Both the position numbers and the translations under genes were made by a program. Below, piece by piece: positions 1 through 64,000 of a stretch of DNA of 64,000 nt (position 1 is its first letter; every line of letters begins with the position of its first letter). The DNA comes from a virus (lineage: Duplodnaviria; Heunggongvirae; Uroviricota; Caudoviricetes). The stretch is from IMG/VR virus record IMGVR_UViG_3300001688_000696; one strand, 5' to 3'. The notes below the pieces were generated by a model. The model was not told the DNA's origin and searched no databases. It saw nothing but the letters and a program-made list of their open reading frames with translations.

Positions 1-793
1 TTCCGGCGAGTTCGGTTTTTTCAATCTCATCACTGGAACGCGATGCGCCATCCGTGTGATTGCGGGCGCTCAGAATGTACAGCCCCGACGTAAATTTTGC
101 CGGGTGCGGCGATTCATCAAATACGACCTCGAAAGTATAGGTCTGGTTGGCGTCCATCCAGTCCGTACCAATCTGGTCGAGGTACTCCTTCGCCTTTTTC
201 GTGTAAATTTGCTCCGGGCGGTCGCTGTCCGGGTCATAAAAAGTCTGGCGGGTCGCCAAAAACAGTTTTCCATTTTCTAAGCGGCGAGCCACAATCATCG
301 AGCCGTCAATTTTCTCCGGGAACTTGATTTCCCCGGTCATATTCTCGAAGATAAATTCGTCATCCGGGCACCCCGGTTCGCCCATATTAAAAAACTTCGT
401 CATGGGCAGCATCAAAATCCCATCCGGGCTGCGTCCCTTCAGGTCGATATACAGCCCCCGGCACATCATATCAAAGACGGAAAATTCCCCGAAGTGCCGG
501 CCATAGTCAAGGTTGACCACACCGTTTTTTAAATCTACCTTGATTTCGGATACGATGGGTTCGCCGTTATTTAGCTTGTACCGGGCGACTTCCCGGAAAT
601 AATCGATTTTCTTCTGGATAAGCGCCTTGTTGTTTTGCAGGGATGGGTTATTGACCAGCCCACCGAAAATCTCGTTTGCCAGTTTCGCTGTCTCACAGGC
701 TAACCGGTAGTTATTGCTATGCTTTTCAATTTCTGTAATTTGGAACTGCGGGAAAATCCTCAGTAAGACCTTATTGATTTTCCAAACAGCCAT
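1..793 (-). CDS. 3'-partial (runs off window edge) nucleotidyltransferase / RNA-DNA ligase-like protein
   Basis: Uninterrupted reverse-strand frame from ATG at 793..791 (RBS gaggt upstream) to position 1. Translation MAVWKINKVLLRIF... contains FPEKIDGSMIVARR (KxDG nucleotidyltransferase motif I of ATP-dependent ligases) and TFEVVFDE. Not in the ORF track because it has no stop inside the window. Confidence 0.5.
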   Translation of the reverse strand, partial: MAVWKINKVLLRIFPQFQITEIEKHSNNYRLACETAKLANEIFGGLVNNPSLQNNKALIQKKIDYFREVARYKLNNGEPIVSEIKVDLKNGVVNLDYGRHFGEFSVFDMMCRGLYIDLKGRSPDGILMLPMTKFFNMGEPGCPDDEFIFENMTGEIKFPEKIDGSMIVARRLENGKLFLATRQTFYDPDSDRPEQIYTKKAKEYLDQIGTDWMDANQTYTFEVVFDESPHPAKFTSGLYILSARNHTDGASRSSDEIEKTELAG

Positions 794-952
794 TTGCGAT
801 ACCTCAGTCAAATGTTCTTTAAAGCGGCCACACTCCATTAGTCAGCACTCCTTTTTCAAAGCATCCAATTTTCATTCCTAATATGATGGTAGCAAACGCA
901 AAACCTTTATTTTTTGACGAGAGAAGCACTTTTTTCAACAAAAGAAAAGCCC

Positions 953-979
953 TTGACAACTTAGAAAAAATGGTATAAT
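953..979 (+). promoter_or_regulatory. sigma70-type promoter (TTGACA 953-958, TGn-TATAAT 974-979)
   Basis: Consensus -35 and extended -10 seen directly. RBS gaggag at 999-1004 precedes ATG 1012. Confidence 0.6.
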
Positions 980-1011
980 ATTTATAACAACTTTGTGCGA
1001 GGAGAAAAAAT

Positions 1012-2277
1012 ATGACCCAAATCCCTGTGCAAACCACGAAAGAACTGATTGGATACTTTCCGGGCATGTGGAACGTCTATGCCCGGTTTGCTGTACGGAC
1101 GGCGGATGCCGCTGTCAAAATTCCGGCAGGCAAAGTGCTGACTTTGGTCGAAAAAAGGCCCCGGGCGGAGGATGGCAGTGAGGTGTATATTTACCGTTTA
1201 GTCGATGGTTTATTTATTGCCATCGACCACCAGCTAACCGAGGCTGAAGCCCAACCGGTCAAAGACACAGAACTGCTTCAGGCGGTTTTGGCGTACAAGT
1301 CGCTGTCAGACTGGATGTCCGAAAGTGGCCTTGAACTGGCCAGAGTTTATGAGCCAGTCCCCCCGTTTTCTGTTATTCGCTGCCCGCTTTGCGGCGGCCA
1401 TGAATTTACGTCGGTGGATTTCGCGGCGGTGTATTGCAACACTTGCAATGCCCACTTCAGTGTTCGCCACACTGCTGGCGACCCCGGCTTTGTTGTCGAC
1501 TGTGAGCTAGCATGGTATAGCTGGTGGAACGCGAAATATGTCATTCCCCCGGCTTTGACGTTGTCCTTCTACATGGTTTTGAAGGACACGGATGACCCCC
1601 GCAATATGGATACAGAAAATTGCGGATGCGGCGACCATCCGGCGCTTACCGGCGAAGATGAACGCACCCTGCGCCCCGGACTGCACAAGTGCAATATCGG
1701 CACGGTGTACGAATGGCGACTGGCGGGCACCGTGCCGACCCGGAACGATTTGAAGGGGAACACGACCGCCAACATTGAAGGCGAAATTTGGCCGCAATGC
1801 GCTACGGTTGAATATTTTTCGCCCGGTTACGAACTTCGCTCGGCGCTGGAATCTCTGCTGTTCAACTTCAAGCAGAACGAAAAAAATCCAGCGGTCATCG
1901 ATGCCGTGACAGCCCCCGTCAAAGAGCTATTGGGGCGTCCGAAGCGCCCGGTTTCCGTGATGGTTGATTCTTTACCAGATGCCGAACGGCTTGCCGATGG
2001 AGAGGTGTATCTTTTGCACCACTGGCTGATTGCAGACGATAAAACCGCCCTGCCGGTCTGGTGGGTCGTCAGGCCGAAGGTGGATAATGGCTATTTTGCC
2101 GGGTTTGATGTCGTGCGGAAGAATATCTGCCCGGTCTGCCAATCGGAAGTCACCACAGAAGAATTCAACGAATTGCAGTATTCTTCCCGCCCAGAAAAAA
2201 AGACCAACTGTGAACACCGGTGGTGCGCAGAGACGTGGTTGAAGTACAACTGGGCGTTGCCGCAAGAAGAAAAATGA
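1012..2277 (+). CDS. hypothetical protein with CxxC Zn-ribbon motifs
   Basis: 421-aa ORF with RBS and promoter. Contains CPLCGGHEF...CNTCNAHF and ICPVCQSE motifs. Followed by a terminator. Confidence 0.7.
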   Translation: MTQIPVQTTKELIGYFPGMWNVYARFAVRTADAAVKIPAGKVLTLVEKRPRAEDGSEVYIYRLVDGLFIAIDHQLTEAEAQPVKDTELLQAVLAYKSLSDWMSESGLELARVYEPVPPFSVIRCPLCGGHEFTSVDFAAVYCNTCNAHFSVRHTAGDPGFVVDCELAWYSWWNAKYVIPPALTLSFYMVLKDTDDPRNMDTENCGCGDHPALTGEDERTLRPGLHKCNIGTVYEWRLAGTVPTRNDLKGNTTANIEGEIWPQCATVEYFSPGYELRSALESLLFNFKQNEKNPAVIDAVTAPVKELLGRPKRPVSVMVDSLPDAERLADGEVYLLHHWLIADDKTALPVWWVVRPKVDNGYFAGFDVVRKNICPVCQSEVTTEEFNELQYSSRPEKKTNCEHRWCAETWLKYNWALPQEEK

Positions 2278-2300
2278 AGTAGGGGGGCTTGGTTGTAATT

Positions 2301-2338
2301 AAAGCGCCCGACCAAAAATGGGCGCTTTTTGTTTATTT
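2301..2338 (+). terminator. intrinsic terminator
   Basis: agcgccc / gggcgct hairpin followed by a T-run. Confidence 0.7.
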
Positions 2339-2410
2339 ATAGACTCTGCGGCCTGAAAACCACCCGCTTCAGCAGCTGGTAGTTCACTAGAACAAAATAG
2401 AAAAAACATT

Positions 2411-2507
2411 GCAATTTCGTTGCAATATACAAGCAATATTGACATATGTCAATAGTGCTTGTATAATAAATAAAACAAACAAAAAACAGAAAAAAACAGG
2501 AGGGAAC
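2411..2507 (+). promoter_or_regulatory. promoter/operator cassette copy 1
   Basis: TTGCAA-N5-TTGCAA direct pair of palindromic hexamers. A ~34-bp near-perfect palindrome (acaagcaatattgacatatgtcaatagtgcttgt) is centred on catatg and contains the -35 TTGACA (2439-2444); TATAAT at 2463-2468. A-rich UTR and RBS caggagggaac lead to ATG 2508. About 87% identical to the copy at 3531-3630. Confidence 0.7.
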
Positions 2508-2942
2508 ATGGACACCACTAGTTTATGGCACGCACAGGATGATGAGGAAATTGAAGTAGGAAGTCTTCCTGTAGAGGAGGACTACTATGATGTCGACTGG
2601 GGGCAATTCGTCATCGCCACCCGCGATACGACAGCATTTGTCGGAGGCCACTCCGATGAAATTTACGGCTTCTGGGTTGTAGAAGCCGTTGATAAACTAG
2701 AGGATGCTGCTATTTTCCGCCATCCTGACTCTGCAAAGGCTTTCATCCGCGATAATGCGGACGAACTTAAGTGGGAGGGACTTGACCCTTCCACCCTCGA
2801 AATCTATCGGATTCCCTTGGCATATTTCTCTCTTATATATGCCAGAAAGAATAGCTGGAGTGAAGAGGATATTAAGAGTGCACTAGAAAGTCCATACTCC
2901 CCATGGTTTAAGGATGACCGTGATAGCAGTAATGTAGATTGA
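2508..2942 (+). CDS. hypothetical acidic protein (144 aa)
   Basis: ATG 2508 follows RBS ggaggg. The track ORF 2409..2942 is an N-terminal over-extension through the promoter. Confidence 0.65.
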   Translation: MDTTSLWHAQDDEEIEVGSLPVEEDYYDVDWGQFVIATRDTTAFVGGHSDEIYGFWVVEAVDKLEDAAIFRHPDSAKAFIRDNADELKWEGLDPSTLEIYRIPLAYFSLIYARKNSWSEEDIKSALESPYSPWFKDDRDSSNVD

Positions 2943-2974
2943 TTGTATAAAATTAATAAACAGCTCCAAACAAT

Positions 2975-3020
2975 AGCCCCCTTTACCAGATAATAAAAAC
3001 AGGTGGGGGGTTATTGTTTT
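2975..3020 (+). terminator. hairpin (gccccc...gggggg) + T-run, candidate terminator
   Basis: Seen in sequence; the loop is large. Confidence 0.4.
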
Positions 3021-3063
3021 AACTTTCAATCAGTATAAATAATTGCAATCTAGTTATAAAATT

Positions 3064-3175
3064 GCATGCTTGAATCAAAATTTATCCCATGAAGGGATTG
3101 AAACAGGAGCGACTTGCCCACTTCCAGCAGGCTGGCATGCTTGAATCAAAATTTATCCCATGAAGGGATTGAAAC
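3064..3175 (+). CRISPR. orphan mini-CRISPR array: two identical 41-nt repeats, one 30-nt spacer
   Basis: Repeat gcatgcttgaatcaaaatttatcccatgaagggattgaaac at 3064-3104 and 3135-3175. Spacer aggagcgacttgcccacttccagcaggctg at 3105-3134. The repeat has an internal hairpin (atccc-atgaa-gggat) and ends in ATTGAAAC, the canonical Cas6 crRNA 5' handle. AT-rich leader upstream; no cas genes in the window. Confidence 0.6.
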
Positions 3176-3242
3176 ATTGAATAAAAGAACTATTTTATAT
3201 AGTTTTTATCAGATTTCAACCAACAAAGAAGAGGAGCTTAAA

Positions 3243-3467
3243 ATGACTAAACAAGAATTAATCGAAATGTTAGCCAGTTTCCCTGATGATATGGAAGTAG
3301 TTTTTAGTTATCCTAGTGGGGATTACTGGCATTCTGTAATCACCAAAGAACTTCAAACTGTAGAATCCGGATTAATAGAATATAGTGCTTATCATAGTAG
3401 CAATATTCTATGTAGTAATCAGGATGAATTAACAGTTGATAATAGGGAAGTGATTATCATTTCATAG
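3243..3467 (+). CDS. small hypothetical protein (74 aa)
   Basis: ATG 3243 with RBS aagaggag. The upstream part of track ORF 3114..3467 reads through the CRISPR repeat and is unlikely to be coding. Confidence 0.45.
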   Translation: MTKQELIEMLASFPDDMEVVFSYPSGDYWHSVITKELQTVESGLIEYSAYHSSNILCSNQDELTVDNREVIIIS

Positions 3468-3530
3468 CTTACCATATTACAAGGAGTCTAAATTGATAGT
3501 TATATCAGTATGGGGAAATAGAACAAAAAA

Positions 3531-3630
3531 TTGCAATTTCGTTGCAATATACATGCACTATTGACATATGTAAATAGTGCATGTATAATAAGTACAGCAA
3601 ACAAAAAAAACAGGAAAAACAGGAGGGAAC
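3531..3630 (+). promoter_or_regulatory. promoter/operator cassette copy 2
   Basis: Same architecture as 2411-2507: TTGCAA-N5-TTGCAA, a ~34-bp near-palindrome (acatgcactattgacatatgtaaatagtgcatgt), -35 at 3561-3566, -10 at 3585-3590, and an identical RBS caggagggaac before ATG 3631. Arm substitutions relative to copy 1 preserve the dyad symmetry. Confidence 0.7.
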
Positions 3631-3912
3631 ATGAGCACCAATCTATGGAAAAAATACGCACCGGAAACACGCCCAGAGGATTGGACGGGCATGAGCGAAG
3701 CGGAAGTTCGCGGGGTCTTAGCCCAGGCGGGCGCAACCGATGAGGAAATTGAAGAAGAAATCGTCCTGTTCATGGACGAAATCCCCACCGCGCACACCTG
3801 CGCAAACTGCGGAAGAAGATTTTACACATATATAAATGACACCGCTCAAAGCGGTGAGTGTTTCGGATACCCCGAGTTATGCTGGTCTTGTGGAGTTGAG
3901 AACCAGGAGTAG
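3631..3912 (+). CDS. hypothetical Zn-ribbon protein (93 aa)
   Basis: ORF with cassette RBS. C-terminal CANCGRR...CWSCG motif. Confidence 0.65.
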   Translation: MSTNLWKKYAPETRPEDWTGMSEAEVRGVLAQAGATDEEIEEEIVLFMDEIPTAHTCANCGRRFYTYINDTAQSGECFGYPELCWSCGVENQE

Positions 3913-3989
3913 CATTCACCCCGAGCCGGGGCGGGTAATCCCCGGTATTGGTCCAGGAATTAGCCCTCGCCGGGGAGGCGGTCAGCCCC

Positions 3990-4125
3990 GGCACAAAAAA
4001 CGCTGTTCTGCTTGCCACTACATCAACCCCGATATGCCGCTTTCGATTCGTGAGTGGGATTGCCCCGTTTGTGGCGTTCACCATGGAAGCGCCCGAATCT
4101 ACGCCGAGGGAGTGAATGTAAGCCC
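3990..4125 (+). pseudogene. remnant of IS200/IS605-family TnpB C-terminal Zn-ribbon
   Basis: Frame-2 translation KKRCSACHYINPDMPLSIREWDCPVCGVHHGSARIYAEG resembles the TnpB OrfB Zn-ribbon signature (C..C...REW.C..CG..HDRD.NAA.NI). No upstream TnpB body. GC-rich hairpins follow (cccatcttcggatggg, ccacccgctaaagcgggtgg). Confidence 0.4.
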
Positions 4126-4214
4126 CATCTTCGGATGGGCCGTTCACGCCGAACTCGGAAGCCACCCGCTAAAGCGGGTGGTGCTTCACCGTCTGTTAGA
4201 TAGACAACTATGAA

Positions 4215-5165
4215 ATGATGTGCGAAATGACCTGCGGAAACCAGACAAAACACTCAAATGAGGTTGCTGAACGCGAAGGGGGAACACAGGCACAACAGCA
4301 AGAAAATGTGTTCAAACCATTCAATTATGAAAGCAGCGAGATTCAGAAAATAATGGATACTGCCTATGCAAGGTGGAACTCCGGGGATTTACAAAACCTG
4401 AACTATAAAGAGTTCGTGGACGCACTTTCTCTTAGGGAAAAGATTGTCGTTGTTTTCGGCAACCTTAATTACCAGGTGTACAACGGTGGATTCGCACAGT
4501 GGCAGGGCAATGGATATGATGTTGTCGCACCGGTTTTGGTAGAGGCGCTGGGCAAGCTGCCGAAGTACGGCCCGGAAGTCGCTGCACTGGTAAAACATTT
4601 GGTCAATGAAAAAGAACGGTTTGAAAATCTTTATGCTGATTACCGGCAAGACTACGAAATGTGGGGCTGGGATATACCGCATGAGCCGGATAGAGAAGAT
4701 TTTGACGATGAAGAGTCGTATGAGGCTGCTGTTGATGAATACGAGCAGGAATTTGCCGACTGGCAGTGCGAAGTGCCGTGCGAACCAGAACTGGAATACG
4801 AGTATGAAGGGCAGGATTTGGACGAAGAATATTACTTACGTGCCGACCATCTGGCTTATGAATTAGAAGCCATCGTCAAAATGAGTGATGAGGAGCTGGA
4901 ACGGTGGTGGAATGAAACTCCATCTGTGGTTCCATCAATTGACGAAGTGCTGTTCGGCGTTCCCGCCCCAGCCCCGGCACAGCCTACAAAGCCAACGGTC
5001 AAACTGACCGGCACAGATGGCAACGTCTTTGTGGTCAAGGCGAATATGGAAGCGGCTTTGCGGGATTTCGACCGGGAAAATGGCACAAATCTCCTGGAGA
5101 AGTTCCGCTCCGAGTGGCGGCAGCAGGAGGAAAACCCGGATGCCACGTACGACAAAATGCTTTAG
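4215..5165 (+). CDS. hypothetical highly acidic protein with YNGGFAQW motif (possible DUF4375/DMP19-like DNA mimic)
   Basis: 316-aa ORF. NGGF motif recalled from DMP19/DUF4375-like proteins. Long D/E-rich segment (EDFDDEESYEAAVDEYEQEF...). Terminator downstream. Confidence 0.65.
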   Translation: MMCEMTCGNQTKHSNEVAEREGGTQAQQQENVFKPFNYESSEIQKIMDTAYARWNSGDLQNLNYKEFVDALSLREKIVVVFGNLNYQVYNGGFAQWQGNGYDVVAPVLVEALGKLPKYGPEVAALVKHLVNEKERFENLYADYRQDYEMWGWDIPHEPDREDFDDEESYEAAVDEYEQEFADWQCEVPCEPELEYEYEGQDLDEEYYLRADHLAYELEAIVKMSDEELERWWNETPSVVPSIDEVLFGVPAPAPAQPTKPTVKLTGTDGNVFVVKANMEAALRDFDRENGTNLLEKFRSEWRQQEENPDATYDKML

Positions 5166-5205
5166 CTATGCTTCCGGTTTGCTGATATTCAACAGTTAGC
5201 ATCAA

Positions 5206-5238
5206 AAGCCCGTCCGGACAACAGACGGGCTTTTTCTA
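5206..5238 (+). terminator. intrinsic terminator
   Basis: agcccgtc...gacgggct hairpin + TTTTT. Confidence 0.7.
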
Positions 5239-5377
5239 TAAATAGCATATTGAAACGGAATTCGCTGAAAAATAAGTTTAAACATACAAGGGTGTAAGGT
5301 AAAATTTTCGGCGTTTGGTTATAATTTCTCCCTTGCAAGAACTTGCTGTTATTCCATAAAAATTGAAGTTAGGGCTT

Positions 5378-7318
5378 ATGGGTGCTAATCAAGAACTTTC
5401 TTTATTGACCGGTGACACATCATTTTATGTTGCCGAAAAGATTGCAGCGGCGACATTGGATGACTTTGATGATGTCATTGTCGATGTTTTAACTGAATAT
5501 GCCCGTATTTACCATGCGGTTTCCGCATTTTTGTATCTGATAGCTGACGAAGACAGTTTTGAAATTGTCGCTCATTACGAGTGGCACCAGACTGGAAGAA
5601 TGGCAATTACGCAGCGAGTGGGGGACAACCTTCTGCGATATAAACCCAGTTTGCAGATATTTAAAACGCACGGATTTATCATGCAAGAAATCGACGACAC
5701 CTTGCGAAGCTATGTCCGGCAAGGTTCAAAAATAGGCTATCTGGACGATATTTCCAAAGTTATTTCGTCTTCATTGCATATAGATGGGAAACTGATAGGC
5801 TTCTTCGGTTTTAATATCGGCCGGGATGCGCCTGAAAACTCTGATGACGCCTTTATCAATTCGCTGCTGTTTACCCGCTCCGCGTTACAGGGGCTTATCC
5901 GCCGCAAATATTTGCTTCAGGCATCCAATGGAGACATCAACACCACTTTGAAGTCGCTGGTCGACAGTTTGTCCAGTGGCGCAATGGTCATCGGCGGTGA
6001 TAAAACAATTTTGCTGGCAAATAAAAAGATATTCGGCCTTCTCGGATATTCTTCCGATGAGTTGGTTGGAAAGCCAATTACTTCTGTTTTCCCGTTGATT
6101 TTTCGGCAGGATGTTTCGCACAGTTACCGGAGAATCGAAACTGCCAACCATGTCAAAGGGCAGTATTACAACCTGACCATCAAAACAAAAGACGGGAAGG
6201 AAAAGCACACCATCCTGCACTGGGAACCCATCTATTATGATGAAGCGAACTTTTACGGCCTGATTTGCTCGATTACAGATATTACTGAATGCGTTGAAAG
6301 AGACCTTCTGCTTTCCCATTTTCATGAACCGCTGCCGCAGGAAAACATTGCATCGGAATCCCTCATCCGCAATCTGGAAATTTATACACGTCTGCTGCTA
6401 AACCTGCAATCCAGCGAAGCTATACCGCAAGCCTTCGATGTATTGACACAACATTTCCAGGCATGGTTGTCTAATTATTCCGGGATGGTCGTGCTGGGGA
6501 ACGAAGCCCACCAGATTGAATGTTCCGAGTACGTGTGGAATGGCTTCAATTCGGAAGATTTTTGGACAGCCATGCAGGTAAAAATGGGAAAATGCTGTAT
6601 TGATGGCATTACGCAGGATGATTTTGCAAGGCTTTCTTCAGATACCCGGTTCGTGTGTCCTATCGAAGGGCAGGATACCATCATCGGCGCAATTGTCGTG
6701 GAGTCCAACAAACCGATAACCGACCTTTTGAAGCGTAATTTGAAACTCATCGCGTCACAGTTCGGGTGGATTGCTTTGGACATCCGGTTGAAAGAAAATC
6801 TGCGGCACAAGTCCAGTTATGACCCTTTGTCTGGACTGCTCAATCGCTGGGACATGCTGGATGAAGTGCAGGCAATGGAATATGAGCGCAACAACACAAA
6901 TATTTGCGCTATTATGGTGGACATTGATAATTTCAAACAGTTCAATGACCGATATGGGCATCTTGCGGGCGATAAGGTCATCCAGGCAGTTGGTGAGATT
7001 ATCAGCGGAAACATCCGTAAAGACTCCGACCGTGCATATCGTTATGGCGGCGAAGAATTTCTGGTGATTATGCCGGGTGCATCCAAATCTGTAGCCATGC
7101 AGCGGGCGGAAAATCTAAGGCAGAAAATCGAAAACCTGAAGTTTTTCCCCCGCGAAAATTCGCCTGTCTCGATTACCATTTCGGTTGGTATGTGTTCTTA
7201 CTGCTCGCACATGGGCGAGTTTACTATCAAGCGGATGCTGGTGCTGGCGGATACGGCTTTGTATCACGCCAAACGCACCGGAAAAAACAAGGTGGTCGCC
7301 CTGGACTACAACGAATGA
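5378..7318 (+). CDS. GAF/PAS sensor diguanylate cyclase (GGDEF domain, RYGGEEF)
   Basis: C-terminal GGDEF domain with RYGGEEF and DxLTGLxNR-like motifs. PAS-like segment (GAMVIGGDKTILLANKKIFGLLGYSSDELVGKPI). The track start 5363 is TTG; ATG 5378 is preferred. Confidence 0.9.
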   Translation: MGANQELSLLTGDTSFYVAEKIAAATLDDFDDVIVDVLTEYARIYHAVSAFLYLIADEDSFEIVAHYEWHQTGRMAITQRVGDNLLRYKPSLQIFKTHGFIMQEIDDTLRSYVRQGSKIGYLDDISKVISSSLHIDGKLIGFFGFNIGRDAPENSDDAFINSLLFTRSALQGLIRRKYLLQASNGDINTTLKSLVDSLSSGAMVIGGDKTILLANKKIFGLLGYSSDELVGKPITSVFPLIFRQDVSHSYRRIETANHVKGQYYNLTIKTKDGKEKHTILHWEPIYYDEANFYGLICSITDITECVERDLLLSHFHEPLPQENIASESLIRNLEIYTRLLLNLQSSEAIPQAFDVLTQHFQAWLSNYSGMVVLGNEAHQIECSEYVWNGFNSEDFWTAMQVKMGKCCIDGITQDDFARLSSDTRFVCPIEGQDTIIGAIVVESNKPITDLLKRNLKLIASQFGWIALDIRLKENLRHKSSYDPLSGLLNRWDMLDEVQAMEYERNNTNICAIMVDIDNFKQFNDRYGHLAGDKVIQAVGEIISGNIRKDSDRAYRYGGEEFLVIMPGASKSVAMQRAENLRQKIENLKFFPRENSPVSITISVGMCSYCSHMGEFTIKRMLVLADTALYHAKRTGKNKVVALDYNE

Positions 7319-7339
7319 ATGACACCACACAGAACAAAA

Positions 7340-7366
7340 AAAGAACCGAAGTGGTTCTTTTTTTGT
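7340..7366 (+). terminator. intrinsic terminator
   Basis: agaaccgaagtggttct + T-run. Confidence 0.7.
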
Positions 7367-7375
7367 TTCAATTAT

Positions 7376-7404
7376 TTGACAGGCTGCAATTTTTATAGTA
7401 TAAT
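7376..7404 (+). promoter_or_regulatory. consensus sigma70 promoter TTGACA-17-TATAAT
   Basis: TTGACA at 7376-7381 and TATAAT at 7399-7404, read directly. Confidence 0.7.
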
Positions 7405-7437
7405 AAGTAAGTGAAGCGGATAGGAGACTTAAAAATC

Positions 7438-8112
7438 ATGACAATTCGCCGCATTTCCATCTTTTCACTTTTTGCCATTCTCATCACCCTGCTCGCAACG
7501 CTGGTTCCTGCTGGTACAGGCAGCGCCGATGCTGGTAATACGAACAAAATTTATCTTCCGGTTGTGATTCGTCCGTGTGAAAACAAGATTCCCTGGCAGG
7601 CCAGCTCTGACGAGAACAACGAAACCCGCATCCTTGCTGCACTCAATGAGCAGCGTCGCAAGCATGGAGTACCGGAGTTACAGAGTAACGCTTCTCTGAC
7701 TCAGATTGCCCGCTTCCACAGCCGTGATATGGCAAATAGTGGGGTACTCGAGCATCGGGGTTCTGCCGGAGAAGAATGGTACGAGCGCTACAACTGGATT
7801 TGCGAACAGTTTACATGGAGTGGCGAAATTATCGGCTGGGGCACCCACAGCAACGTAGACAGTATGGTGAATTGGTGGATGAACAGCCCGACACATAAGC
7901 CGCTGGTTCTGAACAGCGATTACGAGGTCGCCGGAGTAGGCTATATTTACCGCCCAGGTTCAAAGTGGCAGCATTTTTGGACGGTGGATTTCGGAAGGGT
8001 GTCTAATCCGCTAGCCCTTCAGGGCGCATCAGCTTTCGCCGAACCACGTGAATGCACCGTAACAATTTATGAATGGGAAGACGGCGGTATGATGGCGACC
8101 ATCTGCGATTAA
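7438..8112 (+). CDS. secreted CAP/SCP (PR-1-like) domain protein
   Basis: Signal peptide MTIRRISIFSLFAILITLLATLVPAGTGSADA. CAP-like motifs (HSRDMANSGVLEHRG, GEIIGWG, WMNSPTHKPLVL). RBS taggag. Confidence 0.8.
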   Translation: MTIRRISIFSLFAILITLLATLVPAGTGSADAGNTNKIYLPVVIRPCENKIPWQASSDENNETRILAALNEQRRKHGVPELQSNASLTQIARFHSRDMANSGVLEHRGSAGEEWYERYNWICEQFTWSGEIIGWGTHSNVDSMVNWWMNSPTHKPLVLNSDYEVAGVGYIYRPGSKWQHFWTVDFGRVSNPLALQGASAFAEPRECTVTIYEWEDGGMMATICD

Positions 8113-8131
8113 CAATTTCTTACTTTTGCGA

Positions 8132-8165
8132 AAACAGCGCCTCATTCGGGGCGCTGTTTCGATTT
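8132..8165 (+). terminator. intrinsic terminator
   Basis: cagcgcctcattcggggcgctg hairpin. Confidence 0.6.
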
Positions 8166-8370
8166 AACTATGGACAATAATTGGATTCTTTGACGATAAT
8201 CGTCATGAATAAAGATTTATATATGAAAAATTTTGTCGGTAAAACATATAAAAGGGGAAAATTGGCTAACCTTCTTACGCATCCCCGTTGAACTTACTAG
8301 CGCAAACAAAAAACAATACTGAAGGAGGAACCGTTCACGAGACATCGTACTGTGAACTAAGCTAAAAGGG

Positions 8371-11300
8371 ATGAAAAAGACAGGGCGTTTCTTCACCTTT
8401 CTCGTTTTGCTTATTTTGGTAGTCTCCTGCCTGTCAGGTGTGCCAATGCCTGCCAATGCCGCTCCTTTACAGCAAGCGGGGGGAACCGTGATTATCGGGC
8501 CATCAGGCGGTGTGTGGACGTACATCAGCACTCCCAGTCCCAGCACAACCACATCGGAATGGTATCCGACTTCGGGAGCATATAAGGACTGGTATAAGCC
8601 TAGTTACGATGAATCGGGATGGTCGCTCAATCCGGCTACGGGCTGGTCAAAGCAATGGGATACTTTAGGATGGAGCGTCCCTAGCGGGTTATCCAAACTG
8701 GCTTACCATTACAGTTCTGACGCGAATTATTCCATTGGCTTGCATCGCCAGTGGTTTGCCATTCCTGCGGGACAGCGGGCGACATCGGTGAAGCTGGAAA
8801 TCTTCGCCGATGACATGTTCACCGCTCATTTGAACGGCGTAAAACTGTTTACCTATGGGGGCGCTCATTCAGAAACCTTCACCAACATTGACCCCAGCAT
8901 TTTGGCTGAAGGCGGCAACCTGCTGGCGATTTCGCTTTTGAACGCATCCGGCCCCGGCGGCCTTGTTTACAGGCTGACGGTGACATACGCCGACACGGTT
9001 CCCCCAACGTTGGGGTTTAGCGGAGCGGTCAGCAATACCTGGTACAACTCGAACCGAACGATTACGGCGGCATCTACTGACCATTATGGAATTGCCGAAC
9101 AATATGTGTCGGACACAAACGGCAACTGGCGCACCAGCTTTACAGCCACCCAAACCACTGACATCTGGTGTAGAGCAAAAGACAATAACGGCAACTGGGC
9201 AGGGCCGAGCATCTGCGGCAAGGTGCTGATTGACAAAACTGCGCCCACGCTTGGTTTTGCCGGTGCGACCAGCGGCAGTTGGTATAACTCCAACCGAACC
9301 ATCACACCGAATTCAAGCGATTCGGGCGGCTCGGGATTGAGCGCTCAATATGTCTCGGATACAAATGGAAACTGGCGTTCCAGCATCACGGTTTCATCGA
9401 CCACCACGATATACTGCTACGCTAAAGACAAGGCAGGGAATGAAAAAAGCGGCACTTGCGGTACAGTAAACATCGATAAATCCGCCCCATCTGCCGGGAA
9501 AAACCCAACGCTGAACCCATCTTCATGGACGAATGGAAACGTAACCGCCACGGTGACAAAAGGTGACGATACGGGAGGTTCAGGTTCAAAGGGAATTAAC
9601 TGTTCGACAACCAGCAGTGTTCCGACCACCAATACAACAGCGACTACTTGTTCCCAAACATTTACCAGCAATGGAACACTTTATTACCGTACAGTAGACA
9701 ACGCGGGGAACTGGAGTGCGGTTGGGTCTGTAGCAGTCACGAATATTGATAAAACAGCTCCTCAGTCGGGCAAAAACCTGACATTGAACCCATCCGCGTG
9801 GACAAATGGGAACGTGGTCGCCACAATTACCAAAGGGGATGATACTGGTGGGTCTGGCGCAAGAGGGGTGAACTGCGCAAAAACCAGTAATGTCCCCACG
9901 ACAGATACCACAGCTTCAACTTGTTCCCTGACGTTTACTGAAAACGGAACATTCTATTATCGCACGGTAGATAACGCCGGGAACTGGAGCGCAGTTGGTT
10001 CTGCGAATATCACCAATATCGACAAAATTCCCCCTCTGCCTTCGGGTGCCGTTTCTTCTGTCGCCCCGGAAGGCTGGACAAATCAAGATGTAATTGTGTC
10101 AGTTTCAACCGATGAAATAGAAGATGAACCGGGCGGCGTCACAATCTTCTGCAAGACAGATTTAGAAAGCTCCTATACCGAGGGGGGCGAAACGTGTGCA
10201 AAAACCTTCCCGCAAAACGGCGTATTCTCTTATTACTTGCAGGACGCAGCAGGAAACAAGAGTATTGTCCAAACGATTGCTGTTACTACGATTGATAAAA
10301 CACCACCGCAGGTTGCCTTCAGGTACCCGCGTTATACCGTTAGCGATGACAGCCTGATTATCACAGTAGATATAGGTGTAGACGATGAATCAGGTGCGAA
10401 AGGTATTGCCTGCGCCGCCGAAAGTGGGGCGGTTTCGATGGATGACACAGCCGCCCAAAGCTGTTCAATCACCGTCCCGCTAACTACGGCCGCTGTCCAT
10501 CTCTATGCCCGGACGCTGGACAATGCCGGGAATTGGAGTTCTGAAGGCATAGCAACTGTTCATCCCCAACTTGCACCCGCGCCCGTGCAGGAGGTTAATG
10601 TTTCTCAACCTGTACAAAGCGGCGTCTGGCAAAACCACAGCAACCAGCTTACATTCAGTTGGGAATCGCCTGACACTCTGGCGATTGGCTACGAGGTCTA
10701 TTGGGGGACAAATGAAAATGCTACCAGTGGGGTTCAGCAAACCGAAACCACCTTCCAGACCCCGGCGCTGACCGATGGTGTACCGCAGTATTTACGCATC
10801 AAAAGCATCGGGTCATACGGTTATGATTCGGACTGGCAAACTGTTTTTGTGTCGCTGTACGACACAAGCAAGCCGACCGGCATCACATCCGCAACGGAAA
10901 TCCACGGGGTTATTTCTTCGGTTGCGCAGTCGGAGATTGACCAGCCGGCCTTTGTTTGGAACCCGGCAACAGATGTGGCGGGCATACTCGGCTATCAAGT
11001 GTACTTCGGCAATAACCCCAATGGTACATCAACCACGCTGGTGACTACTCCCGAATTTACGGTTGAAAGCCCGGTTGAAAACACCGGCCTGTACTATCTG
11101 CGCCTGCGAAGTGTGGATAATGCGGGGAACTATTCCGATTGGAAGCTGGCGTTTATTTTCAATTACAAAGCAGCGGTTATCCCTAACGTCAGCTCGGCGC
11201 GAGAAATTAATGGTCTCACCAGCGATGTGTGGCAGAAGGGCGTGAATCGCCCGAGCTTTGTGTGGGATGTGCCAGATGAAAACATTACCGGTTATCGAGT

Positions 11301-12690
11301 TTACTTTGGGACGAACCCCAATGGTACATCCGATTACTTCACCAGCCAAACTGCGTATAGCCCATCTGAGCCTGTTACCAACACCGGCACATACTATCTG
11401 CGGGTGCAATCCGTATTATCATCGGGCAAGCATTCGGAATGGAATACGGTGTTCGTGTTCAAGTACGACATCAGCCGCCCCGACCCGGTAGCCTACCCGA
11501 TTACCGAGCTGACCGGTTCTCAGCCGAATATTTGCCAATCGGTGACACGCTCACCACACTTCGTCTGGGGAAAACCCGCAGATGTCGGAAGCGGAGTGGC
11601 GGGCTATAAATACCTGTGGACAAAAGACCCGAATGAGATTAATGAAGAAAAGGCTGCTTTTATCGGCGGGGAATCGCTGGTACTCGACAATATTGATGGC
11701 GGCATCCACTTTTTACTCCAAAAAGCATTTGACTATACCGGGAACGAGTCGGACTGGACAATCACCTATGATTTCTGCTACGCACTGGCAGAAGGTTATG
11801 TTTTTCCAACTGAGGATACCGAGATTACGGCGACCCTGCCGGATAGCAACAATCAGGTGACATTACAACTGCCGGCCGGTATGCACGATGACCCGTTGAA
11901 AATCATGGTTTATGACGGGACAGCGAACACGCCGCCCGTTGCTGATTTCCGAATGCTGGGTACTTCGTTCGGTCTGGAAGCCATTTCTGCTACGACTAAC
12001 GAAAACATCAAAAACTTCAACAAACCCTATACTATCCGGGTGACGTATACAGATGAAGATGTTGCTGATATTGACCCGACTACGCTGAAGATTTATTATC
12101 GCAACCCGGAAACCGGAGAATGGGAAGCCCTGCCGACATCTACAGTAGATACGGTCAATCGGGTCGTTACGGCGACGATTGACCATATGTCCGAATATGG
12201 TGTAATGGGGTTACGCCAGACGGAAAATAGCTACGCAGTTGTAAACGTTCAGGGACAAAGCACATTCAACATTGAGGCTGCGCCGGTTGATTTCGGTACA
12301 GTCAATCTGAATGGCGAACCGAAATACCTTGAAGTTGATTCGCCGGGCTGGACAGCCATTGACCCGACCGGACTTGGCAACGGCTGGACATTACAGGTGG
12401 CTGCTTCGGACTTCGTTTCTGGCGAACGTAGCCTGCCAGTTTCCAACCTTTCTATCCTGCTGGACAATACGACCGTGCAGGTCGTTGCAGGTAATGACTC
12501 CCCAGCTTCACTGGTGGAAAATTGGACGGCGTTGAACTATATCCCGCTACCAGTGCTGACCGCCCAAAATGGTAAGGGTATGGGGACGTATACTTTCACG
12601 CCTCGCTTCTCGCTGTACCTTCCGGCATCCACCTATGCGGGTGAATATCATGCGACCATCACCGTTACCATGATTGCAGGCGGTCAATAG
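8371..12690 (+). CDS. 1439-aa secreted repeat protein (Ig-like/FN3-like tandem domains)
   Basis: Signal peptide. Repeated ~90-aa modules IDKTAP...TGG SG...YYRTVDNAGNWS and FN3-like ...YxVYxGTN... modules. Possible adhesin or host-recognition fibre. Confidence 0.85.
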   Translation: MKKTGRFFTFLVLLILVVSCLSGVPMPANAAPLQQAGGTVIIGPSGGVWTYISTPSPSTTTSEWYPTSGAYKDWYKPSYDESGWSLNPATGWSKQWDTLGWSVPSGLSKLAYHYSSDANYSIGLHRQWFAIPAGQRATSVKLEIFADDMFTAHLNGVKLFTYGGAHSETFTNIDPSILAEGGNLLAISLLNASGPGGLVYRLTVTYADTVPPTLGFSGAVSNTWYNSNRTITAASTDHYGIAEQYVSDTNGNWRTSFTATQTTDIWCRAKDNNGNWAGPSICGKVLIDKTAPTLGFAGATSGSWYNSNRTITPNSSDSGGSGLSAQYVSDTNGNWRSSITVSSTTTIYCYAKDKAGNEKSGTCGTVNIDKSAPSAGKNPTLNPSSWTNGNVTATVTKGDDTGGSGSKGINCSTTSSVPTTNTTATTCSQTFTSNGTLYYRTVDNAGNWSAVGSVAVTNIDKTAPQSGKNLTLNPSAWTNGNVVATITKGDDTGGSGARGVNCAKTSNVPTTDTTASTCSLTFTENGTFYYRTVDNAGNWSAVGSANITNIDKIPPLPSGAVSSVAPEGWTNQDVIVSVSTDEIEDEPGGVTIFCKTDLESSYTEGGETCAKTFPQNGVFSYYLQDAAGNKSIVQTIAVTTIDKTPPQVAFRYPRYTVSDDSLIITVDIGVDDESGAKGIACAAESGAVSMDDTAAQSCSITVPLTTAAVHLYARTLDNAGNWSSEGIATVHPQLAPAPVQEVNVSQPVQSGVWQNHSNQLTFSWESPDTLAIGYEVYWGTNENATSGVQQTETTFQTPALTDGVPQYLRIKSIGSYGYDSDWQTVFVSLYDTSKPTGITSATEIHGVISSVAQSEIDQPAFVWNPATDVAGILGYQVYFGNNPNGTSTTLVTTPEFTVESPVENTGLYYLRLRSVDNAGNYSDWKLAFIFNYKAAVIPNVSSAREINGLTSDVWQKGVNRPSFVWDVPDENITGYRVYFGTNPNGTSDYFTSQTAYSPSEPVTNTGTYYLRVQSVLSSGKHSEWNTVFVFKYDISRPDPVAYPITELTGSQPNICQSVTRSPHFVWGKPADVGSGVAGYKYLWTKDPNEINEEKAAFIGGESLVLDNIDGGIHFLLQKAFDYTGNESDWTITYDFCYALAEGYVFPTEDTEITATLPDSNNQVTLQLPAGMHDDPLKIMVYDGTANTPPVADFRMLGTSFGLEAISATTNENIKNFNKPYTIRVTYTDEDVADIDPTTLKIYYRNPETGEWEALPTSTVDTVNRVVTATIDHMSEYGVMGLRQTENSYAVVNVQGQSTFNIEAAPVDFGTVNLNGEPKYLEVDSPGWTAIDPTGLGNGWTLQVAASDFVSGERSLPVSNLSILLDNTTVQVVAGNDSPASLVENWTALNYIPLPVLTAQNGKGMGTYTFTPRFSLYLPASTYAGEYHATITVTMIAGGQ

Positions 12691-12708
12691 TTCCAACCAT
12701 CTATATCA

Positions 12709-12742
12709 AAAGTCCCCGGTAATCCGGGGACTTTTTGTTTTA
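12709..12742. terminator. bidirectional intrinsic terminator shared by convergent genes
   Basis: gtccccgg taat ccggggac hairpin flanked by an A-run and a T-run. Confidence 0.7.
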
Positions 12743-13975
12743 TTGCAGATTTTCGATTTCTAAGCGGATTTTCTGGAAGTCAAGGGCTTTCTGGAAATCT
12801 TCTTTTCCTTCACGCCATTTGACATTACCTTCATCGAATGCCTTTGCTAGTTCATCTCGGACTTCATCCCCGAGCTGGTGGCGTACCAGTTCCAGATACG
12901 TGTAGGCGAACAACTCGCCGTGGGCGGCGTATTTCAGGCTAATATGTTCCGGCTGGCTGTCTACCACCTGATGCGCCAGCTCGTGCAGCAAAATCATCTC
13001 GTACATATGACGGGGAGACAACCGGATGGTGTTGTTCCAGTTGCATGAAGATGATGTCAGGCTGTTGCTTTTGGTCATCTCGATGCGGATGCTCGTCTTT
13101 GGCGTTAGCCTTTTGAACCAGTTTTGAGACAGCACCTCATCGAGGTATGTGCGCGCTTCTTCCGGCGATTCAAACTTTTTCCCTACCCGGCGCAGCAGCT
13201 CGTTTTCTGCCCGGTACAATCGGATTTTCTGCATATCCCGTTTTGCCTTTTCCGGGTAAGGCTCGCTGCCAATAATCTGGTGTTCCAATGGAAGGCGGGT
13301 GTTTTTCCCGTCATTCAAGAAAAAATCAACGAACTTGCCGATGTAGACCCTGCCATTGAACATGTAGTGATAATAGGTCTTTTTCTCAAGATACGGGTTG
13401 CAGCGAGGGCAGGAAGAAATCGTCTTTTCACCGCTCGCATAGCGGGAATGATTATCTTTCCGTTCAAGCTGAACTGTCCAGCCACATTTGTTGCAGGTAA
13501 CTTTTGTGATTTCATCTCTGGGAACGAAGTCCAACAACCGGCTACAAAATTCGGTGTCGTATTTGTACTGGATTTTGTCTGTCAGGTCTTGAAGACGGTT
13601 TTTTATCTTATCAGGGAACAGGTTCGGGCGGGTTGTGCATGTTTCCTTCGCATACTGCCACATCTTGTAGGCATAAGGTGCATCTGTTTCTTTGCTGTCC
13701 GCGAAAGCAAACCCAATGTCTATCAGCTTATTGACGACATCATACAGCTCTGCTTTCGCGTCTGGGCTATCATATGCCAGCTTAGAAAGCAAATTCAGAT
13801 AGTATTGGCCGATGTTGCTGTTTTCCTGAACCTGTTTTCTATCCAAAATGGACGCACTTACATCACACAAGTACTCGAACTTGCGCAGAGAGCCTATCTC
13901 ATAGTTCGCCAAACGAGTAACATTGTTTTCTGCAAGCATATTCAAAATATTAGAGATTTTTTTCTTACATTCCAT
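12740..13975 (-). CDS. SprT/Wss1-like Zn-metalloprotease-type protein (HELAHQ ... HGELF) with Cys4 Zn-ribbon; paralog of 53778..54977
   Basis: HExxH followed 14 residues later by HGxxF. Ribbon CNKCGW...CPRCNP. C-terminal KAFDEGNVKWREGK shared with the paralog. Confidence 0.7.
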   Translation of the reverse strand: MECKKKISNILNMLAENNVTRLANYEIGSLRKFEYLCDVSASILDRKQVQENSNIGQYYLNLLSKLAYDSPDAKAELYDVVNKLIDIGFAFADSKETDAPYAYKMWQYAKETCTTRPNLFPDKIKNRLQDLTDKIQYKYDTEFCSRLLDFVPRDEITKVTCNKCGWTVQLERKDNHSRYASGEKTISSCPRCNPYLEKKTYYHYMFNGRVYIGKFVDFFLNDGKNTRLPLEHQIIGSEPYPEKAKRDMQKIRLYRAENELLRRVGKKFESPEEARTYLDEVLSQNWFKRLTPKTSIRIEMTKSNSLTSSSCNWNNTIRLSPRHMYEMILLHELAHQVVDSQPEHISLKYAAHGELFAYTYLELVRHQLGDEVRDELAKAFDEGNVKWREGKEDFQKALDFQKIRLEIENLQ

Positions 13976-14087
13976 TTGAACCTTGATGATTGATAATTTT
14001 TCAAATGACGATTTGGGGGTATTTTTAGACGATGATTAAATATTACATGGAAGGTTTATTTTTGCAAATAAATCGTCATCATAATAA

Positions 14088-14654
14088 ATGATAGCCTTAC
14101 AAACTAACGGTCTAGGAATAAAAAACATGGAGTGCGGAAAAACGATTACACATGCTGTTAGCAACGCCCTTGAAGCGGGCGGGCAGGTTGTCCAGCAGGT
14201 CAGTGCTGGTGAATATTATCCAGGGATAAAAGAATATGTCACCGTTGAAAACGGCGGTGTTTTTACCCGCTCATTCAGCATGAGACCAGAAATTATCAAT
14301 GGTAAATTTTACCCTGGTGAATTCGGTTCTGAAGCGGTTTTCAACCGGTTTCGGGTGCCAGAGGAAGAACGCGAAGGCATCCACATTTTTTTTGCTGATT
14401 ATGTGAATGAGGATTTTGAGGGATTTGCTTTTGTTGTCTTTGAAAAGAACGGTCAGTTATATGAAGTCCATGCCAGTCATTGTTCGTGTTATGGGCTTGA
14501 AGGACAATGGAAACCGGAAGAAACGAACTTCGATTATCTCAAAACATGGGCGAACAACAACATGTCGTTTTTGAACAACTATTATTCAAATGGGGAATTA
14601 TATGAATTGTTGAATCTGGTGCTTAAAAACTACGAACACAAACATGCCAGTTAG
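14088..14654 (+). CDS. hypothetical protein (alternative start ATG 14127)
   Basis: 188-aa ORF immediately upstream of a methyltransferase in the same orientation. Confidence 0.55.
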   Translation: MIALQTNGLGIKNMECGKTITHAVSNALEAGGQVVQQVSAGEYYPGIKEYVTVENGGVFTRSFSMRPEIINGKFYPGEFGSEAVFNRFRVPEEEREGIHIFFADYVNEDFEGFAFVVFEKNGQLYEVHASHCSCYGLEGQWKPEETNFDYLKTWANNNMSFLNNYYSNGELYELLNLVLKNYEHKHAS

Positions 14655-14733
14655 AACGAAACGAAATCGTCAGTGATTTTCAGCGTTTCTAGATTTTGCG
14701 CAGAAAGCCCCATTGCCATCCTCTTTATAAGGG

Positions 14734-15597
14734 ATGATGACGATGGACATTATTATTTGTGGCGATGTGTTAGATGAACTCAAGAAAATCCCAGATAGTT
14801 CAATCGACCTGATTGTTTGCAGCCCGCCGTACAACAAAGGCGGGGCAGCGCAGGGATATTTGATTGACAACGTTCTTTATTCCCACTTCCGGGACAATCT
14901 TCCTGAAGGAATCTACCAACAGTGGCAGGTGGATGTTTTGAACGAAGCCTACCGGACGGTTAAGCCGGGCGGCTCGCTGTTCTATAATCACAAAATTCGC
15001 TGGAACGATGGGGAGATTATCCATCCTTATTCATGGCTGTGCCGCACGGTCTGGAAAGTCAAGCAGGAAATCATCTGGGACAGGAAACTCGCGGCGAATA
15101 TTCGTGGCTGGCGCTTCTGGCAGACAGATGAACGCATTTACTGGCTGTACAAGCCGTTCAAGGGCAAACACGGAAATATTGGGGTGGAGTTGAAATCCAG
15201 ACATGCCTCTTTGCGTTCTATCTGGCAGATTACGCCGGAGAAAAAGAACCGCAACTCGCACCCGGCACCGTTTCCGCTGGCGCTGGCAGCCCGGATAATC
15301 TATTCGATTTTTGACGAAAAAAAGGGGAAGCACGTTTTGGATATGTTCTGCGGTTCGGGGACGACTCTACTGGCAGCGAAACTGTTAGGGCACCACTACA
15401 TTGGCATCGACAACTCCCCAGAATATGTAAAAATGGCACGGAGGCGGCTCGAACAGCCGCCCGAACACGATATAGAACGCTTCCAGCAGGAAATCGCCCT
15501 GCATAAGACCAACACCAGCTATGATGAATTCAGAAGCGCAAAGAAGTCCACGGGGCGTTATAAATCGAAGTACCGGCAGCGCCGCCAATCTTCCTGA
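14734..15597 (+). CDS. DNA methyltransferase, beta-class N6A/N4C (N-terminal SPPY motif IV, C-terminal FCGSGTT motif I)
   Basis: IVCSPPYN near the N-terminus and DMFCGSGTTLLAAKLLGHHYIGID near the C-terminus (PF01555-like order). ATG 14743 is an alternative start with better RBS spacing. Confidence 0.9.
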   Translation: MMTMDIIICGDVLDELKKIPDSSIDLIVCSPPYNKGGAAQGYLIDNVLYSHFRDNLPEGIYQQWQVDVLNEAYRTVKPGGSLFYNHKIRWNDGEIIHPYSWLCRTVWKVKQEIIWDRKLAANIRGWRFWQTDERIYWLYKPFKGKHGNIGVELKSRHASLRSIWQITPEKKNRNSHPAPFPLALAARIIYSIFDEKKGKHVLDMFCGSGTTLLAAKLLGHHYIGIDNSPEYVKMARRRLEQPPEHDIERFQQEIALHKTNTSYDEFRSAKKSTGRYKSKYRQRRQSS

Positions 15598-15642
15598 TAA
15601 TCAAAGTGTCCGGCTGAACATCCCGGACGCTTTGTGCTTTGG

Positions 15643-16086
15643 CTATGAAAGGATTGCCCGATTTTCAATCTGTTCATCAACTTCCAGAATATAACGCGGC
15701 GTGCCAATTTTTACGGTGTCGGGGACAAACTGGCACAGCAGCCAGTAGAACTTTTTCGCTGCGTCATTGCATCCGTCAAAAAACAGGATGGTCACAAGGA
15801 CGTTTTCGTATTTGCTGTCATCGTTCAATCGTTGACAATCCCTGGTGATTTCCGCATAATCGCCGGAAAAGTCCAGATAAATGGCTTTCGTCCTCAGCAG
15901 GTTTTCAGTGATTTGCTGGCTTTGCATGGGGAACAGACGGCTGCGGATGGTGGTGGTCATCAGACAGCCTTTGATTTCGATGTCAACCCACTGTGCCTGT
16001 CCAATAAAAATTTTTGCTGCTGTTACGGCCGCACCGAACACAGCCACCAGCATAATCGTCCCCAAAACATAATTTTGATTGAACAT
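15643..16086 (-). CDS. small membrane protein, paralog family member 1
   Basis: N-terminal TM segment. C-terminal FYWLLCQFVPDTVKIG, similar to the next two genes. Confidence 0.6.
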   Translation of the reverse strand: MFNQNYVLGTIMLVAVFGAAVTAAKIFIGQAQWVDIEIKGCLMTTTIRSRLFPMQSQQITENLLRTKAIYLDFSGDYAEITRDCQRLNDDSKYENVLVTILFFDGCNDAAKKFYWLLCQFVPDTVKIGTPRYILEVDEQIENRAILS

Positions 16087-16110
16087 CGCAACTAGATGGT
16101 CATAAATCAG

Positions 16111-16293
16111 TCACAAAAATAAAAATGGCAATCCGAAGCGAATTTGCTTGATGCTCGGATTATCCATTTCTGCCAGCATCCACAAGTCCAGCGTGAACGC
16201 CAGTCGCTTCTTTTCCGGGTCGCATTCGGTAAATTTAACTGGATATTCTTTTTCGATTGATGAAGTGATATGTTTGATGGCCTGCTGTTTCAT
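16111..16293 (-). CDS. small hypothetical ORF (60 aa)
   Basis: ORF only. Confidence 0.3.
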   Translation of the reverse strand: MKQQAIKHITSSIEKEYPVKFTECDPEKKRLAFTLDLWMLAEMDNPSIKQIRFGLPFLFL

Positions 16294-16298
16294 ATTTC

Positions 16299-16904
16299 CT
16301 ACCGAAATCGAATGTTGTCAGGGATAAACTGGCGCAGAACCCAATAAAAAGCCAGTGCCGTTTCAAAGTCATCGTTGAACTTCAAGAACGGGATGGGAAA
16401 AAACTGCGAACCGCCAATTTTTCGGTTGATGACTATCCGGCAGGACGTAATCTTTTCCTTTTGTGTGCTGAAAATGAGTTCAAAAGAGTCGATGCTTTCA
16501 AAATCAATCTTCCAAAGAGACTCTTTTTTTCTGAATAAAAACAATTTCTGAATGGTAATGCAGTCGTTTAGGATATTGAACTGGGATGCGGTGTAAATGT
16601 GCTGTGCCCGAAAGAAATGGCTAATGACAATATATGCCAGCATCGAATTGCACAACCACCATGCAGCCAGCAAAACGATTGATATTTCACCTTTTTCGAC
16701 CGGTGGGAGATACGTATAAGAAAATATGGATAAAAGCACACCTGCCAAATACGCCAAAATTTTCCGCCTGTTTTTGGCGCACCGCAGCCGCCAGTCGTAA
16801 ACGATAAAAGTCAAACCCGTTCCGAGATTTCGTCTCTTGATACGACAGGGATATTTGCGCTGCAATCGGTAAATGACAGCATCAACATTTTGGGCTTTTT
16901 CCAT
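16299..16904 (-). CDS. membrane protein, paralog family member 2
   Basis: TM helices. C-terminal FYWVLRQFIPDNIRF. Confidence 0.6.
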   Translation of the reverse strand: MEKAQNVDAVIYRLQRKYPCRIKRRNLGTGLTFIVYDWRLRCAKNRRKILAYLAGVLLSIFSYTYLPPVEKGEISIVLLAAWWLCNSMLAYIVISHFFRAQHIYTASQFNILNDCITIQKLFLFRKKESLWKIDFESIDSFELIFSTQKEKITSCRIVINRKIGGSQFFPIPFLKFNDDFETALAFYWVLRQFIPDNIRFR

Positions 16905-16916
16905 GTTCCCCCATAC

Positions 16917-17462
16917 TTATTGATTTGTTGCAAGTTTGCCCCTCGACATATCCAGCACAAAATCATCATCGATGCGGATAGTTTCAGGGAAAAGGCTTTT
17001 CATCAGACTGAAAACTTCTGTGGCGGCGTCATGGTTTCCGCGAATATTGAATACAGTTTGCGGATATGACTCACTGGCGATGTCCTGCTGCTTGGAGATT
17101 TGTAGGCTGGTGCTGGACATATCGAAATAAGGGTCAGTCATGTGGCAGAGACGGCAGGACGCGATGTCTGACAAACTTATATCCAGCTTCACCTTTCCGG
17201 GGATGATGCAGTAAAAATATTCCCGGACGGTTAGCCTGCCGCCAGCGATTTGGATGCGTTCATGCTCAAAGTGACGGTACGAATTCAGCAGCAAGCAAAC
17301 CCGGAACACCATTCCGAACAGGATGGTCGCTATCACTACAATCGCAAACCAACTGCCATCCAAAGCCTTGCCTATAAAAAGGGGAATTAACAGCAGCGTG
17401 AACAGTTCACCCCATTCCATTGGGTATCTATTTTTCATGGTTTTCCAGACGAGCAACCTCAA
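16917..17462 (-). CDS. membrane protein, paralog family member 3
   Basis: Two N-terminal TM helices. C-terminal FSLMKSLFPETIRID. Confidence 0.6.
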   Translation of the reverse strand: MRLLVWKTMKNRYPMEWGELFTLLLIPLFIGKALDGSWFAIVVIATILFGMVFRVCLLLNSYRHFEHERIQIAGGRLTVREYFYCIIPGKVKLDISLSDIASCRLCHMTDPYFDMSSTSLQISKQQDIASESYPQTVFNIRGNHDAATEVFSLMKSLFPETIRIDDDFVLDMSRGKLATNQ

Positions 17463-17550
17463 ATCAAGGCGCTGATTTGCCGGGTCGTAGTCCAGTACCT
17501 TGCAAGGCAGTTTTTTTCGATGCGGGAAATGGTGTCGTCCATGTGTTTTC

Positions 17551-18573
17551 CTATTTGGTCAGTTTCACAATCAGCGGTTCTTGCTTGATAAGACTGATGT
17601 TCGCCGGGTCAAACCGGGATTTTTCCACCAGCTTATAAATGTCATCGATGCTAAAGCCCTTCTGAAAGGTTTTCTTCGGGGTCAGCCAGCCATCTTGCTC
17701 CGGTGTCCAATCGGAGTTCATCTGTTGGTTGAGTTCCTTTGCGGTACGCACTGTCAGGAACAACGTGCCACCCGTGGGAAGGAAATCAAAAATCTCGTTC
17801 AGAACGGCGATGCGCTCCGGTTCGTACAGCGTGTTCAACACGTATGTACAGGTGACGGTTGAGAACCTGCCTGCTTCAAAATCCGCAGGCTTCCGTTCAC
17901 AACGGTGGTTAGGGTCGTAGCCATCGGCATCCAAACCACTCTGGCGGTAGAACTCGATGTCCGTTCCGTAGCCGCAGCCCCAATCAAACACATTCCTTGC
18001 CAGCAATCCTTTTTTCACCAACAGCCGGGCGGTCACTGATGGCGCTGTGCGGTGGATGGCGGTCTTGCCGGACATTTCAAGGGAACTGCCGGACGAAATG
18101 GGTTTCAGCTCGTGGTTTTCAATCCGCAGTCCCTTTTGTGTCAGTAGGTTTTCCCAATAATTTTTCCGCCCAATAAAGCGCAGATGCTCGGGGGCGTATA
18201 ATCCCGCCTGTTCTTCGGCGGCGGTCAAGGCGGCAAATTGTGCGTATTGCGGATGGGCTTCAGAAACGAAGGTTTCCTTGCGGTGCAAAATCAGTGGGTT
18301 ATTGGGCGAACCATTTCCACGCTTGACCTGGCCGCCGGGCATCTCGACCTTGACCCATGCCACCAGTTCGGGGTGCGGGTCGGCGTCAAAATCACGGTAC
18401 TGGCTGAAGGTGACGCTACGCCGGTCTCTGGAAACCTTGATGAGATTCCAATCAAATTCATCTGGCAAATATTTCTTCGCGCTTTCAACCAACTCAGCAT
18501 CCACTTCGTCTAAAAGCGCCTGATAAGAACGGTGAATGTAGATGTTTCCAAAAACGTTTTTGGGCATTTTCAA
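17551..18573 (-). CDS. SAM-dependent methyltransferase-fold protein (VFDWGCGYGTD motif I) with N-terminal extension
   Basis: Class I methyltransferase glycine-rich motif in the C-terminal half. The N-terminal ~180 aa are of unknown function. Confidence 0.65.
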   Translation of the reverse strand: MKMPKNVFGNIYIHRSYQALLDEVDAELVESAKKYLPDEFDWNLIKVSRDRRSVTFSQYRDFDADPHPELVAWVKVEMPGGQVKRGNGSPNNPLILHRKETFVSEAHPQYAQFAALTAAEEQAGLYAPEHLRFIGRKNYWENLLTQKGLRIENHELKPISSGSSLEMSGKTAIHRTAPSVTARLLVKKGLLARNVFDWGCGYGTDIEFYRQSGLDADGYDPNHRCERKPADFEAGRFSTVTCTYVLNTLYEPERIAVLNEIFDFLPTGGTLFLTVRTAKELNQQMNSDWTPEQDGWLTPKKTFQKGFSIDDIYKLVEKSRFDPANISLIKQEPLIVKLTK

Positions 18574-18810
18574 TTCCTGAACAATCTTTTGTTTTTATGA
18601 TAGGAATTGGAAGGGGAAGGCTGGCGACTGAAGAAATTGGACAAAAGGTCAGTAATGAACGACTTTTCGTCTGATAATTGCCCCCTTGATTGCAAAACAG
18701 AAAAAGGCGGAGATAAACCGCCTTTTTCTGTTAATTGTGGATTGGTCAAACAAACCATCTTTTCTATAGCTTGCGCGTTGTGGCGAGAAAATATTTTCAA
18801 AGGACATCAA

Positions 18811-25985: not shown

Positions 25986-26869
25986 CATCGAAACCTGTTG
26001 AAAAAATCCTTGTAGGTGGCGATGCCCGCACGGTGCAGACAGTAAACAAATTTTGTCTCTTGTTGCGGGTTGTCACGATTGCTAGTAGACAGGAAATAGA
26101 GACAGTACCGGCAATTCAAAGCCAATCCCCATTTGATATGTTTTAGGCAGGTCGTGTTATTTTCCTGCAAGGGGCAGCCCATTACAACCCAATCGTTCAG
26201 CGAATCATTGAAGTTGACTGCCCTCTGGTCAGCCATTGATGCCATCGTTACCCAGATTTGTTCTGGCATCGGATTGTTCAACCAGTTCATCATGCGCACC
26301 GGATTGGTGAGGATTTTGGCAAGTTCCTGACGGTCTGGAAAATGTCTAAGACGATGTAAATCGACCTCAATCGCCGGCCAACCGTTTTGCTCAATGATGC
26401 GAAGTTTTTCCCGCCCAACGCGGTGAGTGACGTAGATTTCAAGCAGCAGTGGTTCGCCAGCGGAAAAGATAACGATGTCCGGGACAATCCTACCCAGTCT
26501 GGTTTCCAGCGCCACTTCGTCAATTTTGACTTCGATTTTTTCGTCTTTACGAAAGGTGCGATATACCCGGCGAAAGTAAACGCTGCGACCAGAACGGGTG
26601 AAAAACGATAAAAATTCAATCCCGTATCCCGGAATAAAAATGGTTTTTTGCTGGCTGAGGATTTCTTTCGTCAGAAGGTGCAGTGTGGTTTCGCCAGCCC
26701 ATTCGCATTCCGGCGAATTGAGATGGGCGAAGTGATGGATTTTGATGCTCCCCTTACGGGCGACCAGCGGGGCGTTGCAGGTGGGGCAGATGCACTGACA
26801 GGCAGCTCCGCTTTCGACTTCAGAGATATGAACCAGCTTGCCGTTTTTTAGGCCATAGGGAATTTTCAT
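25967..26869 (-). CDS. CoiA-like competence protein family nuclease
   Basis: N-terminal CICPTCNAPLVARKGSIKIHHFAHL, matching the CoiA signature recalled from memory. The 3' end overlaps the tRNA-Glu 3' end by ~19 nt on the opposite strand. Confidence 0.6.
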   Translation of the reverse strand: MKIPYGLKNGKLVHISEVESGAACQCICPTCNAPLVARKGSIKIHHFAHLNSPECEWAGETTLHLLTKEILSQQKTIFIPGYGIEFLSFFTRSGRSVYFRRVYRTFRKDEKIEVKIDEVALETRLGRIVPDIVIFSAGEPLLLEIYVTHRVGREKLRIIEQNGWPAIEVDLHRLRHFPDRQELAKILTNPVRMMNWLNNPMPEQIWVTMASMADQRAVNFNDSLNDWVVMGCPLQENNTTCLKHIKWGLALNCRYCLYFLSTSNRDNPQQETKFVYCLHRAGIATYKDFFNRFRCLPKRI

Positions 26870-26922
26870 GGGATTGATAGATTAATCATATCGAATGCTA
26901 TTTTAAATGTCAAATAATCCCC

Positions 26923-26950
26923 TTGACAAAACTAGCAAATTGCATATAAT
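26923..26950 (+). promoter_or_regulatory. sigma70 promoter TTGACA-16-TATAAT
   Basis: TTGACA at 26923-28 and TATAAT at 26945-50. Shares the 14-nt ATATAATTATCCAC motif with the promoter region at 62390. Confidence 0.6.
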
Positions 26951-27080
26951 TATCCACAGAACGCAGGACACTTCTACAGTTACTTCTTGCTCTAGCCGAG
27001 CAGATTCGAATCGGACGAATCCTTCTTAAGGTCTTGCGTTCCCCACATCAACAAAAAACGGCCGCCCGGCCGTTTTTTTA
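26951..27080 (+). ncRNA. candidate ~125-nt non-coding leader/sRNA ending in an intrinsic terminator
   Basis: No start codon between the promoter and the terminator (acggcc gccc ggccgt + T7 at 27052-27080). The downstream gene 27157 has no promoter of its own. Confidence 0.35.
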
Positions 27081-27156
27081 TTTTTCCTAGTAGATTTCTT
27101 CAAAGTTGGGAATTTGTGGTATCCGCAGCAGCGGCATCCCGGCTTCTGGAGCAAAC

Positions 27157-27909
27157 ATGATAGAAACGATTGTTGATTTTGAAAATGCCGTGCGTCGGGC
27201 AGTCGCCAGCATGGAAAAATTCAGCCCCGGTTTTCTCGATTTCTTGAAGCAAAAAATCGGTGGAGTGGCTGGGATGGATTTTGATAAGTTCCTGACCTTT
27301 AAGGCTGGAATGGGCTACCGGGATTTCGAAAATATGGAAAACATTGGGAACGCGACCCCACCCATTCCTGTTGTTGCGTTGAACATCATGCTTGGCGACT
27401 GGATGGCATTCCGGGGAATGAGCTATCCGCATATCCCTATCCTTCATGCCGGATACGTCTCGCTCGTCCCGCCACTGCCCTCGTGGGAATCAATTTATCG
27501 GGAGTGTGGCTGGCCTGATAACGATGGCAGGCTGCCAATCCCGAGCAGGCTGCAATTTGAGGTTTTTGCGGCTTCTGACCCTATCATGCCTCTCCACATC
27601 GTTTTCGAGGACGGCGAATTTGATAAGGCGGTTGCTGCGCTGAGAGATGAAACTACCGTCCGCATTGATTTTCGGACGGGTCATGCGGGGCAGGCTTTTC
27701 GTCTGAATAAGACAACTGAAGGGTTGAATGTTGAGGCTCGTTATTGGGACACACAGGTGGTCAACCGGCCTTTAGTTGGGGATATCGCGGAAGACTTCAT
27801 ATACCGCTGGGAAGAAGTCCTCCCGCATGTCCAGCATTGGTTTAAAATTGTGCGTTTTGTTCGGTCGGTGCTGATGGAAATGAGGATGGGGATAGAAGTG
27901 GCTGCCTGA
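27157..27909 (+). CDS. hypothetical protein (250 aa)
   Basis: ATG 27157 with RBS ctggag. The upstream part of track ORF 27106 lacks an RBS. Contains GFLDFLKQK, also found in the 62477 protein. Confidence 0.65.
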   Translation: MIETIVDFENAVRRAVASMEKFSPGFLDFLKQKIGGVAGMDFDKFLTFKAGMGYRDFENMENIGNATPPIPVVALNIMLGDWMAFRGMSYPHIPILHAGYVSLVPPLPSWESIYRECGWPDNDGRLPIPSRLQFEVFAASDPIMPLHIVFEDGEFDKAVAALRDETTVRIDFRTGHAGQAFRLNKTTEGLNVEARYWDTQVVNRPLVGDIAEDFIYRWEEVLPHVQHWFKIVRFVRSVLMEMRMGIEVAA

Positions 27910-27935
27910 TAAGTCCCTAAACACAGACATTTTGC

Positions 27936-27970
27936 GGAGACCAGCCATTTTTTGGCTGGTCTCCGATTTT
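27936..27970. terminator. bidirectional intrinsic terminator
   Basis: ggagaccagcc attttttt ggctggtctcc (11-bp stem). Confidence 0.75.
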
Positions 27971-27978
27971 GTTCTTTG

Positions 27979-28932
27979 TTATTCGCTTATCAGAATAAAT
28001 TTGACATTCCAGGATGCGGTTTTTGTTTCGCTAGACACACCGGCGCTGTTCGTGTAAGTGATTTCTGCCGTCCATATCCCAATAGCATCGGATGGTTTTT
28101 CACCGCCCCGGACACATTTGCCGAGTGTTGTCCCCCAGCATGACCTGTCGCTGTTCACCGGGCATTGACTAATCCATGTCCCGTTACAAGTCAGCCCCAT
28201 ATTCATTTCGATTGTTTTGATGGTTGATTCATTGATTTTGACGGTATAGGTGTTTCCTTCTACCGTCGCAATCGTTTTGATGTCACTTTCTGACAGCGTA
28301 TAGGTGGCAAATTCGCCCTTTGGGGTATTGACTTTTATGGTTAACGTTCCGCCGAACAGGTTCGTAATTTGAATATCAAAATCCGGCAGTTCGGTGTTCG
28401 GGGCAATATCTTTTGAGTTCCAAAAATAATGTACTATCGTTGGATTCGTGACTTCAACTATTGGGGCAGGAATCGGTGTGGGGGTTGGGGGTGGAACAGG
28501 TGTTGGTTCGGGTTCTTCGCCACCATCATCCCCTGATTCATCCCCACCATCACATCCAACAAAGAAAGCCCCACACGAGTGTGGTTCCAAATCTTTCGAT
28601 GGGCCACAGGTAATATTTCCCTGCCTCATCCCCCGTGAACCGCTGTAATAGCATAATGGTTTGGAATATTCAAAATAGCACGGCGTACCTTTCCATCCAC
28701 TAAGTGAGTGGCGATAGCAAGTTCCACTCCCCGCGGAGACCATTTTCCCATTGAAACCGTTCCTATCGCAATTTACCGCCATGTTTCCCTTGCCATTTGT
28801 GCCGCAACTTTCAACCATCGCCGGAACGTATTTGCAAAGGGCATGGGCTATAGTCGGGTGGCTCATCCAGTCAATCGTCAAAAATATCCCGACTATAAAT
28901 ACAGCGATTATTGCCTTTTTGATAGCCTTCAT
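27979..28932 (-). CDS. secreted protein with PT-rich linker and a C-terminal domain shared with 46398..48089
   Basis: Signal peptide MKAIKKAIIAVFIVGIFL. PEPTPVPPPTPTPIPAPIV linker. C-terminal CPVNSDRSCWGTTLG...KPSDAIGIWTAEI. Confidence 0.7.
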   Translation of the reverse strand: MKAIKKAIIAVFIVGIFLTIDWMSHPTIAHALCKYVPAMVESCGTNGKGNMAVNCDRNGFNGKMVSAGSGTCYRHSLSGWKGTPCYFEYSKPLCYYSGSRGMRQGNITCGPSKDLEPHSCGAFFVGCDGGDESGDDGGEEPEPTPVPPPTPTPIPAPIVEVTNPTIVHYFWNSKDIAPNTELPDFDIQITNLFGGTLTIKVNTPKGEFATYTLSESDIKTIATVEGNTYTVKINESTIKTIEMNMGLTCNGTWISQCPVNSDRSCWGTTLGKCVRGGEKPSDAIGIWTAEITYTNSAGVSSETKTASWNVKFILISE

Positions 28933-28965
28933 TGTTGTCCCCCTAGATTGTTGATGATTCGGTTA

Positions 28966-30171
28966 TTAATTGGCTAGTTCACATTCGTTGACAATAAGTT
29001 CTCCTTCTTCAATGTCTACAAGATGGAAAATAAGCTCGCCGGTTGGGAAGAAAATAAAATCTTCAGTCACCTGACCGCCATTCAAAAACGCCAAAATGTT
29101 TTCACCGCCATCGCCTTCGTTCAAAAGAGCGTTCTCCTTTGTGCTACGAACGATGGCGTTCATATACCCTTGCGTGGCGTCTGGGATATTTCCCCTCGTC
29201 ACTCTTTGAATAGATTGCAAGTTGGAGAAATCCGGCTTTCCGTTCTTTAAGCCGATTGTATAGGCAAATCTCACAGTGTGAGGCTTCTGGAAGAACTCAT
29301 CGGCGTTCTCAACCAGGTCTTCATCCTGACGGTAGATGCCGCTCCAGTTATTCAAAAACGATGGCACACTCGTTCCGTCCTGATATTTGACCCCATATGC
29401 CATCCATCCGGTGCGGAAACCACCATTGGTAATGACATACAGGAACTTAACCGCCTTGATTTCGTTCCCCTGGCTGTCCACTACTGTTTTTGTGATTGGA
29501 AGTGTCACAGCATCCACGTAAATGCTGTAGGCATAACCGTCATTGTTGCCAACGACAGCCGAAGTCAACGAATACACAGACGATTTTGCAACTGCCTTGT
29601 AGACCGCTAAACTGGCATCATCCGAGCAACCGTCAGGAGTTGCAAAAGTAATATCCTGGTATTCGCCCTTTTTGATATATGTGCCAAGACTTTCACTGCC
29701 GCCTATCCAGCGGAATTCTACATATTCCCCGACGGGTGTATCTAAAGAATTGTTCTCGTTGACTTTGATAATCGTATAGTAGTTCCGCCCAAGATTGGGG
29801 AATGGGTCAACGTTTTCAAACAGCGGTTCATCCATAACTTGAATGCTTTCACCGCCGTCTGGTGACAGCACAAGGTTTTGTGTTGTCAAGTCAGCAATGA
29901 CGTATTTCCAACCATTGACCACTGGGAATACGTCAACCTTTGGTTTCATCGTCGGAATGAAGGTAAATGTCGGCGCTGGCGTAACAGTCGGCGCGAGAGT
30001 GGCTGTCGGCCGAGGCTCACTGGTCGCATTTTGATGCGAGATTACCTCGATTTTATAGTCTGTTGGCGTTGCTGCCACGACAGGAGTTCCCTGCTTTGCC
30101 TGCCCACATGCCGTTGTCAGCACTAACAGGACAGTCATTGCTAATGTGATTATTCCGCTTTTTCCTTTCAT
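28966..30171 (-). CDS. lipoprotein (lipobox LTTAC), hypothetical
   Basis: Signal peptide + Cys. Confidence 0.75.
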   Translation of the reverse strand: MKGKSGIITLAMTVLLVLTTACGQAKQGTPVVAATPTDYKIEVISHQNATSEPRPTATLAPTVTPAPTFTFIPTMKPKVDVFPVVNGWKYVIADLTTQNLVLSPDGGESIQVMDEPLFENVDPFPNLGRNYYTIIKVNENNSLDTPVGEYVEFRWIGGSESLGTYIKKGEYQDITFATPDGCSDDASLAVYKAVAKSSVYSLTSAVVGNNDGYAYSIYVDAVTLPITKTVVDSQGNEIKAVKFLYVITNGGFRTGWMAYGVKYQDGTSVPSFLNNWSGIYRQDEDLVENADEFFQKPHTVRFAYTIGLKNGKPDFSNLQSIQRVTRGNIPDATQGYMNAIVRSTKENALLNEGDGGENILAFLNGGQVTEDFIFFPTGELIFHLVDIEEGELIVNECELAN

Positions 30172-30422
30172 GGCGTCTCTCCTTATTATACAAATTATAC
30201 TATAAAATATTACTTTTGTAAAGTATGTCCATAATATTTAGATTCAAATAGGCTTTGATTCCAAAAAGTTATCCAATTTTATAACAAAATTTTTGCAATA
30301 CGCACCATCTGTGCGCTTTGTTGGATAGGCTAAAGGTTTTTGGGATGATAATCAAGCATAATGAACTATTTTCGATAGTAAACCGACATATCGCGTCATT
30401 CTTGAAAGAAAGGATGACCAAA

Positions 30423-31067
30423 ATGAACTGTCGAGACAAAACGAAACCGGCGAATAACGAGAACACGAAGGAGGGCGGGGGTTACATCTGCCTGGGTGAT
30501 GTGAAAAAAGATTTCTTTTCCGGCATCCCAGTTGAGCGGCTGGCGCATCTCGAAAATATGTATTACCAGGTTCGCAGCCTAGGTTCGCCGCGCCCCATCT
30601 GCCAATGCTCTCCAGAAGAAAGAACATTAATCAACGAATTTGTGGAAGAAATGAAGCATTTGAAAACCTACATGAAAGGGCGGGAGGCGAACCGAGTAAT
30701 CAAGAACACGGATGGCACGTTGACTATTCAGAATATCCGTCCCAAAAGGTATTGCAGAGCATCCAGCGATGATGACCGGTTGTACAACGCTCACGTGGTG
30801 CCGAACCAGTCTATCCGCGTCCAGATGGTCAGCATATCCGAATTTTTGGAATATGACCGCACCTTCAAGGTTGGCGACCGGGCGGCATACGGTTCTCACA
30901 ACACTATTTATATGGGGAAAATTGTGGGCATTTCTGATAAAACAGTCACCATCCAACCGGATGGGAGCAACAAGAAGATACGCATGAACCTGTGGGAGTT
31001 TTGCTGGCGGAATCATGCTTTCAATCATGATGACTCTGAATGGCGGAACTCAAAATGGATGGATTAG
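30423..31067 (+). CDS. hypothetical protein starting MNCRDKT (shares its first 20 nt with the gene at 41556)
   Basis: RBS aaagg 10 nt upstream of ATG 30423. atgaactgtcgagacaaaac is identical to the start of 40804..41556(-). Confidence 0.6.
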   Translation: MNCRDKTKPANNENTKEGGGYICLGDVKKDFFSGIPVERLAHLENMYYQVRSLGSPRPICQCSPEERTLINEFVEEMKHLKTYMKGREANRVIKNTDGTLTIQNIRPKRYCRASSDDDRLYNAHVVPNQSIRVQMVSISEFLEYDRTFKVGDRAAYGSHNTIYMGKIVGISDKTVTIQPDGSNKKIRMNLWEFCWRNHAFNHDDSEWRNSKWMD

Positions 31068-31490
31068 AAAAATCCCCGGTAGATGCCGGGGATTTTTGTT
31101 CGTTTTTAGGCTTAAAAACTTACTGGTCGAGGTTCATCCAATCGGCGTTGTCAAAATTCGTCGCCCATCCCCATGTCATCCAGCACTCCGGGGCTTCCGA
31201 AAGCATGTTGGTGGCAAAAGCAGCGTTTACAGAATCCTTGCCCAGAACCCACCGACTTTAGCCGGTGGAGCTTCAGTGGGAGAAAAACAAAATAAGGCAA
31301 ATGCTGCCCGCTGCCATATGTTGTGGTGGTTCATCAGTAAGGCAGATGTTTTTGCGAGAGAAGACTGCAATGACCGGAATATTGAATATTCCCCGAATTA
31401 ATCTGGTAACACGAACTCTGGTTATTGCTATAATTATTATGAATAGACACACCGTTCTTTAACAACCGAATAAAGGAGACCGTCAACTAC

Positions 31491-32561
31491 ATGCGCAGAA
31501 CCCTTTTTGTACTCGGTATCATCGTGGTAGTGCTAGTCGTCTCTTTGCTGGTGCTATCCCCCCATATGTACTTCTTGCAGCGCGTTGAACAGCAGGAAGT
31601 CGGCATCAAGATGCGTTCCGGGCAAATTGTGGACGTTGTTCCGCCCGGCGTGTACTCAGATGTTGGTCTTTATGCCAATCTGGTGAAGGTCAATACTCAG
31701 GCGGTTGCCTTAGACGTGACCGACCCGGAGTTGATTACTTCGGACAAACAACGGGTTGGCGTACAAGTGACCGCAGATGTGTTCCGTCCGGGGTACGCAC
31801 AGCGAGACACACTGCTGAAAAACTGGGCACAATATCGTCTCCTGTATGTAGATGATGATGTTTTGAAGTCAAAGGTGAACAGCTTCGCGCTGCAAGCCAT
31901 GAAGGTCTGTGTGGGCGACCGAACTTTTGACCAAAGCGTCATCGGTTCGGGGCGTGATGACCTTCGTGAGTGCATTGATAGGGAATTGAGCGCCTTGACC
32001 GAAGCTGTTGGCCTGGATGTTCAGAACGTCGTCGTACCGCAAATTTTAATTTCGCCGGAAGTGCAGGCTTCGATGGATGCGATTGTCCAGAGCCGGTTAG
32101 CAACCGAAAAAGCACGCCAGGATGCTATCAAGGCGAAGGAAGAAGCCGCTGCGAAGCAGGCAGCTCAAGAAGGTGAAATCCGTGTCCAGCAATCAGTGCA
32201 GCAGGAAACGCTCCGCCAGCAGGTTATTACCTCTGAACTGGAACGGCAGAAATTGGAAGCCCAGCTCGCCGTTTTGGATGCGCAGATGGTCAATGCTCAG
32301 AAGGAACTGGAACTGAAACAGCTTCAATCGCAGGTTGCTTCAGAACAGGCAAGAATTGACCTCGCCAAAGAAATTGCACTGGCGGAACTGTATACGGAAC
32401 ATCCCGAATACCTGAACCTGCAACTGGCTTTGGCAAACGCCAGCGCCATCAAGAATACCGACAAACTCATTTTCACCCCCGGGGGTGTCATGCCGAACCT
32501 GATTTTTGGGAACGGCGTCACCCCGACCATCCCGGCCTATCCCGTCCCCGGAACTGAATAA
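31491..32561 (+). CDS. SPFH/Band-7 (stomatin/HflK-like) membrane protein with coiled-coil tail
   Basis: N-terminal TM. Band-7-like core. A/E/Q-rich coiled coil. RBS aaaggag. Confidence 0.75.
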   Translation: MRRTLFVLGIIVVVLVVSLLVLSPHMYFLQRVEQQEVGIKMRSGQIVDVVPPGVYSDVGLYANLVKVNTQAVALDVTDPELITSDKQRVGVQVTADVFRPGYAQRDTLLKNWAQYRLLYVDDDVLKSKVNSFALQAMKVCVGDRTFDQSVIGSGRDDLRECIDRELSALTEAVGLDVQNVVVPQILISPEVQASMDAIVQSRLATEKARQDAIKAKEEAAAKQAAQEGEIRVQQSVQQETLRQQVITSELERQKLEAQLAVLDAQMVNAQKELELKQLQSQVASEQARIDLAKEIALAELYTEHPEYLNLQLALANASAIKNTDKLIFTPGGVMPNLIFGNGVTPTIPAYPVPGTE

Positions 32562-32597
32562 GTAACCGGTAGGGGGAAAGGCATTACCGGAACGGAC

Positions 32598-33262
32598 GTG
32601 TCAATAAAAGACCGCCAAATCAGGCGGTCTTTTGATTTAAACGATTTTGAAAAAATCAAAATGGCGCTTGCTATTGTCTATCATATATATAGACAAACAC
32701 CACGATGGAAAAGAATGGCATATCAGGATTTAAATTTTTGGGACAATGACAAGCTAGCCACCGTTTTCAGCCGTTATCGTTTTGGTGAAACGGTGGATAA
32801 ACACCTGACCGGTTCGCCGCGGGGCAGGGGCTACCCGTCCTTCTTGATTATTTTCGAGCGGTTGGACAGCGGTACGCGGGTACATTTCCACCGGGTCAAT
32901 CCGTTCCGGTCGAAGGAAATGAGTCGAACAATGTCAACAACTGGGTCAGGACGGCATATAACTGGATGGTCGGCAACGTCAACATGGAACGCGTTGTCGG
33001 TCAGCAGGGAGATTTGGTGTTTGTTGACATCGTGCCTAATCTAAGCAAAGCGGAATGGCAGATGGTGGAAGAATACGACAGCCACCGCTTCACGGTTCTG
33101 GTGCGATATACGGACTTCAGCTCGAAAGACAGGAGCAACAACATCTTAGGCTATGTTGAACTGGCGGAAGCGACCGAACTCACTCACCCGGAACACAAGC
33201 GAATTTTATTGCCCCCGGCATTTATCAGGTGCGCCAGTGCCGCAGTTGGGAAGCAAGCCTGA
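32598..33262 (+). pseudogene. gene apparently split by a frame change at short G runs (32816-32819 / 32821-32824; sequence ccgcggggcagggg)
   Basis: Frame 0 (MSIKDRQ...TGSPRGRG) degenerates into low-complexity sequence. Frame 2 is open from 32801 to 33262 with a protein-like sequence but has no start codon before 32966. Inserting one G into the G4 run at 32816-32819 fuses them into ~220 aa. Confidence 0.45.
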
Positions 33263-33556
33263 AAGGTGTTTTCCATCTGCGAATCGACTAACAAAACAGC
33301 CAGCAGTGGGACAACTGCTGCTGGCTAACCACAAGGGGTAATAAATGAAAAAGGTGCTTTGGTCTATTGCTTTCGGTGCAAGTGTTTTGCTGGCGCTTGG
33401 AGCGTCAATATTGACCGGGCTGTGCCTTTGGGGAGACATTTTCAGCACAACATCGCCGACCAGCTCGAAGCTGTTTTGTTATTTCGGTTGAGCAGGAGTG
33501 GTTTCGTTTGCCCACAAAGACCTGCACCGGCAGGATTTCATAAGCAGGGAGATTTG

Positions 33557-33638
33557 AACTGTTAACATTTTGCGGGAAACTGCAAGATGTTAACAGTTTT
33601 TTCCGTGAAAAAACAAGAAACCCGCAAAATGTTAACAG
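33557..33638. repeat. perfect 18-bp inverted repeat pair (ctgttaacattttgcggg ... cccgcaaaatgttaacag) with a third GTTAAC-core site
   Basis: Read directly. Sites centre on GTTAAC at 33559-68, 33587-96 and 33629-38. A related aacattttgcgg lies at 33721. Confidence 0.7.
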
Positions 33639-33770
33639 GCGAAAAAGCTCGACCTGCAAATTTCGCATAGCCGTCAAGGGAAGAAACTCGCCTCATGAAA
33701 ACTGTAGGGTAGGTGCGGCAAAACATTTTGCGGCAGCGGCAACGATTGGAGTCAAGCTCACAGAAAAATA

Positions 33771-33799
33771 TTGACGGCTGCATCCGATAGTATTATAAT
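33771..33799 (+). promoter_or_regulatory. sigma70 promoter TTGACG-17-TATAAT
   Basis: Read directly. Confidence 0.6.
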
Positions 33800-33817
33800 A
33801 ATTATACCAAAATTGTA

Positions 33818-34213
33818 ATGAGAGGAATGATGGTGTCCATTCAACTGAACATTAATGAGAGCGATGCTGTTCGCACCGAAGCTTTTTCTCTGCTGGTGAA
33901 GAAGTTGCGGCGGCTTGCACAAGACGGCAAGTTTGCCCCGCTTTCGTTGAAGCTGAAGCTATTCCAGAACGAGGTGATGAGCGGGGTTCTGGTACGGGCG
34001 CAGCTTCCGCAGCTTTTAGGCTGCACTCGGTCGCTGTACTTATATCCGGCCGAAAACGGGATTGAAGTCGCGGTCGAGGACGATTCTACCGGGAACTATC
34101 GGGCATATGAGCGCTCCTTCGACCATTCTGAATTGAAAAAGGCGTGCAGTTATATCCTGCATCGTATCAAGGCCTGGCAAAAGCGAGTTGCTGCGAAGGA
34201 ACTAGCGAAATAA
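33818..34213 (+). CDS. hypothetical protein (start 33818/33827/33830)
   Basis: RBS gagagga. Confidence 0.55.
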   Translation: MRGMMVSIQLNINESDAVRTEAFSLLVKKLRRLAQDGKFAPLSLKLKLFQNEVMSGVLVRAQLPQLLGCTRSLYLYPAENGIEVAVEDDSTGNYRAYERSFDHSELKKACSYILHRIKAWQKRVAAKELAK

Positions 34214-34332
34214 AAGACTGGCAAGCTGGTCTTTTTGAAACGATAGCGCCGTTTTGGTTAGCAAGCCGATTGTCTATCATTTAAATATAAGATTTTCATT
34301 GTTGAGAGGTAAGAATAAACATTGGCGAATCT

Positions 34333-34788
34333 ATGTACTTAGGCACATATATCATTTGCAATAATTCAACGGTGACTGTGGCCGTCGCACATGGCGGGTG
34401 CGTAAATCCAGGCTGCCCATTGTTCCATCGTTTTGTTTCCGCCAAGTTTTGCGCAGAATGCGGTAAGCCGGTAGGGGAGTTCACCGTTCCTGAAACCAAA
34501 AGACGGGTCTACACCTGGGACATCGACACCCGCGAAAGACTAACCGTGATTGAATGCGCCGATGAAATCGACATCTGGCTGCCGAATCTGTACGAGCCGG
34601 AAACTTCGGTAGATTTCGGTGAGTTGTTCAAAACTGGACGTATGGCGCTGGATAAACCAGGGGAACTGGCAGACCGGCACACAAACAACCTGCTGACCGG
34701 TTTTTCGCAGGAAGTCGAGCTGCTAAAAGAGTTTTACGGTGCTGAGAACGTCTCGATAAAGTGGGGGCTGATATTTCACGACACCTAG
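34333..34788 (+). CDS. hypothetical protein with CAECGKP Zn-ribbon-like motif
   Basis: ORF with a terminator. Confidence 0.55.
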   Translation: MYLGTYIICNNSTVTVAVAHGGCVNPGCPLFHRFVSAKFCAECGKPVGEFTVPETKRRVYTWDIDTRERLTVIECADEIDIWLPNLYEPETSVDFGELFKTGRMALDKPGELADRHTNNLLTGFSQEVELLKEFYGAENVSIKWGLIFHDT

Positions 34789-34792
34789 TAAG

Positions 34793-34823
34793 CAAAAGCC
34801 CGGCTGAAAAACCGGGCTTTTTG
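34793..34823. terminator. bidirectional intrinsic terminator
   Basis: agcccgg ctgaaaaa ccgggct + T. Confidence 0.75.
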
Positions 34824-34846
34824 TTCGCTCTAAACGCGTTTTTGCT

Positions 34847-36100
34847 CTAGTTAATATCTTTCCTGAACATCTTTTCCAAACATGCCTCATAAGGGTTGAC
34901 TAGCCATTCTTTTGGGCAGTTTTTTGCCTTTTCTTTCAAAAAGAAAATGAATTTGGGATTTTTCAGTTTATGCATAGCGAAGATAAAATCCCGGTAGTTT
35001 TTGCCCTGCTCGGCTAGTTTATGGTGAAGGCGTATGACCTCATAAGTAAATTCGTCATCGTTCAACCCCTGTGTGGCGGCGACGATACAAGAGACCGCCC
35101 GGCTTTCTATGTCATTGTTCGGATTGTTCCAAAATAGCCTGCACTGTGCGATAATGCGTTCCTTCCGGTTTGGGTCACTATTATTTTGAAGAGCATACAT
35201 ATAGGATGACCACAAATCCCGGTTGGTTTCCTTATGAATCTGGCTAAGGGCATAATCGCACATCAAATCCGGGTTTTTTCTAACAGCCACAGAAACAAAC
35301 CACTTCTTTTCTTCTGGCATAAATTTGAATTTGTTCATGGCTGCCAGCATGTTCTTGATGGCATTATCAGAGAGGTTTAGATGCCAGGTTATCCAGCCGC
35401 CATTACCGGAAAGCAATTTGGATGCGGCGATAAATTTTTCAGGGTCATTTACACTTTCCTCCGCAAGCTGTTCAACCAAAGCGTTTGCTTTTTCAACTAC
35501 CCACGGATTATTCAACACAGATGTAAAGTTGAGACTGTCCAACCACTCATCGACTTTCCCTTGTGATAATAAATAATCCTGCGCTTCTTTGAAATTGCTG
35601 CAATCAGTGCGGCGAAGCTTTAATAATTCAATTGCGCTGCCTTCGCGAATTTTGCTCCTATGATTATTGCGCATCTGGTTCACCAGATATTCCTGTACTT
35701 GCTCCGAATTGTTGACAAATTTTCCGAGATTGCGAATTGTTTCAATCTTGACATTCTCTGTATCCATGTAATTCATGGCGGTCATCAAGATAGCGTTCTC
35801 ATCGAGGTTTTCCCAAATTGTCTTGGGATGGTTGGCGATAAGGTCAACCATGCGTTCCAAGACAAATTGGTTGATTTTTTTCGGGTCTTCCAAAATTTCA
35901 GCACGCTGTTGCTCGGGCAATTTGGTAAATTTAATGTTTAGATACCACTCAAGGTTTTCACTCTTTGCGACAAATTCATTGGCGAGATATTTTTTTAAAT
36001 CAGCAGGTGAACGTTGAACGGCGGAGGTATTTTGAGACTGAACGCTATTTCCACCGTGTTCTTCGACAGTTTCTTTTGAGCTATTAGTTGAACAGCTCAT
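34847..36100 (-). CDS. hypothetical protein (417 aa), possible helical-repeat protein
   Basis: Long ORF with no recognisable motifs. Confidence 0.65.
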   Translation of the reverse strand: MSCSTNSSKETVEEHGGNSVQSQNTSAVQRSPADLKKYLANEFVAKSENLEWYLNIKFTKLPEQQRAEILEDPKKINQFVLERMVDLIANHPKTIWENLDENAILMTAMNYMDTENVKIETIRNLGKFVNNSEQVQEYLVNQMRNNHRSKIREGSAIELLKLRRTDCSNFKEAQDYLLSQGKVDEWLDSLNFTSVLNNPWVVEKANALVEQLAEESVNDPEKFIAASKLLSGNGGWITWHLNLSDNAIKNMLAAMNKFKFMPEEKKWFVSVAVRKNPDLMCDYALSQIHKETNRDLWSSYMYALQNNSDPNRKERIIAQCRLFWNNPNNDIESRAVSCIVAATQGLNDDEFTYEVIRLHHKLAEQGKNYRDFIFAMHKLKNPKFIFFLKEKAKNCPKEWLVNPYEACLEKMFRKDIN

Positions 36101-36258
36101 AATTGTGTCTCCTTGGGAAGATAATAGCTCTTTCTGATAGACGAAACGACGAGATTAAAAAGCAAAATTGCATAACACTTGAATTGACGACTGGACAATT
36201 AAACGAAATGCCCTTCCATTGCGTCTTAAATAAACATCCTATTTTTTGAGGGACAAAG

Positions 36259-37326
36259 ATGAAGCCAAAGTATCCATTTTTTGTTGTTTCAATTTTGCTT
36301 ATCGTGTCTTTGCTGGTCTCCGGCTGTTCGCTTTTTTCAACCCCGACCGATGAATCTTCGCCGGAAGGGGAGTCTCCCATTGAAGAACCTGTTCCAACCG
36401 ACCCGGTGGATGAGCTTCCGTCCCCCGAGCCGACGCAACCCGAAATAATTATTCCTACTCGTATGCCAACTCTGCCGCCAACACCGACTACTGAAGTGGT
36501 CGTAGAACCGACAGAAGAAATTATCATCCCGGAAGTCCCCTCGGATGAGATTTCCGAACCGGTTGATGAACCAGTAGAAGAACCGGCAGAAGAAACGCCT
36601 GCTGTACATCCAACGGAAGGACAAGAAGAAGCGCCCGCTGATACACCGGAAGATGTCCCGGTCGAAACCCCGCCAGAGCCATCGGAACCGGCTGGGAACT
36701 CAACTACTCCACCTGAACAACCAGTTCAAAGCCCGATTTATATCAATATCCACCGAGCTGCGATGGATTCGGGTTATGCGACAATCATGGGCGAGGCGGT
36801 CAACAACCTACAGGTGGACTTGATGAATTTTGTCCTGCATATCAAATTCAAGGATAAAAACAACAACGTGGTCTATGAACATGACTATGGCCTCCCGCTA
36901 CAGGTGCTTCCGGCGAACACTGCGCTGGCTTTCCAGATAGATGAACCGCTGACTCATCTCAAAAATCAGGAATTCGTATCCTACGAATATGATTTCACCT
37001 ACAAAGTATCGAATATCGAGAAATACCCGCTGCTGGAAGTCACCTACGAAAAGCCATACGTGAACGACCAGAATCGCTATGTGCTGGACATGCACGCCAA
37101 GAACAAGGGCGATAAGGTCTGCAAGGCGGCGAATATTGTGGTTGCTTTTTACGGCGAAGCGGGCAACCTGCGCAACGTCCAGATAAAAGAGTTCGATAAC
37201 ATTCTGAACGGCAAAAAGGTTGACTTCACCGTCACCACCAGCAAGGGCGACAAAGTGAGCCAGTTCGCTATCTGGTCGGAATGCGAACAGATACTACCAG
37301 GCGTGGACGTAGGAAAGGAAAAATAA
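36259..37326 (+). CDS. lipoprotein (LVSGC) with P/E/T-rich linker, hypothetical
   Basis: Signal + lipobox. RBS gaggga. Confidence 0.75.
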   Translation: MKPKYPFFVVSILLIVSLLVSGCSLFSTPTDESSPEGESPIEEPVPTDPVDELPSPEPTQPEIIIPTRMPTLPPTPTTEVVVEPTEEIIIPEVPSDEISEPVDEPVEEPAEETPAVHPTEGQEEAPADTPEDVPVETPPEPSEPAGNSTTPPEQPVQSPIYINIHRAAMDSGYATIMGEAVNNLQVDLMNFVLHIKFKDKNNNVVYEHDYGLPLQVLPANTALAFQIDEPLTHLKNQEFVSYEYDFTYKVSNIEKYPLLEVTYEKPYVNDQNRYVLDMHAKNKGDKVCKAANIVVAFYGEAGNLRNVQIKEFDNILNGKKVDFTVTTSKGDKVSQFAIWSECEQILPGVDVGKEK

Positions 37327-37506
37327 CCGTCCAACCTCACTACATCAAAAAACCCCGGAGACTCACCGGGGCTTTTTGATGTTAGAAACTATTTTAGTGG
37401 ACTGCATATACACAGTTTGTTAGGCAGAGCCAAAACGGATGATGATGTTCTGTTACCACAAACATTTTCCTATAATATATATAACACTTTCTTTTGTTGG
37501 GGAAAA

Positions 37507-38289
37507 ATGAAAACTACACGTCTCACTTTGTCTGATTTAAACGAACTTGTTGAGTCGAACACTCCTCTTTGGAGCTTCGATGTCAAGCCGCTGTTAGGGC
37601 TGGACTGCATGTGGCTGAGTTTGCTGCAAAATAATGGGGAAGCAATTTATGCCGTCAATATCCCGCTTATCGAACCGGTGACAAATCGACCATATGACCC
37701 GAATGAGGTGGGGAGGTGGTTGGATGAAAGTTGCTACGCCAACAATCTGGTCAGATGGAGTCTGGATTCGGTTCAGAACGCGAAACTACCTCTACCTGAA
37801 AACCTGCTGTTCCCGCTGGAAGTTCCAGCAGAGCAGCAGGCGAATTTCGCCGCCACCCGGTTAGAATTTGTCTCCTCGCCGGTTGAGGACGGGTACGACC
37901 TTTCCGCCTACGAAAAACCAGGAGACGATTTCGAGGAAGAAACTTTTTCCATCGTAGTCGCTCCGCAGAGCCTTCAGTTCGCAGAACGGGTCATCCTCAC
38001 GGAGCATGTCGAACTTGAATCCAAAGTGATGCAATTTTTCGAAATGTTTGACTTGACCCGGATGACCGAAATGACCGCTCGCATTGAGTCAACTTTTTTA
38101 GCTTACAGGCGGCTGGAATCAGGTTATGAAATCGCCCTGTACGCCACGCCTGAAAATGGGGCGTATGTCGTCACAAGCGATGATGACTGGACGCCGGCCG
38201 AGGAGTTCCTGAACACCGCCGAGCATTCGAATTTATCGGATAAAGACATCGAATGGCTGAAAATCCGTTGGAAAGAAGCTCAGAATTAA
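37507..38289 (+). CDS. hypothetical acidic protein (260 aa)
   Basis: ATG 37507 with RBS gggga. Terminator follows. Confidence 0.6.
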   Translation: MKTTRLTLSDLNELVESNTPLWSFDVKPLLGLDCMWLSLLQNNGEAIYAVNIPLIEPVTNRPYDPNEVGRWLDESCYANNLVRWSLDSVQNAKLPLPENLLFPLEVPAEQQANFAATRLEFVSSPVEDGYDLSAYEKPGDDFEEETFSIVVAPQSLQFAERVILTEHVELESKVMQFFEMFDLTRMTEMTARIESTFLAYRRLESGYEIALYATPENGAYVVTSDDDWTPAEEFLNTAEHSNLSDKDIEWLKIRWKEAQN

Positions 38290-38304
38290 TTTCCCGCAGC
38301 ATCA

Positions 38305-38332
38305 AAAAAGCACCTTCGTGGTGCTTTTTTGA
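38305..38332. terminator. bidirectional intrinsic terminator
   Basis: agcacc ttcgt ggtgct + T6. Confidence 0.75.
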
Positions 38333-38341
38333 TTTAAGGAG

Positions 38342-38686
38342 TTAGTAGCTAGAGACTAGCTTCCAACCGACTTTCAAATAGCGTTCCAGATTAGCGGCGT
38401 TCATCAAACAGTAGTAGTCGGGGTTGTGGTTTTCGGTTGGCCGCCCGAACATATTTTGCGCATAGCCATAAACGACATCCCACTCTGCCATAGAAAAATC
38501 CCCGCGCCCCAAATACAGCATAGCGACCAGCTCACATTGTTCGTCGTGAGGCAGGGCGCTCACTGCGTCAACAAACGCCCGAAACTCCGGTGGTAGGTCG
38601 TCGCCTTTCACAGAAATATCCCGCTGGAGTCTGCTGGACAGTTCCAAAATTTTTTCTATCGTTTCTCGCTGAATTTTTATAGACAT
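38342..38686 (-). CDS. hypothetical protein (114 aa)
   Basis: ATG at 38686 with RBS gaggtgg. The track ORF is over-extended to 38875. Confidence 0.55.
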   Translation of the reverse strand: MSIKIQRETIEKILELSSRLQRDISVKGDDLPPEFRAFVDAVSALPHDEQCELVAMLYLGRGDFSMAEWDVVYGYAQNMFGRPTENHNPDYYCLMNAANLERYLKVGWKLVSSY

Positions 38687-38798
38687 AACCACCTCAATTC
38701 TCGGAATATTTTTATGATAGGAACGAAAAGACACCACTTTTGTGAAAAAGCGATAGGAACCGTCTTTTATAAAATAACCAACCGAAAGAGGGGAACTT

Positions 38799-39617
38799 AT
38801 GATTTGCACAGATGACACACAAAAAGTAGAAGATGAAAAAAAGAACAGCGCCGGTTTACCTTGTCTGTTAAACATTACCCGCCAGATAACTCAAAACAGT
38901 ATTTGTGGCCGGGACAGAAGCGGGGAGCTGCGGGAATATAAAAGCGGAATGTGGATTGCCGCCGGCCAGGATAATGAAAAAGGGAATTTTGGCATAGTGC
39001 TGGGCGGCTACATTCATTATTTTGACGAAGAAAATCCTGACCCGAGCGGAAAGAACCGCAAATTTGCTCCAGCAGTTGTTTATCGTTCTTTACAGGGGGA
39101 AGAAAAATTTATCCTGCTTGAAAACATCACCCAACCGGACTGGCGCTATCGCAATCTGGATATTCCGAGCGGTAGGGAAACAATTACAGTGACTATCAAA
39201 GTGGGGGATAAAAGCTATCAAATCCCGATGCCAAAGGTGCAGGTGTTTTTAACCAACGCTTACCTGCGAGACATTTTCGACCGTCTTGAAAATCTGGTTT
39301 GGCTTATCAACGATGTGCAGGAAGGAAAAAGGTTTGATTACCCAAACCAACAAGTTGATATGGAACGGGTGAGCGGGGTCATCAACGGCATTATCCGGGG
39401 CGAAAATGTGGAGGTGGATTTCGACGAGTACAAAATGCTCTATAAGTGTCTGGTTTTGCGGAAAATCCTACTGGTACATCTCGCTTACGGACTTGTGCCA
39501 ATCGGCGAAATCGGGTCTTTATGCTTTGACTATATCAACCGCCAAAAGGAATGGGGAGAACCGGCAGCGGTTGCCCGCTTCCAGGAATGTTTCCTAACCG
39601 TGCCGATACCTTCTTGA
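38799..39617 (+). CDS. hypothetical protein (272 aa)
   Basis: RBS gagggga. Divergent from 38686(-). Confidence 0.65.
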   Translation: MICTDDTQKVEDEKKNSAGLPCLLNITRQITQNSICGRDRSGELREYKSGMWIAAGQDNEKGNFGIVLGGYIHYFDEENPDPSGKNRKFAPAVVYRSLQGEEKFILLENITQPDWRYRNLDIPSGRETITVTIKVGDKSYQIPMPKVQVFLTNAYLRDIFDRLENLVWLINDVQEGKRFDYPNQQVDMERVSGVINGIIRGENVEVDFDEYKMLYKCLVLRKILLVHLAYGLVPIGEIGSLCFDYINRQKEWGEPAAVARFQECFLTVPIPS

Positions 39618-39771
39618 TTTGGGCGGCACAAAATGTTGAGAAAATCGGAGTTATTTACCGATTTATTAAAAAAAGAAATTGCGAAACCGCCTAAAAATAC
39701 CCAAAAATTGAGCGATTTTGACGCCCCTATTCTATTATCTTCATGGAATAACATCATGCCAACATTGACAT

Positions 39772-39842
39772 CCGGGACGGGGAGAGTGTAGGGGCGGCCT
39801 CCCTGTCAGCAAAAACACCTCCGAAGAGGTGTTTTTGTTTTC
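39772..39842 (+). terminator. two tandem hairpins, the second a canonical terminator (acacctc cgaa gaggtgt + T)
   Basis: gacgggga...tccctgtc hairpin, then the terminator at 39811-39842. Confidence 0.5.
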
Positions 39843-39893
39843 AAAAGATATAATAATAAATATATAACAACCTTCAATCAACAGGGAAAAGAC

Positions 39894-40751
39894 ATGGACG
39901 AACCGCGTAAACTCTCCACCTGGATTTCAAACAGAGGGGATGACTTTGTAATAGTCCCGCCGAACAAGGGAACTCTGAATAATGCCAAACTTTATTACGT
40001 TGATTATATTTTGAGAGGTGCGTATCTTGCCAGATGGCTTGCGGCGGCGCTGGGGTTTGAAATAAACCTCGTTTCCACGCCGTGTCTAACCGTATGTGAG
40101 GGAGACCCTGCTACCGGTCGTTATTCATGCACTGATTTGGGCATCCCGCTCATTCGCATCGGAAAGCGGGCGGTAATCGCCAGAAACTACGTTGATTTTT
40201 CAATTGAGTCAAATGACATCCCGCGCGTGACCGGGTGGGACATAACACGGCAGATTCTCCCGGAAGATGGTTCTCTCGCTGATAGATACCTGTTAGTGGG
40301 GGATGATAAATTTTCCAAACCGTGTACTTTCTTCAAGCCTGAAATCGAACTGGCTCGGGCGATTGAGTCTGCGCTTTCACAAAACTGCTGGCAGATTTAC
40401 TGCGAAATTGCCAATCAAATGGCTTCGCAATCGAAGGGAAATGAACTTTCCCACTTCGCTCATATTTATCCCCTTATCCTGAACAGCCTGTCGTTTTTGC
40501 CGACTGGCCTTCAGGTAATGGAACTACCAGACGGAGAAGCCATCATAAGAATTGGTGATTACAAGATGATGCGCATAGAAGATACAAAATCGTCCCCCTA
40601 CGAGTGGCATGTCGTGAAAGAAACAATCGAGGGAACGCAGAAACTCGATGGGCGCTTTGGCGCTTTTCCGAACGTTCACAGTGCTTTTTCCGCTGTGCTG
40701 AAGGATAAGTCGCTGATTTTAATGCGAAAAGCCTACCTGAGCTTGCCTTAG
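39894..40751 (+). CDS. hypothetical protein (285 aa)
   Basis: RBS cagggaaaag. -10 TATAAT at 39849-54. Confidence 0.65.
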   Translation: MDEPRKLSTWISNRGDDFVIVPPNKGTLNNAKLYYVDYILRGAYLARWLAAALGFEINLVSTPCLTVCEGDPATGRYSCTDLGIPLIRIGKRAVIARNYVDFSIESNDIPRVTGWDITRQILPEDGSLADRYLLVGDDKFSKPCTFFKPEIELARAIESALSQNCWQIYCEIANQMASQSKGNELSHFAHIYPLILNSLSFLPTGLQVMELPDGEAIIRIGDYKMMRIEDTKSSPYEWHVVKETIEGTQKLDGRFGAFPNVHSAFSAVLKDKSLILMRKAYLSLP

Positions 40752-40779
40752 CACAGTTTACGCAGCCGGATTGCGCAAT

Positions 40780-40806
40780 AAAAAATCCCCATCTGGGGAT
40801 TTTTTA
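40780..40806. terminator. bidirectional intrinsic terminator
   Basis: aaaaaatcccc atct ggggattttttt. Confidence 0.8.
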
Positions 40807-41556
40807 TTCTTCACCTTCCTTTTCTTCTGGATGCTCGGGAATTCCAAACGGATAGTTGATTTTCCGGGCTTCAAACTCTACCGAGTGCTTTCCAACTAAT
40901 TCATCTATCCATTTAATTTTTTCGTTGTACCAGCGAATGTAATCGGTTTTTCGCTGGTAACGAGGCGCTTCAAACGGGATGAAGCGGTGTCTTCGCCAGT
41001 TGAACAACTCATACAGCCATGGTGGAATCCTATAACGAGCGTAGTAAGAAGTGTCTCCCCCCCTGTACTTGTTGTACAGCTCCACCAGTGCTTGCCGTTT
41101 GGCTTTGTATGCCTGTTCCAGCCGCTCGACTTCCGCCTGCTGTTTGGCTTCCTTCGCCTTTTTCTTCATCTCTGCCAGGCGTTTCTTCATTTTTTCTTCC
41201 GCCTGCTTGAGATTTTCATAAAGAGCAGGGTTGATGCCCTGGAAGTGGTCAATGCAGGTGGAACCGACCTGGTTGGTTGCGCTATCTCTCGGCCGCTTGA
41301 TATAAAAAACATAGCGAATAGAGTGTCCGCAGGCGCATTTCTGTGTTGAATCTTTCCCCGCGTCCACGCATTCGCCAGTATATTCCCACTCAGACGGGTC
41401 TCCAAGCGCCGCAATCAGGTTGCCGATGTAATGCGCTTTGTTCGCCATCCTTTCCAACTTGCGCTCGGTTTTGGAAACAACAGTGTTGTCGGCAACCGTC
41501 CCGCCCTCGATTTCCGTTTCCTTTTTGCAAGTTTCAGTTTTGTCTCGACAGTTCAT
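40804..41556 (-). CDS. hypothetical K/E-rich coiled-coil protein starting MNCRDKT
   Basis: ATG at 41556 with RBS caggagcg. The track start 41616 is over-extended. Confidence 0.6.
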   Translation of the reverse strand: MNCRDKTETCKKETEIEGGTVADNTVVSKTERKLERMANKAHYIGNLIAALGDPSEWEYTGECVDAGKDSTQKCACGHSIRYVFYIKRPRDSATNQVGSTCIDHFQGINPALYENLKQAEEKMKKRLAEMKKKAKEAKQQAEVERLEQAYKAKRQALVELYNKYRGGDTSYYARYRIPPWLYELFNWRRHRFIPFEAPRYQRKTDYIRWYNEKIKWIDELVGKHSVEFEARKINYPFGIPEHPEEKEGEE

Positions 41557-41600
41557 GCTGCGCTCCTGTTTTTTATAGAAAGATGCGCATTGGCAGTATA

Positions 41601-41613
41601 ACTGCGAAATTCG
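41601..41613. promoter_or_regulatory. 13-bp perfect palindrome TGCGAAATTCGCA (candidate operator)
   Basis: Read directly, in the intergenic region upstream of 41556(-). Confidence 0.4.
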
Positions 41614-41618
41614 CACGT

Positions 41619-41978
41619 TTATAGCAAAAATGTACGGTGCTGTTTAATGGACGACCAGTAGTTGAAATAGTGGTCGAACAACCATTCTTCGATAGAAAAT
41701 ATACCGTTGTTCATCTCAAACATGATGTCCTGCGCTTCTTCTACTGGCAACGGGAAGCAAACTGTTTTTAGCCCAGCGATTCTGCTGACCATCACGTAGT
41801 CGATAATGACTTCTACGCCATTCAGGTCGATTTCACCGGGGATAAACGGGCGTAGAAAACAATCCAGTTCGGGATGTTCCCGGAATATCCGCTCGTCATT
41901 TTCTCTGGCTAACTGGCAAACCTGTTCGTCAAAGGCTGGCTGCACCTGCCCATATTCATTATCGAGAGTCGCACACAT
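41619..41978 (-). CDS. hypothetical protein (119 aa)
   Basis: ATG 41978 with RBS ggaggt. Confidence 0.55.
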   Translation of the reverse strand: MCATLDNEYGQVQPAFDEQVCQLARENDERIFREHPELDCFLRPFIPGEIDLNGVEVIIDYVMVSRIAGLKTVCFPLPVEEAQDIMFEMNNGIFSIEEWLFDHYFNYWSSIKQHRTFLL

Positions 41979-42129
41979 GCCTACCTCCACCTGCACAAAG
42001 CTCACTTTTTAATTTATGATGTTAAATGTCAAAGATGTTCAAAAGAGCTGGTCGTTTTGCCAGCCATTTTGTGTTTGGTCACAATATCTATTAACAGAGC
42101 AAGTCTGCCAGTTCGGGCAGTAATTCAGG

Positions 42130-42858
42130 CTACCAATCGTCTCCCTCGCCGTAGTAGCCGTAATCTTCATCTGTTCCCCATCCGATGCTGCGCAGCCCGC
42201 TTTCGTGGTCGCCGTCCATGTAGTCATCGTAGCGCTCGTCCGAGTAGCGTTCCAGCTCGCTGAAGTAGTTCGCATATTCATCAATCACTTCAGCAATATT
42301 GACCGGAATTTCACGATAATCCATGACCTTCGTGCCAAAAATGGCATCATCAATCTCGACGTAATTCATCTCCTGATTGTCTGGGTCAGCGTGCCAGTCA
42401 ATGCTGCTGATGCGATAAAAGTTATCTTCCATTTGCAACACGTAATCATAAGATTCTGTGTGTTTATCCACCGGCATCTTATACAGGGAAAAGTCGTATC
42501 CATTCGACCACAAATTCAAGGACAGATATTCATTTGAGTCAAAGGTCTTCACGCGGTCAGGATTAAGGTAATCAACCATGTGGGCAATTTGCGCCCGCAG
42601 CTTATTGCAAAAATCCAAATCGTCCAGCGGCAGGCTTTCGGCAAAATCTTCGCCAAACTTGTCTGCAAAATATTCTCGCAGGTCGTAGACGGTCACAATA
42701 TCGTTGAGTCCAATGTTGATAGCCTTCGCACGGGCGATTACCAAATCCGCAACCTCGGCCAGAGATTTGCCCGGATTTTGTGCCCCTTGAATCGGAACGT
42801 TTCCGTTTTTGTCCGAAATTTCATTCGGATGCTTTGATTTGTCACTGCATTCCATCAT
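42130..42858 (-). CDS. hypothetical highly acidic protein (243 aa; DEDYGYYGEGDDW tail)
   Basis: ATG 42858 with RBS aggag. Confidence 0.6.
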   Translation of the reverse strand: MMECSDKSKHPNEISDKNGNVPIQGAQNPGKSLAEVADLVIARAKAINIGLNDIVTVYDLREYFADKFGEDFAESLPLDDLDFCNKLRAQIAHMVDYLNPDRVKTFDSNEYLSLNLWSNGYDFSLYKMPVDKHTESYDYVLQMEDNFYRISSIDWHADPDNQEMNYVEIDDAIFGTKVMDYREIPVNIAEVIDEYANYFSELERYSDERYDDYMDGDHESGLRSIGWGTDEDYGYYGEGDDW

Positions 42859-43094
42859 GACATCTCCTAAAAATTCTTTTCTTGATGGACGTTTTCGCTG
42901 CTTATATAATAGGAAATGGAACAAAAAAGGGCGGTCTTAACCTCCCTTCGACTTCAGATACCGGCTGTAATCATTGGCTGGCGTTGGGGTGGTTTTTGGA
43001 ACCGACGCGCCATCTACCGTTGGATATGGAGAACGAGGAACGGTTGATATGATAGCGGTAGCTGTTTGGTGCGATGCCTGAACAATAAGGGGAA

Positions 43095-43126
43095 ACAAAA
43101 AAGCCCGGTTCATCCGGGCTTTTTTG
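43095..43126. terminator. bidirectional intrinsic terminator
   Basis: aaaaaagcccgg ttcat ccgggctttttt. Confidence 0.8.
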
Positions 43127-43131
43127 TTAGT

Positions 43132-44280
43132 TTAGGGAAGCTCGGGCAGGAGCAGGATATGTTCGTATATCGCGTACAAACCGATGTTGTACCAGTCTGG
43201 GTTGACATCTTCGCCCATCAAGAATTGGTAGCCATTCCCACCGATGTTGGGCGTTTCTACTTCATAAGTAATGCGGGAATAACCATCTTTGACGCTCTGA
43301 GGCCACCCGTTGCCCTTATCCGTACGCCCTGTATAAACGTTCCCATCAAGGGAAAAGCCATCATTGATGGTAACAACGAAAGAAACAATTTTCGGAAGCC
43401 CCTGCGTAAACAACTCCTGACACTGTTCATCAGTTTCGATAAGATATTCACCACCGACGAACACCCGGTCATATACGGAAATCGTACCGCAAGTTGTCCA
43501 TGCCTTGTGAGCTTTCTGGTTTACATTGTCAATGTAAACGAACTCGTAGGCATTTGCTTCCTGACCGCCGACTACTACCTTTTTTGACTGTCCTGTAGGA
43601 AGCACTTTAACCGACACGTAGTATTCCTGAGCGGCAGCATATTTTTTAATTGGGCCGAAACTGCCTGTTGACCCCGAATACGCCATAATGGTCATGATAA
43701 TACGGCGGGTGGTTTCGAGGTCGTAGCCTTCCAGCGGGGTGTTGAAAATGTTGGCATCAAAGGGTTCCAGAAGGCTGGATTCGATGTAATAGTCATAATC
43801 GATGATGCCTTCAGGATAGTTGAAGAAGGCAACGTGCCGGTATTCAATGTCGTTGAGAACCTGCGTTTCGGGGTAGGCGATGACCAAAATTGGATACATG
43901 ATATAAGGGTTTGATTCGTAGCCGATAAAACTGCCGCTGTTTGCCCGCAGTTTACCATCCGAAAGCACCGCCAGTGACAGGCGGTAGCGAGTGTTGTCAT
44001 TGATAGCAACCGTCATCAGCTCGCCGCCCTTTTGCATTTCAATAGGCATAACAACTGTGGTCGCCGTAGGAGATGGAACTGCGGTTTCCGTAGGGGCGGT
44101 CGTGGCAGTCGGAGCAGTAGTCGCAGTCTCAGTTGGCGCAGGCAGTTCGGCAACAACCGTTTCCTGAATGGTCACAGGATTTTCGGTAACTTCCACCACC
44201 TGTTCGGTCTGCCCTGATGAACATGCCGAAAGCAGTAGCGCAGCAATCAAAACGACAAAAATCGAAACCTTATTTTTCAT
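43132..44280 (-). CDS. lipoprotein (LSAC) with T/A/P-rich linker, hypothetical
   Basis: Signal + lipobox. Confidence 0.75.
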   Translation of the reverse strand: MKNKVSIFVVLIAALLLSACSSGQTEQVVEVTENPVTIQETVVAELPAPTETATTAPTATTAPTETAVPSPTATTVVMPIEMQKGGELMTVAINDNTRYRLSLAVLSDGKLRANSGSFIGYESNPYIMYPILVIAYPETQVLNDIEYRHVAFFNYPEGIIDYDYYIESSLLEPFDANIFNTPLEGYDLETTRRIIMTIMAYSGSTGSFGPIKKYAAAQEYYVSVKVLPTGQSKKVVVGGQEANAYEFVYIDNVNQKAHKAWTTCGTISVYDRVFVGGEYLIETDEQCQELFTQGLPKIVSFVVTINDGFSLDGNVYTGRTDKGNGWPQSVKDGYSRITYEVETPNIGGNGYQFLMGEDVNPDWYNIGLYAIYEHILLLPELP

Positions 44281-44348
44281 GTGTTATCCTTTCAATTCGG
44301 TATATACTAATTATACCAAATAGTAATTATTTTGTCAATGAACAGCAA

Positions 44349-45044
44349 TTATTGCTGCATCATCGCTTCAGCAATAAACCGCTGGAAAATCGTGAAATCA
44401 ATATAGCCGGAAAAATAGCGGCCGTTGATAATCACGGTTGGCGTTTCATCCCGGTAAAAATGCTGGTTGAAAAGGTCATATTCCAGCCGGACGGTATCCG
44501 CGTAATTGTTCATGCACGCGGTCAGTTCTTCGTCGCTGTACCCTGAATATTCGAGAGCATCTTCTACTGTATCATCACTGGTGTTGGACAGCACTTTGAA
44601 CGCCCAGTTCACATATTTTTCCAGCGATTTGTCATATACACAGCGGCCAGCAAGCGCCGAGTTAAAATTTCCGCTGGCTTCCGGGTTTACCCAATCGTAA
44701 ATCTCGATATACAACTCGTCGCGACTAACGAGAGTAGTTAAAACATTCGCCAACATTTTGCGCGAAGCATCACAGTGGTAATTTAACAGCAAAGCGATTT
44801 GTACCTTGCTGTCTTCGACCCTACCGATTTTGGCGGCCGGCTGGATACCTTTTTCCTTCAATACATCCAGAATATTGGTCTCCGGCAGGTCAGCATAGCG
44901 TGTATTTTCGTCAATTGAAGCGGTAACTACCTGCGCCGATGCGTTTGTCCGCCCGGAATAAATCCAGCCGACCAGAGCGGCAGATGCAATCAGCACAATG
45001 GTCAGCACCCAATTTACAATACGGATAATCGTATTTTTCTCCAT
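44349..45044 (-). CDS. membrane-anchored protein, possibly thioredoxin/DsbA-like fold without CxxC
   Basis: ATG 45044 with RBS aagga. One TM. Fold assignment is a weak guess. Confidence 0.5.
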   Translation of the reverse strand: MEKNTIIRIVNWVLTIVLIASAALVGWIYSGRTNASAQVVTASIDENTRYADLPETNILDVLKEKGIQPAAKIGRVEDSKVQIALLLNYHCDASRKMLANVLTTLVSRDELYIEIYDWVNPEASGNFNSALAGRCVYDKSLEKYVNWAFKVLSNTSDDTVEDALEYSGYSDEELTACMNNYADTVRLEYDLFNQHFYRDETPTVIINGRYFSGYIDFTIFQRFIAEAMMQQ

Positions 45045-45054
45045 GTTTTTTCCT

Positions 45055-46206
45055 TTACTTAAAGCATCTAACCATTTCATCGATGGAAAATTCGTCTGCA
45101 AGTGCGTTCCCGATTATTTCCATCACAAAGCCGTCAATCGGGATAATCATGTATTTGTCGCTGGTCTGCATTCCCTGCACCAGCAGCGGAATTTCGGAAG
45201 TGCCGCCGTTGTCCGCATCCACCAGATATTCAAGCTGGTAAATTATCTGGTTCAGGTCATACCAGCCCTGATACTGAGGGCTGGTGATGCCAAACACCTT
45301 CTGGACATCGTTCAGGTTATCCCAAATGGGCAGCAGTGTTTCCGGGTCTTCGATGTGAAGAACTTGTTTGAATTGCAACACCCGTGGTTGACCTTCAAAA
45401 TCTTTCAGGTCAAATTCCTGCCGTTCGTACTGTTGATTTATAAAGAAACTAATGTGGGCATTGTTATTTGTCGGGTCAGTCGCGCTGAGCGCCAGCCATG
45501 CAGTACGAGGTTGGAACTGAGATGTCAGGTAGCCAACTTTCACCGCTTCAACCGTCATACCATTCGGATAATGAACCGTGCGGGTTTCTCCCAGTGTCAA
45601 AACGGTATAGGTGAGTATGCTGATGCCTTCATATTCATCGTAAGAAACGCTGTTCGGCAGCTTTGTGTAAGCAGACAGGAAAACTGGAAGCTTGCGTCCT
45701 TGATTAAATACACAAGAGTCGAAACGATTATCCGCCAGATATAGCAAGGATGCTCCGTTAATATACCGCTGTTTGCCATCCCAATCCGTTGCAGCAAAAA
45801 ACGGTTCCCAGTCCATCATTTTTGGGCGTTCCCTCGCATCCTTTTCAACCCTGACTAAGGGATAGTTATTGGCCAAAAGGCGAAATTCATCGCGAACATC
45901 AACAGGATAAGGCACTAACTGAACCGCCTTGTCTCCAACCAAAATTTTCGCATGATTAATGTTTACCTCTGCAAATAGCGGGTCAGCTTCAAATATTTCA
46001 CCATTCACCGCCGTTGCTTCCTGTGGTATAGCACCCGGAAAATTAACAACAGGAATATTTCCATCTTGTGATGGAGGTGAAATGACAGCGGTGGTTTCCG
46101 TACTAATAGAACGAAACGCCATGATAGCTAGGCCAATAAAAACACTCACTATCATCAGTGTAGAAATGATAGTAATCAGGATAAACCGGTTGTTTTTATC
46201 ATTCAT
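45055..46206 (-). CDS. membrane-anchored exported protein (383 aa), hypothetical
   Basis: N-terminal TM. Its stop lies 10 nt upstream of the next start (operon). Confidence 0.65.
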   Translation of the reverse strand: MNDKNNRFILITIISTLMIVSVFIGLAIMAFRSISTETTAVISPPSQDGNIPVVNFPGAIPQEATAVNGEIFEADPLFAEVNINHAKILVGDKAVQLVPYPVDVRDEFRLLANNYPLVRVEKDARERPKMMDWEPFFAATDWDGKQRYINGASLLYLADNRFDSCVFNQGRKLPVFLSAYTKLPNSVSYDEYEGISILTYTVLTLGETRTVHYPNGMTVEAVKVGYLTSQFQPRTAWLALSATDPTNNNAHISFFINQQYERQEFDLKDFEGQPRVLQFKQVLHIEDPETLLPIWDNLNDVQKVFGITSPQYQGWYDLNQIIYQLEYLVDADNGGTSEIPLLVQGMQTSDKYMIIPIDGFVMEIIGNALADEFSIDEMVRCFK

Positions 46207-46397
46207 CCAATGCGCTCCTTTTTCAAAACACTTTATTACTATATAGTAGGACGAAAAAGGGGGGGGATTTTACCGTTTAGTCCAAAATTAATCTCCCATT
46301 AAATGAAAATGAAACAAACCAGTTGAATTCGTCTAATAATCGTCATTAAAACGCATATGTTTTTTTGTCAGACATTTTTAGTAGAGAAAGGAATACC

Positions 46398-48089
46398 ATG
46401 AGGGATATTCTTTGGAAGCAAGCTGGAATACTGATTCTCCTACTGATTGCCTTATTTTTACTTTTCGACAATCAGCCCTCTCAAGTCGTCTATGCCGGTA
46501 GCGAAGCCTGCGGGTCGGGGCAGACCTGTTATTCTAGCTTCAGTTATTCGGATGTAACGTCATGTACGGCTGTTTATCGTTGTGCTGGTTGCAATCCTCT
46601 ATACCAGTGCAATAATGCTGGTACGACTACCAAAACCGCTTCGTGTAATACATCTAGCGGACACTGTGAAACATCCTATACCCGCTTTTACTGCGATGGG
46701 TACGGTTCACAAACGGGAAACTGCCCACGACTTACCACCACTGACAGCCGCGGTTGCTGCGGTTCTGGTGGCAGCGGCGGTGGCGGAGGAGGCGACAGTG
46801 GTGGCGGCAGTGGATGTACGATGGTCGTCCCCACCGGGCTAAAGGTTATCGGTACTCAAATTTCGTGGAATTCAATTCCTGGGGTAACGCAATATGATGT
46901 TCGCATCGATGATATGACTGCGAATGGCTGGAATGGTGATTGTGGTGCGCCATTATCCGGCGACTATTGTGTTAACCGATATGCCAGCACAACAATGTCA
47001 TGGAATTTTGTATCGGGGCATACATATCACGTGTGGGTACATGCCCGCATGTGTGGCGGCGTTACCGATGCGGTTCACCTAACCGGAGTGATGATTCTTC
47101 CGAAAGTAACCGGTATCAAAGTTACCTGTGCGGCTGATGCAAAAAAGGCGACTGTTACCTGGAATGCCATTAGTGGCGCAAGCCAATATCAGCTCCGGGT
47201 GAATGTTGACCCTGTATCACAGTGGGCGGGCTGTCCGGCTGCGGGCTGCGACCCAAACGATTATTCGAATTATTACACAACGAATTCGGCTACAATTTCA
47301 ACAACGCCCAATTCACCATTCCAGGTCAATGTCCAGGCTATAAAAAGCGGGGAAACGTATCCATACCCAGCGCCGTGGTCGGACTGGATTAGCGCCAAGT
47401 GTGTTCCTGCCACACCGACAAGGACGCCGACACGCACACCAACGCGGACTCCAACTCGCACACCAACGCGGACTCCGACTCGCACGCCGACACGCACGCC
47501 GACTCGTACTCAGCCGCCTCCGGCAACCAACACGCCGACCCGGACACCGACTTCGGCGGCAACCGCCACACCTTATCCAAATGAGATAGTTGGGTCTATC
47601 TCTGCTGGTTTGCTGCCCGCTTACCAATGGAACGCCAGAGATGCCGACCCGGTGCTGAACCTGCCCACTTTTAACTTGGAGGTTCGCAACTACTACTTGA
47701 CTGACAAGATTTACATCAAGTTGGATGCGCCAGTTGGCAATTTCTACACCTATGTCTTAACTGGTGATGATGTTACGGCTTTAGGGCTTCCTTATGATGC
47801 TGCGACACATACGCTGACATTGAACGCCACACCAGAACTCATGGATGCGATTGAAAGACAGGTCGGCGCAATGGATGGTCTTACACCGCTAAGTCGCTGC
47901 CCGGTTAACCGGAATCGGTTGTGTTGGGGAACAACAATTGGTTCAAAACGCGACGATACTTTCACCAAGCCATCAGATGCGATTGGTGAATGGACAATTT
48001 CGGTTTGGGCTGAACATATCAGCGGTGTCCAGTCAAACACAGTAACGGGCACGTATAGAGTTACCACAACGCTCATCGGAGAGCATTAG
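46398..48089 (+). CDS. secreted Cys-rich protein with Gly-rich and (PTRT)n linkers, FN3-like domains and shared C-terminal CWGTT domain
   Basis: ATG 46398 with RBS aaagga. Signal-like TM. Linkers GSGGSGGGGGGDSGGGSG and TPTRTPTRTPTRT. C-terminal PVNRNRLCWGTTIG...KPSDAIGEWTISV. Confidence 0.75.
   Translation: MRDILWKQAGILILLLIALFLLFDNQPSQVVYAGSEACGSGQTCYSSFSYSDVTSCTAVYRCAGCNPLYQCNNAGTTTKTASCNTSSGHCETSYTRFYCDGYGSQTGNCPRLTTTDSRGCCGSGGSGGGGGGDSGGGSGCTMVVPTGLKVIGTQISWNSIPGVTQYDVRIDDMTANGWNGDCGAPLSGDYCVNRYASTTMSWNFVSGHTYHVWVHARMCGGVTDAVHLTGVMILPKVTGIKVTCAADAKKATVTWNAISGASQYQLRVNVDPVSQWAGCPAAGCDPNDYSNYYTTNSATISTTPNSPFQVNVQAIKSGETYPYPAPWSDWISAKCVPATPTRTPTRTPTRTPTRTPTRTPTRTPTRTPTRTQPPPATNTPTRTPTSAATATPYPNEIVGSISAGLLPAYQWNARDADPVLNLPTFNLEVRNYYLTDKIYIKLDAPVGNFYTYVLTGDDVTALGLPYDAATHTLTLNATPELMDAIERQVGAMDGLTPLSRCPVNRNRLCWGTTIGSKRDDTFTKPSDAIGEWTISVWAEHISGVQSNTVTGTYRVTTTLIGEH
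47414..47510 (+). repeat. 12-nt tandem repeat (~8 units) encoding (PTRT)n
   Basis: ccgacacgcaca / ccaacgcggact units, read directly. Confidence 0.8.
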
Positions 48090-48098
48090 CCCTCAAAA

Positions 48099-48175
48099 AA
48101 GAAACCGCCCATCATCAAAAGGTGGGCGGTTTCTTTTTCTTATTAAAGAAAAAATGCCCTTGCGGGCATTTTTCG
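48099..48175 (+). terminator. two tandem intrinsic terminators
   Basis: gaaaccgccca...tgggcggtttc + T, then atgccc ttgc gggcat + T. Confidence 0.75.
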
Positions 48176-48177
48176 AG

Positions 48178-48490
48178 ATGTGCGGACTAGGCGCGTCCCC
48201 GCTCCATCTCACGCCGGAATAGCCACGGCTTTCAGGACTCTGCCTCTCGTGGACTTGCCTTCACCGACGTACCGAGCACACCATGGTTCCACCGCACTGT
48301 CCGATAAGGCAGACCTTACGGTCTTCGAAACCTTATCGTAAGGCAAACATCTCCGCGGGGCATCTAACCGGATTTAGTTTGCCATGCCTCCGAGTTCGCG
48401 TAACCGCGCCCTACCTCGGAGTGTCCTCGACCCCACACCCGGCAAGTATCGTAGTTATCGGTGTCCTACGCATTCCGACTTCCGGACTTA
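48178..48490. ncRNA. GC-rich highly structured non-coding region (candidate structured RNA, family unknown)
   Basis: Multiple nested helices, e.g. ccgataagg[c agacc ttac ggtct tcgaaa]ccttatcg, and cctccgag[ttcgcg taac cgcg]...ctcggag. No credible ORF. Strand undetermined. Confidence 0.3.
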
Positions 48491-48792
48491 TCTGTTTGTA
48501 AGGTTCTGAATTGATATATTTATTATACATGCTTTTTTGCGAATTGTCAAGAGCGAAAATGCATTTAATGCCAATTCATTCGAGATTTTTTCTCGAATTG
48601 CGAATGAGATTTCCGCCCGGATTGCCGGTGAAATCGTTTTTTTTAGTGGAATGTGGAAAATGCACTCGGCGGAGCAAAGAAAGCGCCAGGGAAATGGGGA
48701 GCGTCCGTTCATGGTAGCGCCAGCCCATATCACGCGCTGTTGCAAAGGACTAACAGCGCCAAGTTTCGTGCGTGGTTTGGTGACAGCAAAAT

Positions 48793-48825
48793 AAAAAGAC
48801 CAGCGGTTTGCTGGTCTTTTTTTTC
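48793..48825. terminator. bidirectional intrinsic terminator
   Basis: agaccagc ggtt gctggtct + T8. Confidence 0.8.
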
Positions 48826-48838
48826 AAAAGTTGCTGCA

Positions 48839-49912
48839 TCAATCCGCATCGAAATTTAGCAACTGTTCGATTTTGTCCGCCACTTCCGGGCTGATGACTT
48901 TAGCGATTTGTTCCTTCAAACTTAAATCATCCCATTCGCACATAAGCTCGGCGCGCCTTTCTTCAGCGCCTTCGCCATAAATAGTGGAAAAGTTTGCCCG
49001 ATGGATGGAGTAGATAATTTTTTCGAGTTCCAAAACATTGATATGCGGCTTTGTTGGGATATTAGAAACTCCATAGTCAACCAGGTCATATGGTGTGATA
49101 TTCCCAAAGCTGAAGTGCTGCCGCTCGCCGTTCTCGACAAAAAAATTAACCCGCTCATTCATACTGTTGATGAAATAGGAATAGCCGTTTTTTTCTGTCA
49201 AAATCCGGTCGAACTCATCGCTGACCTCTTTGACCTTCTGGATATATCTATCAACCTTGCTTCCATAGCATTTCTTTGCAGCGAAAGCCATCCGCCCGTT
49301 ATGTCCGAAATCTCCGCCAATAGAATGCAAATCAATGCCAAGCTGGGTCATGGCGATTTTGTCGCCGTAATTCAGGGCGTACTCACGGATTTCGTCACCG
49401 GATGCGTTCCGGGGCAGGCGGGGTATCCACCAGCGTTTTGTGTTTTTGCCAATCTTTTTCCATCCTTGACCTTTGATGAAATAATCCGGGTCGCTCGCTT
49501 CAACCGGGATGTACTGCTGCGTACTCTTATCGTAAACAGCCAGAATTTCCTTTTCTGTGACCGTTGCCATGCCATTCGGCCAAAAGTTTCCCCTGACACC
49601 ATCGGTATCTTTTTCCGGGTCATATTTCCGCCGTTCCACGCCGCGCAACTGGCGGAACTGGTTGACCATTTTCAATTCCAGCAAAGCAAATGGCTTTTTG
49701 GCAAAATCATCCTTTTCCAACTTGCCATATTCAGAACGAACCATCTCGATAATGGCTTCAAGCGTTTGTGGGTCTTTGATATTTGCGGTTGCCGCAGAGA
49801 GATTGTCAACGCTGAAATTCAGTGCCTTATCCAGCTCCGCCCACATCGCTATATCTTCATCAGAACGGTGGGTTTCAAAATTCTTTTTGAATTCCTGATA
49901 AGCTTTTTGCAA
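48839..49912 (-). CDS. hypothetical protein; N-terminal part separated in another frame (50063..49966) by a homopolymer frame change
   Basis: Main ORF has only a TTG start. Upstream ORF MKCRKQVKELQKTFASSGTMVAKAAALKGEKVR* has RBS aagga. They meet at ctgaagggggaaaaagta (G5A5; plus strand T5C5 at 49973-49982). Deleting one G gives ...AALKGKKYDNEALKFFAGYL... in frame. Same orientation as, and directly downstream of, the methyltransferase at 50116. Confidence 0.6.
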   Translation of the reverse strand: MQKAYQEFKKNFETHRSDEDIAMWAELDKALNFSVDNLSAATANIKDPQTLEAIIEMVRSEYGKLEKDDFAKKPFALLELKMVNQFRQLRGVERRKYDPEKDTDGVRGNFWPNGMATVTEKEILAVYDKSTQQYIPVEASDPDYFIKGQGWKKIGKNTKRWWIPRLPRNASGDEIREYALNYGDKIAMTQLGIDLHSIGGDFGHNGRMAFAAKKCYGSKVDRYIQKVKEVSDEFDRILTEKNGYSYFINSMNERVNFFVENGERQHFSFGNITPYDLVDYGVSNIPTKPHINVLELEKIIYSIHRANFSTIYGEGAEERRAELMCEWDDLSLKEQIAKVISPEVADKIEQLLNFDAD

Positions 49913-50115
49913 AGCTGCACTATAAACGGGCAGATAGCCAGCGAAAAATTTCAGCGCCTCGTTATCGTACTTTTTCCCCCTTCAGCGCGGCAGCCTTAGC
50001 AACCATAGTGCCGGAACTGGCGAAGGTTTTCTGCAACTCTTTAACTTGCTTACGACATTTCATGATTTTTTATCCTTTGATATTTGGATGATAGCAAGCA
50101 AAAAGCCGCCTATTT

Positions 50116-50874
50116 TCAGGCGGCCTTTTCCAGTCTATTTTTTGCCAGCTCAAACGAAGTCGGGTCAATTTCAACCCCGATAAAATTTCTACCAGTCTGT
50201 CTGGCAACCAGACCGGTTGTACCCGAACCCATAAACGGGTCAAGGACGGTCACGCCGACCCAACTGTACAGCTTGATGCAGCGGTAGGGGAGTTCTTCCG
50301 GGAAGGGAGCGTTGTGCCCCAACACATTTTTTCCTTTTGAATTGATTTTGACCTTGCCGGGGAACGACCAGACCGATTTGGTGAATTTTGCAAATTCTTC
50401 TTTGGTCAGGTCGCTGACGCCTTTCGTCATCAACTTTCGCTGCATCTTATAAAACACGAAAACAAACTCATGGTCAGGTCGCACCGATGGGCAGGACGGA
50501 GATTTAAACGACCCCCATGCAGTGCTACCTACATGGTTCGGCTTGTACCAGATGTGAGTTGCCCGCCACATCCAGCCAAGATGAATGATTTTGGGAAACA
50601 GCTCCCAGATATTCCAGCGGTTTTCGCCGTTACTGGTGCTTTCAGGCAGGTTCAGGCACAGCCGGCCACCCGGCTTTGTCACCCGGTAAATCTCAGCCAA
50701 ACGCTCCAGCAGCCAACAGAAATAAGTGGTCGCCGAACGGTTGTCGTCAAAAGTTTTGTAATCTATCCCTACGTTGTAGGGTGGACTGGTCACAGTCAGG
50801 TCAACCGTGTCGGCTGGCAGCCCCTTCAGAATATCCAGGCAATCTCCCAAATAAAGTTGGCATGTCGTCGTCAT
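50116..50874 (-). CDS. DNA methyltransferase, beta-class N6A/N4C
   Basis: N-terminal LTVTSPPYNVGIDY. C-terminal DPFMGSGTTGLVARQTGRNFIGVEID. Confidence 0.9.
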   Translation of the reverse strand: MTTTCQLYLGDCLDILKGLPADTVDLTVTSPPYNVGIDYKTFDDNRSATTYFCWLLERLAEIYRVTKPGGRLCLNLPESTSNGENRWNIWELFPKIIHLGWMWRATHIWYKPNHVGSTAWGSFKSPSCPSVRPDHEFVFVFYKMQRKLMTKGVSDLTKEEFAKFTKSVWSFPGKVKINSKGKNVLGHNAPFPEELPYRCIKLYSWVGVTVLDPFMGSGTTGLVARQTGRNFIGVEIDPTSFELAKNRLEKAA

Positions 50875-51016
50875 TTAAAGCTCCCATCTTTCCCGGTTGT
50901 CTTGCGCATGGGGAAGACGGGGAGCGCCAGGGATGAACAATTTTTGAAAACTGGCTGCTGTGGTTTGTTGTTAAAGGAAGTGACCGCCTTCAAGCAGGCG
51001 GCGACTTTTATTGAGA

Positions 51017-51490
51017 TTACAATGCTGTAAGCCGGTATTCCAGCACCGAAACGCTCCGCCCGGCAAGCCCGATTTGGGCGGTCTCCTGCCAGCCTCGTTT
51101 CTGAAACCAGTCCGCATGGTTGGCTGTCCAAAGGTACAGCCGGTGGCGGTTCAATTCACGAGCGGTTTCGCAAACGGCATCAAGGAAAGAAGTCTCAATT
51201 CCCTGACCCCGGTACTTCGGGAAAATATAAAAGGACAGCCACGGCTTCAGATGAGAAAATCCGGGCAAATCATCCGTCGGTGTAATATATGCAAAACCGC
51301 ACAGCTTTTTTCCATCGAGGGCTATCAAGGTCAGAGGGAGTTCAATTTTGTTACGGCTGTGCCGGAAACCTCTAGCTACACGTTCAATTCTCATTTGCGG
51401 AATAAATGGTTTTCGTTTTTTATAAAAAGCCAGAGAAATTGGAAATGTGTGTTCTGGATAATCGCTAAGATATTCAACGGTGATAGTCAT
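51017..51490 (-). CDS. GNAT family N-acetyltransferase
   Basis: FYIFPKYRGQGIETSFLDAVCETARE motif A (RxxGxG/A). Size 157 aa. Confidence 0.8.
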   Translation of the reverse strand: MTITVEYLSDYPEHTFPISLAFYKKRKPFIPQMRIERVARGFRHSRNKIELPLTLIALDGKKLCGFAYITPTDDLPGFSHLKPWLSFYIFPKYRGQGIETSFLDAVCETARELNRHRLYLWTANHADWFQKRGWQETAQIGLAGRSVSVLEYRLTAL

Positions 51491-51582
51491 ATGTTTATAT
51501 GATAGAAAATAGCGCTCACCTCTAAATAGCGCCCAATTGTCTAGACCTATAATAGAAATAAATATTGTGTGGAAGGACAGAG

Positions 51583-51834
51583 ATGAAGATGCAGAATCAA
51601 CTCAATATCGCTTTGGACGATGCGGCTGGTTGGGCGAGGCATTACCGGGAAACCGGGCAGTATCCGCCAGCCGGTGCGGTCATCAACTGGCAGGTGACTG
51701 TTTATGACCCGGAAGAGAACCAAATTGCGAAATGGACAATTGAAGGGCGCACGCAGCAGGAAGCTGCTGCGGAAGCGGAAGCCGATATTTTTTATATCAC
51801 TGATGCGGACGATTGGACGCTGGTTCCGGCGTAG
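51583..51834 (+). CDS. hypothetical protein (83 aa)
   Basis: RBS aaggacag. -10 TATAAT at 51548-53. Terminator follows. Confidence 0.55.
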   Translation: MKMQNQLNIALDDAAGWARHYRETGQYPPAGAVINWQVTVYDPEENQIAKWTIEGRTQQEAAAEAEADIFYITDADDWTLVPA

Positions 51835-51854
51835 CTTATATTTTGCGCCACCAC

Positions 51855-51884
51855 AAAAAAGACCGGGCTGACCGGTCTTTTTTG
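51855..51884. terminator. bidirectional intrinsic terminator
   Basis: aaaaaagaccgg gctga ccggtctttttt. Confidence 0.8.
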
Positions 51885-51899
51885 TCAACTGGATACGGT

Positions 51900-52223
51900 T
51901 CAATAACTGCTTCCTCTGCAAAACTTCACCACATCGATGTGGATAGTGTTATCCGGGACGATTTCATCCAGCTTGGTAATCCCCCATTCACAGCCCTGAA
52001 TGAGCCAATCTTTCAAAGTGTCAAGCGACCGCTGGAAAATATCCCCCGCTTCGTTTGTTGGGGTGTTGAGAACGGCAGGGAACAGCAGGATAATGATGAC
52101 CCCGGCGATAATCGTTGCCCCAATCACAGCTTTTGCCGCCTTCAGCAAAATTTCCGCAAGAACCAGCACAATCATCAAAACAAATACGCCAATCACAATC
52201 GTTGGTAGATAATCGCCTAACAT
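51900..52223 (-). CDS. small two-TM membrane protein (107 aa), holin-like topology
   Basis: ATG 52223 with RBS aaggag. Two hydrophobic helices followed by a charged tail. Confidence 0.5.
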   Translation of the reverse strand: MLGDYLPTIVIGVFVLMIVLVLAEILLKAAKAVIGATIIAGVIIILLFPAVLNTPTNEAGDIFQRSLDTLKDWLIQGCEWGITKLDEIVPDNTIHIDVVKFCRGSSY

Positions 52224-52389
52224 AATGCCTTTTCTCCTTGTGTTTATTGTTACTAACAAGACGCGTAAAACCGAATATTGGCATAAAACGGCGAAATTGC
52301 TTTTTGCCAGTTTGCTATCATCGAACTGCGCGCCGAACTTTTTAAACATCATAGTGTCGACAAATATTTATGTTGTGGGGAGTTCGAGA

Positions 52390-52803
52390 ATGGACTTGCA
52401 GGAATTTTGTGACTTAATTGATTTTCAGGCAAACCGGTGCGTTTTGAGCTATTTCGGACTGAAGCCGTATGTCAACCGGAAGGGAAAATCCATCTTGTGC
52501 TGCTGGTTCCACTTCGATATTGAAGGACACGACCGTTATCAGGCGGTTGAACTGCCTGCCATTAACCCTTCCAATGGCGAGCCGATTTATATGGGAGAGG
52601 TTGGCAGCCCGTTCATGAACTACTTTACCGAAGGCATGGAAGGCTTTGTGTTGGAAAGCATCGAAACGCCTTTCCCCGAGCTGGATGAAAACTTCATCGT
52701 ACTGATTGTTGCACCGTCACCGGAGGCGACGGCAAAAGAACATCGCATGTACAATTTGCACAGGGATGCGGTTTTGCGGGCAGAGCTGTTCGAGAAGGAT
52801 TAG
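52390..52803 (+). CDS. hypothetical protein (137 aa)
   Basis: ATG 52390 with RBS ggggag. Confidence 0.55.
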   Translation: MDLQEFCDLIDFQANRCVLSYFGLKPYVNRKGKSILCCWFHFDIEGHDRYQAVELPAINPSNGEPIYMGEVGSPFMNYFTEGMEGFVLESIETPFPELDENFIVLIVAPSPEATAKEHRMYNLHRDAVLRAELFEKD

Positions 52804-52936
52804 CGCAAATCGTCCCGAAAACGCCACTTCTCGTCCATGAAAAAAACAGAATCCCCTTGAATTTTCAAAAATATTGTGCCATACTAATTATACAAAATAA
52901 GATTGCTTTTGACAGGGGATAATAAATAACAGGCAG

Positions 52937-53113
52937 AATGACGAACTCAACACGCAGGAAGCGACCGAATTGGCTCAGGTTTACGGCGTACAGGCTACTC
53001 CGCAGTCGATTTGGTACGCAGCCTACAGCGGTTATCTTCCCGGCGCGGTGCGGAACGGTTCTGATTATCGCATCCCGGTCAATAGACTGATGAATTACAT
53101 CCGCCCGCAGTAG
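52937..53113 (+). pseudogene. excisionase/AlpA-family HTH DNA-binding ORF lacking an in-frame canonical start
   Basis: Frame translation NDELNTQEATELAQVYGVQATPQSIWYAAYSGYLPGAVRNGSDYRIPVNRLMNYIRPQ* fits the excisionase-family HTH pattern. The frame opens at 52913 with no ATG, GTG or TTG before the HTH. An ATG at 52938 lies one nucleotide out of this frame. Confidence 0.45.
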
Positions 53114-53229
53114 GGCGGCCTTATCCTGACTTTTTGCCCGCCAGATATTCTGACGGGTTTTGTTTTGGGAACAAAAAATGTAGTTATTTCGCCTTATTTA
53201 AATAACACAATTGTGAAGGAGAAACATCT

Positions 53230-53655
53230 ATGAGGTCTTACTTTCGTTTTGCTATTTTCGTTATGATTTTCGTTTTCCTGGCGGCATGTCAAGCGCGGCC
53301 TGAAGCGACTCTGCCGGTAGAACCAGAACCAACCGCGGAGGATTTGCCCGCGCTTATCACCTCGATTACCCCCGAAGAAGTCGCGCCGGTCGTAGATGCC
53401 AAAACTGGCAAGGTCAGCGTGCTGTTTAGCGGGTACATGGGGGCGTGCGAGACTCTGAATATCGTTGTATCCAAACCGGACGAGAACAACCGCATCAATG
53501 CAAAGGTCTACACGGTCAACGAAAATCCCGAACAAGTTTGCATCGAAATTGCGCTGAAGTTTGACAAAATCATAGAGTTGGGCACCCTCACTCCGGGCGA
53601 GTACAGCATCCTAGTCAACGATACAGACCAGATTATCAGCTTTATTGTCGAATAG
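53230..53655 (+). CDS. lipoprotein (LAAC), hypothetical
   Basis: RBS aaggag. Signal + lipobox. Confidence 0.7.
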   Translation: MRSYFRFAIFVMIFVFLAACQARPEATLPVEPEPTAEDLPALITSITPEEVAPVVDAKTGKVSVLFSGYMGACETLNIVVSKPDENNRINAKVYTVNENPEQVCIEIALKFDKIIELGTLTPGEYSILVNDTDQIISFIVE

Positions 53656-53675
53656 ACCATATCCCAACAGGCACA

Positions 53676-53711
53676 AAAGCGGCGGTACTTAGCCGCCGTT
53701 TTTCTTTTTAA
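53676..53711 (+). terminator. intrinsic terminator
   Basis: gcggcgg tactta gccgccg + T-run. Confidence 0.8.
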
Positions 53712-53777
53712 GTGCAAAAACGCCCTGGCATCCGTTCCCATTCGTCTTTTTGAAAACGAATATCTGCCGAGGTCAAC

Positions 53778-54977
53778 ATGGAGTGCAAAAACCGGATAAA
53801 ACATGCAGTTGAGCGAGTAAAAGAAAGCGGCGGAGTGAATGCCGAGCAAAGTAAGGCTCTGGACGAACTGTTTTCCCCGTTTTCCAGTTTTACAGACGTG
53901 CGCAGGTACATTCTCGCAAAGGAAAACCTGCGCCGCAGCAACAATTCATGGCGCGTGTTTCAAGCCCTGCTGTTTACCGCCCAAATAGATGCAGAGATAA
54001 AAGAACAGTACCAAAAAGTTATCGAGGAGATGATTGGCGCGCTCAAAGATTATCTGGACGGGGCGAACAGTGATTACGAATATGCGACCGTTCTCAAAGA
54101 CCTGCTTTCCAGCCTGCACAACAGCCAGAAATTTTTTGCCAATGGGCAGGAAGTTTATCTTTCCCGTTCCGAATTTGACCAGCTCACTGAAATGCTTCCG
54201 AAGCTGGAAAAGAAAGTCAAGGAAGATTACGGAAACAGCCTGTGTGTGACGCGGTGCAAAAAGTGTGGCTGGCAAATTGGCATCCCCAAAAAATACGGAA
54301 TTCATGGAATGAACGATGTGGATGCCTGTCCCAACTGCACGCCTGGACTTCCGGTAAGCACCCGCTGCGAGCAGGAGAGCGGAGACAACTATCTGGTTGG
54401 TAAGTTCGGTGTTTTCTATCTGGACAGGAAGCCCTACCCGTACCTCCATGAGGTCAAAAAAATTGTCCCAATACCGAAAAAAGTTAACTTTACACCCCGT
54501 GACCACCAAAAAGGGCGGATGTATAGTGCAGAGGCCAGATGTGAAATTAAGCAGGATGGCATCCAGTTTCAAAGTTTGGAAGAAATGCAGGCGTATACAG
54601 ATGAACTGGTCTCATCCGATGAATTCCGCAAGCAGTTCGGGGGCGTTGGGCATTTATCGGTGATAAGCAATGAAAACCGAAGCGAATCCTATGCCATGGT
54701 GGATAGCGGCATCATTGCCATTGCCAATTCCATGAAAAATGAATACGTACTTCTGCACGAAATTGCCCACCACATCCTGTGGAACCAGCCGACTTACATC
54801 AAAAATAACCAGCAGCAGCACGGAGCGCTGTACGCCTATATTTTGCTGAAACTCGTGCGCATGAAAATGGGAGACCGTGTGGCAGACAAGCTGGCGAAGG
54901 CTTTTGACGAAGGAAAAGTCAAGTGGCGGGAAGGCAAGCCATTGTTTGATGAAATGCAGCAGGTTATCGTTTATTGA
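53778..54977 (+). CDS. SprT/Wss1-like HExxH protein with Cys4 Zn-ribbon; paralog of 12740..13975
   Basis: LLHEIAHHIL...HGALYAY. Ribbon CKKCGW...CPNCTPG. C-terminal KAFDEGKVKWREGK. RBS gaggt. Confidence 0.7.
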   Translation: MECKNRIKHAVERVKESGGVNAEQSKALDELFSPFSSFTDVRRYILAKENLRRSNNSWRVFQALLFTAQIDAEIKEQYQKVIEEMIGALKDYLDGANSDYEYATVLKDLLSSLHNSQKFFANGQEVYLSRSEFDQLTEMLPKLEKKVKEDYGNSLCVTRCKKCGWQIGIPKKYGIHGMNDVDACPNCTPGLPVSTRCEQESGDNYLVGKFGVFYLDRKPYPYLHEVKKIVPIPKKVNFTPRDHQKGRMYSAEARCEIKQDGIQFQSLEEMQAYTDELVSSDEFRKQFGGVGHLSVISNENRSESYAMVDSGIIAIANSMKNEYVLLHEIAHHILWNQPTYIKNNQQQHGALYAYILLKLVRMKMGDRVADKLAKAFDEGKVKWREGKPLFDEMQQVIVY

Positions 54978-55023
54978 CCAATTTAGTTGAAAACACCTCG
55001 CATCTCAGCAAGAAGTTTACATC

Positions 55024-55058
55024 AAAAAACCGAGTCCAAAATCGGACTCGTTTTTTGT
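55024..55058. terminator. bidirectional intrinsic terminator
   Basis: cgagtcc aaaatc ggactcg + T6. Confidence 0.8.
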
Positions 55059-55085
55059 TTTTTGGTGCTGCCGGTAAATTTCAGG

Positions 55086-55340
55086 TCACTCGATTAGCGC
55101 CAGCTCGGGGATTTCGCCTTCGATGCGCAGCCTGCCCTGCGCTAAATAGTGGTTGACCAAATTTCGCCCCATTCGCCAGTCTTCTCCGGCATTAGGACTG
55201 GACGGCGGGTGTTTAACGATTAAATATCGTGTCGTCCAGCCGACAAATTCCATCTCTTGTTCCGGTGATGAATCATCTGCCATAAAAAAAATTTTCGGAT
55301 TTTGTGACACAGGGATAATTTCGTCGGAATAGCTAGTCAT
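55086..55340 (-). CDS. hypothetical protein (84 aa)
   Basis: RBS aggag. Confidence 0.55.
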   Translation of the reverse strand: MTSYSDEIIPVSQNPKIFFMADDSSPEQEMEFVGWTTRYLIVKHPPSSPNAGEDWRMGRNLVNHYLAQGRLRIEGEIPELALIE

Positions 55341-55515
55341 GGCGGCATTTCTCCTGCTTATCGAGATGGTCTAACCGTGGTTGCCCGCTAGAAACTGCTT
55401 TTCGGAAATTCATTATAATAATACTGCAAAATTGTCGTTTCAGTCGCCGGGCTGCCTATTTTGCAATTCGGACGGAATCGCCTGTGTTTGTAATCGTGCG
55501 GCACAACTTCTTGAA

Positions 55516-55546
55516 GAAAAAATCCGGCACTTGGCCGGATTTTTTG
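55516..55546. terminator. bidirectional intrinsic terminator
   Basis: aaaaaatccggc acttg gccggatttttt. Confidence 0.8.
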
Positions 55547-55568
55547 TCGTAATCAGCCGGTTGTCTGC

Positions 55569-55796
55569 CTACCAACCGAAAAAGCCACTTTTCTGTTTGC
55601 CGCTTTGTTTGGCCGTGCTGCCTTGTTTGGTGACAATCCTCAGGGTTAGCGAACTGCCATCACCATTTCCTTTGACCGGTTCCAGTTCGATGGTCTCGCC
55701 GTCCAAATTCGTGAGTTTGACAACGAGCGTCCCATCGTCCCTATCTTCTACCACCATTTTCCATTGATTGCACTGTTGAGTCATTTTAGAAGCCAT
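55569..55796 (-). CDS. small hypothetical protein (75 aa) directly downstream of a methyltransferase
   Basis: ATG 55796 with RBS gggaga. The track extension to 56186 is antisense to the methyltransferase and is rejected. Confidence 0.5.
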   Translation of the reverse strand: MASKMTQQCNQWKMVVEDRDDGTLVVKLTNLDGETIELEPVKGNGDGSSLTLRIVTKQGSTAKQSGKQKSGFFGW

Positions 55797-55860
55797 TGTA
55801 CTATCTCCCCGAATTCGTTTGAAAGTATAATTATTATAATATGGTTTCAAAAAATGCAAG

Positions 55861-56640
55861 CTACTTTGTGCTTTTAATTCTGTTTTGGGCAATTTCACAA
55901 TAATCCGGGCAGCGTTCAATTCCGAGATAATTGCGCCCGAGCTGTCTAGCAGCCAGGGCGGTCGTCCCCGCCCCCAAAAATGGGTCAAGTACGAGGTCGC
56001 CCACGTAGGAATAATACTCAACCACCTTTTGCGCCAGTTCCAGTGGGAAGGGGGCAGGGTGCCCGACTTTACAGGGGTTTTCCGGGCGGATTTGCCATAC
56101 GTTTGTACGCTCATAGCCGTCTGCAACCAACGAAGCCTGAATAATCTCTGGACTGTGGTCACGAATAGCCAAATCCAGCAGCCCATACCCCCTTTTGAAA
56201 ACCAGCAGGTATTCTGTCACCTGAAACGGCTTGTAGGCAACCGGGCGGCGGTGATGAGCGAACTTGATAGCCCGATTGGATGCCCCATCCGGTTTTACCC
56301 AGATGATGTCATCCACGAATTTGAATCCTGTCTGTGTGGCAATCGGCAGGTAATCGAAAGGGATGGCAAGCCGGGTTGATTCGGTTGAACGCTTTTCGCG
56401 GGGGACAATTACGCAGGACAGGTTGATGACAAAAATGCGATTATCCTTCAAAACCCGGAAAACTTGCTTAGTAACCTGCGACAAAAAATCCAGATACTCC
56501 TGATAGGTGGAATAGCTGGCATACTGCTGGCGGGCGTTGAAGTACGGCGGGCTGGTAAAGCACAAATCAACACAGTTATCGGGCATGGACTTCATCACTT
56601 CCACACAATCGCCCTGAATGATTTGATTGGTCAAATCCAT
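55861..56640 (-). CDS. DNA methyltransferase, beta-class N6A/N4C
   Basis: ATG 56640 with RBS aggagg. N-terminal DLCFTSPPYF. C-terminal DPFLGAGTTALAARQLGRNYLGIE. Confidence 0.9.
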   Translation of the reverse strand: MDLTNQIIQGDCVEVMKSMPDNCVDLCFTSPPYFNARQQYASYSTYQEYLDFLSQVTKQVFRVLKDNRIFVINLSCVIVPREKRSTESTRLAIPFDYLPIATQTGFKFVDDIIWVKPDGASNRAIKFAHHRRPVAYKPFQVTEYLLVFKRGYGLLDLAIRDHSPEIIQASLVADGYERTNVWQIRPENPCKVGHPAPFPLELAQKVVEYYSYVGDLVLDPFLGAGTTALAARQLGRNYLGIERCPDYCEIAQNRIKSTK

Positions 56641-56749
56641 CTGCAATCGAGCCTCCTGCAAGGAGGACGCGCAGAAGGGTGGATAAACAAAAAGTTCCAC
56701 CGTTTAGGTGGAGCTTTAAATAGGGCTGGCAGGTCGCCGGTTTGCTTGG

Positions 56750-57379
56750 TCACATGGTTTCCAAAAGTCCAACAAACCTCCGCCAATCTTCAATCATCTT
56801 TTCGTCATCATCGCTGGCTTTTTGCCCGGTAAACGTCCGTTTGCCATTCAGAATGCCGTCGCTTTCGTTGATAAATGCGCAGACATTTTTCTCATCCCGG
56901 AAACAACCGGCCACCTTGCGAAGCATTCGCTTTTGCTGACTGGTAATCGGCTGGTTCATGGTGATGCAGAGTTCATCGTTTTCCGGGGCTGCTTCCAGCC
57001 GGATATAACCCAACTGTGTCAGCCAATATTTGTAGTGACTGCCAAAATCGTCAATCTCGCCTTCAATCTTCGAGATGAGCCCGGCTTTTTCCAAGGCGAG
57101 GGCGGCGCTTCTCTCGTGCAAATCGCTGCAATAAATAATTCTGCCGTTAGGCGACAGCCAATAGCTTCCCCAAACAAGCCCACAGTATTTTTCATCGAAC
57201 AGCTCCCACGGACGGTCGGTTAAATCAACACGGTCAACAGTATACATATCGGAGGTAAGCAGAGCTTGGTCAACTTCTTCCCAAATCGGTCTATTTCGCT
57301 CTGCGTTCTGAACCGGGACAACTCCCATCCCTTTCGCCTTTTCGGTCGCAACTTTATCCGCGTCTTTGCATTTCATCAT
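56750..57379 (-). CDS. hypothetical protein (209 aa), first gene of a methyltransferase operon
   Basis: RBS ggagg. Confidence 0.65.
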   Translation of the reverse strand: MMKCKDADKVATEKAKGMGVVPVQNAERNRPIWEEVDQALLTSDMYTVDRVDLTDRPWELFDEKYCGLVWGSYWLSPNGRIIYCSDLHERSAALALEKAGLISKIEGEIDDFGSHYKYWLTQLGYIRLEAAPENDELCITMNQPITSQQKRMLRKVAGCFRDEKNVCAFINESDGILNGKRTFTGQKASDDDEKMIEDWRRFVGLLETM

Positions 57380-57540
57380 GGTGGCCTCCGAAATTTTTCT
57401 GTCTAATAGACAAGTCGGAGACCATATCAGTCAAATTTTGAAAACCAGCCCCTGACTCACTTGTTTTTTCAAGAGAGCCGGGGGCTTGCTCGTCTCGCAG
57501 CGGGCTGACCCCTAAAAGTTAGCCCGTTTGCTCTGCAAAA

Positions 57541-58266
57541 TTACATTTCAACCCCCACCCGAAACGCCTTGCCTTTCGTAAAAATCGCCAAAAAACCGAA
57601 AACGCAAATGGCGGAGAACAGGGCGGCGGCTGCGACAAGTGTTTTCCAGCGGATAAATTCACTGGTAACGGTGATAACGATGGGCGTTTCGTTGTTTCCT
57701 TTCCAGACCAGCCCGCCATTTTCATCCACAACACCGTTGGTGCTGATGATTTTTCCGGGCAGTTTGAGCCGGAACTGCGTGTCCATCCACGAAATTCCGT
57801 TGGTATTTTCACCGGCAGCCGGTTTTTCCTGTGCATCCATGCCTACAGAAGCAACCATCTCCGGCATATCCAGGACGGCATCAAACGTTATCCAGTCGGC
57901 AAAAATGTCGCGTTTCAAATGGATAGAAACGCTTTGAAACGCCCCGGTGTTCATCAGCAAATCCTTCAGTTCTTCCAAATTGTCAAATTTAAGCGCCCCT
58001 TCTGCCCAATCGTAGTCGCCGCTGCGATACCGGGAAAACGGCGTGTGCTGGTTTCCGCTTTGCTTTTGAAGGAACTGCTGGAAGCTATCGAAGGGGTCTT
58101 CTTCGCTGGTCATTTCTATCCACACATAGGCTTTGGTTGCAATTCCAACCGCGAGATTGACCACACCAGAGAAGTCTTCGCGAATGGTTACCTCGATTTG
58201 TGTCTGAGCGCATGAGGAAAGAAAAAACGCTGCAAGCAGCAGGGCGATGATGGTGTGATATTTCAT
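57541..58266 (-). CDS. lipoprotein (LSSC) with C-terminal TM anchor, hypothetical
   Basis: Signal + lipobox. RBS gagg. Confidence 0.7.
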   Translation of the reverse strand: MKYHTIIALLLAAFFLSSCAQTQIEVTIREDFSGVVNLAVGIATKAYVWIEMTSEEDPFDSFQQFLQKQSGNQHTPFSRYRSGDYDWAEGALKFDNLEELKDLLMNTGAFQSVSIHLKRDIFADWITFDAVLDMPEMVASVGMDAQEKPAAGENTNGISWMDTQFRLKLPGKIISTNGVVDENGGLVWKGNNETPIVITVTSEFIRWKTLVAAAALFSAICVFGFLAIFTKGKAFRVGVEM

Positions 58267-58431
58267 GGAGATGCCTCGGCTGGAGTCTGTCAGATAAAGA
58301 AATGAGGATATTAATATTAATTATACCATAATAGTAACAAATTATTCTAACAATCCCGAAAAGATGCCGATTTATTGCGAACTTCCCCCCATAGCCGTCT
58401 TTTAACCAGACACCTATCAAGGAGTTCGATT

Positions 58432-59004
58432 TTGAAACACAAACCTGTGATTCGATTTTCTTTCACGAGCCGGGAAATCCGCTTCGCCAGAGACTTCGGC
58501 GCGCGCCGCAATAAATCAAAAGGCGGTGGGGTGGTCACCGCGTCTGGCCGGGACGCCATCCGCGATGAGACGGTTGGCGTACTGGGCGAGATGGCGGTCG
58601 GGAAGTTTTTAGGGCAGCACATCAACACAGAAATTTATGAAGGTGGCGATGACGGCGTGGATTTCCGCTACAAGGGCGTCACCATCGATGCAAAATGTAC
58701 GGAGTACATCAACGGAGTGCTGGTTTTCGACGAGATTAAAAAATTCCGCTCCGATGTCGCCTTCTTCGTCATCGTGACCTATAACGACCGGGACGAGTAC
58801 GGCCGGAAACTACCTGTCCACCAGCACACTGCCAGCGCCAAAATCATCGGATGGCTTTCCAAACGCCAGTTTATCGCCAACTGCGTAGAACGCAAAATAG
58901 GCAGGGAAGTGCGAGTGGTCGTCCCGCAGGAATTGTTGAACCCGGTCGAGACCTTTTATCAATATGATGTCAAGGCAGACCGCAAAGTGACCTGGCGTCC
59001 GTAG
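58432..59004 (+). CDS. PD-(D/E)xK nuclease-like protein (candidate restriction endonuclease partner)
   Basis: TTG start 58432 with RBS aaggag. GDDGVDFRYKGVTIDAKCTE fits D...(D/E)xK. Lies immediately upstream of a methyltransferase in the same orientation. Confidence 0.5.
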   Translation: MKHKPVIRFSFTSREIRFARDFGARRNKSKGGGVVTASGRDAIRDETVGVLGEMAVGKFLGQHINTEIYEGGDDGVDFRYKGVTIDAKCTEYINGVLVFDEIKKFRSDVAFFVIVTYNDRDEYGRKLPVHQHTASAKIIGWLSKRQFIANCVERKIGREVRVVVPQELLNPVETFYQYDVKADRKVTWRP

Positions 59005-59094
59005 TGCAGGTTATCCACACAAATGTGGATAACCTTGCCGCCCAAAAATTGAGCAACGGCGGTGTCACGCGTCTTTCTCCATATCAACCAAAAA

Positions 59095-59931
59095 ATGATG
59101 ATGGAGAGAACCGTGGATACTTGCCTGTATTGTGATGATTGTCTTAATGTTCTCAAAAATTTTTCCCACCAGCCGACTTTGACCTTTTTCGACCCACCGT
59201 TTAATGTCGGAAAAAAATATTACATGCACAATGACAACATGCCCGATGAAGAATATTGGGCATGGATGAGCGAAATCCTTTCGCTTATTCGCAAGCACAC
59301 GCTGCCGGGCGGAAGCATTTATTTCATGCAGCGGGAGAAGAACGCTCACAAGGTGATTGAAACCCTGCTAAAGACCGGGTGGACGTTCAAAAACATGATT
59401 ATCTGGAAGAAGATGACTTCAGCCACCCCGATGACGACCGGATTTGGAAAAAGCTATCAGGTCATCGTTTATGCGACCAAAGGGGAAAAACCGAGGGTTT
59501 TCAACCGTCTGCGCATCGACCCGGAGTTGAAGCCCCACCAAAAGGTTGCTCGCAAAAACGGAATTTTTGTCACGGATGTCTGGGACGATATTCGTGAAAT
59601 GACTTCCGGGTATTTCGCCGGGGCTGAACAGCTCAAAAATGAAAATGGGAAAATGGCGCATCACCAGCAGTCGCCAATCGCCCTTCTGGTTCGCATCATC
59701 CTGTCATCGTCCATGCCTGGAGACGTGGTGTTCGACCCGTTTTCCGGCACCGGCACAACCGTAGTCGCAGCCCGCCAGCTCCGCCGCATTGGAGTCGGGG
59801 TTGAGTGCGACCCGCATTACATGGAACTCATTCAAAAGCGTCTGGCTGACCAGCGGGACTGCGACCGGGTTGACCAGTACCGGGCTGATTACAAACACAC
59901 CCCGAATTTGGAAAAAATTTGGGGGGACTAA
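59095..59931 (+). CDS. DNA methyltransferase, beta-class N6A/N4C
   Basis: N-terminal LTFFDPPFNVGKKY. C-terminal DPFSGTGTTVVAARQLRRIGVGVE. The track start 59062 is GTG. Confidence 0.9.
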   Translation: MMMERTVDTCLYCDDCLNVLKNFSHQPTLTFFDPPFNVGKKYYMHNDNMPDEEYWAWMSEILSLIRKHTLPGGSIYFMQREKNAHKVIETLLKTGWTFKNMIIWKKMTSATPMTTGFGKSYQVIVYATKGEKPRVFNRLRIDPELKPHQKVARKNGIFVTDVWDDIREMTSGYFAGAEQLKNENGKMAHHQQSPIALLVRIILSSSMPGDVVFDPFSGTGTTVVAARQLRRIGVGVECDPHYMELIQKRLADQRDCDRVDQYRADYKHTPNLEKIWGD

Positions 59932-59986
59932 ACTCCCCCAAAAAGGTAAAAAATAAAGCCCACGAGTTGTGGACTTTATTTTTTTA

Positions 59987-61159
59987 TTATCCGTTTGGCT
60001 CTTCCGGCATCTGCAAACGATGCAGCGTTCCGACAATCCTGTCGTTTTTGACGGCGACCAGAGCATTGATTTCATCACAATAAGCGATGTAATCGTAGTC
60101 CAGATATTTCTGCATGAGAAGCAGTTTGTGCAGAGGGACAGCCAGCCGGTCATGGAAATCATCCTCGAAAAAAGCGATGTCCACGCCGTATTCGTTTTCG
60201 AGCGCCGAGACACAGCCCAACATCTCCACATTTTTGGGCGGGGCAATAGCTTCTTCAAAGGTTTCTTTCAACTCGCTGTCTGTAGCGGTCGGCAGTCGGT
60301 ACGGATTTTTGGTCTGGCGTACTTTTTGTTCATCCGCAGGCTTTTTGAACTCCTTTGAATCCAGCGAAAGCGAACCATCCGTCAGGTAGCGCGAACCGTC
60401 TTTGGCGATATTCCCGTTCCAGCCCCGCTTGAATGAAAAACGGAAATCACTGGCAGGTTGCAGGGGCTTCCCGTTCCAGAGCGCCAATTTGCGTTTAGCA
60501 ATTTGCGTTTCGCTTTCTGCCAGCACTTTATTTAAAATGGCGGAAAGCTGACCGATGCGCCGGTTGGTTTCGGCCATGTCAAATTCGCCGCCCATCTCTG
60601 CACGGAACTCATAAAGGCGTTCAAGTTCGAGTTCGATTCTGTAATATTCGCCGAGCTTGCACTGTATTTCGTGGTCTTCGGGGCTGAAGCGCCGGACGAT
60701 ATTCCCGCACGCCGGGCATGTCATGATGCTGTGTTCTTTGCAGAGTTCAGGATGCCTGTACAGCGTTCTGCGCAACTGGCTGGAATGGTGGTTGGCTTCG
60801 TGGATAATCCCCTCGATGCTCCCCGCCTTAATCACACAATCAATCTGATTTGAGATAGGTTCACGCGGATACGTTTCGTGCATTGCCTTTGCAAACTGAA
60901 GCAAATTCTTTAACGTGCGTTCATTGCGATACGGGTCTTTTGCGTAGGGGAACTGGTCAAGTATCCGGTTTGCCAGTTCTTCATCTGCCGGGAGACCGGC
61001 TTCCGAAAGATACTGGACAACCTCTTTGGGGAACGTAAGCATCTGGATGGTCTGATTTTTGGCGCAAATCTTCGACCCGCCATGTTCTTGGTTGGTGTTA
61101 TTTGCCTTTTGGCTATCTTTTTCGCAGGACATATTCGCCGTCTTTCGTAGGTAATTCAT
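59987..61159 (-). CDS. HExxH (IIHEANHH) + Zn-ribbon protein, distant third member of the SprT-like set
   Basis: HEANHH followed by CPACGN...EDHEIQC. Confidence 0.6.
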   Translation of the reverse strand: MNYLRKTANMSCEKDSQKANNTNQEHGGSKICAKNQTIQMLTFPKEVVQYLSEAGLPADEELANRILDQFPYAKDPYRNERTLKNLLQFAKAMHETYPREPISNQIDCVIKAGSIEGIIHEANHHSSQLRRTLYRHPELCKEHSIMTCPACGNIVRRFSPEDHEIQCKLGEYYRIELELERLYEFRAEMGGEFDMAETNRRIGQLSAILNKVLAESETQIAKRKLALWNGKPLQPASDFRFSFKRGWNGNIAKDGSRYLTDGSLSLDSKEFKKPADEQKVRQTKNPYRLPTATDSELKETFEEAIAPPKNVEMLGCVSALENEYGVDIAFFEDDFHDRLAVPLHKLLLMQKYLDYDYIAYCDEINALVAVKNDRIVGTLHRLQMPEEPNG

Positions 61160-61675
61160 TCAACTTACTTAAAGAAGCACAAACGCCTATTTCCGCAAGA
61201 AATGCACCTTTGTTATTAATAGCAAAGCGCCCCTGATGTGGTCACAGGGACGCCTGCTTTCAAAGGAGAATCGGCAGAATGCGGTCAGCCCGGCAATTAG
61301 CAAGATAAAATCCCTACCCAGAATTTTTGTGGCAAAGGATGTGATTTGGAGAAGCTGAGGCAGAACCAGCCTTTTGATTCTGCCTCAGCCCCCGCCTGCC
61401 CTCCGAAATTAATCCAAAAATAAATTTTTTGTGAAAGGCAGGCATTACCAATAAGAAAGTTCGATTCGCTTGCCCGTCAGCCCCTTTCCGATAAATTTGT
61501 CCGGGGAACTGTGCCGAACAGTGCGTAATATTACTCAAAATTCACTATAGCGCCAGGTGAGCATAGTCCCATTATTTTTGAGAAAATTGTCATATTGGCG
61601 GATGACGCCTGTCACCGTTTGCATAGTGAGATGACAGGTCAAATGAATAATATTCGCACAGTATTTTTTTTGTCA

Positions 61676-61704
61676 AAAAGGCCAGCTCTCGGCTGGTCTT
61701 TTTG
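61676..61704. terminator. intrinsic terminator
   Basis: aggccagc tctcg gctggtct + T. Confidence 0.75.
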
Positions 61705-61712
61705 AATAATTG

Positions 61713-62243
61713 TTATTTGACTGTTTCCATATTTTGCTGGCGGCTGCGGGTCAGAGTGCGCCGGATGCGGTCGCAGCAATCTTCCCACCGGCTACTTAGT
61801 TCATGCCACTCGAAAAACTGATTCGTACCCATCCGCTTTGTTTTTGTATCATATTCCCGGAAAAACAACAGCCGGTTGCTGCCGTCTGCCGAGAAAAATA
61901 TTTCCAGGTCATCACTGACCAGATACGCTTCGCCGCTCACAGCCGGGCCGCCTGCCGAAAAATAAACCTCAAATTCGCCGGGACGCAGTCCAATTTGACC
62001 AGCAAGGATTTTCAAGAACTTTGTGGCGTTATCCGCAAAAATACGCTTTTCTGAACGCCATTGACCAACCTTAAAAGAATCACCGCAAACTTCCAATCCT
62101 TGTTCCATCTTCCGGACGAACTGCGCCACGAATTCCACCTGTTTTCCACTTAGCGCCGGGCGCTCAAAATCCATCAGACTGGTTAAGTTCCTGTTGGGAA
62201 CATATTCGCTGCGGCGGATTTTCTTTGCGTTACGAGATGCCAT
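61713..62243 (-). CDS. hypothetical protein (176 aa)
   Basis: ATG 62243 with RBS aagga. Confidence 0.6.
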   Translation of the reverse strand: MASRNAKKIRRSEYVPNRNLTSLMDFERPALSGKQVEFVAQFVRKMEQGLEVCGDSFKVGQWRSEKRIFADNATKFLKILAGQIGLRPGEFEVYFSAGGPAVSGEAYLVSDDLEIFFSADGSNRLLFFREYDTKTKRMGTNQFFEWHELSSRWEDCCDRIRRTLTRSRQQNMETVK

Positions 62244-62476
62244 ATATGTTTTTGTCCTTATATGCAAAAAGTTCAAATTGTTCTAAGATTATAGAAATTG
62301 AGAAATATATATTAATTATACTAAAAATTCCGCGCCTGTCAAATCGTTTTGGGAGAAATTCGTCACCTTTTGGTTTAATTAATCTATCTGATATAATTAT
62401 CCACTTACCAATCGGTGATATGATATAATAATTATACTATAATTAAGCTACAGAAAATCTTCAAAAGGAAACTATT

Positions 62477-63376
62477 ATGGGCGCACTAAATCATATCACT
62501 GGCAACGCCAGTTTGTCCGGACAAATTCAATTCGCCGCATCTATATTCCAATTCCTTGAGCAGAAACATGCGGGTTTTCTGGACTTTTTGAAAGCGAAGT
62601 CGCAGAAAGAAGGGCTAGCATCGCTTGACTTGCTGACCGCTTACATCGCCAGCCAGATTTGGCAGATTTTCAAGAGCAACCGGAGCAGGGATGTGAGCGA
62701 CGGGGCGGCGCTGTCCTTCGCCGCATGTGTGGCAGTTCACCCGTCCCTGTTGGAATACCTGCACCCAGATTGCACGGGCGACAAAGGTTATCCGTTTGTT
62801 GGAGGGATGGTCAACGAACGGTTTTTCCGATTTGAACCGTATTCCGCGACCTTTTCGCATTTAACCTTCAAACAGTTGGAACATGCTTTCAACCTGACCA
62901 GCATCAATTTCCGCTACCGGCAACAAATGGTAGAAAGGGAACTGCTTGGGTTGTCAGCGATTATGACCAACGATGCAGTTGATGATATTATTGATGAACT
63001 GGAAGGCGAAGAAGAACTGGCGGCGGATTTCTTTCAGGAATCGCATATTTCCTTCGATTTGAACACCATGCGTTCAATCGAAAAGGCACTGCGCAACGCC
63101 TGTGATACAAAGCTAGAAACCGGGCAGTCTATCGTCCTTTACGAATTTCCCCAAATCGGTCAACAAATGAAACAGCCTGTGTTGGCTATCGCATCCGCTG
63201 AAGGCTTAGAACTCCGCTACGGCTATTTCATCGAATTTGCCAACACCTATCCTTTGCCTGACCTGCGGGCATTTGCTAACTATTGGAGCTGGCTGACAAA
63301 TGAATATGAAATTCACCGGCAGGTAATGGCTTCCATTTTGGAGCTGCATTACGAACTGGCCGGCAAGCCGGAATAG
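62477..63376 (+). CDS. hypothetical protein (299 aa) with GFLDFLKAK motif
   Basis: RBS aaagga. AT-rich promoter region contains ATATAATTATCCAC. Confidence 0.65.
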   Translation: MGALNHITGNASLSGQIQFAASIFQFLEQKHAGFLDFLKAKSQKEGLASLDLLTAYIASQIWQIFKSNRSRDVSDGAALSFAACVAVHPSLLEYLHPDCTGDKGYPFVGGMVNERFFRFEPYSATFSHLTFKQLEHAFNLTSINFRYRQQMVERELLGLSAIMTNDAVDDIIDELEGEEELAADFFQESHISFDLNTMRSIEKALRNACDTKLETGQSIVLYEFPQIGQQMKQPVLAIASAEGLELRYGYFIEFANTYPLPDLRAFANYWSWLTNEYEIHRQVMASILELHYELAGKPE

Positions 63377-63437
63377 CAGTTCAACACCTACCATTTCGTT
63401 TTAGAGACAAAAACAGAAAAATAACCGTCTATTGCAA

Positions 63438-63464
63438 CAAAACCCGGCGACCACCGGGTTTTTG
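63438..63464 (+). terminator. intrinsic terminator
   Basis: acccgg cgaccac cgggt + T. Confidence 0.75.
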
Positions 63465-63697
63465 TTATTGCCTTCTTCCAAAGCGGTCAATAGTCATTTT
63501 TATATACTATTTATACAAAAGTGCGCAGGGAAATTTTCACTTGTTCTCTGCAAAGCGATGCACGGCGGGTAATTTCCCTGGTTCCTATCATGACTATATG
63601 GACAACAAATCGATATATTGGTGTTGGAACTTTTTTGGGCGCATTATCATTTTATTGAATATGGTGCGACTCCTGTTGATGCTGGCCGCATATTGAT

Positions 63698-63898
63698 ATG
63701 GCTGCATTTGAACGAAGCCTCGATGAAGTTTATCGGATAATTATTGGTAGCAGTCTCTTTTTTGGAAAAATAGGCTAAAAAAATCCTGTTCTTTTCAATG
63801 AATGGGAAGAATTGGACGTTTTTGAAAAAATTGCCCGGCTGACAACCGAGGACATAGCGGAGAAAATCAGAAGGACACACGTTTTCAAGCCGTGGTAG
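63698..63898 (+). CDS. small ORF interrupted by an in-frame TAA (63776-63778)
   Basis: MAAFERSLDEVYRIIIGSSLFFGKIG*KNPVLFNEWEELDVFEKIARLTTEDIAEKIRRTHVFKPW*. Both halves are in the same frame. A terminator lies at 63922-63960. Confidence 0.3.
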
Positions 63899-63921
63899 CG
63901 AAGTTGCCAGCACCACCCAGC

Positions 63922-63960
63922 TAAAAAGGGGCTGGTCAAACGCCAGCCCCTTTGATTTTT
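63922..63960 (+). terminator. intrinsic terminator
   Basis: aggggctgg tcaaacg ccagcccct + T. Confidence 0.75.
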
Positions 63961-64000
63961 AGACTGTTTCTATTCCCACCAGCCCTGAACGTGCTTGCTC

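Follow-up and report, generated by a model that had tools for sequence, protein, structure and literature searches.

Four anciently diverged beta-class DNA methyltransferases in a restriction-site-depleted element, most probably a huge phage

Among the closest described systems, the genome of Staphylococcus phage K is free of GATC sites. Orphan methylases of phages shield against restriction (PMC4190342), and huge phages encode adenine- and cytosine-specific methylases (PMC11748809). A published census of gut phages, covering 22,673 genomes, counted 3,921 methyltransferases altogether (PMC10711547). Here we analysed a stretch of DNA of 64,000 nucleotides (the window), which encodes four genuine, anciently diverged beta-class DNA methyltransferases of family PF01555:

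14734-15597, + strand: M1, 287 aa, motifs CSPPY and FCGSGTT
50116-50874, - strand: M2, 252 aa, motifs TSPPY and FMGSGTT
55861-56700, - strand: M3, 279 aa from a GTG start, motifs TSPPY and FLGAGTT
59062-59931, + strand: M4, 289 aa from a GTG start, motifs FDPPF and FSGTGTT

All four proteins match Pfam PF01555 (N6_N4_Mtase, cut-off 26.7 bits) end to end, with E-values of 1.5e-35 (M1), 3.6e-46 (M2), 1.6e-42 (M3) and 3.8e-42 (M4), which bears out the four intact methyltransferases of the preliminary description. Its reading of the domain order, (S/D)PP(Y/F) first and a GSGTT-type motif last, also holds: motif IV is placed before motif I in M1-M4, which is the beta-class order. The genes were described as mutually divergent, and their pairwise identity is indeed 27-32 %, so recent duplication is ruled out. 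As noted earlier, three of them cluster within 10 kb, with M2, M3 and M4 all lying in the 9.8 kb between 50116 and 59931. The likely start of M3 is the ATG at 56640, giving a protein of 259 aa, the length found in public gene calls. M4 has a further ATG at 59095, which served as its start in the preliminary description.

When M1-M4 were searched against solved structures, every top match was a DNA methyltransferase and not an RNA or protein methyltransferase. The top solved relative of M1 is N4CMT of Adineta vaga (8S9M, E 7.7e-45, residues 9-240), and by this similarity M1 is probably cytosine-N4 specific. M2 matched TTHA0409 best (2ZIE, 4e-22) with N4C enzymes next, and M3 matched 2ZIE (3e-30); the SPPY motif of both suggests N4C specificity, with some uncertainty. 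For M4, the top matches were M.BceJIV (8URK/9C3U), CcrM and M.MboIIA (E 6e-20 to 1e-16), so that it is probably adenine-N6 specific. The NCBIfam equivalog scores of M4 are all far under the cut-offs (96 vs 830 for CcrM, 116 vs 292 for PRK11524); it is therefore orthologous to neither. The closest phage relatives of M2 are methylases of cyanomyophage S-CAM3 with 42 % identity, and the identical M2 protein is present on 12 contigs in unchanged context.

A degenerate fifth methyltransferase and acidic DNA-mimic-like proteins had also been proposed, which concerns two further ORFs:

4215-5165, + strand: acidic 316-aa protein, pI 4.2, DMP19 similarity below threshold
21082-21291, + strand: 69-aa ORF, claimed methyltransferase C-terminal remnant, unconfirmed

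The short ORF had no Pfam match even at E<=1 and no NCBIfam or PADLOC match at E<=0.01. Against HMMs derived from methyltransferases of the window itself, it ranked at the top of ~1,536 non-methyltransferase six-frame fragments and aligned in the correct C-terminal register, but it scored only 7-8.6 bits, with E-values of 0.086 and 0.31, in alignments of 24-28 residues. A methyltransferase remnant is thus statistically unsupported by these sequence comparisons. The ORF also contains a perfect sigma-70-type promoter (TTGACA-N17-TATAAT, 21230-21258) located upstream of a tRNA array. As for DNA mimics, 4215-5165 is the only ORF resembling any such family, and its hit from DMP19 (PF14300, E 6.3e-4) reached 20.7 bits where the cut-off is 25, so this claim comes down to a single sub-threshold match.

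The surroundings of the four genes contain the following features:

12740-13975, - strand: 411-aa paralogue of the 53778-54977 protein, zinc ribbon and HExxH motif
14127-14654, + strand: ORFan of 175 aa (188 aa from an upstream ATG) directly upstream of M1, leader MECGKTITHAVSNALEAGG
48839-49912, - strand: ORFan just downstream of M2 and co-oriented with it
50983-51002: terminator-like hairpin between M2 and the GNAT gene
51017-51490, - strand: GNAT acetyltransferase upstream of M2 (PF00583, E 4.5e-8)
53778-54977, + strand: putative Zn-metallopeptidase, 399 aa, CxxC...CPxC zinc ribbon and LLHEIAH...HG
56696-56712: terminator-like hairpin parting M3 from the upstream ORF
56750-57379, - strand: acidic ORFan of 209 aa, upstream of M3 and co-oriented with it
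59948-59984: bidirectional terminator-like hairpin with a 16-bp stem between M4 and a convergent 381/390-aa ORF

M1-M4 each appear to form their own small transcription unit, as hairpins flank M2, M3 and M4 and the number of terminator-like sites is raised (34 vs 16±3.4 expected). The ORFan upstream of M1 had no NCBIfam or PADLOC match, nor any match in the pooled Pfam and PHROG scans of 45 ORFs. The one upstream of M3 bears a recurrent N-terminal leader of the M-x-C...G-G type and had no Pfam, NCBIfam or PADLOC match. The ORFan downstream of M2 carries an N-terminal frameshift in the window copy and is 407 aa long in other assemblies; its relatives consist of itself and only one other protein, with 43 % identity, in a sister element. 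Every neighbour of M1-M4 is an ORFan, a point against the orphan reading of the methyltransferases. The putative metallopeptidase ends 0.9 kb from M3, and its paralogue (28 % identity, E 3e-43) lies 0.76 kb upstream of M1 in divergent orientation. The former had a weak SprT-like Pfam match and an AlphaFold2 model too poor for use (pLDDT 59), the latter weak matches to Peptidase_M91, SprT-like and YgjP-like families (E 0.004-0.035).

Nucleases encoded by the element include:

25967-26869: CoiA-like ORF, nuclease
58432-59004, + strand: nuclease with PD-(D/E)XK fold, 190 aa, directly upstream of M4, on the same strand

We infer the orphan status of M1-M4 from the absence of a recognisable restriction endonuclease. 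PADLOC returned methyltransferase models only and gave no hit of any kind for the immediate neighbours of M1-M4 or for 45 other ORFs, and none of M1-M4 has a known restriction enzyme beside it. Such enzymes are notoriously difficult to recognise from sequence. The description of the genes as orphans stands as far as adjoining recognisable endonucleases go and is weakened by the PD-(D/E)XK nuclease upstream of M4, which makes a restriction-modification pair possible there. The two could be a complete Type II system carried by the element, which would exclude competing phages or plasmids or degrade host DNA instead of giving passive protection. They share a strand with a gap of 57-108 nt, and the pair is bordered at one end by a divergent gene, at the other by the strong bidirectional hairpin. 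The catalytic residues E...D...D...(D/E/Q)xK (E53, D73, D77 and the motif at K88) are conserved across 50 homologues. However, this nuclease family (160-200 aa) is broad in tailed phages, with 255 cluster representatives, phrog_18407 and many BFVD matches. In three informative contexts its homologues had no DNA methyltransferase nearby and neighboured ParB/NYN, ribonucleotide reductase or sugar-modification genes. The protein itself fits no PADLOC restriction-enzyme model, and we regard such a pair as unlikely.

Restriction sites are very strongly selected against in the genome around M1-M4. The window has no GATC at all (250±15 expected in 64 kb), and since GATC is missing in the flanks as well, it is absent from ~83 kb. 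GGWCC occurs once against 100±10 expected. The median observed/expected ratio was 0.57 for six-base palindromes and 1.00 for non-palindromes, with 16 of 56 palindromes below 0.3 compared to 0.3 % of non-palindromes. The lost sites include GATC, GGWCC, GGCC, CTGCAG and GGCGCC, while CCGG, GTAC, GCGC, TCGA, CCNGG and GCNGC show no depletion. The same avoidance is seen inside the M1-M4 genes (no GATC, ~13 expected), whose GC and GC3 lie within ~1.5 sd of the window mean, and we conclude that they have long been resident in this genome.

We consider it fairly probable that M1-M4 are solitary methylases protecting the element's DNA from host restriction. They would methylate its own DNA after entry or during replication, on four different short motifs, M1 probably yielding N4-methylcytosine and M4 N6-methyladenine, as judged from their relatives. 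Host restriction enzymes of Type II and Type III would then no longer cut the methylated motifs; the undepleted sites listed above are candidate targets of the methylases. Such methylation would complement a second strategy, in which many other restriction sites have been lost outright, and this extreme avoidance independently supports restriction pressure. The counter-restriction repertoire of the preliminary description is therefore retained for its methyltransferases, without the remnant and the DNA mimics. Methylases together with site loss are a familiar defence-evasion strategy, real but ordinary, seen here in strong form.

Alternatively, the four enzymes could serve the element's own physiology, through epigenetic timing of transcription or replication, packaging-site recognition, or marking of self DNA, which would leave host DNA as the target of an element-encoded nuclease. 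Dam methylation acts in packaging-site recognition at P1 pac. The nucleases at 58432-59004 and 25967-26869 would suit the last of these roles, and with most common restriction sites already gone, protective methylation is less needed. Moreover, CcrM and M.BceJIV, the nearest solved relatives of M4, are regulatory orphan methylases (PMC11380664) and N4CMT, nearest to M1, is an epigenetic enzyme (PMC10406627). However, four different specificities are more than the known regulatory roles call for, real restriction pressure is evident from the strong site avoidance, and M1-M4 are not kept in the syntenic regions of the sister element, which suits arms-race cargo with a fast turnover better than a core regulatory function. 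A physiological role thus seems improbable.

The window bridges two contigs of a single sample (295,894 bp and 112,589 bp), from which we infer an element of at least ~408 kb. A huge phage is its most probable identity, with a bacterial host that may be a Firmicute or a member of Chloroflexi. The sister element (43-44 % protein identity) lacks counterparts of M1-M4 in the syntenic neighbourhoods, so we regard the methyltransferases as accessory cargo. Within 10 kb of its relative of the 407-aa ORFan there is no full-length methyltransferase gene, and a ~190-aa ORF with a DPPY motif lies ~8 kb away. The sister carries ParE/Phd toxin-antitoxin genes, NERD, an ISL3 transposase and a response regulator; the toxin-antitoxin genes and transposase make a megaplasmid or other extrachromosomal element possible. 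The region could accordingly be non-viral and belong to an uncultured bacterium, as part of a megaplasmid or chromosomal island whose methyltransferases are the modification halves of cellular defence systems. The 83 kb examined showed no capsid, portal or terminase gene, IMG/VR yielded neither a close nor an element-specific match for the lineage, and the window includes cellular-looking genes (PAS-GGDEF, SPFH, CAP, thioredoxin, lipoproteins, GNAT). However, among the scanned ORFs only the methyltransferases match defence or restriction models. Pfam hits are missing from most ORFs and from all of the largest, which is unusual for cellular DNA, and most also lack PHROG hits, although several PHROG families were matched. 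The PD-(D/E)XK nuclease belongs to a family common in tailed phages, which favours a phage. The 10 tRNAs form two arrays holding highly divergent copies with the same anticodon, a T4 Rnl1-like RNA ligase is encoded in the flank of the window, and such near-complete avoidance of palindromes typifies invading DNA. We regard this non-viral reading as unlikely, and we continue with the huge phage as the preferred reading.

Relatives of M2 were found in 880 and of M4 in 1040 of 50,697 phage records, at 1.02-1.04 places per positive record. Phages with such a relative thus usually carry one, whereas this probably viral element has four methyltransferases. M1-M4 resemble the phage orphan Type II methyltransferases of lactococcal 936-type phages (PMC4190342) and huge phages (PMC11748809) in being small and single-domain. 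They likewise sit in an invading element as scattered accessory genes with no recognisable cognate endonuclease, and are read as protection from restriction. They differ in being four deeply divergent beta-class copies in 64 kb, three within 9.8 kb, and in lying in DNA that has shed many restriction sites almost completely. M1 has the SPPY and FxGSGTT motifs in common with N4CMT (8S9M), but no eukaryotic chromodomain context, and its base specificity is predicted. The beta-class N6-adenine methyltransferases CcrM, M.BceJIV and M.MboIIA are the best solved relatives of M4, whose motif IV reads DPPF, a form typical of enzymes that act on adenine-N6. In its site avoidance the element is like Staphylococcus phage K, with GATC wholly absent and short palindromes broadly depleted, and unlike it in that four methylases coexist with this avoidance and that GATC density is normal in the sister element.

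The ORF listing contained open frames for all four of the DNA methyltransferases named in the preliminary description (M1 to M4). These genes and the other features discussed with them are as follows:

14734-15597 (+), methyltransferase M1; motif IV CSPPY, motif I FCGSGTT; PF01555 E 1.5e-35
50116-50874 (-), methyltransferase M2; motif IV TSPPY, motif I FMGSGTT; PF01555 E 3.6e-46
55861-56700 (-), methyltransferase M3; motif IV TSPPY, motif I FLGAGTT; PF01555 E 1.6e-42
59062-59931 (+), methyltransferase M4; motif IV FDPPF, motif I FSGTGTT; PF01555 E 3.8e-42
58432-59004 (+), 190-aa putative nuclease upstream of M4
48839-50062 (-), gene downstream of M2, 407 aa elsewhere
21082-21291, 69-aa ORF, proposed methyltransferase remnant

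The Pfam matches to PF01555 (N6_N4_Mtase) spanned profile positions 1-221, and their scores of 123.6-158.3 bits lie far above the cut-off of 26.7; the four genes are intact. The MAFFT alignment places motif IV in the N-terminal part of each protein, at residues ~30-50, and motif I in the C-terminal part, ~35-80 residues from the C-terminus (~40-60 in M2-M4). The proposed order, with motif IV first and motif I last, was therefore recovered in four out of four proteins and is the circular permutation of the beta class. The pairwise identity of only 27-32 % in BLASTP confirms that the genes are not near-identical duplicates and rules out recent duplication; the enzymes are either old paralogues or independent acquisitions. 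Recent horizontal arrival was also rejected, as the four genes contain no GATC (~13 expected) and their GC and GC3 lie within ~1.5 sd of the mean of the window's genes, which indicates that they are long-resident. Three of them (M2, M3 and M4) lie inside 9.8 kb, in agreement with the clustering within 10 kb noticed before. Gene calls on near-identical public contigs are 252 aa for M2, 259 aa for M3 and 272-278 aa for M4; the 259-aa form of M3 starts from the ATG at 56640 and the 278-aa form of M4 from the ATG at 59095 used in the preliminary description.

Among solved structures, M1-M4 matched DNA methyltransferases only, and we conclude that they are DNA methyltransferases and not RNA or protein methyltransferases. 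The structure nearest to M1 is the cytosine-N4 enzyme N4CMT of Adineta vaga (8S9M, PMC10406627), with an E-value of 7.7e-45 over residues 9-240. M2 and M3 have TTHA0409 (2ZIE) as their nearest structure, with N4C enzymes and CcrM next, and M4 is nearest to the adenine-N6 enzymes M.BceJIV (PMC11380664), CcrM and M.MboIIA. All four are predicted to transfer methyl groups to an exocyclic nitrogen of adenine or cytosine in DNA, and M1 seems to be N4CMT-like and M4 N6A-like, the assignment to 4mC or 6mA following similarity and motifs only. Scores against NCBIfam equivalogs were all far under the cut-off, so none of the four is orthologous to a named enzyme. M1 is a close relative of the lineage behind the rotifer N4CMT and may be a useful 4mC enzyme.

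A fifth, degenerate methyltransferase had been proposed at 21082-21291. This ORF had no Pfam match in the pooled scan at E<=1e-3 or even at E<=1, and no match in NCBIfam or PADLOC. We used custom HMMs, built first on M1-M4 and then on M1-M4 together with four enzymes of IMG/VR loci. With these models, the ORF ranked first among ~1,536 non-methyltransferase six-frame fragments, with scores of 8.6 and 7.2 bits and E-values of 0.086 and 0.31. Its residues 16-43 (AARDAGLKSVGIDLSATYCENAKS) align in the correct register just past motif I, with aakqlgrnfiGieidpkyfelakn, a segment that is generic to Rossmann-fold methyltransferases. The 3′ part of the ORF contains a perfect TTGACA-N17-TATAAT promoter at 21230-21258, upstream of the tRNA array beginning at 21502. 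We regard the remnant as unconfirmed.

Further methyltransferase-like genes and a CoiA-like gene were noticed outside this set. In the flank L007, ~2.7 kb past the window end, the 179-aa protein at 14224-14763 contains a motif-IV region (...SVDGVLYDPPYSPR...) recognised by the custom HMM with an E-value of 7e-7. It belongs to no Pfam family, is conserved (homologue L114 1484-2053) in a sister element, the proteins of which show 43-44 % identity, and may be a small additional methyltransferase. The gene at 17551-18573 (-) encodes a class-I SAM methyltransferase (Methyltransf_23, E 1.8e-12) and the one at 25967-26869 (-) a CoiA-like protein with an N-terminal zinc finger match (E 7e-10); CoiA proteins possess a nuclease domain. 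Neither of these two genes adjoins a DNA methyltransferase.

We inquired whether M1-M4 are orphan enzymes or members of restriction-modification pairs. PADLOC matched M1-M4 with methyltransferase models only and found nothing in the tested methyltransferase neighbours or in 45 other window ORFs, and on this basis a defence island was rejected. Likewise, no restriction enzyme was recognised among the neighbours by Pfam or NCBIfam. The sole serious candidate for a restriction enzyme is the 190-aa ORF at 58432-59004 (+). An exhaustive HMMER search, the only one to find its family, recovered 255 cluster representatives; tblastn against phages gave no match, and word-indexed searches with this protein, the 407-aa gene and the 399-aa gene at 53778-54977 each returned only the query itself and one sister-element protein. 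The alignment shows conserved E53, D73 and D77 and a (D/E/Q)xK motif at K88, and the AlphaFold2 model reached a pLDDT of 91.7. The protein thus has a PD-(D/E)XK nuclease fold.

Out of 50 homologues of this nuclease, 33 are assigned to the functionally uncharacterised family phrog_18407, and BFVD holds dozens of similar uncharacterised tailed-phage proteins. In three homologue contexts that were informative (L011, L013/L014 and L016), the nuclease gene is found near ParB/NYN, ribonucleotide reductase or sugar-modification genes, and in these three no DNA methyltransferase was detected by Pfam annotation or the custom HMM. On this comparison, the family does not seem to behave like a cognate restriction enzyme. 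On this small sample, the adjacency to M4 is more likely incidental than a cognate pairing. M1-M4 are putative orphan enzymes, as no neighbour matched a restriction-enzyme model, but the ORF beside M4 nevertheless has a PD-(D/E)XK fold.

A terminator-like hairpin lies between M2 and the GNAT gene that precedes it, another between M3 and its upstream neighbour ORF, and a third between M4 and the gene convergent with it; the region contains 34 terminator-like sites where 16±3.4 are expected. Such boundaries fit methyltransferase genes that are individual accessory cassettes. Downstream of M2, the window copy of the 407-aa gene is thrown out of frame by one base near codon 28, owing either to variation between strains or to faulty assembly.

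A k-mer analysis revealed extreme avoidance of restriction sites, which speaks independently for restriction pressure. GATC is absent from the 64,000 bases, against ~245 expected from the Markov model and 250.7±15.4 from shuffling, and it is also absent from both 10-kb flanks (L007 and L009), i.e. from ~83 kb. GGWCC occurs once (100±10 expected), GGCC 84 times (261 expected) and CGCG 107 times (251 expected). Among longer sites, CTGCAG, GGCGCC, GAGCTC and GACGTC are all missing, GATATC and CAGCTG occur once each and CCCGGG twice (27 expected). The median O/E of six-base palindromes is 0.57 compared with 1.00 for non-palindromes, and values below 0.3 were found for 16 of the 56 six-base palindromes versus 0.3 % of non-palindromes. 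The sister element (L111, L114) has a normal GATC density and a likewise low GGWCC count. Undepleted sites are CCGG (O/E 1.11), GTAC (1.12), and GCGC and TCGA (0.91), while CCNGG and GCNGC exceed the expectation from base composition. All of these could be targets of the methylases and provide testable guesses at the specificities of M1-M4.

The site avoidance strengthens the counter-restriction reading, and a counter-restriction role is the best explanation for M1-M4; it is inferential as to what the enzymes recognise, whether they are orphans and whether the element is viral. Of the wider repertoire put forward in the preliminary description, the part that concerns acidic DNA-mimic-like proteins is weak. 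Several window ORFs are acidic, but no match to DNA-mimic anti-restriction proteins (Ocr, ArdA or DMP19-like) scored above threshold. The sole similarity to a DNA-mimic family was that of ORF 4215-5165 to DMP19 (PF14300), which reached 20.7 bits where 25 are required, and the acidic ORFs 20573-20941, 42130-42924 and 2409-2942 matched no such family.

An N-terminal leader of ~16-20 residues recurs in at least 14 ORFans that are not otherwise related. Its pattern is M-x(1,2)-C-[KRSGTE]-x-[KDN] ... (E/H/S/A)-G-G, or in a narrower form M-x-C-[KRS]-x-K ... (E/H/S)-G-G (e.g. MNCRDKTKPANNENTKEGGG), where ~2 such ORFs are expected by chance (binomial P ~4e-8). The leader genes start at 4215 (+), 13975 (-), 14127 (+), 22324 (+), 24677 (-), 30423 (+), 36100 (-), 38799 (+), 41556 (-), 42858 (-), 53778 (+), 57379 (-) and 61132 (-), and in another copy of the region (L001) the 407-aa gene that lies downstream of M2 has the leader too. 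Its role might be in processing or targeting, with a double-glycine-type cleavage site or a capsid-targeting-type sequence, the latter resembling that of T4 internal proteins. The sister element encodes two C39-like peptidases.

The carriers include the immediate neighbours of each of M1-M4 and a pair of ~400-aa paralogues at 12740-13975 (-) and 53778-54977 (+), 28 % identical (E 3e-43) and located no more than ~1 kb from M1 and M3, respectively. Both contain a CxxC...CPxC zinc ribbon and an LLHExAH...HG motif, with weak SprT-like, M91 and YgjP-like matches. The AlphaFold2 prediction, based on 3 sequences only, had a pLDDT of 59 and was too poor for a fold search. A reading that we consider improbable would unite the methyltransferases with the leader-bearing proteins and the M4-side nuclease in a coordinated counter-defence arsenal. 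In such an arsenal, the large leader-bearing set would be packaged and injected, or secreted, alongside the DNA, and the PD-(D/E)XK nuclease could enable the element, itself free of GATC and methylated by its own enzymes, to degrade the DNA of the host or of competitors. Apart from the counter-restriction role of M1-M4, the GATC-free genome, the leader on many ORFans and the zinc-ribbon/HExxH paralogues beside two methylases are the more curious features.

Regarding the element itself, two independent assemblies contain the M2 region, on contigs of 112,589 bp and 112,727 bp. The 112,589-bp contig shares its ENA sample with a 295,894-bp contig that holds the left part of the window. By coordinate mapping, both contig ends fall at ~47.35-47.7 kb of the window, in the Pro/Thr-repeat part of the gene 46365-48089, which encodes a 574-aa secreted-looking protein (TPTRTPTR...); the repeat probably caused the assembly break. 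As the window joins the 295,894-bp and 112,589-bp contigs, we infer that the element has at least ~408 kb. Its size (above 200 kb), its tRNA arrays and its mostly family-less genes agree with a huge tailed phage; most ORFs, including all of the largest ones, match nothing in Pfam or PHROG. The 10 tRNAs form two arrays (21502-22062 and 25682-25986) and same-anticodon copies are highly divergent. The arrays are sorted by amino acid, one with Phe(GAA) x2 followed by Ser GGA, GCT, TGA and CGA, the other with Glu TTC, CTC, TTC and TTC.

Our best guess is a huge phage, ranked ahead of a megaplasmid-like element. One flank encodes a T4 Rnl1-like RNA ligase. Capsid, portal, terminase and tail genes were found neither in the ~65 of ~90 window ORFs of at least 50 aa scanned against PHROG and Pfam nor in the annotated 10-kb flanks, in total ~83 kb of the at least 408 kb. 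The lineage has no match in IMG/VR by an exact 33-mer and two protein-guided scans, nor did megablast of 49-61 kb match any phage. The sister element carries toxin-antitoxin genes, an ISL3 transposase, Spore_III_AA and C39 peptidases; its syntenic neighbourhoods contain no full-length methyltransferase gene, just a ~190-aa ORF with a DPPY motif ~8 kb from one of them.

Several other genes suggest signalling or host manipulation. Just upstream of the window, L009 encodes an ADP-ribosylglycohydrolase, a dual-specificity phosphatase and an ADP-ribosyl-toxin-like protein as well as the T4 Rnl1-type RNA ligase; the genes noted with 5363-7318 (+) are those for a PAS-GGDEF diguanylate cyclase and for CAP-domain, SPFH and thioredoxin proteins. 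The PAS-GGDEF protein retrieved only generic GGDEF-domain matches across many phyla from GTDB and gives little clue to the host. Eight perfect sigma-70 promoters (TTGACA-N16-18-TATAAT) were identified, with 0 expected by shuffling, at 2439, 3561, 7376, 21230 and 26923 (+) and at 44338, 48550 and 62342 (-), several with TG-extended -10 elements. Those at 2439 and 3561 are near-identical 29-mers bracketing a strain-variable segment, and window positions 2341-4189 are missing from another copy (L008).

Compared with other phages, four methyltransferases in 64 kb are clearly dense. Relatives of M2 were found in 880 and relatives of M4 in 1,040 of 50,697 phage records, at 1.02-1.04 places per positive record, and a survey of 22,673 gut phages counted 3,921 methyltransferases in all (PMC10711547). 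Several solitary methylases and the wholesale loss of sites suggest that restriction heavily shapes a very large uncultured element. Adenine- and cytosine-specific methylases are reported from huge phages, where they have been read as anti-restriction (PMC11748809), and experiments have demonstrated that phage orphan methylases protect (PMC4190342). Phage orphan methylases as anti-restriction devices are thus an established idea, and our finding adds to the catalogue and leaves this understanding unchanged.
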